A stretch of DNA of 45,098 bases from an uncultured Spirochaetales bacterium (GCA_964615045.1 CAZTOE010000002.1:1-45098), one strand, 5' to 3'. Counted from the stretch's first letter, positions 1 through 45,098 are shown. Numbers and translations are program-made. The notes: generated by a model from the sequence alone, not told the origin.

Positions 1-406
1 CGTCGATGATGAACTCCTGGGGGATCACGTGGATCACCTCGCGGTCCATCGGGATGGCGACTGCCTTGGCGGCGTCGATCACACGGCGGATATCGCTCTC
101 GGACACCTCGCGGTCTTTCACCGCAACGATGCCGTGGGAGTTCATCCCCCGGATGTGGCCGCCGGCGATGCCGGCGTACACCGACGTGATCTCGCAGTCG
201 CCCATCAGCTCCGCCTCTTCGACGGCGTGCTTGATGGATTCGACGGTGGCCTCGATGTCGACCACCACTCCCTTGCGAAGACCCCGGGACGGGTGGGTTC
301 CAATCCCCACCACGTCGACGCCTCGCTCCGTGCGCTCGGCCACCACGGCGCCGATCTTCGTAGTGCCGATGTCGAGGCCGACGATTGTCTCTCCCTTGCG
401 AGCCAT
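1..406 (-). CDS. ftsA: Cell division protein FtsA, N-terminal part (runs off window edge)
   Basis: Reverse translation from ATG at 406..404 reads MARKGETIVGLDIGTTKIGAVVAERTERGVDVVGIGTHPSRGLRKGVVVDIEATVESIKHAVEEAE... The actin-fold phosphate-1 motif GLDIGTTK is present and the gene lies directly after ftsQ, as in dcw clusters. It is absent from the ORF track because it is truncated. Confidence 0.85.
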   Translation of the reverse strand, partial: MARKGETIVGLDIGTTKIGAVVAERTERGVDVVGIGTHPSRGLRKGVVVDIEATVESIKHAVEEAELMGDCEITSVYAGIAGGHIRGMNSHGIVAVKDREVSESDIRRVIDAAKAVAIPMDREVIHVIPQEFIID

Positions 407-454
407 GCCTCCCCCCAAAAGGCGCGCCGCGTGATGCGGCGGGCCGCATGCGCG

Positions 455-1318
455 TCAGTGCGATGAAAGTCGCTTGGCGATCGCCTCGCTGCGTAGAAGG
501 CCGACTTTTGCGCCGACCTCTGTCCGGATCTCCCCCGTCGCGGCTTCCCGCGCGCGAGGGACCAATACCACTTGTGCCGCAAAGCGCAGGTCGACCACCT
601 CCGCCTCGCGGAACTCGCTCAGCGCGGTGACGAGCGCGAGGCGTTGCAGCTGATCCACCCGATCGCCGCGGCCAAAGACCACCCAGGGCTCGACGCCGCG
701 CAAACGTGCGCGCGGAAAGGCTTCGGCCGGATTCCCGTCCAATCGCCATTCCGTGACCGCGAGGCCGGCCCGGTCCAGAAGCTCCAGGTTCCCCAAGGCC
801 GACGCCACTGCCGGATCGCGGGCTCCTGGGTCGAAGGCCCGCGTCATCGTCAGGCGAGGGAGCTCGGGGCGGATTTCGGAAACGGCCCGCTCCAACGCGA
901 GTCCGCTCTCGTCGACGAGCCAGGCATCGTCACCGCTGATTAGGAGCGCCGCGGGTTTCCGCTCGACGAGGCGCACCAGCAGGCGCCCCGGGATGGCCCG
1001 GGAGATCCGGACGTCGCTCACCCACGGGTCCTCGAGCAATCGCTCGCGCAGGGCGGCGGGTTCCGGCGGAGTCCCGGTCTCCGCGCCGAGCTGCACCCTT
1101 TCCAGCAGCGACGCGGGGGACAGCCGTTCGAGCCCGGCCACTTCCATGCCGGGAGCGGGGAACCGCGCTGCGAGGATGGACTCGATGGCGCCCGCGCCGG
1201 CCCAACCGAAGGCAAAGGCGATGGCCCCCGCGGCAGCGATGCCCGCCCGCTGCAGCGTCCGGGCGTCGACGCGCGGATTCCCGGTTGCGATCTGCCGGCG
1301 CCGTTGGGGTCCCGTCAC
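455..1318 (-). CDS. ftsQ: Cell division protein FtsQ (POTRA domain)
   Basis: 287-aa ORF with an N-terminal basic segment, a TM helix (IAAAGAIAFAFGWAGAGAI) and a POTRA-like region (VSDVRISRAIPGRLLVRLVERKPAALL). It sits between murB and ftsA. Its GTG start overlaps the murB stop (GTGA at 1318..1315). Confidence 0.85.
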   Translation of the reverse strand: MTGPQRRRQIATGNPRVDARTLQRAGIAAAGAIAFAFGWAGAGAIESILAARFPAPGMEVAGLERLSPASLLERVQLGAETGTPPEPAALRERLLEDPWVSDVRISRAIPGRLLVRLVERKPAALLISGDDAWLVDESGLALERAVSEIRPELPRLTMTRAFDPGARDPAVASALGNLELLDRAGLAVTEWRLDGNPAEAFPRARLRGVEPWVVFGRGDRVDQLQRLALVTALSEFREAEVVDLRFAAQVVLVPRAREAATGEIRTEVGAKVGLLRSEAIAKRLSSH

Positions 1319-2226
1319 GTGTCTTCCCCGACGATTCGGACCTCGGGCTCCAGGAGGATCTCGGAGCGTGCCCAGATCGTTTCACGAACCCGTTCGATGA
1401 GCGCGAGCACATCGGCCGCCCGGGCGTCCGCGCGCGTCACGATGAAGTTGGCGTGCAGCGAGGAGATCTCTGCACCTCCGATGCGAAGCCCTTTGAGTCC
1501 GCTGGCTTCGATGAGCCTGCCGGCATGATCGCCCGGGGGGTTCTTGAACACGGAGCCGCAAGAGGGTTGGTCCACGGGCTGGGTTAGACGTCGATGGGAG
1601 AGGTGGCGATCGACGGCCTCGCGCACCGCCGCCGGCGCGGCGGGCTTCAGTGAAAATCGGGCCCGCACTGCGATCTCGCCGACCCCGAGCCCTGTCGTAG
1701 TCCGGTAGGCAAATCCCATCGCATCGCGGGGCCGCCAGGCGCGCTCGCCGCGCGGGTCGACCACCTCGATCGCTTCGACGACCTCACCCATCTCCCGTTC
1801 AGGAACGCCCGCATTCATCGCGATCCATCCCCCCACGCTACCCGGGATACCCGCGGCGAATTCGAGGCCGGAGAGGCCTTCGCCCACGGCCAATCGAGTG
1901 ATCTGGGAGTGGGACACGCCGGCTTCCGCCAACAACTCGTTGCCCTCGCGGCACAGCGCGCGGAGCTTCGCCGTGCGCACCACGGCGCCGCGCCAGCCTC
2001 CCTCGCGGACCAGCAGGTTGAACCCGCCCCCGGCGACGAGTACGGGAATCCCAAAGCTCCCACAGCACTCGAGGCAAGCCGCGAGCTCTAGAGCGTCCGC
2101 CGGGGTTGCGAGGGCGTCGGCCGGCCCTCCGACCCGTAAAGAGGTGTGCCGTGCCATCGGCACTTCGAAGGCGACGCGCTCGCCCAGAAGGGCGCGCAGG
2201 CTCCGCTGGGCCTGGCTCCCGATCAC
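1315..2226 (-). CDS. murB: UDP-N-acetylenolpyruvoylglucosamine reductase MurB
   Basis: Carries MARHTSLRVGGPADALATP...GIPVLVAGGGFNLLV...GIPGSVGGWIAMNAG...SCGSVFKNP motifs. The ORF track extends to 2304, but an in-frame GTG at 2226..2224 overlaps the murC stop (GTGA) and gives a typical length of about 303 aa. The start is uncertain between 2226 and 2304. Confidence 0.85.
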   Translation of the reverse strand: MIGSQAQRSLRALLGERVAFEVPMARHTSLRVGGPADALATPADALELAACLECCGSFGIPVLVAGGGFNLLVREGGWRGAVVRTAKLRALCREGNELLAEAGVSHSQITRLAVGEGLSGLEFAAGIPGSVGGWIAMNAGVPEREMGEVVEAIEVVDPRGERAWRPRDAMGFAYRTTTGLGVGEIAVRARFSLKPAAPAAVREAVDRHLSHRRLTQPVDQPSCGSVFKNPPGDHAGRLIEASGLKGLRIGGAEISSLHANFIVTRADARAADVLALIERVRETIWARSEILLEPEVRIVGEDT

Positions 2227-3602
2227 CGGTTGGCCCCGCTCAAGGCGTCGAGCAGGCGTGGCCCCAACGCGGCGATACTTCCCGCTCCCAGCGTGATGAC
2301 CCAATCGCCGGCTTCGAGCTCGGGGACGAGGGTCTCCGGAATCGTCTCGAGATCCGCTACGAAGCGCACGTCCCGATGGCCGCGCTCCGCGATGGTTTCG
2401 GCCAATCGGCTCGCCTCGACCTCGGGGAGCTTGGCTTCGCCCGCCGCATAGATCTCGGTCAAGACCAGCAGATCCGCTTCGTGGAACGCCGTCGCAAACT
2501 CGTCGAAGAGGTCGCGGGTGCGCGAGTAGCGATGCGGCTGGAACACGACCACCACGCGGCCCGGGTGACGCTCCCGCGCCGCCGCCAGCGTGGCGCGCAC
2601 TTCGGCCGGGTGATGGCCGTAATCATCGATCACGAGGACACCGCGAGCTTCGCCCAACACCTCGAAGCGGCGCTCGATCCCGGGGAACGCGGCCAGGCTC
2701 TGGGCGGCCACCGCGAACGGAACTTCCAACTCGCGCGCGACGCAAAGCGTCGCCAGGGTGTTCTGCACGTTGTGAAGCCCCGGCAGGGGAAGCTCGACGA
2801 CCCCCAGCCGGCGGCCGGCATGGCGCACGGCAAAGCGCGTTCCGCGTGGCGTCGCCTCGATCTCGTGTGCCGAAAGCTCCGCCTGAGGTGAGAGGCCGTA
2901 GGTGGTGAAACGCCGCGTGAGGTGGGGCAGGAGTCGCTGCACGCCCGGGTGATCCAGGCAGACGACGGCCAGGCCCCAGAATGGGATGTGATTGGCGAAC
3001 GCGGCGAAAGCCGCATGCAGGGCATCGACCGAGCCGTAGTGGTCGAGATGTTCCGGGTCGATGTTGGTGATGACCGCGATCACCGGCGCCAACCGCAGGA
3101 AGGAGCCATCGCTCTCGTCCGCCTCGGCGACGAGCAGTGCGCTCCCTCCCATCCGGGTGCCTGTGCGCTCGGCGCCGCGCACGCGCCCGCCGATCACCGC
3201 GGTGGGATCGAGGCCCGCGGCGTCGAGAACATGGGCGATGAGCGAAGTGGTGGTGGTCTTCCCATGGCTGCCGGCGACGGCGATACCGTCCCGAAGCCGC
3301 ATGATCTCGGCCAGCATCTCGGCCCGAGGAATCACGGGGATCTTGTGCTGGGCGGCTGCGACGAGTTCTGGATTGTTGGGGCGGACCGCCGACGAATAGA
3401 CCACGACGTCTGCCGCGCCGATCTGTTCGGCATTGTGGCCCACGGCGATGGGAATCCCCAGACTCCGGAGCCGGGTCATGGTCACGCCGTCGCGAAGGTC
3501 CGACCCGGTGATCCGATAGCCCTGGTGATGCAGCAATTCGGCGATGCCGCACATTCCAATCCCGCCGATACCCACAAAGTGAATGGTCCGGATGCCGCGC
3601 AT
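2223..3602 (-). CDS. murC: UDP-N-acetylmuramate--L-alanine ligase MurC
   Basis: Begins MRGIRTIHFVGIGGIGMCGIAELL, with the Mur ligase P-loop AGSHGKTTTT. ATG 3602..3600 overlaps the murG stop (TGATG). The 105-aa Arg/Pro-rich extension to 3917 in the ORF track lies inside murG and is an artefact. Confidence 0.92.
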   Translation of the reverse strand: MRGIRTIHFVGIGGIGMCGIAELLHHQGYRITGSDLRDGVTMTRLRSLGIPIAVGHNAEQIGAADVVVYSSAVRPNNPELVAAAQHKIPVIPRAEMLAEIMRLRDGIAVAGSHGKTTTTSLIAHVLDAAGLDPTAVIGGRVRGAERTGTRMGGSALLVAEADESDGSFLRLAPVIAVITNIDPEHLDHYGSVDALHAAFAAFANHIPFWGLAVVCLDHPGVQRLLPHLTRRFTTYGLSPQAELSAHEIEATPRGTRFAVRHAGRRLGVVELPLPGLHNVQNTLATLCVARELEVPFAVAAQSLAAFPGIERRFEVLGEARGVLVIDDYGHHPAEVRATLAAARERHPGRVVVVFQPHRYSRTRDLFDEFATAFHEADLLVLTEIYAAGEAKLPEVEASRLAETIAERGHRDVRFVADLETIPETLVPELEAGDWVITLGAGSIAALGPRLLDALSGANR

Positions 3603-4720
3603 CAGGAGACTTCCCCGATCTCGCTGTCTTCGAGGCACGCCGCGACGATGTGGCGCGCCGCATCGGGGCGCGCACAGCTGGCGGCCGCTCGGCCCATCGC
3701 CAACAAGGCGTCGGGCTCGCGCGCCATCGCGGCGAGCCGCGAAGCGAGTTCTCTGCCGCCGAGGTCTACAGCTTCGAGGATCCGCGCCGCCCCGGCTTCC
3801 TCGAGTTGGCGCGCGTTGGCGCGCTGGTGGTCGTCGGCGGCGTAGGGGTAGGGAACCAGCAGCGCAGGAAGTTCCGCCGAGGCGAGCTCCGCCACGGTGA
3901 GTGCCCCGGCACGGCACAGCGCCAGATCCGCCCAGAGATAGTGGGGGGCCAGATGCGTCTCGAACTCGACCACGCGGGCGGCAACCCCCGCCCGCGCATA
4001 GGCCTCGGTGACCCGCTCGCGGTCGGCAGCGCCGCTCTGGTGGAACACTTCGAAGGTCCCCGGCTCAAGGTGCGAGGCGGCCGCCATCATTGCTTCATTC
4101 AGTTGACGTGCTCCCTGGCTTCCGCCCAGGACGAGCAGTCGCAACGGTTTGCCTGCGCGTCGGCGGGGCGGCGCTTCGGCGAAGGCGGCCAGAAGCTCGA
4201 CCCTGAGGGGTGCGCCGACACTTTCGATGCGGCCCTCGAGACCGCGGGCAGCGGGCGCACGAAAACGCTGGACCGCGGCGGGGAAGGCGGTGAAGACCCG
4301 CTTCGCGAAGCGCGCGACAGCGCGATTGGTGCGGCCCGGGACGGCGTTGGGCTCGACCAAGAAAAGCGGCCGACGCATCAGCACCGCTGCGATCGTCGCC
4401 GGCGCGGCCGCGTAACCGCCCACCGAGATCACCGCGGCGGCGCGCGCGCGGCGTAGCGCGCGCAAGGCGGAGCCTACGCAGCGCAGCAGCACGAGGAGTC
4501 CACCCGCACGTCCCCAGAGTGAGCGCCCCGCCACGGGTTGCGCCGGCAGGGTCATCAGCTCGAAGCCTGCTTCAGGGACCCAGCGCGCTTCGAAGCCGCG
4601 CTCGGCCCCGACAAAGAGCGGCTCGATCCCGCGCTCGCGGAAGGCTTCGCCGAGCGCCAGGGCCATCGTCACGTGACCGCCGGTGCCACCTCCCGCAATT
4701 GCGATGCGCCGTCCCTTCAT
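3602..4720 (-). CDS. murG: Undecaprenyldiphospho-muramoylpentapeptide beta-N-acetylglucosaminyltransferase MurG
   Basis: Begins MKGRRIAIAGGGTGGHVTMALALGEAF (the G-loop GGTGGH). It is 372 aa. Its start overlaps the ftsW stop as ATGA at 4720..4717. Confidence 0.92.
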   Translation of the reverse strand: MKGRRIAIAGGGTGGHVTMALALGEAFRERGIEPLFVGAERGFEARWVPEAGFELMTLPAQPVAGRSLWGRAGGLLVLLRCVGSALRALRRARAAAVISVGGYAAAPATIAAVLMRRPLFLVEPNAVPGRTNRAVARFAKRVFTAFPAAVQRFRAPAARGLEGRIESVGAPLRVELLAAFAEAPPRRRAGKPLRLLVLGGSQGARQLNEAMMAAASHLEPGTFEVFHQSGAADRERVTEAYARAGVAARVVEFETHLAPHYLWADLALCRAGALTVAELASAELPALLVPYPYAADDHQRANARQLEEAGAARILEAVDLGGRELASRLAAMAREPDALLAMGRAAASCARPDAARHIVAACLEDSEIGEVS

Positions 4721-5856
4721 CGTCGCCAGGGCCCCGCCGGAGTGACCGGTGCGGATCCCGCCCGGCCGACGTCGCGGGCCGTCGCGAGGATCACCCCGAC
4801 CGCCAGGAACGACACCAAGAGCGATGTGCGTCCGTACGAGAGGAAGGGCAGTGCCAGGCCAGTCGCGGGGGCCACCCCCATTACCACCGCGGCATTGAGC
4901 GCCGCCGGCAGCACCAGGCTCGCGGTCATGGCAAATGCCACCAGGAGTCCAAAACGGCTCTGCGACCGGCAGGCGATCTGGAGCCCCGCGACCCCGAGCG
5001 CCACGAAGGCACCCAGCACAACGGCTACGCCGAACAGCCCAAGTTCCTCCGCCACCACTGAGAGCACGAAGTCGGTGTGCGCTTCGGGCAGATAGAAGAG
5101 CTTTTGACGCCCGTCGCCGAGTCCCACCCCGAATGAGCCGCCGCGTCCGAAGGCGACGAAAGACTGGACGACCTGAAAGCCTTGGTCGGACGCGTTGGCC
5201 CAGGGATCGAGAAAGGCGCGCAGGCGGTCGAGCACATACGGGCGGGCCCAGGCGGCGCCTCCAACGATCAAGCCCCCGAGCCCGGCCGCGCCAAGCAGGG
5301 CGCGCAGCGGGGCTCCCGAGACAAACACGAGCGCCGCCACGGTGATCAACAGCAACAGCGCTCCGCTGGTGTCGGGTTGCATGAAGAGCAACAGGGTGGG
5401 CAAGCCGGTGCTGGCGCCCAGCAACGCCCAGAAACGGCCGGGCACGGTCTCGCGGGGTTCGAAGCGCCGAGTGGCCAGCAGCGCCGCGGCCAGCAGCAGC
5501 GTCGACCAGCGGGCGAATTCGCCGGGCTGAACGCGGGGAAGACCGGGCAGGTCGAGCCAGCGCCGGGCGCCGTTGACCTCAGCCCCGAACCACGCGGTTG
5601 CGACGAGCGCCACGACGCCAACGCCCCAAAGCGGCAGCGCGAGCCGGTACCAGGCACTGAGGGGCACGCGCAGTGCAAAGGCCGCGATCGCCAGGCCGAT
5701 CAGGCTCGCGATCGCCTGCCGGACGAAGTGCGGGGGGAATGCCGCCTCCATCGCAAGGGGCGCCGTCGCGCTATAGACCATGACGAGCCCCGCGGCGCAG
5801 AGCAGGGCGCACGAGGTGACGACCCCGCCGTGCAGCGGTGCGCGTTGCACTGTCAA
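4717..5856 (-). CDS. ftsW: SEDS-family peptidoglycan glycosyltransferase FtsW
   Basis: Polytopic membrane protein with SEDS signatures (LFMQPDTSGALLL, YLPEAHTDFVLSVVAEELG, PFLSYGRTSL). It lies between murD and murG. The first codon is TTG at 5856..5854, overlapping the murD stop (TTGA). GTG at 5850 is an alternative start. Confidence 0.9.
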   Translation of the reverse strand: MTVQRAPLHGGVVTSCALLCAAGLVMVYSATAPLAMEAAFPPHFVRQAIASLIGLAIAAFALRVPLSAWYRLALPLWGVGVVALVATAWFGAEVNGARRWLDLPGLPRVQPGEFARWSTLLLAAALLATRRFEPRETVPGRFWALLGASTGLPTLLLFMQPDTSGALLLLITVAALVFVSGAPLRALLGAAGLGGLIVGGAAWARPYVLDRLRAFLDPWANASDQGFQVVQSFVAFGRGGSFGVGLGDGRQKLFYLPEAHTDFVLSVVAEELGLFGVAVVLGAFVALGVAGLQIACRSQSRFGLLVAFAMTASLVLPAALNAAVVMGVAPATGLALPFLSYGRTSLLVSFLAVGVILATARDVGRAGSAPVTPAGPWRR

Positions 5857-7220
5857 GGCAACGCCCCAGCCGGCGTTCCCGCGCTTTGGGTCTCAGTGTT
5901 CTGGGCCGACACGGCGGCGCGGAAACGCTCGCCTCGCTCTTCGTAGTTCGCGAACTGATCGAAGCTTGCGAAAGCCGGCGAGAAGAGCACCACGTCGCCG
6001 GGCTCGGCCAGTGCGCGAGCGTTCGCGACGGCGGCCTCGAGCGTGCGTGCGCAAGTCGTCGGGATGCGCCCGCCAAGCGCTCGCTCGAGGCGGGGTGCCG
6101 CCTCTCCGATCCAGAACCCGGCGCGCACCCGGCGCACCGCTTCGTCGGCGAGCTCACCGAGGTCCAGCCCGCCCTTGTCGCGGCCGCCGGCGATCCAGAG
6201 TACCCGTCGTTCGACCTGGCGCAGGGCGTGAAGCGCAGCCGAGGGATTGGTGGCCTTGGAGTCGTTGATCCAGGTGACGCCCGCGATCTCCGCGACCCGT
6301 TCGAAGCGGTGCGGGGGGACCGGGAACGCCGGCAAGACGGACGCGGCGCGGTCGAGATCGACGCCCAGATCGGCGCACACGAGCAGCGCGGCGAGCACAG
6401 ACTCGACGGGAACCCCGAGTGGCTGTGGCAGCGCGACTCGACGCGGTGTGCCGACCAGGTCGAACCACGCCGAGTCGCCGTCCCACCAGGCGCCAGGTCG
6501 CGCGGGCCGGGTTCGGCCGAACCACTGGTGGCGCGCGGCCGCGTTTTCCACGAGGTGCCGCACTGTGATGTCCTCAAAGCAGCCGATGGCCAGATCGGAG
6601 GGGTGCTGATGAGCGAAGAGCCGGGCCTTGGCCGCGACGTAAGACCACCAATCGCCGTGCCGATCGAGGTGGTCGGGGGCCACGTTCATCAGCACCGCGA
6701 TAGAGGGGTGAAACGCGCGACACAGCTCGAGCTGGAACGACGACACCTCGAGCAGCGCGACGTCCAGCCCTTGGCCCACCAGATCGAGGGCGGGAGTTCC
6801 CACGTTGCCCGCCGCCCGAGTGCGCAATCCGCCAACCCGAAGCATGGCCTCGAGAAGCAGCGTGGTGGTGGTCTTGCCGTTGGTACCGGTCACGGCCACG
6901 ATCGGGATGGAAAGGGCCCGCGCGGCGAGCTCGATATCGGCCCACACCTCCCGCGCACCCGCGAAGCGCTGCGGAGCGATACCCGGGCTCGGCACCACGG
7001 CGTCGTAGCGCGCCACATCAGGGAACGGTTGGCCCGTGCGGAGCTCCACCATCCCCTCGAGCGCTCGGAGCTCCTGCGCGGCCTCGCGCCCGCCCACGGC
7101 TTCGGGAGGCTGCTCGTCCGCAGCCACGACGCGGGCGCCACGTGCAGCCAGGAAACGCGCAGCGCTGCGCCCGGTGCGTCCCAGACCCAGCACGAGAACG
7201 GTTTGACCGGCGAACTCCAT
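5853..7220 (-). CDS. murD: UDP-N-acetylmuramoylalanine--D-glutamate ligase MurD
   Basis: Begins MEFAGQTVLVLGLGRTGRSAARFLAARGARV (Rossmann fold), with VTGTNGKTTTT, DHLDRHG and WINDSKATN motifs. ATG 7220..7218 overlaps the mraY stop (TGATG). The track's extension to 7541 lies inside mraY. Confidence 0.92.
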   Translation of the reverse strand: MEFAGQTVLVLGLGRTGRSAARFLAARGARVVAADEQPPEAVGGREAAQELRALEGMVELRTGQPFPDVARYDAVVPSPGIAPQRFAGAREVWADIELAARALSIPIVAVTGTNGKTTTTLLLEAMLRVGGLRTRAAGNVGTPALDLVGQGLDVALLEVSSFQLELCRAFHPSIAVLMNVAPDHLDRHGDWWSYVAAKARLFAHQHPSDLAIGCFEDITVRHLVENAAARHQWFGRTRPARPGAWWDGDSAWFDLVGTPRRVALPQPLGVPVESVLAALLVCADLGVDLDRAASVLPAFPVPPHRFERVAEIAGVTWINDSKATNPSAALHALRQVERRVLWIAGGRDKGGLDLGELADEAVRRVRAGFWIGEAAPRLERALGGRIPTTCARTLEAAVANARALAEPGDVVLFSPAFASFDQFANYEERGERFRAAVSAQNTETQSAGTPAGALP

Positions 7221-8296
7221 CAGCGCAGCTTCAGCGACGAGAGGGCGACGAGGGAGAGGATGATCGAAATGATCCAGAATCGAACCACGATCTTCTGTTC
7301 CGGCCAACCCAGGCGCTCGAAGTGATGATGGATCGGCGCCATCAGGAAGACGCGCCGACCCGTCAGTTTGAACCAGAACACCTGGATCATCACCGAGAGC
7401 GCTTCGGCGACAAAGACGCCACCGACCACGGCGAGCAAGATCTCCTGCCGGATGACCACCGCGATCGTGCCGAGCGCACCCCCCAGTGCGAGGGATCCGA
7501 CGTCGCCCATGAAGAGCTGGGCGGGATACGTGTTGAACCACAGAAAACCCAGGCCACCCCCGACCAGGGCGCCGCAGAAAATTGGGATCTGGTCGGCCCC
7601 CGGGACCCCCTTGATGCCCAGATATTCTGCGATCCCCGCATGCCCGGCGGCGTAGGAGAGCAGCAGGAACGTGCCCGCAGCGATCATCACCGGTCCGATG
7701 GCGAGACCGTCGAGCCCGTCGGTGAGGTTGACCGCATTACTGGTCCCCACGATCACGAGCACCGCCAGGGGAATATAGAAAGCCCCCACGTTCGGGGTGA
7801 AGTCCTTGAAAAAGGGCACGGCGAGTTCTTTGTCGAAACTCGGATCGGTATAGATGGCGAAGGCCACCACACCGGCGATCAGAAGCTGCCAGAAGATCTT
7901 GAGGCGCGCGGAGAGGCCCGCCTCATTGCGGCGCTGAGTGACCTTGCGGTAGTCGTCGATGAAGCCGAGCAAGCCGTACGCCACCGTCACGCTAATGACG
8001 ATCCAGATCAAGCGATTGGTGAGATTGGTCCACAGGAGCACCGACACCAGGAGGGCCAGCAGGATCAAGAGGCCGCCCATCGTGGGCGTGCCCGCCTTCG
8101 ATTGGTGGTCCGGCCCGATCTCGCGAATCGGCTGACCCGCTCGCAGCGAGGCGAGGGCGCGGATCAACGAAGGGCCGACCAGGAAGGCGAGAAAGAGCGC
8201 CGTCAGCGTCGCGGCCGCGGTGCGGAACGTGACGTAGCGGAACACATTGAAGCCGCCGAATTCCGAAGCGAGGGGGACCAGCAGGTGATAGAACAT
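7220..8296 (-). CDS. mraY: Phospho-N-acetylmuramoyl-pentapeptide transferase MraY
   Basis: Begins MFYHLLVPLASEFGGFNVFRYVTFR, with NAVNLTDGLDGLA and PIHHHFE motifs. ATG at 8296 lies 7 nt after the murF stop. The track start at 8389 would overlap murF. Confidence 0.92.
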   Translation of the reverse strand: MFYHLLVPLASEFGGFNVFRYVTFRTAAATLTALFLAFLVGPSLIRALASLRAGQPIREIGPDHQSKAGTPTMGGLLILLALLVSVLLWTNLTNRLIWIVISVTVAYGLLGFIDDYRKVTQRRNEAGLSARLKIFWQLLIAGVVAFAIYTDPSFDKELAVPFFKDFTPNVGAFYIPLAVLVIVGTSNAVNLTDGLDGLAIGPVMIAAGTFLLLSYAAGHAGIAEYLGIKGVPGADQIPIFCGALVGGGLGFLWFNTYPAQLFMGDVGSLALGGALGTIAVVIRQEILLAVVGGVFVAEALSVMIQVFWFKLTGRRVFLMAPIHHHFERLGWPEQKIVVRFWIISIILSLVALSSLKLR

Positions 8297-8303
8297 CCCG
8301 CGC

Positions 8304-9704
8304 CTATCCCCCGTCGGCCTGCAAGCCCGCGAGCACGCGCTCCATGCGCATCGACCGCGAGCCTTTGAGCAGCACCCAGTCGCCTTCACGGAGCATCGCG
8401 CGGAGCGCCGCCACGGCTTCCGACGGAGCGGTCAGTCGGTGTACCGCTTGGGTGCGAAGACCCCCGTCGAGTGCCCCTTCGGCAAAGAGCGCCGCGTGGT
8501 CGCCCAGCGCGAAAAGTGCGTCGACCCCGGATTCTGCAGCGCAGCGCCCCACCTCTCGGTGCGCCGCCGGAGCGCTTTCGCCCAACTCCCCCATGTCCCC
8601 CAAGACCGCGAAGGCTCGCCCGGTTCCGCGCAGTTGCGCGAGCGCCGCGAGGGCGGCCCGCATCGACTGGGGGTTGGCGTTGTAGCTGTCGTTGAGGACC
8701 CAAGCCCCGTTGGGGAGCGCCACGGGTTCGAGTCGGCCCGCGCCGCGCGGCGCGGCACCTAGGCCCCGCGCCACCGCCTCGAGCGAGGCGCCGGCACAGA
8801 GAGCCGCGGCCGCACCGGCCAGCGCGTTGGCAACGTGAACCTCAGCGAGGCTCGCGATCGCGACCTCGGCGCGGCCCTGCGGTGTACAAAGCTCGAAGCG
8901 ATAGCCCGCCAAGCCGACGCTCTCGACGTTCTCCGCCCGCACCTCGGCTCCCGCTACGCGACCGAAGGTCACGACCCGTGCGTCGGTCCGGGCGGTCTGG
9001 GACATCACGCGTTCGTCTTCGGCGTTGGCAACGGCGAATCCGTCGCGCGGGAGCGCGGCGAACAGGGAGCCTTTTTCGTCTGCAATCCCCTGCCGCGAAC
9101 CGAGAAACTCGATGTGCGCGGTGCCCACGTTTGTGATGACACCCACCGTGGGCCGGGCGATCTCAGCGAGCGAGGCGATCTCGCCCGGTTGGTTGGTGCC
9201 GAGTTCGACGACCGCGACTTGGTGATGATCCTCGAGTTCCAACAGCGTGAGCGGCAAGCCGAACTGGTTGTTCAGGTTGCCGGCGGTCTTGAGGCATGCG
9301 AACTCGATGCCGAGCGCGCCCGCGGCAAACTCCTTGGTGCCGGTTTTGCCGTTGCTGCCGGTGATCGCAACCACCGGCCCCACGAAAGCGCGCCGACGGC
9401 CGGACGCGAGGGCCGCGAGGGCGCGGGTGGTGTCGCTGACTTCGATCACCGCGCAACGGCCGTCTTCGAGGCCGGACGACGCGTGACCTTTTTCGATCAC
9501 GAGGGCCGCGGCGCCCGCTACCGCTGCATCCGCGGCAAAGGCGTGACCGTCGTATCGCTCTCCCCGGATCGCCACGAACAGCTGACCGCGCCCGACGCGG
9601 CGCGAATCGATCGAAACGCCCTCGCAGCGCTCAGCAGGATCACCTCCGCGCAGCGTGCCGCCGCACCACTCCACCGCCTGCGCCACCGAGAATCGCGCGC
9701 TCAC
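8304..9704 (-). CDS. murF: UDP-N-acetylmuramoyl-tripeptide--D-alanyl-D-alanine ligase MurF
   Basis: 466 aa with DSRRVGRGQLFVAIRGERYDGHAF and the ITGSNGKTGTKE P-loop. Its GTG start overlaps the murE stop (GTGA at 9704..9701). Confidence 0.92.
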   Translation of the reverse strand: MSARFSVAQAVEWCGGTLRGGDPAERCEGVSIDSRRVGRGQLFVAIRGERYDGHAFAADAAVAGAAALVIEKGHASSGLEDGRCAVIEVSDTTRALAALASGRRRAFVGPVVAITGSNGKTGTKEFAAGALGIEFACLKTAGNLNNQFGLPLTLLELEDHHQVAVVELGTNQPGEIASLAEIARPTVGVITNVGTAHIEFLGSRQGIADEKGSLFAALPRDGFAVANAEDERVMSQTARTDARVVTFGRVAGAEVRAENVESVGLAGYRFELCTPQGRAEVAIASLAEVHVANALAGAAAALCAGASLEAVARGLGAAPRGAGRLEPVALPNGAWVLNDSYNANPQSMRAALAALAQLRGTGRAFAVLGDMGELGESAPAAHREVGRCAAESGVDALFALGDHAALFAEGALDGGLRTQAVHRLTAPSEAVAALRAMLREGDWVLLKGSRSMRMERVLAGLQADGG

Positions 9705-11257
9705 GCCGCCCCCCGCTGGGCCAGCCGCTGTCGTGCCTCGACGCGGTCGTCGAACGGAAGGCGTTCCCGGCCGACGATCTGATAGTCCTCGTGACCCTTT
9801 CCCGCGATCACGACCGTGTCGTCCGGCCGCGCCACTCCGATCGCGAGCGCGATGGCTTCGCGGCGATCGGCACAGCGCGTATAGCTGCGCTCGCGCTCGG
9901 CGAGCGCTGCAGCGGGCACTGCCGTCATCCCCGCGAGCCCCACCTCCACATCATCGAGGATCGCCTCGGGATCCTCCGTGCGCGGGTTGTCGCTGGTGAG
10001 CACGGCCAGGTCACTGTGACGCGCAACGGCCGCCGCCATGGGGGCGCGTTTGCTCCGATCGCGGTCGCCGCCGCAGCCAAAGACCGTGATCAAGCGACCC
10101 GTCGCGATCGGCCGCACGGCGGCCAGGAGCTTTTCGACCGCGTCCGGGGTGTGGGCGTAGTCGACCAAAACCGTCGGGAGATCGCCCCGACCCGGATCGA
10201 CGCGCTCCAAGCGCCCGGGCACCTGCGGACACGCGGCGACGCCCCGCGTGATCGCTTCCCGCGAGACGTCCGTCGCGATGGCAATGCCCACCGCGACGAG
10301 CAGATTCTCGATGTTGAAGCTGCCGAGGAGGGGCGAGCAGAGCTCGAGCTCGGTGTCTTCACCCCCGAGGCGAACGCGAGTTTCGCGGAGGCTTGTCGCG
10401 GTCTCACGCACCCAAAGCTGCGCGTCTGCGCGCGGTTCCCGCGCCACCCCGATCACCCGCGCGCCGCGCTCCCGCGCCGCGCCCACGAAGTGGGCGGCGT
10501 GAGCATCCTCGAGATTCACCACCGCCGTCCCGGAGGCGTCGACCAGCTCTCGGAAGAGCATCAGCTTGGCCTCGCGATAGCGCTCCATGGTGGAGTGGAA
10601 GTCGAGATGATCTTGGGTGAGGTTGGTAAAGGCGACGACCCGGAAACGGCACCCCGCGGTGCGGCCGATTTCGAGGCCATGGGACGAAACCTCCATGACG
10701 ACGTCGGTGATCCCACGGTTTCGCATCGCGCGCAACAGCTGCTGGAGCTCGAGGCTCTCCGGCGTGGTGTTAAGGGAACGATACGTCTCGTCGGCAAAGC
10801 GCGTCTCAACGGTCCCGATGAGTCCCATCGCCCGACCCGCGGCCCGCCACATCGACTCGACCAGATAGGTGGTACTGGTTTTGCCATTGGTACCCGTCAC
10901 ACCCACCAGGTCGAGCTCTTCGGACGGGTTCCCGTAGAAACGGGCGGCCAGGGGCGCCAGGGCCCGCCGCGTATCCGGTACCGCGATGATCGGAGGAGCC
11001 GAACTGCGCCGGGAACTGAGGGAGTCGGGCAGCTCTTCGACGAGAAGCGCAGCGGCGCCCAGTGCGATCGCCTGGTCGAGATAATCGTGTCCGTCGCTCA
11101 CGGCGCCGCGCAACGCGACGAAGAGGTCACCGGGCGCGACGCGCCGCGAATCGATGCACAAGCCCCGTACCGGGCGGGCGCCGAGCTCGTCTTTCCCCGA
11201 AACCGAAGACGGCGTGCAGTTCGGCGGGAGTGCGGCGAGTAGGTCATCGAGGCGCAT
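9701..11257 (-). CDS. murE: UDP-N-acetylmuramoyl-L-alanyl-D-glutamate--2,6-diaminopimelate ligase MurE
   Basis: 518 aa with DSRRVAPGDLFVALRG, VTGTNGKTSTT and a DNPR motif (LTSDNPRTEDP). ATG 11257..11255 overlaps the ftsI stop by 1 nt (TGATG). Confidence 0.92.
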   Translation of the reverse strand: MRLDDLLAALPPNCTPSSVSGKDELGARPVRGLCIDSRRVAPGDLFVALRGAVSDGHDYLDQAIALGAAALLVEELPDSLSSRRSSAPPIIAVPDTRRALAPLAARFYGNPSEELDLVGVTGTNGKTSTTYLVESMWRAAGRAMGLIGTVETRFADETYRSLNTTPESLELQQLLRAMRNRGITDVVMEVSSHGLEIGRTAGCRFRVVAFTNLTQDHLDFHSTMERYREAKLMLFRELVDASGTAVVNLEDAHAAHFVGAARERGARVIGVAREPRADAQLWVRETATSLRETRVRLGGEDTELELCSPLLGSFNIENLLVAVGIAIATDVSREAITRGVAACPQVPGRLERVDPGRGDLPTVLVDYAHTPDAVEKLLAAVRPIATGRLITVFGCGGDRDRSKRAPMAAAVARHSDLAVLTSDNPRTEDPEAILDDVEVGLAGMTAVPAAALAERERSYTRCADRREAIALAIGVARPDDTVVIAGKGHEDYQIVGRERLPFDDRVEARQRLAQRGAA

Positions 11258-13320
11258 CAGCCGCCCTCATCGGTTGCCCCAAACCGCACCCGCACGACCT
11301 TCGCCCCCGCGACCAGGATGGTGCCGGGGGTGGGGTCCTGCGCGATCACGCGGCCCTCGCCTTCGAGACGAACGCGGATCGAGGTTTGAACCGAAAATTG
11401 CTCCACCTCCTCACGGGAAAGGCCGTGCAGGTCCGGGAGGAAGACACGGTCGCCCTCACGGAGCCAAGGCGCCGTCCGCCGCCCGCTCCTCAGGGTCGGC
11501 CGCGACGCGCCGCGCGTCGCCGAAACCGCCGGTGGCCCGGACGCGGCGGGCGCCGCGGACTTCGTGGACTTCGGCCCGCCGGCGACGCGAACGGTGGCGG
11601 CTTTACGCGCGGGTGCGTCCGCGTCCTCGCCAAAGACCGACTGCGCCGGGATTCCCAAATGCGTCAAGTGCGCGGCCGCGACTTGCGCGAACAAAGGCGC
11701 GGCGGCATCGCCGCCCGTGTGGTGCTTCCGCTCGGGCTCGTCGAGGCCGACCACGATCGCCACCGCCGGATTCTCGACTGGTGCGAAGCCCGCGAACCAC
11801 GCCACAAAGCGATCCTGCGCGTAGCGCCCGCTCTCGCGGTCGAGCTTCTGGGCGGTTCCCGTCTTCCCCGCCACGCCGACGCCTCTCAGGGCGGCGCGAA
11901 ATCCCGTTCCCCCAGGCTCGGTCACGCCCGCGAGCATTTCCGCAATCGCCGCGGCCACCGCAGGCGTGACCACCTCCCGGGATTTTGTGGGCGGCGTAGG
12001 CCGCCAATCTTCTCCCGAACCCCGGCGTGCCAGCACCAGGCGCGGGGAGCGCCAGCGTCCCCCAGAGGCCAAGGCGGCGGTTGCTGCAGCGAGTTGGATC
12101 GGTGTCGCGCTCATTCCCTGACCAAATGCGACGGTGGCTTGATCCACGGGTCTCCACTGGGCCCAGGGTCTCAAGAGACCGGCGGATTCCTCGGGGAACC
12201 CGCTGCCCGTTGGGGATCCGAAGCCGAAGCGACGCAGCGCCCGGTAGTAGGGTTCAGGCCCCAAACGCTGGGCGACGCGAACCGCTCCGGCATTGCTCGA
12301 AACGCGCAGGATTCCGGCGAGATCCAGGCTGGGGCGGGGTCGTTCGTCGCGGATCCATTTCCCGGGTACGCGGACACCGGCCGCGAGTTCAAACGGTTCG
12401 TCCCGCGTGACCGCCCCCGCATCGAGGGCGGCAGCGGCTAGAAACGCCTTGAGCGTAGAACCCGGTTCGAAAGCGTCCAGGAAAACGCGCGAGCGCGAGG
12501 CGCGGAAAGGCACGGAACGGAACTGGTTTGGGTCGAAACCCGGTGCTTCGGCCATCGCCAGCAGATCGCCGGTCGCGGGATCGAGGGTCACGACGAAGCC
12601 CTCGCGCGCTCCCGTGCGGCGAATCGCCACGGCCAGAGCTGCCTCCGCCTGGGCCTGCAAGGTGCTGTCGAGGGTCAACAGCACATCGCCCCCGGCGGTA
12701 GCGCGCGGATCGAGGCCCGGACCGATGAGCAGTCGCCCGCGCGCATCGCGCTCAACGCCCACGCGGAGCCGGCTGCCGGTCAGCCAAGCGTCCTCGAGAC
12801 GCTCAATGCCGCGAACGCCCTCGCCATCGATGTTCGAGAATCCCACCAGCGAGCCGCCCAACGCCCCGAGTGGGTAGGCGCGCTTGGGCTCGTCGACCAT
12901 CCCGACGCCCGCGAGTCCGAGCCGTTCGATCCGCTCCGCGACTTCCGGGCTGAGCCAGCGCTGGAGGAATACGAAACCGTCCCGGCCCGACATGCGATCG
13001 CGAAGCGATACGGCCGGTAGGCCGAGAAGCGGGCTCAGCTTCCGGGCGGCGGTATCGACGTCTTCCACTAACTCGGGGACCGCGTAGAGCGACGGCGTCG
13101 CCACGCTGACCGCTAGCGCAGTACCCGAACGATCGAAGATCCGCCCTCGCGCGGGCGCGAGCGTCACGGAACTCAAGAGTTGGCGGTCGCCGCGTTCGGC
13201 TCCGCGTTCGTCGATCGAGAGATACGCGGCGCGCGCGGTCAAAGCGAGGAAGGTCGCGATCATAAACCCCTGGGCCAATCGCACACGGCGCCGACAGTGG
13301 CGCAAATCCGCGGCCCTCAC
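11257..13320 (-). CDS. ftsI: Class B penicillin-binding protein / peptidoglycan D,D-transpeptidase FtsI with C-terminal PASTA domain
   Basis: Contains a TM helix (GFMIATFLALTARAAYL), the transpeptidase triad motifs STLK, SSN and KTGTA, and a C-terminal PASTA-like module (LPDLHGLSREEVEQF...GRVIAQDPTPGTIL). GTG 13320..13318 overlaps the ftsL stop (GTGA). The track's 13593 start lies inside ftsL. Confidence 0.88.
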   Translation of the reverse strand: MRAADLRHCRRRVRLAQGFMIATFLALTARAAYLSIDERGAERGDRQLLSSVTLAPARGRIFDRSGTALAVSVATPSLYAVPELVEDVDTAARKLSPLLGLPAVSLRDRMSGRDGFVFLQRWLSPEVAERIERLGLAGVGMVDEPKRAYPLGALGGSLVGFSNIDGEGVRGIERLEDAWLTGSRLRVGVERDARGRLLIGPGLDPRATAGGDVLLTLDSTLQAQAEAALAVAIRRTGAREGFVVTLDPATGDLLAMAEAPGFDPNQFRSVPFRASRSRVFLDAFEPGSTLKAFLAAAALDAGAVTRDEPFELAAGVRVPGKWIRDERPRPSLDLAGILRVSSNAGAVRVAQRLGPEPYYRALRRFGFGSPTGSGFPEESAGLLRPWAQWRPVDQATVAFGQGMSATPIQLAAATAALASGGRWRSPRLVLARRGSGEDWRPTPPTKSREVVTPAVAAAIAEMLAGVTEPGGTGFRAALRGVGVAGKTGTAQKLDRESGRYAQDRFVAWFAGFAPVENPAVAIVVGLDEPERKHHTGGDAAAPLFAQVAAAHLTHLGIPAQSVFGEDADAPARKAATVRVAGGPKSTKSAAPAASGPPAVSATRGASRPTLRSGRRTAPWLREGDRVFLPDLHGLSREEVEQFSVQTSIRVRLEGEGRVIAQDPTPGTILVAGAKVVRVRFGATDEGG

Positions 13321-13724
13321 GGTGCCGACTCCGCGCCCGTCGCGACGGCCCGACGCCGGATGTCGATCACCCGTTCCGGCGCGACGAGGCCGAGGGCCGC
13401 CGCCTCGCGTTGCAGGAGCATGGGATCGCGCAGACGTTGCAGCTCGACCGTGAGAAGTTGTTCCTCTTCGCGCAGCTCGCGCTCGCTGCGCAGCGCCTCT
13501 GCCAGTCGGTAGCGCAACGCGATGGAATTGGTCCGCAAGGACGCGAGCCCCGTTGCCGTGACCGCCAGGCCGACTCCCACGGCGACCAGCCACCCTCGAA
13601 GCGGTCGGGTCACGCGGGGTGCGACCCAGTCGCGGCTGCCGCTCGGTGCGCGCATGGCGGAACGAAGCGAGGCTCCTCGGCGAAACGACCGGCGCCGGGT
13701 CACCGTCGCGGTCCGCACACCCAT
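13317..13724 (-). CDS. ftsL: Cell division protein FtsL (bitopic, coiled-coil)
   Basis: About 135 aa: a basic N-terminus, a TM helix (WLVAVGVGLAVTATGLASL), then a coiled-coil region (RYRLAEALRSERELREEEQLLTVELQRL). It lies between rsmH and ftsI. ATG 13724..13722 overlaps the rsmH stop (TGATG). Confidence 0.8.
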   Translation of the reverse strand: MGVRTATVTRRRSFRRGASLRSAMRAPSGSRDWVAPRVTRPLRGWLVAVGVGLAVTATGLASLRTNSIALRYRLAEALRSERELREEEQLLTVELQRLRDPMLLQREAAALGLVAPERVIDIRRRAVATGAESAP

Positions 13725-14683
13725 CAGGCCGCCTCCACGAGGCGCTCGGCGGCGCGTAAGCGCGCCGAGCGCGCCCGCGGATTCGCCTCCACCTCGACGG
13801 CGCTCGGCCGCGTCGGGCGGCGCGTGATCACGCGGAGCCGCGGCTCGCGCCCGCAGGTGCACACGGGCTGACGGGGAGGGCAGATGCAGCCGCGCGCCTC
13901 CTCACGGAAATAACGCTTGACGACGCGATCCTCGAGCGAGTGATAGGAGATCACGACGAGGCGTCCTCGCGGAGCAAGCACCGAGACCGCACCGGAAAGG
14001 CCTTCGCTGAGTGCGCGCAGTTCGTCGTTCACGGCGATGCGCAAAGCTTGAAACACCAATGTGGCGGGATGATGACGTCGCCCGCGCCCGACTCCGGCGG
14101 CATCGACCGCGCGCAAAAGGTCCCCCGCGGTTCGCAGCGGCTGGTCTCGCCGCCTCTCCACCAGCGTGTGCGCGAGCCGCGCCGCGCCGGGAAGTTCTCC
14201 GTACTCGCGCAACCAATGCTCGAGGTCGTGCGCCGAAGCGCTCGCCAGAAGCTCGCGTGCGCCGTGGTCGAGGCGCCGGTCCATACGCATGTCGAGCGGC
14301 GTCTCCTCTGCGCTCTCGGCGGCGAAACGGAAGCCGCGTTCGGGACGGTCGAGTTGGTGCGATGAGACACCCAGGTCGAAGAGCACGCCGTCGACTCGAC
14401 CTCCACCGCACTGCTCCACCGCCGTTTCGATGAAACGGAAGGAGCACCTCAGCAAACACAAGCGGTCGGCGTCGGCCGCGAGGCGCCGGCGACTCGTTTC
14501 TAGGGCTTCTTCATCGACGTCCAGGCCGATCAGTGTTCCGGTCGGGCCGATCGCTTCGAGGATCGCCGCGGCGTGTCCTCCGCCGCCGATGGTCCCGTCG
14601 ACAACCCGAGCGCCCGGGCGCAGCGCAAGGTGATGAAGGCTCTCGGTGAGAAGAGCCGGCCGGTGGTATCGCGAACCGGCCAC
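13724..14683 (-). CDS. rsmH: 16S rRNA (cytosine1402-N4)-methyltransferase RsmH (MraW)
   Basis: Carries the SAM motif VDGTIGGGGHA, plus FDLGVSSHQLD and SYHSLEDR. The start codon is GTG at 14683. Confidence 0.92.
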   Translation of the reverse strand: MAGSRYHRPALLTESLHHLALRPGARVVDGTIGGGGHAAAILEAIGPTGTLIGLDVDEEALETSRRRLAADADRLCLLRCSFRFIETAVEQCGGGRVDGVLFDLGVSSHQLDRPERGFRFAAESAEETPLDMRMDRRLDHGARELLASASAHDLEHWLREYGELPGAARLAHTLVERRRDQPLRTAGDLLRAVDAAGVGRGRRHHPATLVFQALRIAVNDELRALSEGLSGAVSVLAPRGRLVVISYHSLEDRVVKRYFREEARGCICPPRQPVCTCGREPRLRVITRRPTRPSAVEVEANPRARSARLRAAERLVEAA

Positions 14684-14828
14684 GGATCGAATTCTCCCGC
14701 CGTTCCCGAACGGTCAAAGCCGCCCGAGAGACAGGGATGCCCCGGAGCCTCAGGCATGAATTCGCGGTCGCACCCCCCTTTGCTTCCGCGAACCACTAAA
14801 ACGAGGCTCCGGGGACACCCCCTCTCAA

Positions 14829-14850
14829 CCGGAGGCCATTCGGCCTCCGG
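14829..14850 (-). other. Perfect 9-bp GC-rich stem-loop in the mraZ-rsmH spacer
   Basis: CCGGAGGCC-ATTC-GGCCTCCGG read directly from the sequence. No U-tract follows on the transcribed (minus) strand, so it is not a canonical intrinsic terminator. Confidence 0.6.
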
Positions 14851-14874
14851 TCCCCCCCAGCGTTGAACTTCTCC

Positions 14875-14890
14875 GGAGCCCCGAGGCTCC
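14875..14890 (-). other. Second GC stem-loop in the mraZ-rsmH spacer
   Basis: GGAGCC-CCGA-GGCTCC (6 bp, extendable by one C-G pair), located 33 nt downstream of the mraZ stop. Confidence 0.45.
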
Positions 14891-14922
14891 GTTCATTTCC
14901 GGCAAGCGACCCGAGGGGCCGC

Positions 14923-15363
14923 TCACAAACCATTCTTCGCCACTTCTTGCGAGATCTCGCGGAATCGCGCCTGCGTTCGCGTGAGCTGCTCGTCGAAGCG
15001 CGCTTTGTCCCAGATTTCGATGCGCGGACCGACCCCGGCCAGGGTGGCTTCCTTCTCGAGCTTCGCGTGTTCGCGCAGATAGGGCGGAATCAAGATGCGC
15101 CCCTGCGCATCGACGGGACACTCGACCGCGCCCGAAATCATGAAGCGTTGAATTTCCTGCCCCTCGAGCATTAGCGGGTCGACCCGCACGAGGCGCTCCT
15201 CGAAGGCAGCCCAATCGCCGTACGGGTAGAGCGCCAGACACTCGAGCATGTTGGTGAGAATCGGAGGTCGATCGCTGCGCCGGGCCAGTTCGGCGCGAAA
15301 GGGGGCCGGGATGCTGAGCCGGCCCTTGGAATCGATGCTGTGCGCGTAGCGGCCTCGAAACAT
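14923..15363 (-). CDS. mraZ: Transcriptional regulator MraZ
   Basis: Begins MFRGRYAHSIDSKGRLSIPAPFRAEL, with a second SpoVT/AbrB-like repeat (VDAQGRILIPPYLREHA). It is 146 aa and is the first gene of the dcw cluster. Confidence 0.93.
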   Translation of the reverse strand: MFRGRYAHSIDSKGRLSIPAPFRAELARRSDRPPILTNMLECLALYPYGDWAAFEERLVRVDPLMLEGQEIQRFMISGAVECPVDAQGRILIPPYLREHAKLEKEATLAGVGPRIEIWDKARFDEQLTRTQARFREISQEVAKNGL

Positions 15364-15428
15364 CTCGCACTGCGTCCTCTCGATGATTCCCGGGCCCGCC
15401 GCCGTGCCTTCCCAGCCGATTCAGCCTT

Positions 15429-15474
15429 CCCACTTTTTCCCACCTCACCCCACTTGATGGTCTTATATCCCCAC
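15429..15474 (-). promoter_or_regulatory. Putative MraZ operator: four direct GTGGG boxes, three of them at exact 10-bp spacing
   Basis: Plus-strand CCCAC occurs at 15429, 15439, 15449 and 15470. On the mraZ strand these read GGTGGGGA, AGTGGGGT, AGGTGGGA and AGTGGGAA. The array lies 66-111 nt upstream of the mraZ ATG. Phased TGGG-type direct repeats are the described MraZ binding architecture in E. coli. Confidence 0.6.
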
Positions 15475-15490
15475 CGAATCCGATCCGCAA
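15462..15490 (-). promoter_or_regulatory. Candidate sigma70-type dcw promoter (Pmra-like)
   Basis: On the minus strand: TTGCGG (15490..15485), a 17-nt spacer, then TATAAG (15467..15462). One GTGGG box lies in the spacer and three lie just downstream of the -10. Confidence 0.45.
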
Positions 15491-15612
15491 GCAGAAAAGA
15501 GGTCCAAACCGCTGTTTTATCATCCTTTTTCGGTGGGGGGCCAAATTCCACAATATCTGGTATTGGAGACACATCTGGATATCTAAATATAGAGGTAGGA
15601 ATCAGGCGGCAA

Positions 15613-16680
15613 TCAGTTGCTGGCGCCGATCCCGGGAATGCGGCTCCCATGAATCGCGCGTAGCCCTTTGGAGATCGGGTGGAGCGGGCTCTCTCGAGCC
15701 AGGGCGGTGGGGGGGGGCACGCCGGGTTCGTGTGCGAGCATCATGTCGAGGACCGCACCAATCCCCTGCTCAAGACCGCTCGGGGCGTAGCCGCCCTCCA
15801 GCACGAAGGCGATGCGGCCGCCGCAACACTCCTCCGCCAGTGCCCGCACCACGCGGGTGAGATCGCGAAATCCCTGCTCTGACACGCGCATGTCAGAGAG
15901 CGGATCATCGACGTGGGCGTCGAGACCGCACGAGACGAGGATCACTTCGGGGCGGAAACTTCGCGCGACCGGAACCAGGACCCGTTGCAGCGCGCCGCAG
16001 TACTCCGCGTCGCCGCAGCCAGCCGGGAGAGGCACGTTGACCGTGGCGCCTTCGCCTTCGCCCCGCCCCGCTTCGCCGAGCGCTCCGGTTCCCGGATAGA
16101 AGGGGTACTGATGGGTCGAGAAGTAGAGAACGTCGCGGTCGCGCTCAAAAGTATGTTGGGTGCCGTTGCCGTGGTGCACGTCCCAGTCGAGGATCAATAT
16201 CCGCTCGACCCCGTCGACGCGCCGCAAGGCCTGGGCGGCTACGGCGACGTTGTTGTAGAGGCAAAAGCCCATCGCGCGGTCGACTTCGGCGTGGTGCCCG
16301 GGCGGCCGCACGGCGGCCAGCGCCGCGCGCGCCGGGCCGGCCACCACCGCTCGCGCGGCGTCGATGGCGGCTCCCGCGGCCAGGCGCGCGACCTCTGCGC
16401 TGGCGCTCGATATGAAGGTATCGGGGTCGAGGTGCGTGGGCGCGCGTTGCGCGGCGTCCTCGATGAGGGCTAGATGCGCGCGCGGGTGCACTGCCAGCAG
16501 CTCTTCGTCGGTGGCCGCGCGGACAGAGCGTCGCTCGAGGCGCTTCGCGGGCTCGGCGAACGACGCTTCGCGGGCGCGGATCGCGGCGCCTACCGCGGCC
16601 AGCCGCTCTGACCGTTCGGGATGCCCGGGAGGCGCTTCGTGCAGGCGGTAGCGCGCGTCTTCAAAGATCGCGACGTTCAT
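15613..16680 (-). CDS. Histone deacetylase-family (class II-like / acetoin utilisation-type) deacetylase
   Basis: Carries HPERSERL, RPPGHHAE, ILDWDVHHGNGTQ and LEGGY motifs. I prefer ATG at 16680 (MNVAIFEDARY...). The track start at 16749 would overlap the Shine-Dalgarno sequence and start of the divergent gene at 16740. Confidence 0.85.
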   Translation of the reverse strand: MNVAIFEDARYRLHEAPPGHPERSERLAAVGAAIRAREASFAEPAKRLERRSVRAATDEELLAVHPRAHLALIEDAAQRAPTHLDPDTFISSASAEVARLAAGAAIDAARAVVAGPARAALAAVRPPGHHAEVDRAMGFCLYNNVAVAAQALRRVDGVERILILDWDVHHGNGTQHTFERDRDVLYFSTHQYPFYPGTGALGEAGRGEGEGATVNVPLPAGCGDAEYCGALQRVLVPVARSFRPEVILVSCGLDAHVDDPLSDMRVSEQGFRDLTRVVRALAEECCGGRIAFVLEGGYAPSGLEQGIGAVLDMMLAHEPGVPPPTALARESPLHPISKGLRAIHGSRIPGIGASN

Positions 16681-16739
16681 GGAGCCGAGGGTATCGGAGC
16701 TGGGCGCCGCTGCCGAAGGCAGGGCGGTGAGGAGCACCC

Positions 16740-17708
16740 TTGTCTGCACTCAAAAGTGTCGCTCTGGTCGGCGTGCGCAGTTTCGTGGGCGGCGAGCTCG
16801 CGCGGCGGGTGGCCGCGCGGCGAGGGGGCCCGCGTCTGCTCGGAGTTGACCGACTTCGACCGCAGGGTTGGGCTCGCGAGGACGGCTTCGCGGCGATCGA
16901 TCTTACGGAGGCGAACGCGGCGGACCGGTTGGCGGCGACCTTGCGACGCGGAGCGGTCGAGGCGGTGGTGCACGCCGCCTACCGGCGCGATCCGACCCCC
17001 GATCTCGCGGCGGATCGCGAGTTCGAAGTGGAAGGCACGAAGCGCGTCCTGGAAGCAGTCGCCGACGCCGAGGTCGCAAAGTTGATCGTTCTATCGAGCA
17101 CCGCGCTCTACGGTCCCCACTCCGACAACCCGAATTATCTAACCGAAGATCATCCGCTGCGCGGCCATCCGGCGGCCCACTGTGTGGAGAACCGCGTAGC
17201 GGCCGAGAGGCTGCTGGCGGATTGGGCGAAAAGTCATCCGCGGGTCGCGGTGACGGTGCTGCGCTCCGCGTGGCTGCTGGGCCCGCGCTACCGCGATCGC
17301 GCGACGCGGCACTTCGCAAGCGCGGTCGTGACGGTGCCGCTGGGCTACGACCCCCTGCTGCAGTTCGTCCACGAAGAAGACCTGCTGCGCAGCTTTGAGG
17401 CCGCACTCTTCGCTGACCATCCCGGCCTCTACAATGTAGTGGGACCCGGTGTGCTCCCGCTCTCGACGCTCTTGCGCCTGGCCGGCAAACGCGCGCTTCC
17501 CGTCCCGCATCCCCTGCTCTATCGGCTCCGGAAGGGCGTCGAGCGGGCACGCTATGGCGACGCGCCGGCGGGCTTCTACGATTACTTGCGATTCCTCTGG
17601 GTCGCGGATGGGGCACGCGGCTGGGAGGCCTTTGGGGAGCCTCACTATTCGACGCGCGAGGCCTGGATCGCCTTTACTTCGGCCGCGCGCATGCGGCACT
17701 ACCGGTAA
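16740..17708 (+). CDS. NAD(P)-dependent epimerase/dehydratase-like atypical SDR
   Basis: Rossmann-like N-terminus (VALVGVRSFVGGELA) and extended-SDR layout (VVHAAY..., LIVLSSTALYG). The usual YxxxK position reads CVENR. TTG start at 16740 follows a GAGGAG Shine-Dalgarno sequence 5 nt upstream. Confidence 0.65.
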   Translation: MSALKSVALVGVRSFVGGELARRVAARRGGPRLLGVDRLRPQGWAREDGFAAIDLTEANAADRLAATLRRGAVEAVVHAAYRRDPTPDLAADREFEVEGTKRVLEAVADAEVAKLIVLSSTALYGPHSDNPNYLTEDHPLRGHPAAHCVENRVAAERLLADWAKSHPRVAVTVLRSAWLLGPRYRDRATRHFASAVVTVPLGYDPLLQFVHEEDLLRSFEAALFADHPGLYNVVGPGVLPLSTLLRLAGKRALPVPHPLLYRLRKGVERARYGDAPAGFYDYLRFLWVADGARGWEAFGEPHYSTREAWIAFTSAARMRHYR

Positions 17709-17728
17709 CGCGGTCGGAGGCGACGATC

Positions 17729-18406
17729 ATGGTGCTCCATCGCGTCGATCCGGAACGCCGCGCACGGCTCGAGGCTGCGCTCGCGGACGGCCTGGCCGGC
17801 CTGCGCCGTGGCGTCGCCGCCCGCCGGGCGCGTGCACTCGCGGGCGAAGCCCAGATATTGGAACGCGGGCTCCAGGCGCTCTACCAGGGCCTGCGGGCGC
17901 GCCTCCAAACCCTGGGAGTTCGCGAACACCGCGCCGAGACCGACGATTTCGGGATGGACCCCGAGGTGTGGAGCGAACTGCGCCCCTTCTTCGACGCGCT
18001 CTTCGACGGTTGGTGGCGCATCCATGTGGAGGGCACTGCCGATCTCGCGAGCGCGACGCCGTCCCTGTTCAACGCGGAAAGCAGCGCCGGGCTGGCGCCC
18101 TGGGATGGCTTGATGCTGAGCCACGCGCTGGCGCGCCGCGCGCCCGAGGCGGCGCGCGTCCGCTTCCTGGTGAGCGACGCCCTCGCCACGCGGCCCTTCG
18201 CGCAACCCGCCCTAGCGCGGTTGGGCGGCGTGCGCGCCTGTCAGGAGAACGTGGAGCGTCTGTTGCGGAGCGGTCGTTCCGTGATCGGCTTCTCCGATCC
18301 CGGCGCACTCGCTGTCGCTCGGGTGCTCGGCGTGCCCACCGTCGCAACCGCCATCACGGGAACCCTGGGCGGCAGGTGGAGGATCCGCCTCGCCACCCCG
18401 CGCTAG
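17729..18406 (+). CDS. Lysophospholipid acyltransferase (PlsC/LPLAT)-like protein with degenerate catalytic motifs
   Basis: Family-like blocks are DDFGMDPEVWSELRPFFDALFDGWWRIHVEG, ACQENVERLLRSGRSVIGF and GVPTVATAITG. The expected NHxxxxD reads NAESSAGLAPWD and the expected FPEG reads FSDPG. ATG follows a GGAGG Shine-Dalgarno sequence 8 nt upstream. Confidence 0.55.
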   Translation: MVLHRVDPERRARLEAALADGLAGLRRGVAARRARALAGEAQILERGLQALYQGLRARLQTLGVREHRAETDDFGMDPEVWSELRPFFDALFDGWWRIHVEGTADLASATPSLFNAESSAGLAPWDGLMLSHALARRAPEAARVRFLVSDALATRPFAQPALARLGGVRACQENVERLLRSGRSVIGFSDPGALAVARVLGVPTVATAITGTLGGRWRIRLATPR

Positions 18407-19032
18407 GGACCGGCGTCGCGGTCCGGCGCGGCCGTTTGAGGTACTCGCGCTTCCCGCTCGAGTTCCTCGAGCCGGAGGAGCGCGTCGTCCAACTTTTGGT
18501 GGAGTCGCTCCAGATCACTTCGCCGCGGCAGATCGAGCGCGCGCATACCGCGTTCCAGCGCGCCCTGCACGATGCTTTCTAGATCGGGCTTCGAGAGCGC
18601 GACCCATTCCAGGCCCTTGACGCGCGCGCCGTGCTCGCCGAGCAAGCGGCGGACATTGCGCTGGAATTCTTCAAGGCCTTCCGATGCGTCGCCTACCCCG
18701 CGGCGCAGCGCGCTGTAGAGGACGTCGCCACTGCGTTGAATCAAGTCCGACAGGACGCTTCCCGGAACGGTCCGGTGAGAGCGCTCGGTGTCTACGAGAA
18801 TTTGCGAAAGGGTGACCGAGGTGATGTCCTCACCGGTCTCGTTGTCGATCACCCGGACTTCGCGACCCTCCTCGATGAGCTCCGCGATTCCCTTGAGGGT
18901 GATGTAGCGACTCGTGCTCGTGTTGTAGAGCTTGCGATTCGCATAACGCTTGACGAGGACGGCTTCGGCATCGTCCAACCCGTCACCCGCAGCTTCGCGC
19001 CCGGCTCCGGTGTTCGAGAGGTCGGTATTCAA
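18403..19032 (-). CDS. PhaR-like (PHA synthesis repressor family) DNA-binding protein
   Basis: LVKRYANRKLYNTSTSRYITLKGIAELIEEGREVRVIDNETGEDITSVTLSQILVDTE matches the PhaR N-terminal DNA-binding signature. The C-terminus is coiled-coil (RSDLERLHQKLDDALLRLEELERE). The start is uncertain: TTG 19032 (GGAG 8 nt upstream, preferred), TTG 19110, or GTG 19233 (which overlaps the upstream gene by 61 nt). Confidence 0.7.
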   Translation of the reverse strand: MNTDLSNTGAGREAAGDGLDDAEAVLVKRYANRKLYNTSTSRYITLKGIAELIEEGREVRVIDNETGEDITSVTLSQILVDTERSHRTVPGSVLSDLIQRSGDVLYSALRRGVGDASEGLEEFQRNVRRLLGEHGARVKGLEWVALSKPDLESIVQGALERGMRALDLPRRSDLERLHQKLDDALLRLEELEREARVPQTAAPDRDAGP

Positions 19033-19172
19033 GCGGGGTGCTCCGTCGCGCTCGATGGCTTTTCGTTCGCGGGCCTTGAGGATCGACCTCTCTGCCGGCG
19101 AGGCGGGCAACCTAACAAAAAGGGCCGGGGCGGGCTTAGTTCGAGTGCCGGCTGAGCTGGGCGGGCTGCGGG

Positions 19173-19634
19173 CTATGCGGTCGCCCGCTCGGGGTGAGGC
19201 TGCGGACCCGGGCTCGCGATCCCGAACTCCCACAGCAGTTCCCGGAGCCCCAGAAACGCGCGCAGCACTGCCCGGGCCTCCGGGTCGCCCTGGCTTCGTG
19301 ATTCCCAGCGAGTGATCTCGGCGTCAAGCGCGTCGGCCAGATCGGTCAGCAGGTCCTGTGCCGGGTCGCTGCCCGGCCGCACGCCGGCTTGGATCTGTTC
19401 GAGGAGTTCCACCGCCGAACGCAGCGTTTCGACCCGCGCCGCCCCGCGTCCAAGCGCCAGAAAACTCGCGACGTCGAGCAGCGCCCGCAGGAGAAGCAGG
19501 GTTTCCGCAAGCGCCGCCCGCGCGTGATAGGCGGCGGAAGCGATCGCGGCCTCGAGGCTTTCGGTATCCCCGGCCGCGTGGGTGGCGGTGGCGTCGGTGG
19601 CCTGCGGTTCCGGTCGTCGAGCTCGCCCCGTCAC
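19173..19634 (-). CDS. Hypothetical small Ala/Leu-rich helical protein, translationally coupled to the ArsA-like ATPase
   Basis: In-frame GTG 19634..19632 overlaps the stop of the upstream ATPase gene (GTGA). The sequence looks helical and coding-like (SLEAAIASAAYHARAALAETLLLLRALLDVASFLALG...DLLTDLADALDAEITRWES). I recognise no family. Confidence 0.5.
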   Translation of the reverse strand: MTGRARRPEPQATDATATHAAGDTESLEAAIASAAYHARAALAETLLLLRALLDVASFLALGRGAARVETLRSAVELLEQIQAGVRPGSDPAQDLLTDLADALDAEITRWESRSQGDPEARAVLRAFLGLRELLWEFGIASPGPQPHPERATA

Positions 19635-20809
19635 GCTGGGCGCTCCCTCTCTTGGGCGAAGATCCAAGTCGCCACCCGGACCAGACTGTCGAAGTCGTGG
19701 ATGTCCTCGACGAGTTCGGGAACCCGCCGTACGAAACCGCCGATCTCTCGCATGCGCGCTTCGAGTGGTCGGCAGGCCTCTCGTTCAGCCCGGGTTGCCG
19801 CAGCGTAGCGATCCGCAGCGACGAGCGCCGTGCGCGCCCAGGTTTCGGCACTGCCCGTTGGAGCGCTTGCGGCGAGCAGCTCCGCGAGCTTGGCGACATC
19901 GCCCGCCGCGACGCCCGCGGCGGGAATCGCATCGCCCGGCCATGGGTGCGTGCGGTTGAGCACCACCCCCGCCAGGGGGACGCTCTGCGCCTCCAGTTGG
20001 CTGAGCAGCTCCAGGCCGGCACGCATTGCGGCGGGGCTCGGCGCCGCGGCCAGCACGAAGGCGCTACCAGGCCCGCGGAGTTGTTCTTCGACCTGCTTCG
20101 CGTGAGAGCGAAACCCCCCCGACATCTGCTCAAACGCGAGCAGAAACTCGGTGATGTCCTCCAGGAAGCCCACTCCGCTGACGCGTTCGATGAGCCGCAG
20201 TACGCGGTCCGTGCCGCGCGCAAAGAGCCGCATGCCGAGCCTGCCCGCGGCGAAAGCGGGGTGCACCAAAAGCTGGACCACGCTGCTGTCGAGGAGCGCC
20301 AGCATGCGATGCGGTGCCTCCAAGAAATCGAGGGCGTGTTCGGAGGGTGGGGTGTCGACCACGATCAAATCGAAGTCGCTGCGTTGCGAGAGTTGGTACA
20401 CGCGTTCCATCGCCGCATACTCGGCGCTTCCCGCTAGTGCCTCCGACAAGTGGCAGTAGATCGGGTTTTGCAGCACGCGTTGCCGCGCGGCTTCCGACGC
20501 CGCGAAACGCTCCACCAGCTCGTCGAAGGTACGCTTGGTATCGAGCATGGAGGCGAAAAGCCGACCCCCCGTCTGGCCGCGCGGGGGGGCAAGGCGCTCC
20601 GGTTCGATCTCGCGCAGCTGGTGGTCGAGGGGGCCGGCTCCCAACGCGTCGGCCAAACGTCGAGCGGGGTCGATCGTCAGCAGTGCGACGCGGCGGCCAC
20701 GGCGAGCCGCCTCGAGAGCGAAGCTGGCCGCCAGCGTCGTTTTTCCGACCCCGCCGGTCCCGACGAAGGCCACGAGCCGCTTTTGGTTGATGAGCCTCTC
20801 CGGGTCCAT
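19631..20809 (-). CDS. ArsA/Get3-like P-loop ATPase (second of a tandem pair)
   Basis: Begins MDPERLINQKRLVAFVGTGGVGKTTLAASFALEAARRGRRVALLTIDPARRLADALG, with DLIVVDTPPSEHALDFL (switch region). ATG 20809 lies 8 nt after the upstream stop. The track start at 20953 lies inside the upstream gene. Confidence 0.8.
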   Translation of the reverse strand: MDPERLINQKRLVAFVGTGGVGKTTLAASFALEAARRGRRVALLTIDPARRLADALGAGPLDHQLREIEPERLAPPRGQTGGRLFASMLDTKRTFDELVERFAASEAARQRVLQNPIYCHLSEALAGSAEYAAMERVYQLSQRSDFDLIVVDTPPSEHALDFLEAPHRMLALLDSSVVQLLVHPAFAAGRLGMRLFARGTDRVLRLIERVSGVGFLEDITEFLLAFEQMSGGFRSHAKQVEEQLRGPGSAFVLAAAPSPAAMRAGLELLSQLEAQSVPLAGVVLNRTHPWPGDAIPAAGVAAGDVAKLAELLAASAPTGSAETWARTALVAADRYAAATRAEREACRPLEARMREIGGFVRRVPELVEDIHDFDSLVRVATWIFAQERERPA

Positions 20810-20817
20810 GGCGGCGC

Positions 20818-21801
20818 TCACGGCGCGGGGCTCTCCGGCGCGAGTAGCGCGTTGGCGAGTAGCGCGAAGGACTCCGCGCCGGCGGGTCCCCCGGGCTCGT
20901 AGGGGAGGGGTACGATCGGAAGGCCGGTCGCTCGCGCGAGTTCTCCAGTCCAATGCTCACTGCGTTCGCTGCGGACGCGCCAATCGCGTACCGCGTGCCG
21001 CAATGCCTCGTTGGGGGCTAGCTGGTCCGCCCGTTTCAGGGCTTGTTCGAGCTCGGCCAGAGCGACTCCGGGCGGCGGCGAGTCGAAGGCGTTCATGACG
21101 ATCCGATCGACGGGCACCTGAACCTCGTCGCGCATACGCGCCACGAGTTCCACGGTCTCGCGGGCGGGGAGCTCTTCGGGCCTGGCGACGGGCAATAGCA
21201 GGGTGCGCTTTGGATCACGGACCAGGGCTTCAACCCAGCCGGCATGGCGGCGCAACGGGCCCGCCCGGACGGCTGCCGAGGCGACGCGAGGCACGTCGAG
21301 AAACGTCAGCCCGTGACCAGTCGCCGGAGCGTCGACGACGACGAGGTCGGGGCGCGACAAGGGATCGCCCCGCTCGACCATGTGCCAGATTTTTCCCAGT
21401 GTGATCAATTCCCTCCAGCCGGGTGCGCCCTCCAACAACTGGTGAAAACCACGGTGGGCAACCACGCGCCGGACGAGGCGCCCGAAACCAAATTGCAGCG
21501 TCAGGTACTCGGCCAGCGCGTCGAAGGGGTCGAGCCGCAGGGTCTCGACGCCATCGGAGGACGTTTCGCGCTCCCGGGTAGAGGTGCCAAGCCGGGCCGC
21601 GGAGAGCAGCGAGGGGACCTCGCTCGATCGCCCGGTCTCAATCACCAGAACTCTCCGCCCCCCTCGCGCGCCCGCCACGCCCAGCGCCGCACAGACCGTG
21701 GTTTTCCCGGTCCCTCCCTTGCCCGTCACGACGATCAGGCGACGATCGAGAAGCGAGGGGAGGACCCGGCGTCGGTCGGATGTCTGTTGCGGTTGGGCCA
21801 A
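20818..21801 (-). CDS. ArsA/Get3-like P-loop ATPase (first of a tandem pair)
   Basis: Carries LIVVTGKGGTGKTTVCAALG and DLVVVDAPATGHGLTFLDVP. The start is uncertain: TTG 21801 (preferred), TTG 21939, ATG 22008 or the 22029 track start. The two longest would collide head-on with the divergent gene starting at 22001. Confidence 0.7.
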   Translation of the reverse strand: MAQPQQTSDRRRVLPSLLDRRLIVVTGKGGTGKTTVCAALGVAGARGGRRVLVIETGRSSEVPSLLSAARLGTSTRERETSSDGVETLRLDPFDALAEYLTLQFGFGRLVRRVVAHRGFHQLLEGAPGWRELITLGKIWHMVERGDPLSRPDLVVVDAPATGHGLTFLDVPRVASAAVRAGPLRRHAGWVEALVRDPKRTLLLPVARPEELPARETVELVARMRDEVQVPVDRIVMNAFDSPPPGVALAELEQALKRADQLAPNEALRHAVRDWRVRSERSEHWTGELARATGLPIVPLPYEPGGPAGAESFALLANALLAPESPAP

Positions 21802-22000
21802 GAGCGTCAGGCGGGGCCGATTCGCGGCAGAGTAGGGTGGGAAGTGTTTCGTCGGCGGGCCGCGAGTGGGGATTCGGATCGCCCTCAAGCGCTCTCCCGG
21901 CGCGGCCGAAAGAGACGTGGGTTCGCAGACTTGCCGCAAGCTAGCACACGTCGACTGCGGCCTGATCCAGGAAGCCCGCGCGCGGCTCGGAGGAACTCGG

Positions 22001-23662
22001 TTGGTCATCCGCTGTGACCAGTGCAACACCCGCTTTCATCTCGACGATGCGCGGATCCCCGAGCGCGGGGCACGGGTCCGCTGCTCGAAGTGTCAGCATT
22101 CCTTCTACGTGAAGCGCGAACCGACGCCTGCCGTCGAGGCTCCGCCCGACGCCGGCACGCAGCCCGCGCCCTTGACTGCTCCCGCGGAGGCACCCCCGGC
22201 CCCGGTCTCTGCCCTGCATCCTGAGCCGAACCAGGCCAGCGACCTCGAGGCCCCCCGTGCAGCTCCTTCCGAGGCAGCTTCCGTCGATTCGTCCGCTTCC
22301 GCTGCGCCCGAGCCAAGCGAAGCGCCCGCCAGCAAGATGGAGCGATCGCCCGAGACCCGAGCCGCAACCCGAGCGGCCCCTGCGGAACGCATGGAGTCGG
22401 CGCGACTCGAAACCGGGGAAGCCCAGGGCTCGGAGCCCGGCGCTGCGCCCGACCTCCTGGCCGAGGGGGAGCAGGCGGAGGGCGACGAGGGCTGGGAGTT
22501 TGGTGAGACCGATGTTCGGTTGGGAACGGCGGAGAAGCACCAAGAGCCGTCCGACGAGGACGATCCCCTCGCAGCCGCGCTGCGAGAAGCGGAAGCGGAG
22601 CGTGTGCATGCCGCTGCGATCGGGGGAGCAGACGAAGCGCCGAGCGAGATCTCGGTTCCCGCGCCCGAAGCGGCGCCGCTTGCCGAAACTGGCGCCTCCT
22701 TGGCTCCCGAGCTCGCTCCCGGCATGGAACTCGGCGCGGCGGCTGCTTCGAGCGACGCGCTGGCCGCTGCCAGCGAACCCAGCCCAGACCTCGGTCCAGC
22801 ACGCGCGCGCGATCCCAATGAAGACTCCCTTGCCGCAGTGGGAGATCCTTCCAGCTGGGATCTCTTCGCCGGCCTCTCCGAGGAGGCGGTCAGTCAGCAC
22901 GACCCGGTGGCGCCGCAAGCTCAGTCGGCGCCCGCAGCCCAGACACCGCCCTCCGAGCGGGAGCCTCTTTTTGCAAGCGACGTCGAGCAGGCCGCGGCCC
23001 GTCCGGATTTTGATGACGACCAGCTCTTTGACGCCCCCCTCATCCCCAACGCGCCAGAACCGGCCCACTCCGATTGGGTGGCCGCAGCGGTCGGATGGCC
23101 CCTAGTGCTGATGCTGATCGCGTTCACGACGTGGAGCGAAATGCGTCCGGTTCCGGCCGTGAGCGCCCCGCATCCGATTTCGCTGGCACGGGGCTTTGAG
23201 GTCGCAGGGCTTCGCAGCCGGATTCTCGAGAATGCGATCGGGGGTTCACTGCTGATCGTCTCCGGAGAGCTCCGCAATACGAGTCCCCAGCGACAGGCCC
23301 TGCGATCCACGCTGGCGATCCGTCTCCACGACCCTGCCGGCGTCGCGCTCGAAGACGCGCATGCCCTCGCGTGCGCGGCCCTGGACGAGCACACGGTTCG
23401 GCTCAAGGATCCCGCGGTCTTGCGAGCCGAGCAGCAGAGGGGGGCCCGCGAACTGGCCCTCCGCGAGCTCGGTCCCGGGGAGATCGTCCATTTTGACGCG
23501 GTGTTCGACCGCCTTCCGGGGCGCGCGGTGCGCTTTTCCTTCTTGGAGGAGCGGGTTCCGCTCCACGTGCTCGGGGCGTTGGAGAGAGCCTCATCCAAGC
23601 CCGCACAGACCGATGCGGAGCTTACGAATCTCCCTTTGAAAGCTCTTCCTTCTGGGGAGTGA
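22001..23662 (+). CDS. MJ0042-type zinc-ribbon protein with long acidic disordered linker, one TM helix and DUF3426-like C-terminal domain
   Basis: TTG 22001 follows GGAGGA 7 nt upstream. The N-terminus ([36 protein letters not shown]) has the CxxC...CxxC zinc-ribbon pattern. This is followed by about 300 aa rich in A/P/E/S, then a TM helix ([20 protein letters not shown]), then a C-terminal beta-rich domain ([12 protein letters not shown]...). Confidence 0.75.
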
Positions 23663-23813
23663 CGTCGATTTCGTCCTTGCCCGACACGCCGCTCTTGAAG
23701 TTGCGAATCGCCTTGCCCATGCCAGACCCGATCTCCGGCAGGCGTCGCGCGCCAAAGAGCAGAACGACGATGCCCAGGATAACGAGTAGTTCAGTGGTCC
23801 CGAGGCCAAACAT
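23622..23813 (-). CDS. tatA: Twin-arginine translocase subunit TatA/E
   Basis: [40 protein letters not shown] is the canonical TatA TM segment plus amphipathic helix. It is 63 aa. Confidence 0.92.
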
Positions 23814-23903
23814 ACCAATCCTCCAGCTGGAGGTACGTGGAAAGGGTGCCCTCCGCGCTCTTTCGGGTCAAGCAGGCCCACCCGCTCTGGGGAGACCGCT
23901 ACC

Positions 23904-25274
23904 ATGATTTCCATGTCCGTCTTCAAAGCCTACGACGTGCGCGGAACGGTTCCGGACGAGTTCGGCCCCGAGATCGCCTACCGGGTCGGCTGGGCGACCG
24001 CACATCACTTGCGTGCGAAGCGCATTGCCGTCGGCCGCGACGCGCGCGAGAGCTCGCCCGCGATCGCGACCGCCGTGATGAGCGGAATCGCCACGGCCGG
24101 TGCTGAGCTCGTCGACCTCGGCCTGGTTTCAACCCCGATGCTCTACTTCGGCGTCGAGCGCCTTGCCCTTGACGCGGGTGTGATGGTGACGGCCTCCCAC
24201 AACCCCGCCCAATACAACGGGCTCAAGATCTGTCGCGAGCACGCCATTCCCGTGGGAGGGGAGAGCGGGTTGCGGGAGATTGCAGCGCTCTGTGAGCGCG
24301 CGCCCGCGGCGTCGGAACGGGCGCCGAGCCCCGAAGTCGTCGATCTGCGCGAAGCCTACGTCGAACACGTGCGCTCGGTCGGCGATCGCTGCGAACCGCT
24401 CCGAGTCGCCATCGATTGTGGGAACGGCATGGCGGCAGTCGGGCTCGAACCCCTGTTGGAGCACATGCCGCTCCGCGTCGAGCGCCTCTATTTCGAACCC
24501 GATGGTCGTTTCCCCAACCATCCCGCGGATCCCCTGAACGCCGAGAACCTGCGCGACTTGATCGGCGCGGTAATCCGTTGCGATGCGGATCTCGGCGTGG
24601 CCTTCGACGGTGACGCCGACCGCGCGATCTTTGTCGACGAGAAAGGCGCGCCAGTGAGTTCCGACCTCATGACGGCGCTCCTGGCCCGCGTCCAGCTCGA
24701 GCGCCACGGACCGGGACCCGTTCTCTATGACTTGCGCTCGAGTCGCGCCACGCCCGAAGCGATCCGCGACGCGGGCGGTACGCCCGAGCGCAGTCGCGTG
24801 GGACACTCATTCATCAAGGCGCGCATGCGCGAGGTGGGCGCGGTCTTCGGTGGCGAACTATCCGGTCACTTCTACTTCCGTTTCACGCCCACCCTGGTAG
24901 CGGACGACGGTGTGGCCGCTTTCGCCGCGCTACTCGACCTGATGGCCCGAGAACGGAAGCCCCTTTCGGAGCTGTTGCGACCGCTGCGTCGCTACGCGGC
25001 GAGTGGCGAAATCAACCGCCGCGTCGCTGACGTTCCCGGCCTGCTGGCGGTGATGGAAGAGCGGTATCGGGATGGAGAGATCGCCCACCTGGATGGGCTC
25101 TCGGTCGACTACCCCGATTGGTGGTTCAACCTGCGCCCCTCGAATACCGAGCCTCTCGTGCGCCTCAACCTCGAAGCCAAGACCGCGGCCGCGATGAGCG
25201 AACACCGCGACCGCATTCTGGCCGAGATCGAAGGGCTTGCCAGCAACTCCGAAGCACCTCCTCAGCACTCCTGA
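23904..25274 (+). CDS. Phosphomannomutase/phosphoglucomutase (alpha-D-phosphohexomutase family)
   Basis: Carries FKAYDVRG, the phosphoserine loop TASHNPAQYNGLK, the metal loop FDGDADR, and GGELSGH. ATG 23904 has GGGGAG 9 nt upstream. Confidence 0.9.
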   Translation: MISMSVFKAYDVRGTVPDEFGPEIAYRVGWATAHHLRAKRIAVGRDARESSPAIATAVMSGIATAGAELVDLGLVSTPMLYFGVERLALDAGVMVTASHNPAQYNGLKICREHAIPVGGESGLREIAALCERAPAASERAPSPEVVDLREAYVEHVRSVGDRCEPLRVAIDCGNGMAAVGLEPLLEHMPLRVERLYFEPDGRFPNHPADPLNAENLRDLIGAVIRCDADLGVAFDGDADRAIFVDEKGAPVSSDLMTALLARVQLERHGPGPVLYDLRSSRATPEAIRDAGGTPERSRVGHSFIKARMREVGAVFGGELSGHFYFRFTPTLVADDGVAAFAALLDLMARERKPLSELLRPLRRYAASGEINRRVADVPGLLAVMEERYRDGEIAHLDGLSVDYPDWWFNLRPSNTEPLVRLNLEAKTAAAMSEHRDRILAEIEGLASNSEAPPQHS

Positions 25275-25363
25275 GCGTATTCCGGTCATCCGACGTACGC
25301 CCGGCTCGTCACGCGCGCGGCGTCGCCTTCGCCACGGTGCGTCGCGTCCGGGCGCTTCGGGTC

Positions 25364-26182
25364 CTAGGCCTCGCACTCGAGATGTCGAGCCAAGAAACGC
25401 GCCAGTGCGGCCAGACCGGCCTCGCCGACGTCGCCGCCCTCAACCCACACCACCTCGCGCGGCTCGGCCGCCGCGCGGTGCAGCGACTCGGCGGTCCGTT
25501 CCGGCACGTGCTCGTCGCCCCTGGCGTTCACGAATAGCAGGGGGCGCGGCGCAATCCGCGCTACCGCCTCGCTCGGGTCGAGGGCTCCGATACCCCGCCC
25601 CGCCAAGGCCAGCGCGACGGCCCGAATCCGCGGATCGGTGGCCCCCCAATGTGCCCCCACGATGGCACCCAGCGAGAAGCCGACCAGGGCGACGCGCTGG
25701 GCGTCGATGTCGGGAAGCGCCAGCAATGCGTCGAGACAGCGGGCGCCGTCGAGCAGGGCCTGGCGCAAAAACTCCGCGCACAGGCGCTCGCGCTCCGGGT
25801 CGAGAAGTTCGCGATCACCGAACGCGTCCAGGAAGGTCTGGCTCAACTTCGCGCTGGCGCGTTCACCGTGGAGCGGCAGATCGAAGCTCGCGACCCCACA
25901 GCCTCCGGCGATCCAGTCGCGCGCGCACGCGGTGAGAAACGGAGTGTCCTTGGCCCCTCCGGTGCCGTGGGCCATGAGGATCAGCGGCACTGCCGCGTGC
26001 ACTGCCTCGGCTTGGATCGGAAGCCACAACACGCCCGGGATCCGGTCGCCGCGGCTCGAGTACTCGAAGCGAAACTCGCGGGTTCGGCCGCCTGGGGCGC
26101 CTGGACGCTCCTGAAGCCACAGGGCGAGAGGTTCTGCGTCCCAGAGCGCGGATCCGGGTTGGGCGGGCGCGGCGCTCGGCAT
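25364..26182 (-). CDS. Alpha/beta-hydrolase-fold protein (dienelactone-hydrolase-like)
   Basis: Contains LILMAHGTGG, the nucleophile elbow GFSLG, and NARGDEHVP (acid residue region). I see no clear His in the usual C-terminal position (VEGGDVGEAG). Confidence 0.65.
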   Translation of the reverse strand: MPSAAPAQPGSALWDAEPLALWLQERPGAPGGRTREFRFEYSSRGDRIPGVLWLPIQAEAVHAAVPLILMAHGTGGAKDTPFLTACARDWIAGGCGVASFDLPLHGERASAKLSQTFLDAFGDRELLDPERERLCAEFLRQALLDGARCLDALLALPDIDAQRVALVGFSLGAIVGAHWGATDPRIRAVALALAGRGIGALDPSEAVARIAPRPLLFVNARGDEHVPERTAESLHRAAAEPREVVWVEGGDVGEAGLAALARFLARHLECEA

Positions 26183-26244
26183 GGCGGCGGAGTGTACGGC
26201 CCCGCGCCGATCCGGGCGACGCAGAGGCTCGCGCGAGGGCGCTT

Positions 26245-26877
26245 TCAGGCGGCTGCGAGGGCGCGCGCGATCTCGCCCATCGCGCCCGGCGCGCGGTCAT
26301 CCGGCCCGTGCAACAACGAGCGCGCCAACCACGGGCCCCCGGGCAGGACTCCCGCGTGGCGCAAGGTGAGGGTCTCCTCGCGCGCGGCCGCGAGGCGGCG
26401 GAAGGAGGTCGCCGCTTGGGCTCCGCCGCCGGAGCCCAGAAACACCAGATCGGCCCGTGCGCCCGGCCGTAGGCGCGCAAGGGCGCGCAGCCTTGCGGCG
26501 GTGCGCTCGAGAGCGCTCGGGTGAGTTGGGGTCCAGAGGAGCGTGCGGTCGAGCGGTGGAAGCAGTTCGCGGGCCGTTTCGGGGCAGAGCCCTTCCGCGG
26601 AAAACGGGGCCAGAACGAAGTCGAAGCCGGCCAGGTCCGCCCACGGTTTGGGAGCGGGAGGGGCCACAATCAGCACCCGCAGGTCGTGTTCGCGTAGCGA
26701 CATCGCCAACCAGCTGAGCAGCGCGGGCTCAACGAGGTCGCTGGGTCCGGTTGGAATCGCGAGCACGCGGGCAGGGCCAGCCGCTCGACTTTGCGCGTTC
26801 GGACCTTGCGTTGGAGCCGCGGGCGTGGGGGCAGAGTCCAGGTACAGGTCCAGTACGTCGCCGAGGTTTTTCGCCAT
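26245..26877 (-). CDS. Hypothetical protein downstream of the ParA-CBM48 gene (alpha/beta pattern, no P-loop)
   Basis: ATG 26877 lies 10 nt after the ParA stop. It begins MAKNLGDVLDLYLDS..., has a P/A-rich linker, then RVLAIPTGPSDLVEPALLSWLAMSLREHDLRVLIVAPP..., which resembles a MinD/ParA beta-alpha start but lacks GKT. The track's upstream extension to 27225 overlaps ParA in another frame. Confidence 0.5.
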   Translation of the reverse strand: MAKNLGDVLDLYLDSAPTPAAPTQGPNAQSRAAGPARVLAIPTGPSDLVEPALLSWLAMSLREHDLRVLIVAPPAPKPWADLAGFDFVLAPFSAEGLCPETARELLPPLDRTLLWTPTHPSALERTAARLRALARLRPGARADLVFLGSGGGAQAATSFRRLAAAREETLTLRHAGVLPGGPWLARSLLHGPDDRAPGAMGEIARALAAA

Positions 26878-26887
26878 GCGCAACTCG

Positions 26888-27940
26888 CTAACGCACCACG
26901 AGCCGAGAAGCGGGCGGGCCGAGGCCCTCTTGAACCTGTTCCGGGTTGTCCGGGTCCGGCCGCCATTCGCCATCGACCACGTAGCGGTATTCGTAGGTGC
27001 CCGGGCGTAGATGGAGAATCTTCCGCCATACACGGCCTTCGCCCTCCGGGAGGCTGACCGACTCCACCCCGCGATCGGGGATCCAGCCGTTGAAATTCCC
27101 GGCGATGCGGACGTCCAAGGCATCCGCGTCCCGAAATTCGACCACGACCTCCCGCGTCGGTGCCGTGACCGGAGGCTGGCTGGCTTGCACCTCGGCTGCC
27201 AACGCGGCGTAGTCGACGGCCCCATTCGCCCGCCGCCTAAAGGCTACGATTGGAACACCTCGCCGCGCTGCCTCCCGGAGTGCCACGTTGAAGCGGATCA
27301 CGGTGTCGAAGCAGAGATCGCCAAAGATGGAGCGGATTTCCCCCAACGTCTCACGCCCGAAACGCGTCCGGCCGTCGTAGAGGGTGGAGAGGACGCGGAC
27401 CTCGGGATCGCGCCCGATGCGCTCCGACAGCAGCGTGATGGTCTCGAGCACCTTGTGGGCGCCCTGAATGGCGAAGTGGCTCGTTTCGAGGGGGATGATG
27501 ATCTCGTCGGCTGCGCACATCGCGTTGAGGGTCAGGATCCCGATGTTGGGTGGGCAATCGATCAGCGCATAGTCGTAGGTGTCCTGGACGTCGGTCAGGG
27601 CTTCAGCAAGGCGACGGTTCCCTCCCTCGCGGTGCTCATGGGCCAGACGTTGCTCGAGCGCCGCCAGCACTACGCTCGAAGGTGCGACGTGGAGCCGCTC
27701 TCCTACCGGAATCGCGATCTCGGCGATTCCCGGACCTGCGCCCGGATCCGCGAGCACCTCGTAGAGATTCTCATCGGCGGCTTCCGGATCAATGCCCAAG
27801 GCCATCGTAGCGTGCGCTTGAGGGTCGAGATCCACCACCAGTACCGATGAACCATCCGCCGCGAGGCAACCGGCCAGGTTCACCGTGGTGGTCGTTTTCC
27901 CGCAGCCGCCTTTTTGGTTGACCACAGCGATCACGCGCAT
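26888..27940 (-). CDS. ParA/MinD-family ATPase fused to a C-terminal CBM48 (AMPK-beta glycogen-binding)-like domain
   Basis: Begins MRVIAVVNQKGGCGKTTTTVNLAGCLA (deviant Walker A with the signature Lys), followed by VLVVDLDPQ and YALIDCPP. The C-terminal 89 aa (26891..27157) read VVVEFRDADALDVRIAGNFNGWIP...GTYEYRYVVDGEWRPDPDNP. ATG 27940 has GGGGAGAG upstream. Confidence 0.8.
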   Translation of the reverse strand: MRVIAVVNQKGGCGKTTTTVNLAGCLAADGSSVLVVDLDPQAHATMALGIDPEAADENLYEVLADPGAGPGIAEIAIPVGERLHVAPSSVVLAALEQRLAHEHREGGNRRLAEALTDVQDTYDYALIDCPPNIGILTLNAMCAADEIIIPLETSHFAIQGAHKVLETITLLSERIGRDPEVRVLSTLYDGRTRFGRETLGEIRSIFGDLCFDTVIRFNVALREAARRGVPIVAFRRRANGAVDYAALAAEVQASQPPVTAPTREVVVEFRDADALDVRIAGNFNGWIPDRGVESVSLPEGEGRVWRKILHLRPGTYEYRYVVDGEWRPDPDNPEQVQEGLGPPASRLVVR

Positions 27941-27993
27941 GAGAGCTCTCCCCACGGCCGCATGGGCCTTTGTGTCAGCGGGGCGCAAGTTTG

Positions 27994-28422
27994 CTAGCCG
28001 GTGCGCGCTCCCGCCGATGGGATCGGTACCCTCCGCCGCGGACTGCGGCCCCGCGCCGCTGCGCGTCGCGCGGCCCGGGCCTCGATCGCCTTGCGAAGCG
28101 ATGACACCTCGAAAATCCACTCTCTTCCGCTCACGGCGTAAAACGAGTGGTCATCTTTCAGCAGCAGCACCACGTCGCCCGTCGCGACGAAGACCAAGTC
28201 CGAGAGGGGGCGATCGACGGTCGGAAGCACACGGCGGAGCGCGCGGATACTGCCGCGGATTCGCTGTACCGAGACGCCCGCGTCGATCAGTTGCTTGGTG
28301 GCGCCGAGCGCCACCAGGTCCTCAAAGGTATAGCGGTGGTGGCCGCCCGGCGTCTGGGCCGAAGGACGGACGAGATCGGTCTGCGCCCAGTACTGGAGCT
28401 GCCGCCGCGAGACGCCGAGCAC
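27994..28422 (-). CDS. MerR-family HTH protein (minimum extent; probably starts further upstream at a non-canonical codon)
   Basis: LGVSRRQLQYWAQTDLVRPSAQTPGGHHRYTFEDLVALGATKQLIDAGVSVQRIR is a MerR-type winged HTH. The first canonical start (GTG 28422) removes helix 1. The frame stays open upstream to a TGA at 28575..28573. Confidence 0.7.
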   Translation of the reverse strand: MLGVSRRQLQYWAQTDLVRPSAQTPGGHHRYTFEDLVALGATKQLIDAGVSVQRIRGSIRALRRVLPTVDRPLSDLVFVATGDVVLLLKDDHSFYAVSGREWIFEVSSLRKAIEARAARRAAARGRSPRRRVPIPSAGARTG

Positions 28423-28601
28423 CGCCGAGACCTGGCCGGTTCGGAAGAGCCTCTCGAGCTCGCCGTGTCCAGCGCTGGCACTCCGACGACGCTCAACCGA
28501 GTTGGCGCGCTCGCGGGATCTAGCCCGCTCCGGCGAAGCGTGCGCAATCGTGTGGCTGACAGCGGACAGCGTTCACCCCCCTGACACGTCCGCGCGCCAA
28601 C

Positions 28602-28630
28602 ACCCTAGAGCGGGGTTCGGGTCCCGTCAA
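28602..28630 (-). promoter_or_regulatory. Candidate sigma70-type promoter for the MerR-ParA operon
   Basis: On the minus strand: TTGACG (28630..28625), a 17-nt spacer, then TAGGGT (28607..28602). It lies within the only AT-richer stretch of this intergenic region. Confidence 0.35.
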
Positions 28631-28774
28631 CAAAAGCTATCTCAATTTCGGGGGTTTCCGTGAAAATTTGCGGGTTGGCTTCAGGGTGTCTCCGGGGCGC
28701 GGCCCACTGCTGCCGGTGGAGCAGGCGATCGGGCGGCTCTCCCGCCAAGCGCTCGCTACGTTAGCCTCGTCGCG

Positions 28775-29965
28775 ATGGAGCGGGTGACAAGCGGCGCCGA
28801 ACAAGGGCGCGCAGGTAGAGATCGCGAACGCCTTCAAGTCGACCAGGGAGGCCAGGCGCGCCCCTTCATGCGCGGGATCCTGGTGCACTCGCTGATGGCG
28901 CGAGGGCTCGGCTTCGAGGACGCCTATGGGGTGGCGAACGTCATCCGCGACAAGCTCAAGGGCCGCGGCGTCGTGGCCCGCGAGGTCCTCCGTGAAGCGG
29001 TGCACGAGGAGTTGGAGCAGCGCGGCTTGGCAGCCGACGCCAAAGCCTCGCTTTCCCCCACCATCGAGGTGCGCTCGGACGGGGGCATGAGCCCCTTCTC
29101 GAAGGGGTTTCTCTCCCAGTCCCTGTTGGCGGCGGCGATCGATCCCAACGACGCGTTTGATGTGGCACGGGAGATCGAGGGAACCCTGGTGCGTCAGGGC
29201 GTCACCGACATCGGCCGCCGTGAGCTCCGACGGACGGCGTACCGGAATCTCGAGCGTCGCTTCGGGCCCGCGACGGCAGAGCGCTATTTGGTGTGGCGGC
29301 ACTTTCACCGTCCGGATCGACCGGTGATCTTGCTGTTGGGCGGGGCGACGGGTTCCGGAAAGACATCGCTCGCGGTCGAAGTTGCGCACCGGTTGGACGT
29401 GCAGCGCGTGATCTCGACCGACTCCATCCGCCAGGTCATGCGGATCATGCTCTCACCGGATCTGGTGCCCGCGATCCACGCCTCTTCCTACGATGCCTAC
29501 CGCGTGATCGGGCCAGTGGCGGAAGAAGAGGATCCGGTCATCGCCGGTTTCGAGGCAGGGGCCAAGATTGTCAGCGTCGGCGTGCGAGCCATGATCGAAC
29601 GCGCCATCGCCGAGAACACCAGCATGGTGATCGACGGCGTGTCGATCGTGCCCGGGCTGCTCGACTTCCATCGCTATCACCAGGACGCCCATATCGTCTT
29701 CCTCCTCGTCGCGAATCTCGATGAGCAAGCCTACCGAAGGCGTTTCGAGGCGAGGGCTCAGAGCAGCCAGCGCGCACCCCATCGCTACCTTCGGAACCTG
29801 AAGTCGATCTTGCGGATCCAAGATCACTTGCTCGAATTGGCCGATCGTCACGATATCCCGATCGTTGACAACGAGTCCCGCGACGACTCCGTGCTCTCGA
29901 TCATCAAGCACGTCACGGGAACGCTGCGCAAAGCCGAAGAGTTCGATGCGGACGAGTTGCTCTAG
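28775..29965 (+). CDS. 2-phosphoglycerate kinase-family P-loop kinase with two N-terminal ATP-cone-like repeats
   Basis: Two repeats (QVDQGGQARPFMRGILVHSLMARGLGFEDAYGVANVIRDKL and EVRSDGGMSPFSKGFLSQSLLAAAIDPNDAFDVAREIEGTL), then VILLLGGATGSGKTSLA (Walker A) and VISTDSIRQVMR. This matches the COG2074-like family layout. Confidence 0.7.
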   Translation: MERVTSGAEQGRAGRDRERLQVDQGGQARPFMRGILVHSLMARGLGFEDAYGVANVIRDKLKGRGVVAREVLREAVHEELEQRGLAADAKASLSPTIEVRSDGGMSPFSKGFLSQSLLAAAIDPNDAFDVAREIEGTLVRQGVTDIGRRELRRTAYRNLERRFGPATAERYLVWRHFHRPDRPVILLLGGATGSGKTSLAVEVAHRLDVQRVISTDSIRQVMRIMLSPDLVPAIHASSYDAYRVIGPVAEEEDPVIAGFEAGAKIVSVGVRAMIERAIAENTSMVIDGVSIVPGLLDFHRYHQDAHIVFLLVANLDEQAYRRRFEARAQSSQRAPHRYLRNLKSILRIQDHLLELADRHDIPIVDNESRDDSVLSIIKHVTGTLRKAEEFDADELL

Positions 29966-30788
29966 GCGCATTGGCCTTCGACTTCGGATTCTCGCGCCGG
30001 TGCTGGCGGCGCTGGCTGCAGCGTGCACCACCATGTCGGTAACCGAAGAGCGGGCCATGGGTCAGGATGCGGTGCGGCAGGTACGCCAGGAGGTGTACGA
30101 GATCCGCGATCCCGTGGTGCGCGAATACGTCCGGGACATCGGCGACCAGATCCTCGCCGCTACCGGTCCCCAGCCGTTCGAATATCGATTCTACGTGGTC
30201 GAAGACGACACCATCAACGCCTTCGCGCTGCCGGGCGGACACATCTTTGTCCACACCGGGACGATCCTGAAAGCCCGCAACGTGAGCGAGTTGGCCGGTG
30301 TGATCGGTCACGAGATCGGCCATGTCGCGCTGCGCCACATTGCGCAGAACTACAACAAATACAAAGCGGGCTCACTTGGACATCAGGCGGCGGTGTTGGC
30401 GGGCGCTATCTACGGAGGCCAGTTGGGTGCCCAGGTGGCGGATCTCGCCGGTGGATTGGCGATCGCCTCGGTATTGAACTCCTTCGGGCGCGAAGCCGAG
30501 CGCGAAGCCGACGATTTCGCGCTCGAGATGTTGCCGCGCGCCAACTACGACCCGCACGGCCTCCCCACCTTCTTCGAGACCCTGATTCGCCAGGGAGGAC
30601 CGCGCCCGCCCGAGTTTCTCTCGAGCCATCCGACGACGGAGAGCCGCCTGCAAGACACGCGCAACGCCATTAATCAGATGAACCTTCCCCCGACGCTGCG
30701 GGTGAATGACGGCGGAAAACTCGAAATCATCCAACGCCGAATACGCCTGCTCACCGGGGAAGAGTCGCCCCCGCCCTCGCACGAGTGA
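29946..30788 (+). CDS. M48-family zinc metalloprotease, probable lipoprotein
   Basis: The signal peptide MRTSCSRRIGLRLRILAPVLAALAAAC ends in Cys. Also carries INAFALPGGHIFVHTG and the zinc motif GHEIGHVALRH. ATG 29946 overlaps the upstream gene by 20 nt. The track start at 29865 is deeper inside that gene. Confidence 0.85.
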   Translation: MRTSCSRRIGLRLRILAPVLAALAAACTTMSVTEERAMGQDAVRQVRQEVYEIRDPVVREYVRDIGDQILAATGPQPFEYRFYVVEDDTINAFALPGGHIFVHTGTILKARNVSELAGVIGHEIGHVALRHIAQNYNKYKAGSLGHQAAVLAGAIYGGQLGAQVADLAGGLAIASVLNSFGREAEREADDFALEMLPRANYDPHGLPTFFETLIRQGGPRPPEFLSSHPTTESRLQDTRNAINQMNLPPTLRVNDGGKLEIIQRRIRLLTGEESPPPSHE

Positions 30789-32461
30789 GCAACGCTGCGC
30801 GCCGGAACGGCTCTGCCACCGCGGGCCCCTCGGTCGGGGCCGCGGCGCTCTGGGCCCAACGCCTGCTCGCCAACCTGGGCCGGCTGCCCCGTCTGGCGCT
30901 CGCGCACGTGAAGCTCGATCGACGCGCGCCCTTTTGGTTGGTGGTCCGCCTGGCCGCACCGCTCGAGGAGATCCCGCGCCCGCATCCTCTAGCCATTGGG
31001 GAGCCGCGCTCCTCCCTTCTCGACATGTTGCGTGCGCTGCGCGCGGCCGCTGCCGATCCGCGCGTCGCGGGAGTGCTACTGCGCTTCGCCGGTGCGCCGC
31101 GCGGCCTCGCCGCGGCCGCGACGTTGCACCGCGCGGTCGCGGAACTGCGCGGACGCAAGCCGGTGTGGGCGTTCGGCGAACGCATGGGGATTCCCGAGTA
31201 CTGGGTAGCCAGCGCCGCGGAGCGCATCTTGCTTCCGGAAAGCGGGTCCCTCGAATTGCTCGGCTTGCGTACCGAGCGGTTCTACCTGCGGGAACTCCTC
31301 AGCCGTCTCGACGTGCGGCCCGAAGTGCTGCGCGTGGGAGGCTACAAGACCGCCGGAGAAACCCTGGTGCGTGACCGCATGTCCGCCGAACAGCGCGAAC
31401 AGAGCGAGGCCTACCTCGACGACGTGTTGGCGCGCTTTGTCGAGGCCGTCGCTGAGGGTCGTGCGGTAGCTCCGGAGACGGTCCGCGGCGCGCTCGACGG
31501 CGGCCCGCTGATGGCCGGGAGCGCCGCGGAGCAGGGCTGGATCGACGCCTGCTGCTTCCCCGACCAGGTGGCAGCGGAGCTCGTAGAGCGAGTGCCGCGC
31601 AGCGCCGAGCTCCGGCACGGCGAGCTCCTCCCCCGTTGCGTCGAAGTGCCCAGCTACGTTGCCTTGCACGCGGCGGACCCGGGATGGGTTCCGCTCGGGC
31701 GCGGCGTTCCTCAGCTCGCCTACATCGCGGCGAGCGGCGCCGTGGTGCGGGGTGAGGCGCCAGGGATCGCCAGCGCGATCTCGGCGCGCGGCCTCGGTCG
31801 ACTTCTCGAGCGTCTGCGCGCCGACGATCGCATTGACGCCGTGGTCCTGAGAATTACGAGCCCCGGCGGCGATGCACTGGCTTCGGATCTGCTGTGGCGC
31901 TCCGTCCTTCGCCTCCGCGAGCGCAAACCGGTCGTTGTGTCGATGGGGGAAGTGGCAGCGTCCGGCGGCTATTTCCTCGCCGCCGCGGCGAGCTCCCTGG
32001 TTTGCGAGGCGCCGGCGCTCACCGGCTCGATCGGCGTTTTGGGGGGGAAACTCGATCTCTCGGGTCTTCTCGATCGGCTGGGCCTCCACGTCGACGGGGT
32101 GGAGCGCGGCGAGTTCGCGGGCATGCTCTCGCCGGCTCGGCCCTTCCGCCCCGAAGAACGCCGGGCGCTCCGCACGCACGTCGAGGCGCTCTACGCGCTG
32201 TTCCTCGAGCGGGTGAGCGAGGGCCGGGGACTCGAACGCAGCGTGCTGGAGCCCCTCGCCCAAGGCCGCGTGTGGAGTGGCGCGCAGGCCCGGGAGAACG
32301 GCCTGGTCGACTTGTTGGGCGGTCCGCTCGAAGCGATTGCGGAGGCGCGCCGCCGGGCCGGAATCCCCGACGCCGAGCCCCATCGCCTCGAGGTCCTTCC
32401 GCGCGTCGGCCCGCTGAAACTCTTGCGGGGTCGCCTTTCTCCCCTGCTTCGGGTTCGCTAA
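30785..32461 (+). CDS. sppA: Signal peptide peptidase SppA (two-domain, 67K type, S49 family)
   Basis: Two ClpP/crotonase-like halves. The first carries GGYKTAGE. The second carries VVSMGEVAASGGYFLAAAAS (Ser nucleophile motif) and TGSIGV. GTG 30785 overlaps the M48 stop (GTGA). Confidence 0.85.
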   Translation: MSNAARRNGSATAGPSVGAAALWAQRLLANLGRLPRLALAHVKLDRRAPFWLVVRLAAPLEEIPRPHPLAIGEPRSSLLDMLRALRAAAADPRVAGVLLRFAGAPRGLAAAATLHRAVAELRGRKPVWAFGERMGIPEYWVASAAERILLPESGSLELLGLRTERFYLRELLSRLDVRPEVLRVGGYKTAGETLVRDRMSAEQREQSEAYLDDVLARFVEAVAEGRAVAPETVRGALDGGPLMAGSAAEQGWIDACCFPDQVAAELVERVPRSAELRHGELLPRCVEVPSYVALHAADPGWVPLGRGVPQLAYIAASGAVVRGEAPGIASAISARGLGRLLERLRADDRIDAVVLRITSPGGDALASDLLWRSVLRLRERKPVVVSMGEVAASGGYFLAAAASSLVCEAPALTGSIGVLGGKLDLSGLLDRLGLHVDGVERGEFAGMLSPARPFRPEERRALRTHVEALYALFLERVSEGRGLERSVLEPLAQGRVWSGAQARENGLVDLLGGPLEAIAEARRRAGIPDAEPHRLEVLPRVGPLKLLRGRLSPLLRVR

Positions 32462-32472
32462 CCGCCGGACGC

Positions 32473-33135
32473 ATGTCGCGGCGTCTCAAAATCGATATTC
32501 CTGGCGTCGATCGGCGCGTCACGATGGAACAGATCGCCGCCGAGGGCTGGCCGGCAATCTTCGCCGCCGACCTCGCGAAGCCGTTTCCCCTCGTCGTCGA
32601 GCTCGGCTTCGGGCGCGGTGAGTTCCTCATCGAGCTGGCGCGCGCCGCGCCCCACGTGGCGCACGTCGGCGTGGAAGTGTCCCGCAAACGCGTGTTGAAG
32701 ACGGCGCGTCGTGTCGGACGGCTGGAGCTCCCGAACATCCGCCTGGTGCACGGTCTCGGGGAGATCGTGGTGCGCGAGGCGCTGCCCGAGGCGTCGGTTC
32801 GCGCGCTGTGGATCAACTTCTCGGACCCCTGGCCCAAAAAACGCCACCACCGGCGCCGTTTGATCCAACGCCAGCTGTTGGCGGAGATCGGATCCCGCCT
32901 GGCGCCGGGAGGCGTCCTCCACATCGCCACCGATGACGTCCCGTACGCCCAACACATCGACGCGTTGCTTCGCGAACAGGACATCCTGACCAACTGCTAC
33001 GCGCCTGCGCCTTGGCGCTCCGAGATTCCGGGTCGGCCGCCCACCGCCTACGAGCTCGCGTGGCGGGCGGAGGGCCGTCCGCTTCATTTCTGGGCCTATC
33101 AAAAGGCCGGAGTTCACCCCCCGGCCGAAGGCTGA
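32473..33135 (+). CDS. trmB: tRNA (guanine46-N7)-methyltransferase TrmB
   Basis: Carries VVELGFGRGEFLIELA and INFSDPWPKKRHHRRRL (hallmark motif). ATG 32473 lies 11 nt after the sppA stop. The 193 aa before it in ORF 31894..33135 lie inside sppA. Confidence 0.9.
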   Translation: MSRRLKIDIPGVDRRVTMEQIAAEGWPAIFAADLAKPFPLVVELGFGRGEFLIELARAAPHVAHVGVEVSRKRVLKTARRVGRLELPNIRLVHGLGEIVVREALPEASVRALWINFSDPWPKKRHHRRRLIQRQLLAEIGSRLAPGGVLHIATDDVPYAQHIDALLREQDILTNCYAPAPWRSEIPGRPPTAYELAWRAEGRPLHFWAYQKAGVHPPAEG

Positions 33136-33167
33136 CCGCGCCGGGGGAACCCCGGTGCCTGCTAGAA

Positions 33168-34204
<1,037 letters not shown>

Positions 34205-34205
<1 letters not shown>

Positions 34206-34885
34206 TGCTCTACGCGGTCGGAGACATTCATGGTCAGCTCGAGAAACTCGAGTCACTCCTGGCCGGCCTTCCGCTCCGGGCTGGCGACCGCTTCGTGTTT
34301 CTCGGCGACTATATCGACCGCGGTCCCGACTCGTTCGGGGTGGTCGAGCGCCTGTTGGCCCTCGAGCGCGAGCACCCGTGTGTCTTCCTGATCGGGAATC
34401 ACGAAGCGATGTTTCTCGATTTCATCGGCTGGCGCGGTCCACATTATTTTGGTTCGGAGGCCTTCCTGAACAACGGGGGCATCGCGACGTTGCTCTCGTA
34501 CGACTATCTCGAAGAAGATCGGGCCGCCGGCCGCGCCTTTGAGCTTCCGCCGCATCACGAAGTGTTTTTCAAAGCGCTGCGCCTCACCCACCACGAGGGC
34601 GAGTATTTCTTCGTGCACGCGGGCCTGGGGAGGTCCGTCTCGCGCGGCACCGATCTCGCCTGGACGCTCAAACGGGCGCGCCCCGAGGAAATGCTCTGGG
34701 ATCGCTTCAGCTGCGAGCTGCCCCACGAACTCGGCGTGACCGTGGTGTACGGCCACACTCCTCGCCCCGACTTTCAGGTGCGATGGAATCCGCCCTTCAG
34801 TATCGGGATCGACACCGGCGCTGCCTACGACGGCCCGCTGACCGCACTCCGCCTGCCCGACGAGACAATTTTTCAATCGCAGTAG
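34205..34885 (+). CDS. PPP-family metallophosphoesterase (Ser/Thr phosphatase / ApaH-like)
   Basis: Carries GDIHG, GDYIDRGPDS and GNHE motifs. Its start overlaps the rlmN stop as ATGA (34203..34207). Confidence 0.85.
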
Positions 34886-34897
34886 TAGGCGACAGCT

Positions 34898-37255
34898 CTA
34901 CGAGCGGCGTTCGACGCGAGGGATGGTGAGCCGTACGCCCGTGGGCAGGCTTCCAAAATCGAGACTCGGGTTGTAGTCGCGCAGCAACCATACGGGGACC
35001 CGATAGCGATTCCGCGAGAGCTCCCAAAGCGTCTCCCCGCGGCGCAGCACGTGTTCCCGAGTGCCCTTGATCTCATAATCCTCGAGGTAGGCGAGGCGTA
35101 CCGCGCGGTGGTGCGAGAGGCGCCGCTGTTCGAACTCGGCGGGTGACACCCGACCGAAGTCGAGGCGGATCTTCTGACCGATGCTGATCGAACTCCTGGC
35201 GTGCAAATGGTTCAATTCGCGCAGACGCTGGGTCGGGAGTTCGAGCCAATCGGCGTAATGGCCCAGCGTCTCTCCCGGCTGTACCAGAGTGCGATCGCCC
35301 CCATCCACGGACCAGCGGCTCGGGTCGATCAGCAATAGCCCTTCCGCCACGGCGGAGGCCGGCGTGCGTACCGACATCAACGAAGGCACCGGATCCGGGC
35401 TTCCCAATGGCTCTCCGAGCTCTGCTGCGCCCGGGTCGCGCGGCTCGATCGGGGGGGCGGGTGTCACCGAGGCAATCGACGTCTCGGCCGGAGCTTCGAC
35501 CACGGTGTGTGGGACCTCCGGTGCCGGCTCCGGGGAGGTGATCTCGGCCTGTCGGACCACTTCGGTCCCTTCGGGCGCTTCCGCCACCTCGGCCACTTCG
35601 GGGCGTTGGGAGTCGGTGACTTGGCCGGTCTGCTGGGCGATGACGACTTCGACCGCCGGGCTTACCGCCTGTCGCAATTCGTGCTCCGGAGCCTCTGCCA
35701 GCCGTGTCGCCGTCGCCGCAGCGGCGGCTTCGCGGCCCGGAATCTGGAGCACCTGACCGACTCGGATCTCGTTCGGGTTGCGGATGCCGTTGGCGGCCGT
35801 CAGCTCCGCGGTCGTGAGCCCGACGCGGCGCGCGATCTCGGTCAGGTTCTCACCCCGGCGCACCCGATAGCGATCCCCCTGCCACGCCGGCTCCACGACC
35901 ACGGCGCGGCCGGGCCGCGAAGCCACCTGGTCGGCGGGATCGTCCGGCAGCCGCAAGCGCTGGCCGGCGCGGATGCGATGGGGGCTCCTCAGATTGTTGA
36001 GCGACATGATCGTACGCTGCGACACGCCGTACCGGCGCGCGATGATGGAGAGGGTCTCGCCGGGGCTTATGCGATGAAAGCGGTCGCGCGTCTGGCGGGA
36101 GAACCGCTCGGCCTTGGGAATACTCGCGAGCAGCTGGCTTGCCGGCACCGGGCCGCTGCGCTTTGGGAGCTTCAAGCTAAACCCCTCCGGCACACGCTTT
36201 TTTCCGGTCCACACCGCTGGTCGCAGCGAGGGATTGAGTTCCTGCAGCAGGCCGACTTCGACGCCGAAGGTCCGCGCCAGGCTGGCGCCCGGGTAGTAGG
36301 CGTCGACTATCACGGTATCCACGGACAGGGGTTCCTCATATTGAAGCGCTCCGAAGAAGGCCTCCGGGTTCGAGTCGATGTCGAGGGCCGCTAGAAACTC
36401 GCAGTAGAAGTTGCGCGAGGCGAAGCCGAAGGTGCGACTCTGGTAGCGCTCGATCACGACGTCGATATCGCGGGTGCCGAGTTTGCGCACCGCGCGCATC
36501 ATACCTGCCGCGCCGTGGTTGTAGGCGGTGATCGCCAGCGGCCAGCTCTGGGTGCGCTCGTAGTTCTCGCGCAGCAACGCAGCCGCGGCCACCGTCGCGG
36601 TGTGGGGGTCCATGCGTTCGTCACTCACCGAGTCGATCCGCAGGAAACGGCGGCCGGTCGACCGCGTGAACTGCCACAGGCCCGCGGCCCCGACCTTCGA
36701 ATAGGCTCGCGGGTTGAAGGAAGACTCGACGTGCGGGATCGCGGCGAGCCCCGTCGGCAAGCCCCGCTCGCCCAACACCTCGTGAATGTGGTCGCGCCAT
36801 CGGCCCGAGCGAATCAGTCCGTCGCGAAACTTGTCGGCTTGGCCGCGCTGAAAGCGGACGCGGTGCGCCGCCAGGCGCAAGGTCCGGTTGGACACGTCGT
36901 CGGGCCAGAGCGCGAGTACGCGCCGCTCTTCGTCGCTCAAGTTGCTGCGGCGACCGGTACCCAGCAGGTTCAGGATGTCTTGGTAGCGTTGTTTGATGCT
37001 CCGAATGCGGTGATCGCGCGCCCGCCGAGAGAGACCCGGCGGGATCGAGGCGACCTCGTACACCACGTCGAGGTTTTCCGAGTCGTGAATCAGGCCGGCA
37101 TCGGTACCAACTTCGGTGTAGACGCGAGTCCAGAACGCCACCCGCGGCTCGAGGGCGGGCGGCCGCGGAAACCATTGCTCCGCCCGGGCCGGTGTCGGGA
37201 CGGCGAGCAGCGAAGCGAGGAACGCAGCGATGAACAGTGCTTGGACGCGACGCAT
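34898..37255 (-). CDS. mltD: Membrane-bound lytic murein transglycosylase D-like protein with four LysM domains
   Basis: The signal peptide is MRRVQALFIAAFLASLLAVPTPARA. The SLT catalytic region is IPHVESSFNPRAYSKVGAAGLWQF. There are four LysM-like repeats (e.g. HRISPGETLSIIARRYGVSQRTIMSLNNL, YRVRRGENLTEIARRVGLTTAELTAANGI). Alternative upstream starts are ATG 37270 and GTG 37282. Confidence 0.85.
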   Translation of the reverse strand: MRRVQALFIAAFLASLLAVPTPARAEQWFPRPPALEPRVAFWTRVYTEVGTDAGLIHDSENLDVVYEVASIPPGLSRRARDHRIRSIKQRYQDILNLLGTGRRSNLSDEERRVLALWPDDVSNRTLRLAAHRVRFQRGQADKFRDGLIRSGRWRDHIHEVLGERGLPTGLAAIPHVESSFNPRAYSKVGAAGLWQFTRSTGRRFLRIDSVSDERMDPHTATVAAAALLRENYERTQSWPLAITAYNHGAAGMMRAVRKLGTRDIDVVIERYQSRTFGFASRNFYCEFLAALDIDSNPEAFFGALQYEEPLSVDTVIVDAYYPGASLARTFGVEVGLLQELNPSLRPAVWTGKKRVPEGFSLKLPKRSGPVPASQLLASIPKAERFSRQTRDRFHRISPGETLSIIARRYGVSQRTIMSLNNLRSPHRIRAGQRLRLPDDPADQVASRPGRAVVVEPAWQGDRYRVRRGENLTEIARRVGLTTAELTAANGIRNPNEIRVGQVLQIPGREAAAAATATRLAEAPEHELRQAVSPAVEVVIAQQTGQVTDSQRPEVAEVAEAPEGTEVVRQAEITSPEPAPEVPHTVVEAPAETSIASVTPAPPIEPRDPGAAELGEPLGSPDPVPSLMSVRTPASAVAEGLLLIDPSRWSVDGGDRTLVQPGETLGHYADWLELPTQRLRELNHLHARSSISIGQKIRLDFGRVSPAEFEQRRLSHHRAVRLAYLEDYEIKGTREHVLRRGETLWELSRNRYRVPVWLLRDYNPSLDFGSLPTGVRLTIPRVERRS

Positions 37256-37309
37256 GGGCCCTTTTTGCATCGGCAAAGGCACGGCAAGACCTGATCCGGA
37301 AAGCTGGCC

Positions 37310-38818
37310 TTAACGCCGTCTTCCCTTGCGGCGATCCTTGCGCGCCTGCTTGCGTTTTCGCTTGCTCTGCTGGCGCTTGCGGGCGATCGCCCCGGCCGGC
37401 ACGCGGCGCCCGGCTCCGCCCGCGCCGAGCCCCTCCAGAAGGCTCGGATCGAGTCCGGAAGCCCCTGCCAGCTTGCCGAGGCCGGGGACGTTCGCCAACA
37501 GGCCCCCGCCGCTTCCCAGGGACTGCATCATCTCCTGCATCTGACCGAACCGCTTGACCAGATCGGTGACGTCGCTCTGCTGGCGCCCGCTGCCGCGGGC
37601 AATGCGGCTGGCACGGCTGCGCTCGATCCGCTCGGGGTGCTTGCGCTCAATCGGGGTCATCGACTGGATCATGGACTCGACCTTGCCGAGCTCGCGCTCG
37701 TCGGCCTGCGCGGCGAGCTGGCCGAACCCCGGCATCTTGGCAAGGACGTCGCCCAGTGGACCCATCTTCTGGATCAGGCGGAGCTGCTTCAATAGGTCGT
37801 CCATCCCGAACTGCCCCTTCAGGATGCGCTCCGCGTCGGCCTCCGCCTCCTCCTCATCGGCGACAGCCTCGAAGTCTTCGACGAGGCCCACGATGTCGCC
37901 CATCCCTAGGATCCGGGAAGCGAGCCCCTCGGGGCGGAACGTCTCGATGCGGTCCAACGCCTCGCCGGTGCCGAGGAACTTGATGGGGACCCCGGTCACC
38001 GCCTTCACGGCGAGGGCGGCCCCACCACGGGCGTCGCCGTCGAGCTTCGTCATGACCAGGCCGTCGAGCGGCAAGCTCTTGGCGAAGGTTTCGGCCACCT
38101 GGACCGCATCGCGACCCATCAGGGCGTCGCAGACCAGGAGGGTGTTGGCGGGCTCGACGGCCTCTGAAACCTCCCGCAGCTCGTCCATCAACTCCTCATC
38201 CACCGCCAGGCGCCCGGCCGTGTCGTAGATGATCGCGTCGAACCCTTCGCGCCGAGCCCGCTCTGACGCCCGCCGGCTGATGGCCACGGCGCCTTCCGCG
38301 GGGGGCTCGGCGTGGACCGTCACCCCGATGCGCTCGCCAAGCTGTTGGAGCTGTTGGATGGCCGCGGGCCGTTGGACATCGCCCGCGACCAGCAGCGGCC
38401 GGCGCCCCTGATGCTTCAGGTGGCTCGCGAGCTTGGCGGCGACGGTGGTCTTGCCCACGCCCTGCAGGCCGAGCAGCAGGATCGACACCGAGCCGCGCTT
38501 GTCGCGGCTGAGCTTGGTGTCGACGGGGCCCATGAGCGCTTCGAGCTCACTCTGGCAAACCGCGACGAACTGTTGGCTCGGGTTGACGCGGACGGCGCGG
38601 CCACGGCGGTCGCGAGCCCGAGTGCGGACCCGCTCGCCGAGGGTGCGCTCCTTGACCCGCTCGAGGAACGAGCGGACGACGCCAAGGTCGACATCCGCTT
38701 CGAGTAGCGACATGCGGACGTCGCGCAGGGCCTCGGCGATGTTCTCCTCGTTGAGCTCGCGGACTCCGCGCAGGCGGTCGCGCGCCGCGCCGAACCCCCG
38801 ACTGAGCGTTTCCAGCAT
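37310..38818 (-). CDS. ffh: Signal recognition particle protein Ffh
   Basis: N domain (MLETLSRGFGAARDRLRG...), G domain (LLLGLQGVGKTTVAAKLA, DTAGR, TKLDGDARGG), a Met-rich M domain, and an unusually basic C-terminal tail. Confidence 0.93.
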   Translation of the reverse strand: MLETLSRGFGAARDRLRGVRELNEENIAEALRDVRMSLLEADVDLGVVRSFLERVKERTLGERVRTRARDRRGRAVRVNPSQQFVAVCQSELEALMGPVDTKLSRDKRGSVSILLLGLQGVGKTTVAAKLASHLKHQGRRPLLVAGDVQRPAAIQQLQQLGERIGVTVHAEPPAEGAVAISRRASERARREGFDAIIYDTAGRLAVDEELMDELREVSEAVEPANTLLVCDALMGRDAVQVAETFAKSLPLDGLVMTKLDGDARGGAALAVKAVTGVPIKFLGTGEALDRIETFRPEGLASRILGMGDIVGLVEDFEAVADEEEAEADAERILKGQFGMDDLLKQLRLIQKMGPLGDVLAKMPGFGQLAAQADERELGKVESMIQSMTPIERKHPERIERSRASRIARGSGRQQSDVTDLVKRFGQMQEMMQSLGSGGGLLANVPGLGKLAGASGLDPSLLEGLGAGGAGRRVPAGAIARKRQQSKRKRKQARKDRRKGRRR

Positions 38819-38883
38819 CAGCGCAGGATACGCGATCGGCCGGAGCCTTGCCCCGGCGCGGCGCCCCGTGCTAGAGCCCCGGC

Positions 38884-40233
38884 GTGTTCAAGCGCGTCTT
38901 GGTGGCCAACCGGGGCGAGATCGCGCGCCGCGTGATCCGCGGCTGTCGCGAGCTCGGGATCGAGGCGGTGGCGGTGTTCTCCGAAGCCGACGCCGAGGCC
39001 CTCCACGTCCGCGAGGCCGATCACGCGGTAGCCATCGGTCCGGCGGCTCCCCGAGATTCGTATCTGAAGCTCGACGCGGTACTCGAGGCCGCCCGCGCGA
39101 GCGACGCCGACGCCGTCCACCCCGGGTACGGCTTCCTGTCGGAAAACGCCGACTTTGCGCGGGCGGTTGCGGCGGCGGGGTTGACCTTCGTGGGCCCGGC
39201 CCCCGAGGCGATCGAAGCGATGGGGCACAAGGCCCGCGCCCGCGAGCGCATGGAGCAGGTCGGCGTTCCGGTGGTGCCGGGAAGCGGCTTGCTGGCCTCC
39301 GAAGGGGAAGCGGTCCGCGCCGCGGTGGCGATCGGCTACCCCGTGATGATCAAGGCCGCTGCCGGCGGGGGAGGTATCGGGATGGCTCCCGCTGCCGACG
39401 AAAATGCTCTGCGTCGCGCTCTGAAGAGCGCCCGGGCTCGTGCCGAGTCGGCCTTTGGGGATGGATCGCTCTATCTCGAGCGCCTCGTCTCGGGCGCGCG
39501 CCACATCGAAGTTCAAATCGCTGCCGATCGGGCGGGCCACACGGTGCACCTGTTCGAACGCGAATGTTCGTTGCAGCGCCGACACCAGAAGGTGCTGGAG
39601 GAGGCACCGAGTCCGGCCGTCGGCCCCGCACTCCGAGAGGCGTTGGGTGACGCCGCGCTGCGCGCTGCCCGCGCCATCAACTACGCGACCGTCGGCACCG
39701 TGGAGTTCTTGCTCGGAGCGGACGGAGCCTTTTACTTCATGGAGATGAATACGCGACTTCAAGTCGAACACCCCGTCACCGAGGCGACCACCGGGATCGA
39801 TCTCGTGGTGCTCCAACTGCGACTCGCGGCGGGGGAGCCGCTTCCCGTCGAGCAAGCGGCCATCAGCCCGCGCGGTCACGCCCTCGAGCTTCGCGTCTAC
39901 GCCGAGAACCCAGACAAGAATTTTCTCCCCTCCCCGGGCACCATCGAACGGCTCCGCTGGCCCGAGGGCGAGGGCGTGCGCGTCGACGCGGGGGTCGAGG
40001 AGGGGACGGTGGTGACGCCCTTCTACGATCCGTTGTTGGCCAAGTTGATCGTCTCCGGCGATCGCCGTGAACGATCGATCGAGCGCGCGCTCGCCGCGCT
40101 GGAATGCACCGAGATCGAGGGGGTCCACACCAATTTGAGCCTCCACGCGGAAATCCTGCGCGACGCGGCCTTTCGGCGCGGCGAGACGACAACGCATTTT
40201 CTGGGTCAGCTGGTGGCGGCCCGCCGGAGGTGA
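38884..40233 (+). CDS. accC: Biotin carboxylase (acetyl/acyl-CoA carboxylase subunit AccC type)
   Basis: GTG start followed by FKRVLVANRGEIARRVIRGCRELGIE. Carries an ATP-grasp region (YPVMIKAAAGGGGIGM), plus EMNTRLQVEHPVTE and YDPLLAKLIV. Confidence 0.9.
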   Translation: MFKRVLVANRGEIARRVIRGCRELGIEAVAVFSEADAEALHVREADHAVAIGPAAPRDSYLKLDAVLEAARASDADAVHPGYGFLSENADFARAVAAAGLTFVGPAPEAIEAMGHKARARERMEQVGVPVVPGSGLLASEGEAVRAAVAIGYPVMIKAAAGGGGIGMAPAADENALRRALKSARARAESAFGDGSLYLERLVSGARHIEVQIAADRAGHTVHLFERECSLQRRHQKVLEEAPSPAVGPALREALGDAALRAARAINYATVGTVEFLLGADGAFYFMEMNTRLQVEHPVTEATTGIDLVVLQLRLAAGEPLPVEQAAISPRGHALELRVYAENPDKNFLPSPGTIERLRWPEGEGVRVDAGVEEGTVVTPFYDPLLAKLIVSGDRRERSIERALAALECTEIEGVHTNLSLHAEILRDAAFRRGETTTHFLGQLVAARRR

Positions 40234-40240
40234 GTGCGTA

Positions 40241-40456
40241 ATGGCGACGGAAGTGGAAGCCCAGATCACGGGCAATATCTGGAAGATCGAGAGAGCGGCG
40301 GGCGACACGCTGGCGGAAGGGGAAGTGATCCTCATCATGGAGTCGATGAAGATGGAGATCCCCGTCGAGGCGCCCTGCGGAGGGACGCTTCGAGAAGTTC
40401 GCGTCGCCGAGGGTGACGCCGTCGAAGAAGGCGCCATTCTGGCGTTGATCGATTAG
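40241..40456 (+). CDS. Minimal (71 aa) biotin carboxyl carrier / biotinyl-domain protein
   Basis: GEVILIMESMKMEIPVEAP contains the (E/A)-M-K-M biotinylation motif. There is no N-terminal linker or oligomerisation region. GGAGG lies 10 nt upstream of the ATG. Confidence 0.8.
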   Translation: MATEVEAQITGNIWKIERAAGDTLAEGEVILIMESMKMEIPVEAPCGGTLREVRVAEGDAVEEGAILALID

Positions 40457-40481
40457 CGCCGTCGCGCGTCGGAGGGCCGCC

Positions 40482-41363
40482 TTGGCCACCGCTCCCGAGC
40501 ATCCCCATCCGGACCGGTCGCCGCGGGTCCGGCTCCTCGACGCCAAGACCCGGGACGTCGCGCGGGCGTTTTTGCGCCGTGAGCCAGAACGCAATCTTTT
40601 CCTCCTCGATCTCGTCAGTCGGGTAGGGCGCCCGTCCGCGTCGGAAGTGACGCCCTCTGCCTTGGGGGTTTGGCAAGGCGAAGCGCTAATCGGCGTCGCG
40701 TCGTTGCGCCCCACAATCGCTATTGATGCCGAGCTCGAAGGCGAAGCGCTCGATATGCTTTGCGAGCCCCTGTCCCGTCTCCAGACCGGTCTGATCCGGT
40801 CGCTTCCCGCTCAAGTCGAGCGGGTCTGGCAACGGCTCGCCGCCGCCGGACGCCGAACCCAGGTGGACCGGATCGAACAGACCCTGGGGCTCTACCCCCC
40901 CCAACGACCTCGCTGGAGTCCGTCCGGATCGATGCGGGTGCGGGAAGCGGTGCTGGCCGACCTCGAGGCGCTCGTCGAAGCGGCGCGACGAAGTTTGCGC
41001 GAGGAGGGCCGCCCCGATCCCTTCGTCGGCGATGCGCGCGGATTCCGCCGTTGGGTGCGCGCTCGATTGCCGCGGGCCATGGTCGCTGAGCGCGACGGCC
41101 ACGTCGTGTTCGTGGCCTACGCCGATGTTCAGCTGCAGCTTGGCTGGCTGGTTCAGGGCGTCTACACGTGGCCCGAGGCGCGCCGCCAGGGTTTCGCGGC
41201 CGCGGGCGTCGCGGCGCTTTGCGCCAAGGCGTTTGCGGCCGGCGCCCGACACGTGCAGCTTTCGGTCGTCTTGGGCAACGAAGCGGCCTTCGGCCTCTAC
41301 GCGAAGCTCGGCTTCCGACGTCGCAACAAGCTTCGCACTCTACTGTTCACGGGGGCGGGCTGA
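40482..41363 (+). CDS. GNAT-family N-acetyltransferase with N-terminal uncharacterised domain
   Basis: The C-terminal region VQGVYTWPEARRQGFAAAGVAALC...LYAKLGF contains GNAT motif A (R-x-x-G-x-A). TTG 40482 follows GGAGGG 5 nt upstream. Confidence 0.7.
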   Translation: MATAPEHPHPDRSPRVRLLDAKTRDVARAFLRREPERNLFLLDLVSRVGRPSASEVTPSALGVWQGEALIGVASLRPTIAIDAELEGEALDMLCEPLSRLQTGLIRSLPAQVERVWQRLAAAGRRTQVDRIEQTLGLYPPQRPRWSPSGSMRVREAVLADLEALVEAARRSLREEGRPDPFVGDARGFRRWVRARLPRAMVAERDGHVVFVAYADVQLQLGWLVQGVYTWPEARRQGFAAAGVAALCAKAFAAGARHVQLSVVLGNEAAFGLYAKLGFRRRNKLRTLLFTGAG

Positions 41364-41398
41364 GTCCCGCGAGGCTAGCCTCAGCTGAGGGGATACGC

Positions 41399-42241
41399 AT
41401 GGCACTGCTCACGGGAAAGGTCGCAATCGTTACCGGCGCCGGCGGCGGGATCGGGCGCGCACACGCCCTCGCTCTCGCCAAAGCCGGCGCCGCGGTGGTG
41501 GTCAACGATCTCGGTGGCGCCCGCGACGGCTCCGGCGGCGGACAAACGATGGCAGATGACGTCGTTGAGGAGATCCGCAAGGGAGGCGGCGAGGCTGCGG
41601 CGAACTACGACACAGTGGCGACCGTGGCCGGCGGCGAGCGCATCGTGGCAAGCGCCCTTGAACATTTTGGCCGGCTGGACATCGTGGTCAACAACGCCGG
41701 AATCCTGCGCGACAAGACCTTGGCGAAGATGGACGAAGAGATGTGGGACGCGGTGATCGCGGTCCACCTGAAGGGGACCTATTGCGTCTCGCGCCCCGCC
41801 TTTCTCCGCATGAAGGCGCAGGGCGAGGGAGGCTCGATCATCAACACTTCGTCGACCTCGGGCCTCGAGGGCAATTTCGGCCAGACCAACTACGGTGCCG
41901 CCAAGGCGGGTATCGCAGGCTTTACCCGCTGTCTCGCCCTCGAAGGTGAGCGCGACGGGATCCGCGTCAACGCGATCGCTCCGGTGGCGTTCACCCGCAT
42001 GACCGAGGACCTTCAGGCGGCGCAGAGTGATGCCTTCCGCAGCCTGACCCCCGACTTGATCGCACCCCTGATCGTCTATCTCGCGAGCGATCTCGCGCGC
42101 GAAGTGACGAAACGGATTTTCTTCGTGGGCGGAGGTCGCATTGCCGAAATGCGTATGGTCCGCACCGAAGGCGTCACCGCCGGGGAGGGACTGTGGACGC
42201 CGGAAGCGATCGCCGACTCGATGGAGGCCATCCTCAGCTGA
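41399..42241 (+). CDS. Classical SDR, MFE-2 / (3R)-hydroxyacyl-CoA dehydrogenase-like
   Basis: Carries GKVAIVTGAGGGIGRA, VVVNDLGG...VVEEIRKGGGEAAANYD (MFE-2 type), NNAG, and the catalytic NYGAAKAG (YxxxK). ATG 41399 has GAGGGG 6 nt upstream. The earlier part of track ORF 41168 overlaps the GNAT gene. Confidence 0.8.
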   Translation: MALLTGKVAIVTGAGGGIGRAHALALAKAGAAVVVNDLGGARDGSGGGQTMADDVVEEIRKGGGEAAANYDTVATVAGGERIVASALEHFGRLDIVVNNAGILRDKTLAKMDEEMWDAVIAVHLKGTYCVSRPAFLRMKAQGEGGSIINTSSTSGLEGNFGQTNYGAAKAGIAGFTRCLALEGERDGIRVNAIAPVAFTRMTEDLQAAQSDAFRSLTPDLIAPLIVYLASDLAREVTKRIFFVGGGRIAEMRMVRTEGVTAGEGLWTPEAIADSMEAILS

Positions 42242-42273
42242 GCGCAGCGCCCACGCGCGATCCGCTCTCGGCG

Positions 42274-44808
42274 ATGACGGTTCGCTTCAACTGGTGGGCG
42301 CGCAGCTTCGCGAGGCGTTTCTTTCGCGATCTGGGGCTCGACCCGCAGACCGTCGAGCGCCTTCGGGCGCTCGAGGCCCGCGGCACCGTGATCTATACGA
42401 TGCACTACGCGAGCCGGCTCGACTATTTCTTGATGAACGCGCTCTTCTTGCGCCATGGTCTGCGCCTTTCGAGCTTGGCCAATGGAATTCGTTTCGACTA
42501 CTACGGGCCGCTCTGGGCCGCGCTGCGCTCGCGCTACTCGTTGTGGCGTCGCGGGGAACTCGGCAAGCGCGCGGTCGATCGCACGCCCCTCTCGACGCTC
42601 CTGCGTCAACCGCGCTCGTTGTTCGTGTTTCTGCGCACGGCGCGGCTGCGAACTTGGTTGCGCGGGCGCCGCCACGCGGCCGCGATCGAGCGCTCGGACC
42701 GACGCATCCTCGATTACGCCCTCGGGCGCGCGCGCGATGGAGATGCGATCTACGTGGTGCCCCTGGCGCTCTTCTGGCGCAAGGGGCCCCGCAACCAGCG
42801 CCGCTTTCTCAACCTGGCCTACGGGGCCCCGACCCGGCCCGGCGACTTTGCCAAGGTGACCGGCTTCCTGGTCAACTATCGAAGCTTGGCGGTCAAGGTG
42901 GGAGGGGCCCTCGACCTACGTCAGTTCGTGGCCGATCGCGCCGAGGAGCCGCGCGATACCTGGGTGCGCAAACTCCGTCGTCTCGCCCTGATCCTGCTCT
43001 CGCGCGAAGAGAAAGTCGTGGAGGGCCCCTCGCTGCGACCGCGTTACAAGGTCGCCCAGCGTGTTCTCAGCAGCGCCCGGGTTCAAGCGGCGATGGCCGA
43101 GCGGGCGCGCGAGCGCAAGCGCTCTCCCGAGGCGGCGCGCCGCGAGGCCGAAAAGTTCTTTGGCGAGATCGCGGCCTCGATGAACTCCACGTTTCTCGCG
43201 GTTCTGAACACGATCGTCACCGCGATCTTTCGGCGCCTGTTCCATTCGGTCGAGGCTCTGGGAATCGAGCAAGTGGCCCAAGTGGCACGCCGCAATCCCG
43301 TGGTGCTGGTTCCCAACCACCGCTCGTATTTCGACTTCCTGTTGCTGTCCTGGCTCTGCTACTCGCATTATCTGGTTCCCCCCCATATCGCGGCGCGCGA
43401 GAACATGTCGTTCGGGCCCTTCGGGTACATTTTTCGCCGGGCCGGGGCGTTCTTTCTGAGGCGTTCCTTCGCCGATCCGCTCTACAAAGAAGTGTTTCGC
43501 GCCTACGTATCGTACCTGGTGCGCGAGGGATTCCCGCAGGAGTTCTTCATCGAGGGTGGGCGCTCGCGCACCGGGCGCACCCTGACCCCCAAGCTCGGCA
43601 TGCTCTCCTGGAATGTGGAGGCCTTCCTGGATTCCGGGCGGCGCGATCTCTTCTTCATCCCCGTCTCGATCACCTACGAGCGATTGGTGGAGGAGGGGGC
43701 GATGCTTTCGGAACTCGCCGGGGGTGCGAAGCAAAGTGAGAGCGTGTTCGGGCTCTTGCGCGCCCGAAAGGTCTTGCGCCGGCGTTGGGGCAGCGCCTTC
43801 GTCCGGTTCGGCGAGCCGATTTCACTGGCCGCGTTCTTCGGCGAAGATCGCGCCCGGTTCGCGGCCGAACACGCGGAGCGTGACCGCGCCGACAAACGCG
43901 CACGCGTGGCCGATCTGGGCAACGAGATCGTCGAGCGGATCAACGCGGCGACCGTGGTCAACGCGACGTCGGTCGCGGCGGCGGTGTTTCTCGGCGCGGC
44001 GCGACCGGGGCTTTTGCGCGCCGAGCTCACCCGCCGGATGCAGGCGACCGTCGAGCTCCTGCGGGTGCAGGGCGCGCGGCTCACGCCGGCCCTCGCCCAA
44101 GACACCGGCGATTTCGAGGAATCGATCGCGTTTCTGTTGCGGAGCGACCTGATCCGGTCGGTTCAAGATCCCCGGGGCGAGATCCTCTACTTCGAACCCT
44201 CAAAGCGACCCGCGCTCGATCTCTATCGAAACGCGATCCTCCACTTTCTCGCGCCTTCAAGCTTCCTGGCGCGCAAACTCCTGCTAGGCGCCAGCCGCGC
44301 AGAGTTGCGGGAAGACTTGGCGTTCTGGCTGGATCTCTTCTACGACGAGTTCTTCAACCCCCGGCGCCGGGTTCTCGAGCGGGAGTTCGATGCCTACCTC
44401 CATCACTTCGAAACGCTGGGCCTCATCGAGCGCGAAGAAGTGGTGCTTCGCGCGACCGAGAAGGGGCGCAGTACGCTCGAGGCCCTGAGTCTCCAGACGC
44501 AGGGCTTGATTGAGGCCTACGCTGCCGCGTTCCGGGCCGCCCTCAATCTCGCGGCACCGGTCTCCTCGAAACAACTCGAGCGCGAGGCCGCCGAGGCCTT
44601 CACCCGCAGCGCGCTCCTCGGACAGGTCCGCAGCCCCGAGGTCGGCAGTCGGGCCACCTTCGCGAATGCTTTCGACGCGTTGGCCTGTCGCACGGTCTTG
44701 ACACGCCACCCCTCCGACGGACGAGAGCTCTATTACGGCCGCGGCGAACGTTTCGACGACCTCGTCTCGCTCTGCGCGCGGCTGGCAGTGGTGCTCGGAG
44801 ACCGGTAG
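42274..44808 (+). CDS. plsB: Glycerol-3-phosphate acyltransferase PlsB
   Basis: About 844 aa. Carries the HX4D block [12 protein letters not shown], plus [24 protein letters not shown] and [13 protein letters not shown] 42274 lies 32 nt after the SDR stop. Confidence 0.88.
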
Positions 44809-44822
44809 CCTCCCCGGCCACC

Positions 44823-45098
44823 ATGGACCCGCTCGACGCCCTCGATTTTTCGAAGGGCAACGGACTCGCCATCGCCATTGCCCAGGACGCCGCCAGTGGC
44901 GAGATCCTGATGGTCGCGCACGTCAACGAGGAATCGCTGCGCAAGACGCTCGAAAGCGGCCAAGTGGTCTACTGGAGTCGCTCGCGCGGGCTTTGGCACA
45001 AAGGCGAGGAGAGCGGCAACGTGCAGGTCGTGAAGAGCATCAGGGTCGATTGCGACGGCGACGCGGTGCTCTTCCAGGTCGAACAGGTGGGGGACGCC
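44823..45098 (+). CDS. hisI: Phosphoribosyl-AMP cyclohydrolase HisI, N-terminal part (runs off window edge)
   Basis: My translation reads [92 protein letters not shown]. It carries the SRSR..W.KGE.SGN and DCDGD hallmark motifs. It is absent from the ORF track because it is truncated. Confidence 0.85.

Follow-up and report, generated by a model that had tools for sequence, protein, structure and literature searches.

A 45,098-nt stretch of DNA from an uncultured Spirochaetales bacterium (hereafter the window) encodes a ParA-type ATPase that carries a predicted glycan-binding module on the same polypeptide. In this 350-aa protein, which we call ParA-CBM, an ATPase domain that sequence comparison assigns to the Soj/ParA type and not to the MinD type is joined to a C-terminal domain modelled as a beta-sandwich superposable on solved CBM48 domains. 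Database searches indicate that the fusion is one deep and widespread family. The feature conserved with it across phyla is a partner gene whose product has the N-terminus LGRGLEDVSHLFLS, not an operon with a MerR-type gene. We consider it plausible, if unproven and held with a little less than even confidence, that ParA-CBM is an orphan ParA/Soj system coupling alpha-glucan granules to an ATP-driven positioning cycle.

Organization of the ParA-CBM locus

ParA-CBM is the middle of three co-directional genes on the minus strand. The ORF coordinates confirm the gaps of 53 and 10 nt reported in the first-pass annotation of this DNA (Table 1), the second being the distance from the ParA-CBM stop codon to the start of the gene for a 210-aa protein (p210). 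An alpha/beta hydrolase gene follows on the same strand, 62 nt downstream of p210. Its product scores 263 bits with the clade HMM. Fourteen Myxococcota-clade loci, and the related locus L083, have this gene downstream of the module, and the transcription unit may include it as a fourth member. The first-pass annotation had further described an operon of the MerR-like gene, ParA-CBM and the 210-aa partner; this description suits the window but does not extend beyond one Myxococcota clade, where alone the three-gene order is kept. Neither c1, the second downstream gene of other Myxococcota loci, nor the sigma-factor gene of those loci is present anywhere in the window, and no carboxysome genes were found in it.

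Table 1. Features of the ParA-CBM locus, in window coordinates
Feature	Position	Strand	Basis
Promoter-like element, 5' of the MerR-like gene	28602..28630	-	Conservation with L083
MerR-type HTH gene, first of the cluster	27994..28569	-	Pfam MerR_1
ParA-CBM gene, 350 aa	26888..27940	-	Pfam AAA_31, CbiA, AMPK1_CBM
ParA-CBM ATPase domain, aa 1-251, Soj/ParA type	27188..27940	-	Pfam and PDB sequence matches
ParA-CBM Pro-rich linker, aa 252-263	27152..27187	-	Variable columns across the family
CBM48/AMPK-beta-type module (predicted), aa 264-350 and stop codon	26888..27151	-	Pfam AMPK1_CBM, model
p210, predicted degenerate MinD/ParA-fold partner, 210 aa	26245..26877	-	Partner-family HMM, model
p210 N-terminal peptide AKNLGDVLDLYLDS	26833..26874	-	Aligns to partner-family consensus
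Alpha/beta hydrolase gene	25364..26182	-	Pfam Abhydrolase_6
PGM/PMM gene	23904..25274	+	All four PGM_PMM domains (Pfam)

A CTG start at 28569 would give the MerR-like protein 191 aa; the first canonical start codon, a GTG at 28422, would give 142 aa. The ORF stays open to 28572 and holds no ATG, GTG or TTG 5' of the HTH, so the end coordinate 28569 given originally implies a CTG start. Pfam MerR_1 (PF13411) matches the 191-aa form over profile positions 1-67 (2e-14; 53.9 bits, cutoff 21.6) and the 142-aa form over positions 9-67 only. The best PDB sequence matches, Alr3614, RacA, GlnR/TnrA and CarH, are likewise MerR-family HTH proteins, in line with the earlier identification of a MerR-like neighbour. 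The window protein scores 236 bits with the clade HMM, and of the 23 Myxococcota-clade loci, the window counted, 17 have a homologue upstream of ParA-CBM. MerR-family proteins normally have, besides a C-terminal effector domain, a long coiled-coil helix for dimerisation, and they act at promoters with a spacer of 19-20 bp. Because the C-terminal half of the protein has no family match in Pfam or NCBIfam and the upstream element (TTGACG and TAGGGT) has a 17-nt spacer, the protein appears MerR-like in its HTH only. This element is near-identical, base for base, in the window and L083; after it comes a G6 run (28581-28576), 6 nt before the CTG at 28569. It does not pass a strict sigma-70 consensus scan, and a sigma-70 promoter and terminator scan of 25200-28900 gave nothing above shuffled background; we infer only that it is a candidate promoter of the MerR-like gene. 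Most simply, the MerR-type protein would regulate transcription of the unit within this Myxococcota clade.

The ATPase domain is of the Soj/ParA type

The ParA/MinD-type deviant Walker A originally recognised in the middle gene is borne out by Pfam matches to AAA_31 (2e-51) and CbiA (1e-19). Conservation was counted over 82 members of the family, drawn from about 10 phyla. The deviant Walker A NQKGGCGKTT (K10-GGCG-K15-T, with the signature lysine shared with chromosomal Soj/ParA) is invariant in 82/82, as are D37/D39 of Walker A' and D128 of Walker B. In searches of PDB sequences, the best matches of the ATPase were the ParA family protein 8RAY (154 bits), Thermus Soj (137 bits; 1WCV/2BEK) and H. 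pylori Soj (128 bits; 6IUB), whereas MinD reached 65 bits and McdA 55 bits. The closest solved relatives are thus Soj/ParA-type proteins. Cys13, which lies within the P-loop (KGGCGKT), and His43 are essentially invariant across the family and serve as its signature residues.

In B. subtilis Soj, R189 and R218 are basic residues for non-specific DNA binding. With residues numbered after a B. subtilis Soj sequence, 81/82 members keep R191, which corresponds to R189, and 73/82 have Lys or Arg at position 220, which corresponds to R218; with the same numbering, the window protein has R191 and Ala220. The ATPase domain is followed by a linker of about 12 residues, whose columns have no dominant residue across the family and vary in length. 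In the model of the domain that comes next, the mean pLDDT over the initial 10 residues is 59.

The C-terminal domain is a predicted CBM48 module

Residues 268-335 match Pfam AMPK1_CBM (PF16561) with E = 2.1e-10 and 41.1 bits against a cutoff of 26.8. A phmmer search of PDB sequences with the last 100 aa returned mainly AMPK beta GBDs, together with SEX4, LSF1, Sip2 and two pullulanase-type enzymes, and Planctomycetota members of the family also match PF02922 (CBM_48). The AF2 model of the domain (pLDDT 90.6) has 7 strands, and 50 of the 50 Foldseek PDB matches listed were AMPK-beta/Sip2/SEX4 CBMs with TM up to 0.82 (TMt 0.7-0.82 against isolated CBM48 domains). The model and the Pfam score both agree with the AMPK-beta/isoamylase-N glycogen-binding fold that had been proposed for this region.

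In the family alignment, W286 (82/82), W326 (82/82), R/K319 (80/82) and N/D344 (79/82) align to W100, W133, K126 and N150 of AMPK beta1, which we take to be its glucan-contact residues. The family thus shares with the AMPK beta CBM and the starch-binding CBM48 of SEX4 and LSF1 the Pfam family, the predicted fold, the two stacking Trp and the Lys/Arg; the difference is that the module sits on a kinase scaffold or a phosphatase in those proteins and on a P-loop positioning ATPase here. The window protein has W286, R319 and W326, but Ala at 344, the N150-equivalent position. With Ala344 and Ala220, this copy may bind both glucan and DNA more weakly than the family norm. ParA-CBM has no signal peptide and no membrane segment, which points to a cytoplasmic protein, and the obvious cytoplasmic alpha-glucan is glycogen.

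ParA-CBM forms a widespread family with no ParB detected nearby

Two protein searches returned 7,411 and 7,944 proteins that passed the E-value cutoffs, and the best 120 clusters listed in each all carry PF16561. The family occupies at least 586 loci in species-representative genomes; none of the named matches comes from a cultured organism, all being MAGs. Its members are publicly named chromosome partitioning protein or AAA family ATPase, and the former annotation is probably misleading. These names, like the best similarity to chromosomal Soj/ParA, are what would be expected if the protein were simply a ParA for chromosome or plasmid partition to which a further domain had become attached incidentally, a reading that we nevertheless judge very improbable. 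No Spo0J-type ParB was detected at 1e-3 by tblastn in 83 loci plus the window with a Spo0J query sequence, and ParBc is not among the top families of a Pfam neighbour census. The ParA-CBM gene is surrounded by housekeeping chromosomal genes, not by the gidAB-parAB context, and has its own dedicated partner gene. Compared with ParABS, ParA-CBM lacks a ParB or parS context at these loci and has instead the C-terminal CBM48 and the invariant P-loop Cys; the retention of the extra domain with its ligand-contact residues across about 10 phyla argues that it is not incidental.

The Pfam census covered 148 neighbouring ORFs at 39 loci outside Myxococcota and Omnitrophota and contained no recurrent glycogen-metabolism gene; only sigma-70, CbiA and miscellaneous families recurred. 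At 18 Omnitrophota-type loci, ParA-CBM is preceded on its own strand by a gene for a GH57 alpha-glucan enzyme, and at L044 a GH57 gene lies downstream on the opposite strand. This adjacency is limited to Omnitrophota-type loci, and the ParA-CBM proteins encoded there share a mutual identity of only 40-84%. The phosphohexomutase gene that had been cited as circumstantial support is indeed present near ParA-CBM in the window. As functional evidence, PGM/PMM was rejected, since its proximity is block synteny within one Myxococcota clade, shared with ATP-cone, M48 and hydrolase genes, and it is absent near ParA-CBM elsewhere. The support once drawn from it for a granule role accordingly falls away, and the window protein, as described above, also departs from the family at the N150 position.

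ParA-CBM adjoins an AlgE-like porin gene and genes for membrane-anchored partners in loci of the Omnitrophota and Planctomycetota types. BcsQ places cellulose synthase, and ParA-CBM resembles it weakly (Pfam CBP_BcsQ, 1.9e-8; NCBIfam TIGR03371). Since CBM48-like folds can double as protein interfaces, as at the AMPK ADaM site, the module could bind another glycan or a protein while the ATPase places a machine for polysaccharide synthesis or export. We find this quite improbable: no positions of the domain are better conserved than the equivalents of those AMPK beta residues that make stacking and hydrogen-bond contacts with alpha-1,4-glucan, Soj gives the ATPase a much better score than MinD or BcsQ-type proteins do, and the protein appears cytoplasmic, where glycogen would be the obvious ligand.

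A partner gene with a conserved N-terminal peptide accompanies ParA-CBM

The constant companion of ParA-CBM across phyla is a downstream gene encoding the N-terminus LGRGLEDVSHLFLS. A motif HMM gave 28 matches of at least 10 bits in the six frames of 894 kb, 27 of which lie 26-214 nt past a ParA-CBM stop codon, on the same strand, at 27 different loci. Of the neighbours seen in the window, the MerR-containing order is confined to one clade and the partner gene extends across phyla. The LGRGLEDVSHLFLS motif did not figure among the observations of the first-pass annotation. The proteins that bear the peptide include MinD-like, HTH_17, AAA and membrane proteins as well as c1, which is weakly NucS-like (its profile gave weak NucS_C / PD-(D/E)xK hints in PDB and Pfam, E = 0.05 and 0.002).

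The window's partner, p210, evolves fast, being 44% identical to its L083 orthologue compared with 83% for ParA-CBM. It has no Pfam or NCBIfam match, a word-indexed search returned only p210 itself, and tblastn against 80 loci found nothing. An exhaustive phmmer search of 1.84 billion representatives yielded one relative over most of its length and two further weak local matches in much longer proteins. Only the partner-family profile HMM (39 bits), not single-sequence searching, connected p210 to other proteins. Some members of that family keep a P-loop GxxxxGKS, and L063, the one member tested, matches Pfam CbiA above threshold. In the alignment the P-loop position is degenerated in the window and the Myxococcota clade and kept in other phyla. 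Modelled with modest confidence (pLDDT 63.8), p210 shows a beta-alpha repeat topology, with FlhG, FleN, ParF and MinD as best Foldseek matches. Profile and model together favour the original view of a MinD/ParA-like protein without GKT, and we describe p210 as a fast-evolving protein of predicted MinD/ParA fold that has lost its P-loop.

At its N-terminus, the peptide AKNLGDVLDLYLDS aligns to the partner-family consensus pRdLaDVlhlFls and is kept in L082 (MTRGVADVLALYLD) and L083 (MSGGLREVLALYLD), while the remainder of the protein diverges. Residues 5-15 form a helix in the model, and residues 20-32 (pLDDT <50) a predicted disordered linker. An N-terminal helix, a flexible linker and a MinD fold are also found in FlhG/FleN, the best structural matches of this pLDDT 63.8 model, and the FlhG helix activates another NTPase, FlhF; p210 differs in having no P-loop, membrane-targeting sequence or flagellar context. 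The LGRGLEDVSHLFLS motif also resembles the ParA-contacting N-terminal peptide of ParB, although ParB N-termini match the motif HMM only at the starting GRGL(E). The 14-residue motif HMM did not score on the window peptide alone (-1.3 bits). Given this sub-threshold score and the short ParB match, the motif and ParB assignments rest here on positional homology, and we propose the p210 N-terminal peptide as a candidate ParA-contact or activation peptide. Beyond the peptide the partners differ, ParB being a CTPase clamp and p210 a putative MinD-fold pseudo-ATPase.

The diversity of partners sharing this peptide suggests varied cargos or inputs around a constant ATPase. It would suit an AMPK-like glycogen sensor, in which glucan binding sequesters or modulates a ParA ATPase serving another process, for example nucleoid organisation, division-site placement or positioning of the variable partner's ligand. 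The lack of general glycogen-enzyme linkage in the 39-locus census and the AMPK-beta-like sequence and fold of the CBM are also compatible with a sensor, which we consider unlikely. No bacterial ParA is known to be regulated by glucan binding, and the tight GH57 linkage in one lineage suits a direct granule role better. A sensor also requires glucan binding, however, so the present evidence fits sensor and carrier alike.

A possible ATP-driven cycle on glycogen

For the favoured reading, in which alpha-glucan granules are coupled to a positioning cycle, ATP binding would produce a sandwich dimer, as the intact deviant Walker A, Walker A' and Walker B residues suggest. The dimer would bind the nucleoid non-specifically, which we infer from the family-wide conservation of the Soj R189/R218 equivalents, and would offer two CBM48 modules, each on a short flexible linker, that could hold glycogen particles more avidly than the single module of a monomer. 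The partner, here p210, would then dock through its N-terminal helix and stimulate ATP hydrolysis and release; in p210 this helix would be a locally degenerate version of the LGRGLEDVSHLFLS peptide found across the family, with its conserved Lys/Arg. As a net effect, glycogen granules or glycogen-bound enzyme assemblies may be spread along the nucleoid and inherited by both daughters. The first-pass proposal of direct tethering and partition of glycogen or alpha-glucan granules thus keeps part of its basis, in the retained contact residues and the GH57 loci, but not in any general association with glycogen genes. In diffusion-ratchet systems of the classical kind, what sits on the cargo is the ATPase-activating partner and not the ATPase; a cargo-binding domain on the ATPase fits that scheme imperfectly, which counts against the positioning reading.

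A second possibility, which we put forward as improbable, is that alpha-glucan is a third ParA/MinD matrix beside nucleoid and membrane, with ParA-CBM as an ATP-gated granule coat that a LGRGLEDVSHLFLS-type helix strips off. ATP-driven dimerisation would pair two weak CBM48 modules as MinD pairs weak membrane helices, so that the ATPase coats glycogen granules only in its ATP state. Such a self-organising coat or pattern could serve to recruit granules, to space or partition them, or to connect them with the nucleoid. In MinD/MinE, too, a C-terminal appendage sets what the ATP dimer sticks to and the dimer doubles weak binding, and the N-terminal helix of MinE triggers release, as proposed for p210. 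The MinD appendage is an amphipathic membrane-targeting helix, however, whereas that of ParA-CBM is a predicted folded all-beta CBM48 of 87 aa.

PHA granules are tethered to the nucleoid by PhaM/PhaF, a coupling of storage granule and nucleoid for even inheritance. The concept is the same, but PhaM and PhaF are passive DNA and granule binders without an ATPase and have no sequence relationship to ParA-CBM. More generally, the C-terminal region of ParA/MinD family members sets the matrix and the partner docks via its N-terminus (PMC11407121, PMC10241942). McdAB likewise consists of an orphan A/D ATPase and an adjacent fast-evolving partner that docks by its N-terminus (PMC10241942, PMC11407121), and acts on a non-DNA cytoplasmic body, as ParA-CBM likely does too. 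In McdAB the partner binds the cargo, whereas in ParA-CBM the ATPase carries the putative cargo-binding domain, and its match to McdA, given above, is weak. Neither PMC10241942 nor PMC11407121 mentions glycogen.

Our literature search, in which subscription journals were thinly covered so that absence is not proof, found no publication on a ParA-CBM48 fusion, ParA-dependent glycogen positioning or the SHLFLS motif; to that extent it agrees with the earlier statement that no ParA with a glycan-binding module has been characterised.

Implications

ParA/MinD ATPases are a general bacterial means of placing things correctly. To our knowledge, every member studied so far uses a separate adaptor to reach its cargo, and the surface that it patterns is DNA or membrane. 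In ParA-CBM, a predicted glycan-binding module is fused to the ATPase itself, with contact residues kept, in thousands of sequences from about 10 phyla. A conserved fusion of this kind points to storage polysaccharide as cargo or surface, and the family may organise or sense cellular glycogen stores. A dedicated ATP-driven system, if true, would open to experiment the question of what sets the number of glycogen granules in a bacterium, where they lie and how they are inherited. An ATPase with its CBM and a short activating peptide would also be a compact module that could serve the synthetic positioning of glucan-tagged cargo.

ParA-CBM joins a Soj/ParA-type ATPase to a predicted glucan-binding domain

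ParA-CBM comprises a ParA/MinD-class ATPase (aa 1-251; Pfam AAA_31 2e-51, CbiA 1e-19), a Pro-rich stretch (aa 252-263) and a C-terminal domain (aa 264-350). Against all PDB sequences, the ATPase scored highest with 8RAY (154 bits), Thermus Soj (137) and H. pylori Soj (128), while MinD (65 bits) and McdA (55 bits) scored more weakly. These comparisons place it clearly with the chromosomal Soj/ParA type. We aligned 82 ParA-CBM members drawn from related loci; the Pro-rich stretch is unconserved in this alignment, and the signature Lys, the Walker A Lys, the Walker A' Asp residues and the Walker B Asp are all invariant. Two arginines of Soj are implicated in non-specific DNA binding. The positions that we take to be their equivalents, matched through the B. 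subtilis Soj sequence and to be read as a lead, are R191 (Arg in 81/82 members) and position 220 (Lys or Arg in 73/82), the latter being Ala in the window copy. The Cys of the Walker A motif KGGCGKT, where Soj and MinD have Val, is invariant in all 82 members and His43, in DPQAH, is kept in 81; a redox or metal role for this Cys/His43 family signature is conceivable.

The first-pass annotation had assigned the last ~89 residues to the CBM48/AMPK-beta type, and both sequence and structure searches upheld this. Residues 264-350 match Pfam AMPK1_CBM at 41.1 bits (curated threshold 26.8), and their closest solved relatives by sequence are the glycogen-binding domains of AMPK beta1 and beta2, followed by the starch phosphatases SEX4 and LSF1, two pullulanase-type enzymes and yeast Sip2. 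In a confident AlphaFold2 model (pLDDT 90.6) the last 100 residues form a seven-strand beta structure, and all 50 matches listed by Foldseek against the PDB were carbohydrate-binding modules of AMPK-beta, Sip2 or SEX4, with TM-scores up to 0.82 to isolated CBM domains; the predicted fold is AMPK-beta-like. Equivalents of W100, K126, W133 and N150, the glucan contacts of AMPK beta1, are the best-conserved CBM positions across the 82 members (Trp 82/82, Lys/Arg 80/82, Trp 82/82, Asn/Asp 79/82). The window copy has Ala at the N150 equivalent, where the consensus of its closest relatives is Asn.

The fusion is widespread and its neighbourhood varies between phyla

Searches with the window protein and with a Planctomycetota member returned 7,411 and 7,944 proteins past the E-value cutoff, and the best 120 clusters of each all carried the CBM. 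The fusion forms one large family. At least 586 fusion loci are present in species-representative genomes, and the carriers include Myxococcota, Omnitrophota, Planctomycetota, Desulfobacterota, Gemmatimonadota, Acidobacteriota, Nitrospirota, Rokubacteria, Eisenbacteria and Margulisbacteria. The named sources are all MAGs, and the proteins are called only 'AAA family ATPase' or 'chromosome partitioning protein'.

In the window, re-derived ORFs gave the same coordinates as had been claimed for the three-gene cluster, with gaps of 53 and 10 nt, and a fourth gene follows after 62 nt (see table). The window has a G+C content of ~69% and is ordinary core chromosome; its relatives point to an uncultured Myxococcota-type bacterium as the source.

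Features of the minus-strand gene row and of the surrounding window
Feature	Position	Strand	Basis or remark
MerR-like gene	27994..28422	-	ORF, from first canonical start; frame open to 28572
ParA-CBM gene, 350 aa	26888..27940	-	ORF
Walker A motif of ParA-CBM	27896-27913	-	KGGCGKT
p210 gene, 210 aa	26245..26877	-	ORF
alpha/beta-hydrolase gene	25364..26182	-	ORF; co-directional with the other three
Upstream of MerR-like gene	28422-28630	-	TTGACG, 17 nt, TAGGGT, then G6 run 6 nt ahead of in-frame CTG (28569)
ATP-cone domain fused to P-loop kinase-like domain	28775-29965	+	AAA_33/Zeta_toxin-like; divergent from MerR-like gene
Two tandem ArsA/Get3-like P-loop ATPase genes	19631-22029	-	Pfam ArsA_ATPase 1.4e-20 and 3.7e-17
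Zinc-ribbon protein gene	21866-23662	+	Adjoins the ArsA/Get3-like genes
Division/cell-wall (dcw) cluster	455-15363	-	mraZ, ftsI, murE, murF, mraY, ftsW, murG-like; assigned only from ORF sizes, order and first residues

No ATG, GTG or TTG lies 5' of the HTH in the MerR-like gene of the window or in that of the related locus L083, and the stretch upstream of the gene is near-identical in the two; together these features suggest a start at CTG or another non-canonical codon. Automated gene calls shorten this gene (124 aa in L083). The divergent ATP-cone/P-loop gene is kept at the same position in 19 related loci, so that it and the ParA-CBM unit have their intergenic control region in common. 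The trio of paired ArsA/Get3-like genes and zinc-ribbon gene occupies the same relative position in L081 and L082.

The expectation that the fusion would recur with both of its neighbours held in part: the fusion and a downstream partner occur together across phyla, but the MerR neighbour does not extend beyond one Myxococcota clade, to which the MerR-ParA-partner arrangement is limited (MerR upstream in 17 of the 23 clade loci). Synteny across this clade includes the divergent ATP-cone/P-loop, M48 peptidase, hydrolase and phosphoglucomutase/phosphomannomutase (PGM/PMM) genes. In most of the clade a second downstream gene, c1, and a sigma-factor gene are present as well; neither was found in the window, and its closest relatives have the same shortened layout. 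The c1 product is a ~200-aa protein with weak NucS_C / PD-(D/E)xK-like signals and a conserved C-terminal LTPEExxEF tail, and in several phyla it bears the LGRGLEDVSHLFLS N-terminus itself. It is encoded by the first or second gene after ParA-CBM in L001-L018, L020, L023, L036, L041, L044, L046, L059, L064, L075, L080 and L081.

The downstream partner shares an N-terminal motif

The constant companion of the fusion across phyla is the gene right after the ATPase gene, whose product starts with LGRGLEDVSHLFLS or a close variant and is otherwise MinD-like, c1-like, an HTH_17 DNA-binding protein or an AAA protein. A motif HMM gave 28 matches of at least 10 bits in six frames of 894 kb, 27 of which, each from a different locus, lie 26-214 nt past the ATPase stop in the same orientation; since 20 of these instances had trained the HMM, the location of the matches is informative and not their number. 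ParB contacts and activates ParA through its N-terminal LGRGL peptide. The partner motif holds a conserved basic residue and its start resembles this peptide, over just four or five residues. No Spo0J-type ParB gene was found in the 83 loci or the window, and it is very improbable that ParA-CBM is an ordinary partition ParA, its Soj-type ATPase notwithstanding. In two Desulfobacterota loci (L033:7077-7520 and L034:1614-2966), the partner is made up of the motif at its N-terminus and, behind it, an HTH_17/MerR-like DNA-binding domain. This partner has the layout of a 'mini-ParB', and may correspond in function to the MerR-like protein that the Myxococcota clade encodes separately.

The window's own partner, p210, had no family match in Pfam or NCBIfam, and in a word-indexed search its sole match was itself. 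Exhaustive phmmer against 1.84 billion representatives gave one relative, aligned across most of p210, and two weak local matches, both to far longer proteins. Identity to the L083 orthologue is 44%, against 83% for the ATPase of the same locus. When ORFs around 81 related loci were clustered, a family of genes directly downstream of the ATPase gene emerged. The profile of this family scores 39 bits with p210 and can, in addition, be aligned to the beta1/P-loop/alpha1 region at the N-terminus of the ATPase. Some members keep a GxxxxGKS P-loop and one (L063) matches Pfam CbiA above threshold, whereas in the alignment this position is decayed in the Myxococcota members and the window (for example PVGDRDVVRAA and PTGPSDLVEPA). 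The p210 model is only moderately confident (pLDDT 63.8, pTM 0.62). In it a helix at the N-terminus is joined by a disordered linker to a core of beta-alpha repeats, and the best structural matches are FlhG, FleN, TP228 ParA/ParF and MinD. The profile link, P-loop decay and structural matches show that the initial impression of a MinD/ParA-like start without GKT was right. The p210 version of the motif, AKNLGDVLDLYLDS, is degenerate; its assignment comes from the family alignment and from conservation in L082 and L083, the motif score being insignificant.

Glycogen linkage and proposed mechanism

In 18 Omnitrophota-type loci the fusion gene is immediately preceded, on its own strand, by genes for GH57 and a small membrane protein, and L044 has a GH57 gene downstream of the fusion, on the other strand. 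Pairwise identity among the ATPases of the 19 GH57-linked loci is only 40-84%. Conservation of the putative glucan contacts and the Omnitrophota-type GH57 adjacency support a glycogen link, but a Pfam census covering 148 ORFs near the fusion in 39 loci of other phyla found no recurrent glycogen gene, which counts against it. It is quite unlikely that the CBM binds a different ligand and ParA-CBM serves at a polysaccharide machine. The nearby PGM/PMM gene, earlier cited as circumstantial support, was dropped: it is syntenic with the whole region inside one Myxococcota clade and so carries no functional weight.

The conserved Omnitrophota-type gene string runs AlgE-like porin, GH57, 190-aa single-pass membrane protein, ParA-CBM, 108-aa TM protein, EF-Tu-domain-2-like basic protein and DUF134 (L025, L031, L032, L037-L039, L042, L045, L050, L053, L057, L058, L060-L062 and L069-L071). 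The N-terminus of the 190-aa protein resembles EIYEHLANIYLD or EELAEVYFS, and may be a variant of the partner motif.

Among ParA/MinD proteins, the surface to which the ATP dimer binds is set by the C-terminal region of the ATPase, and a partner that docks by its N-terminus triggers release (PMC11407121, PMC10241942); neither paper mentions glycogen. Applying these two rules to ParA-CBM, we propose that its ATP dimer would offer a pair of CBM48 modules and, probably, a DNA-binding face, and that the N-terminal helix of the partner would trigger ATP hydrolysis. Our preferred reading, held tentatively at somewhat less than even confidence, is that ParA-CBM couples glycogen granules to the nucleoid for their distribution and inheritance. 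It is unlikely, by comparison, that glycogen itself is the patterned surface and ParA-CBM a MinD-like switch on the polysaccharide, or, with similarly low probability, that the CBM senses glycogen on behalf of a ParA whose task lies elsewhere. Nothing was found on a ParA-CBM48 fusion, ParA-dependent glycogen positioning or the motif in the literature covered, which takes in only a minority of subscription journals. The window copy calls for caution: its ATPase-CBM protein carries Asn-to-Ala and Lys/Arg-to-Ala substitutions, and its partner is strongly decayed. The ParA-CBM family is real and widespread, an uncharacterised branch of the ParA/MinD positioning systems that is distinguished by its built-in, predicted glucan-binding module.
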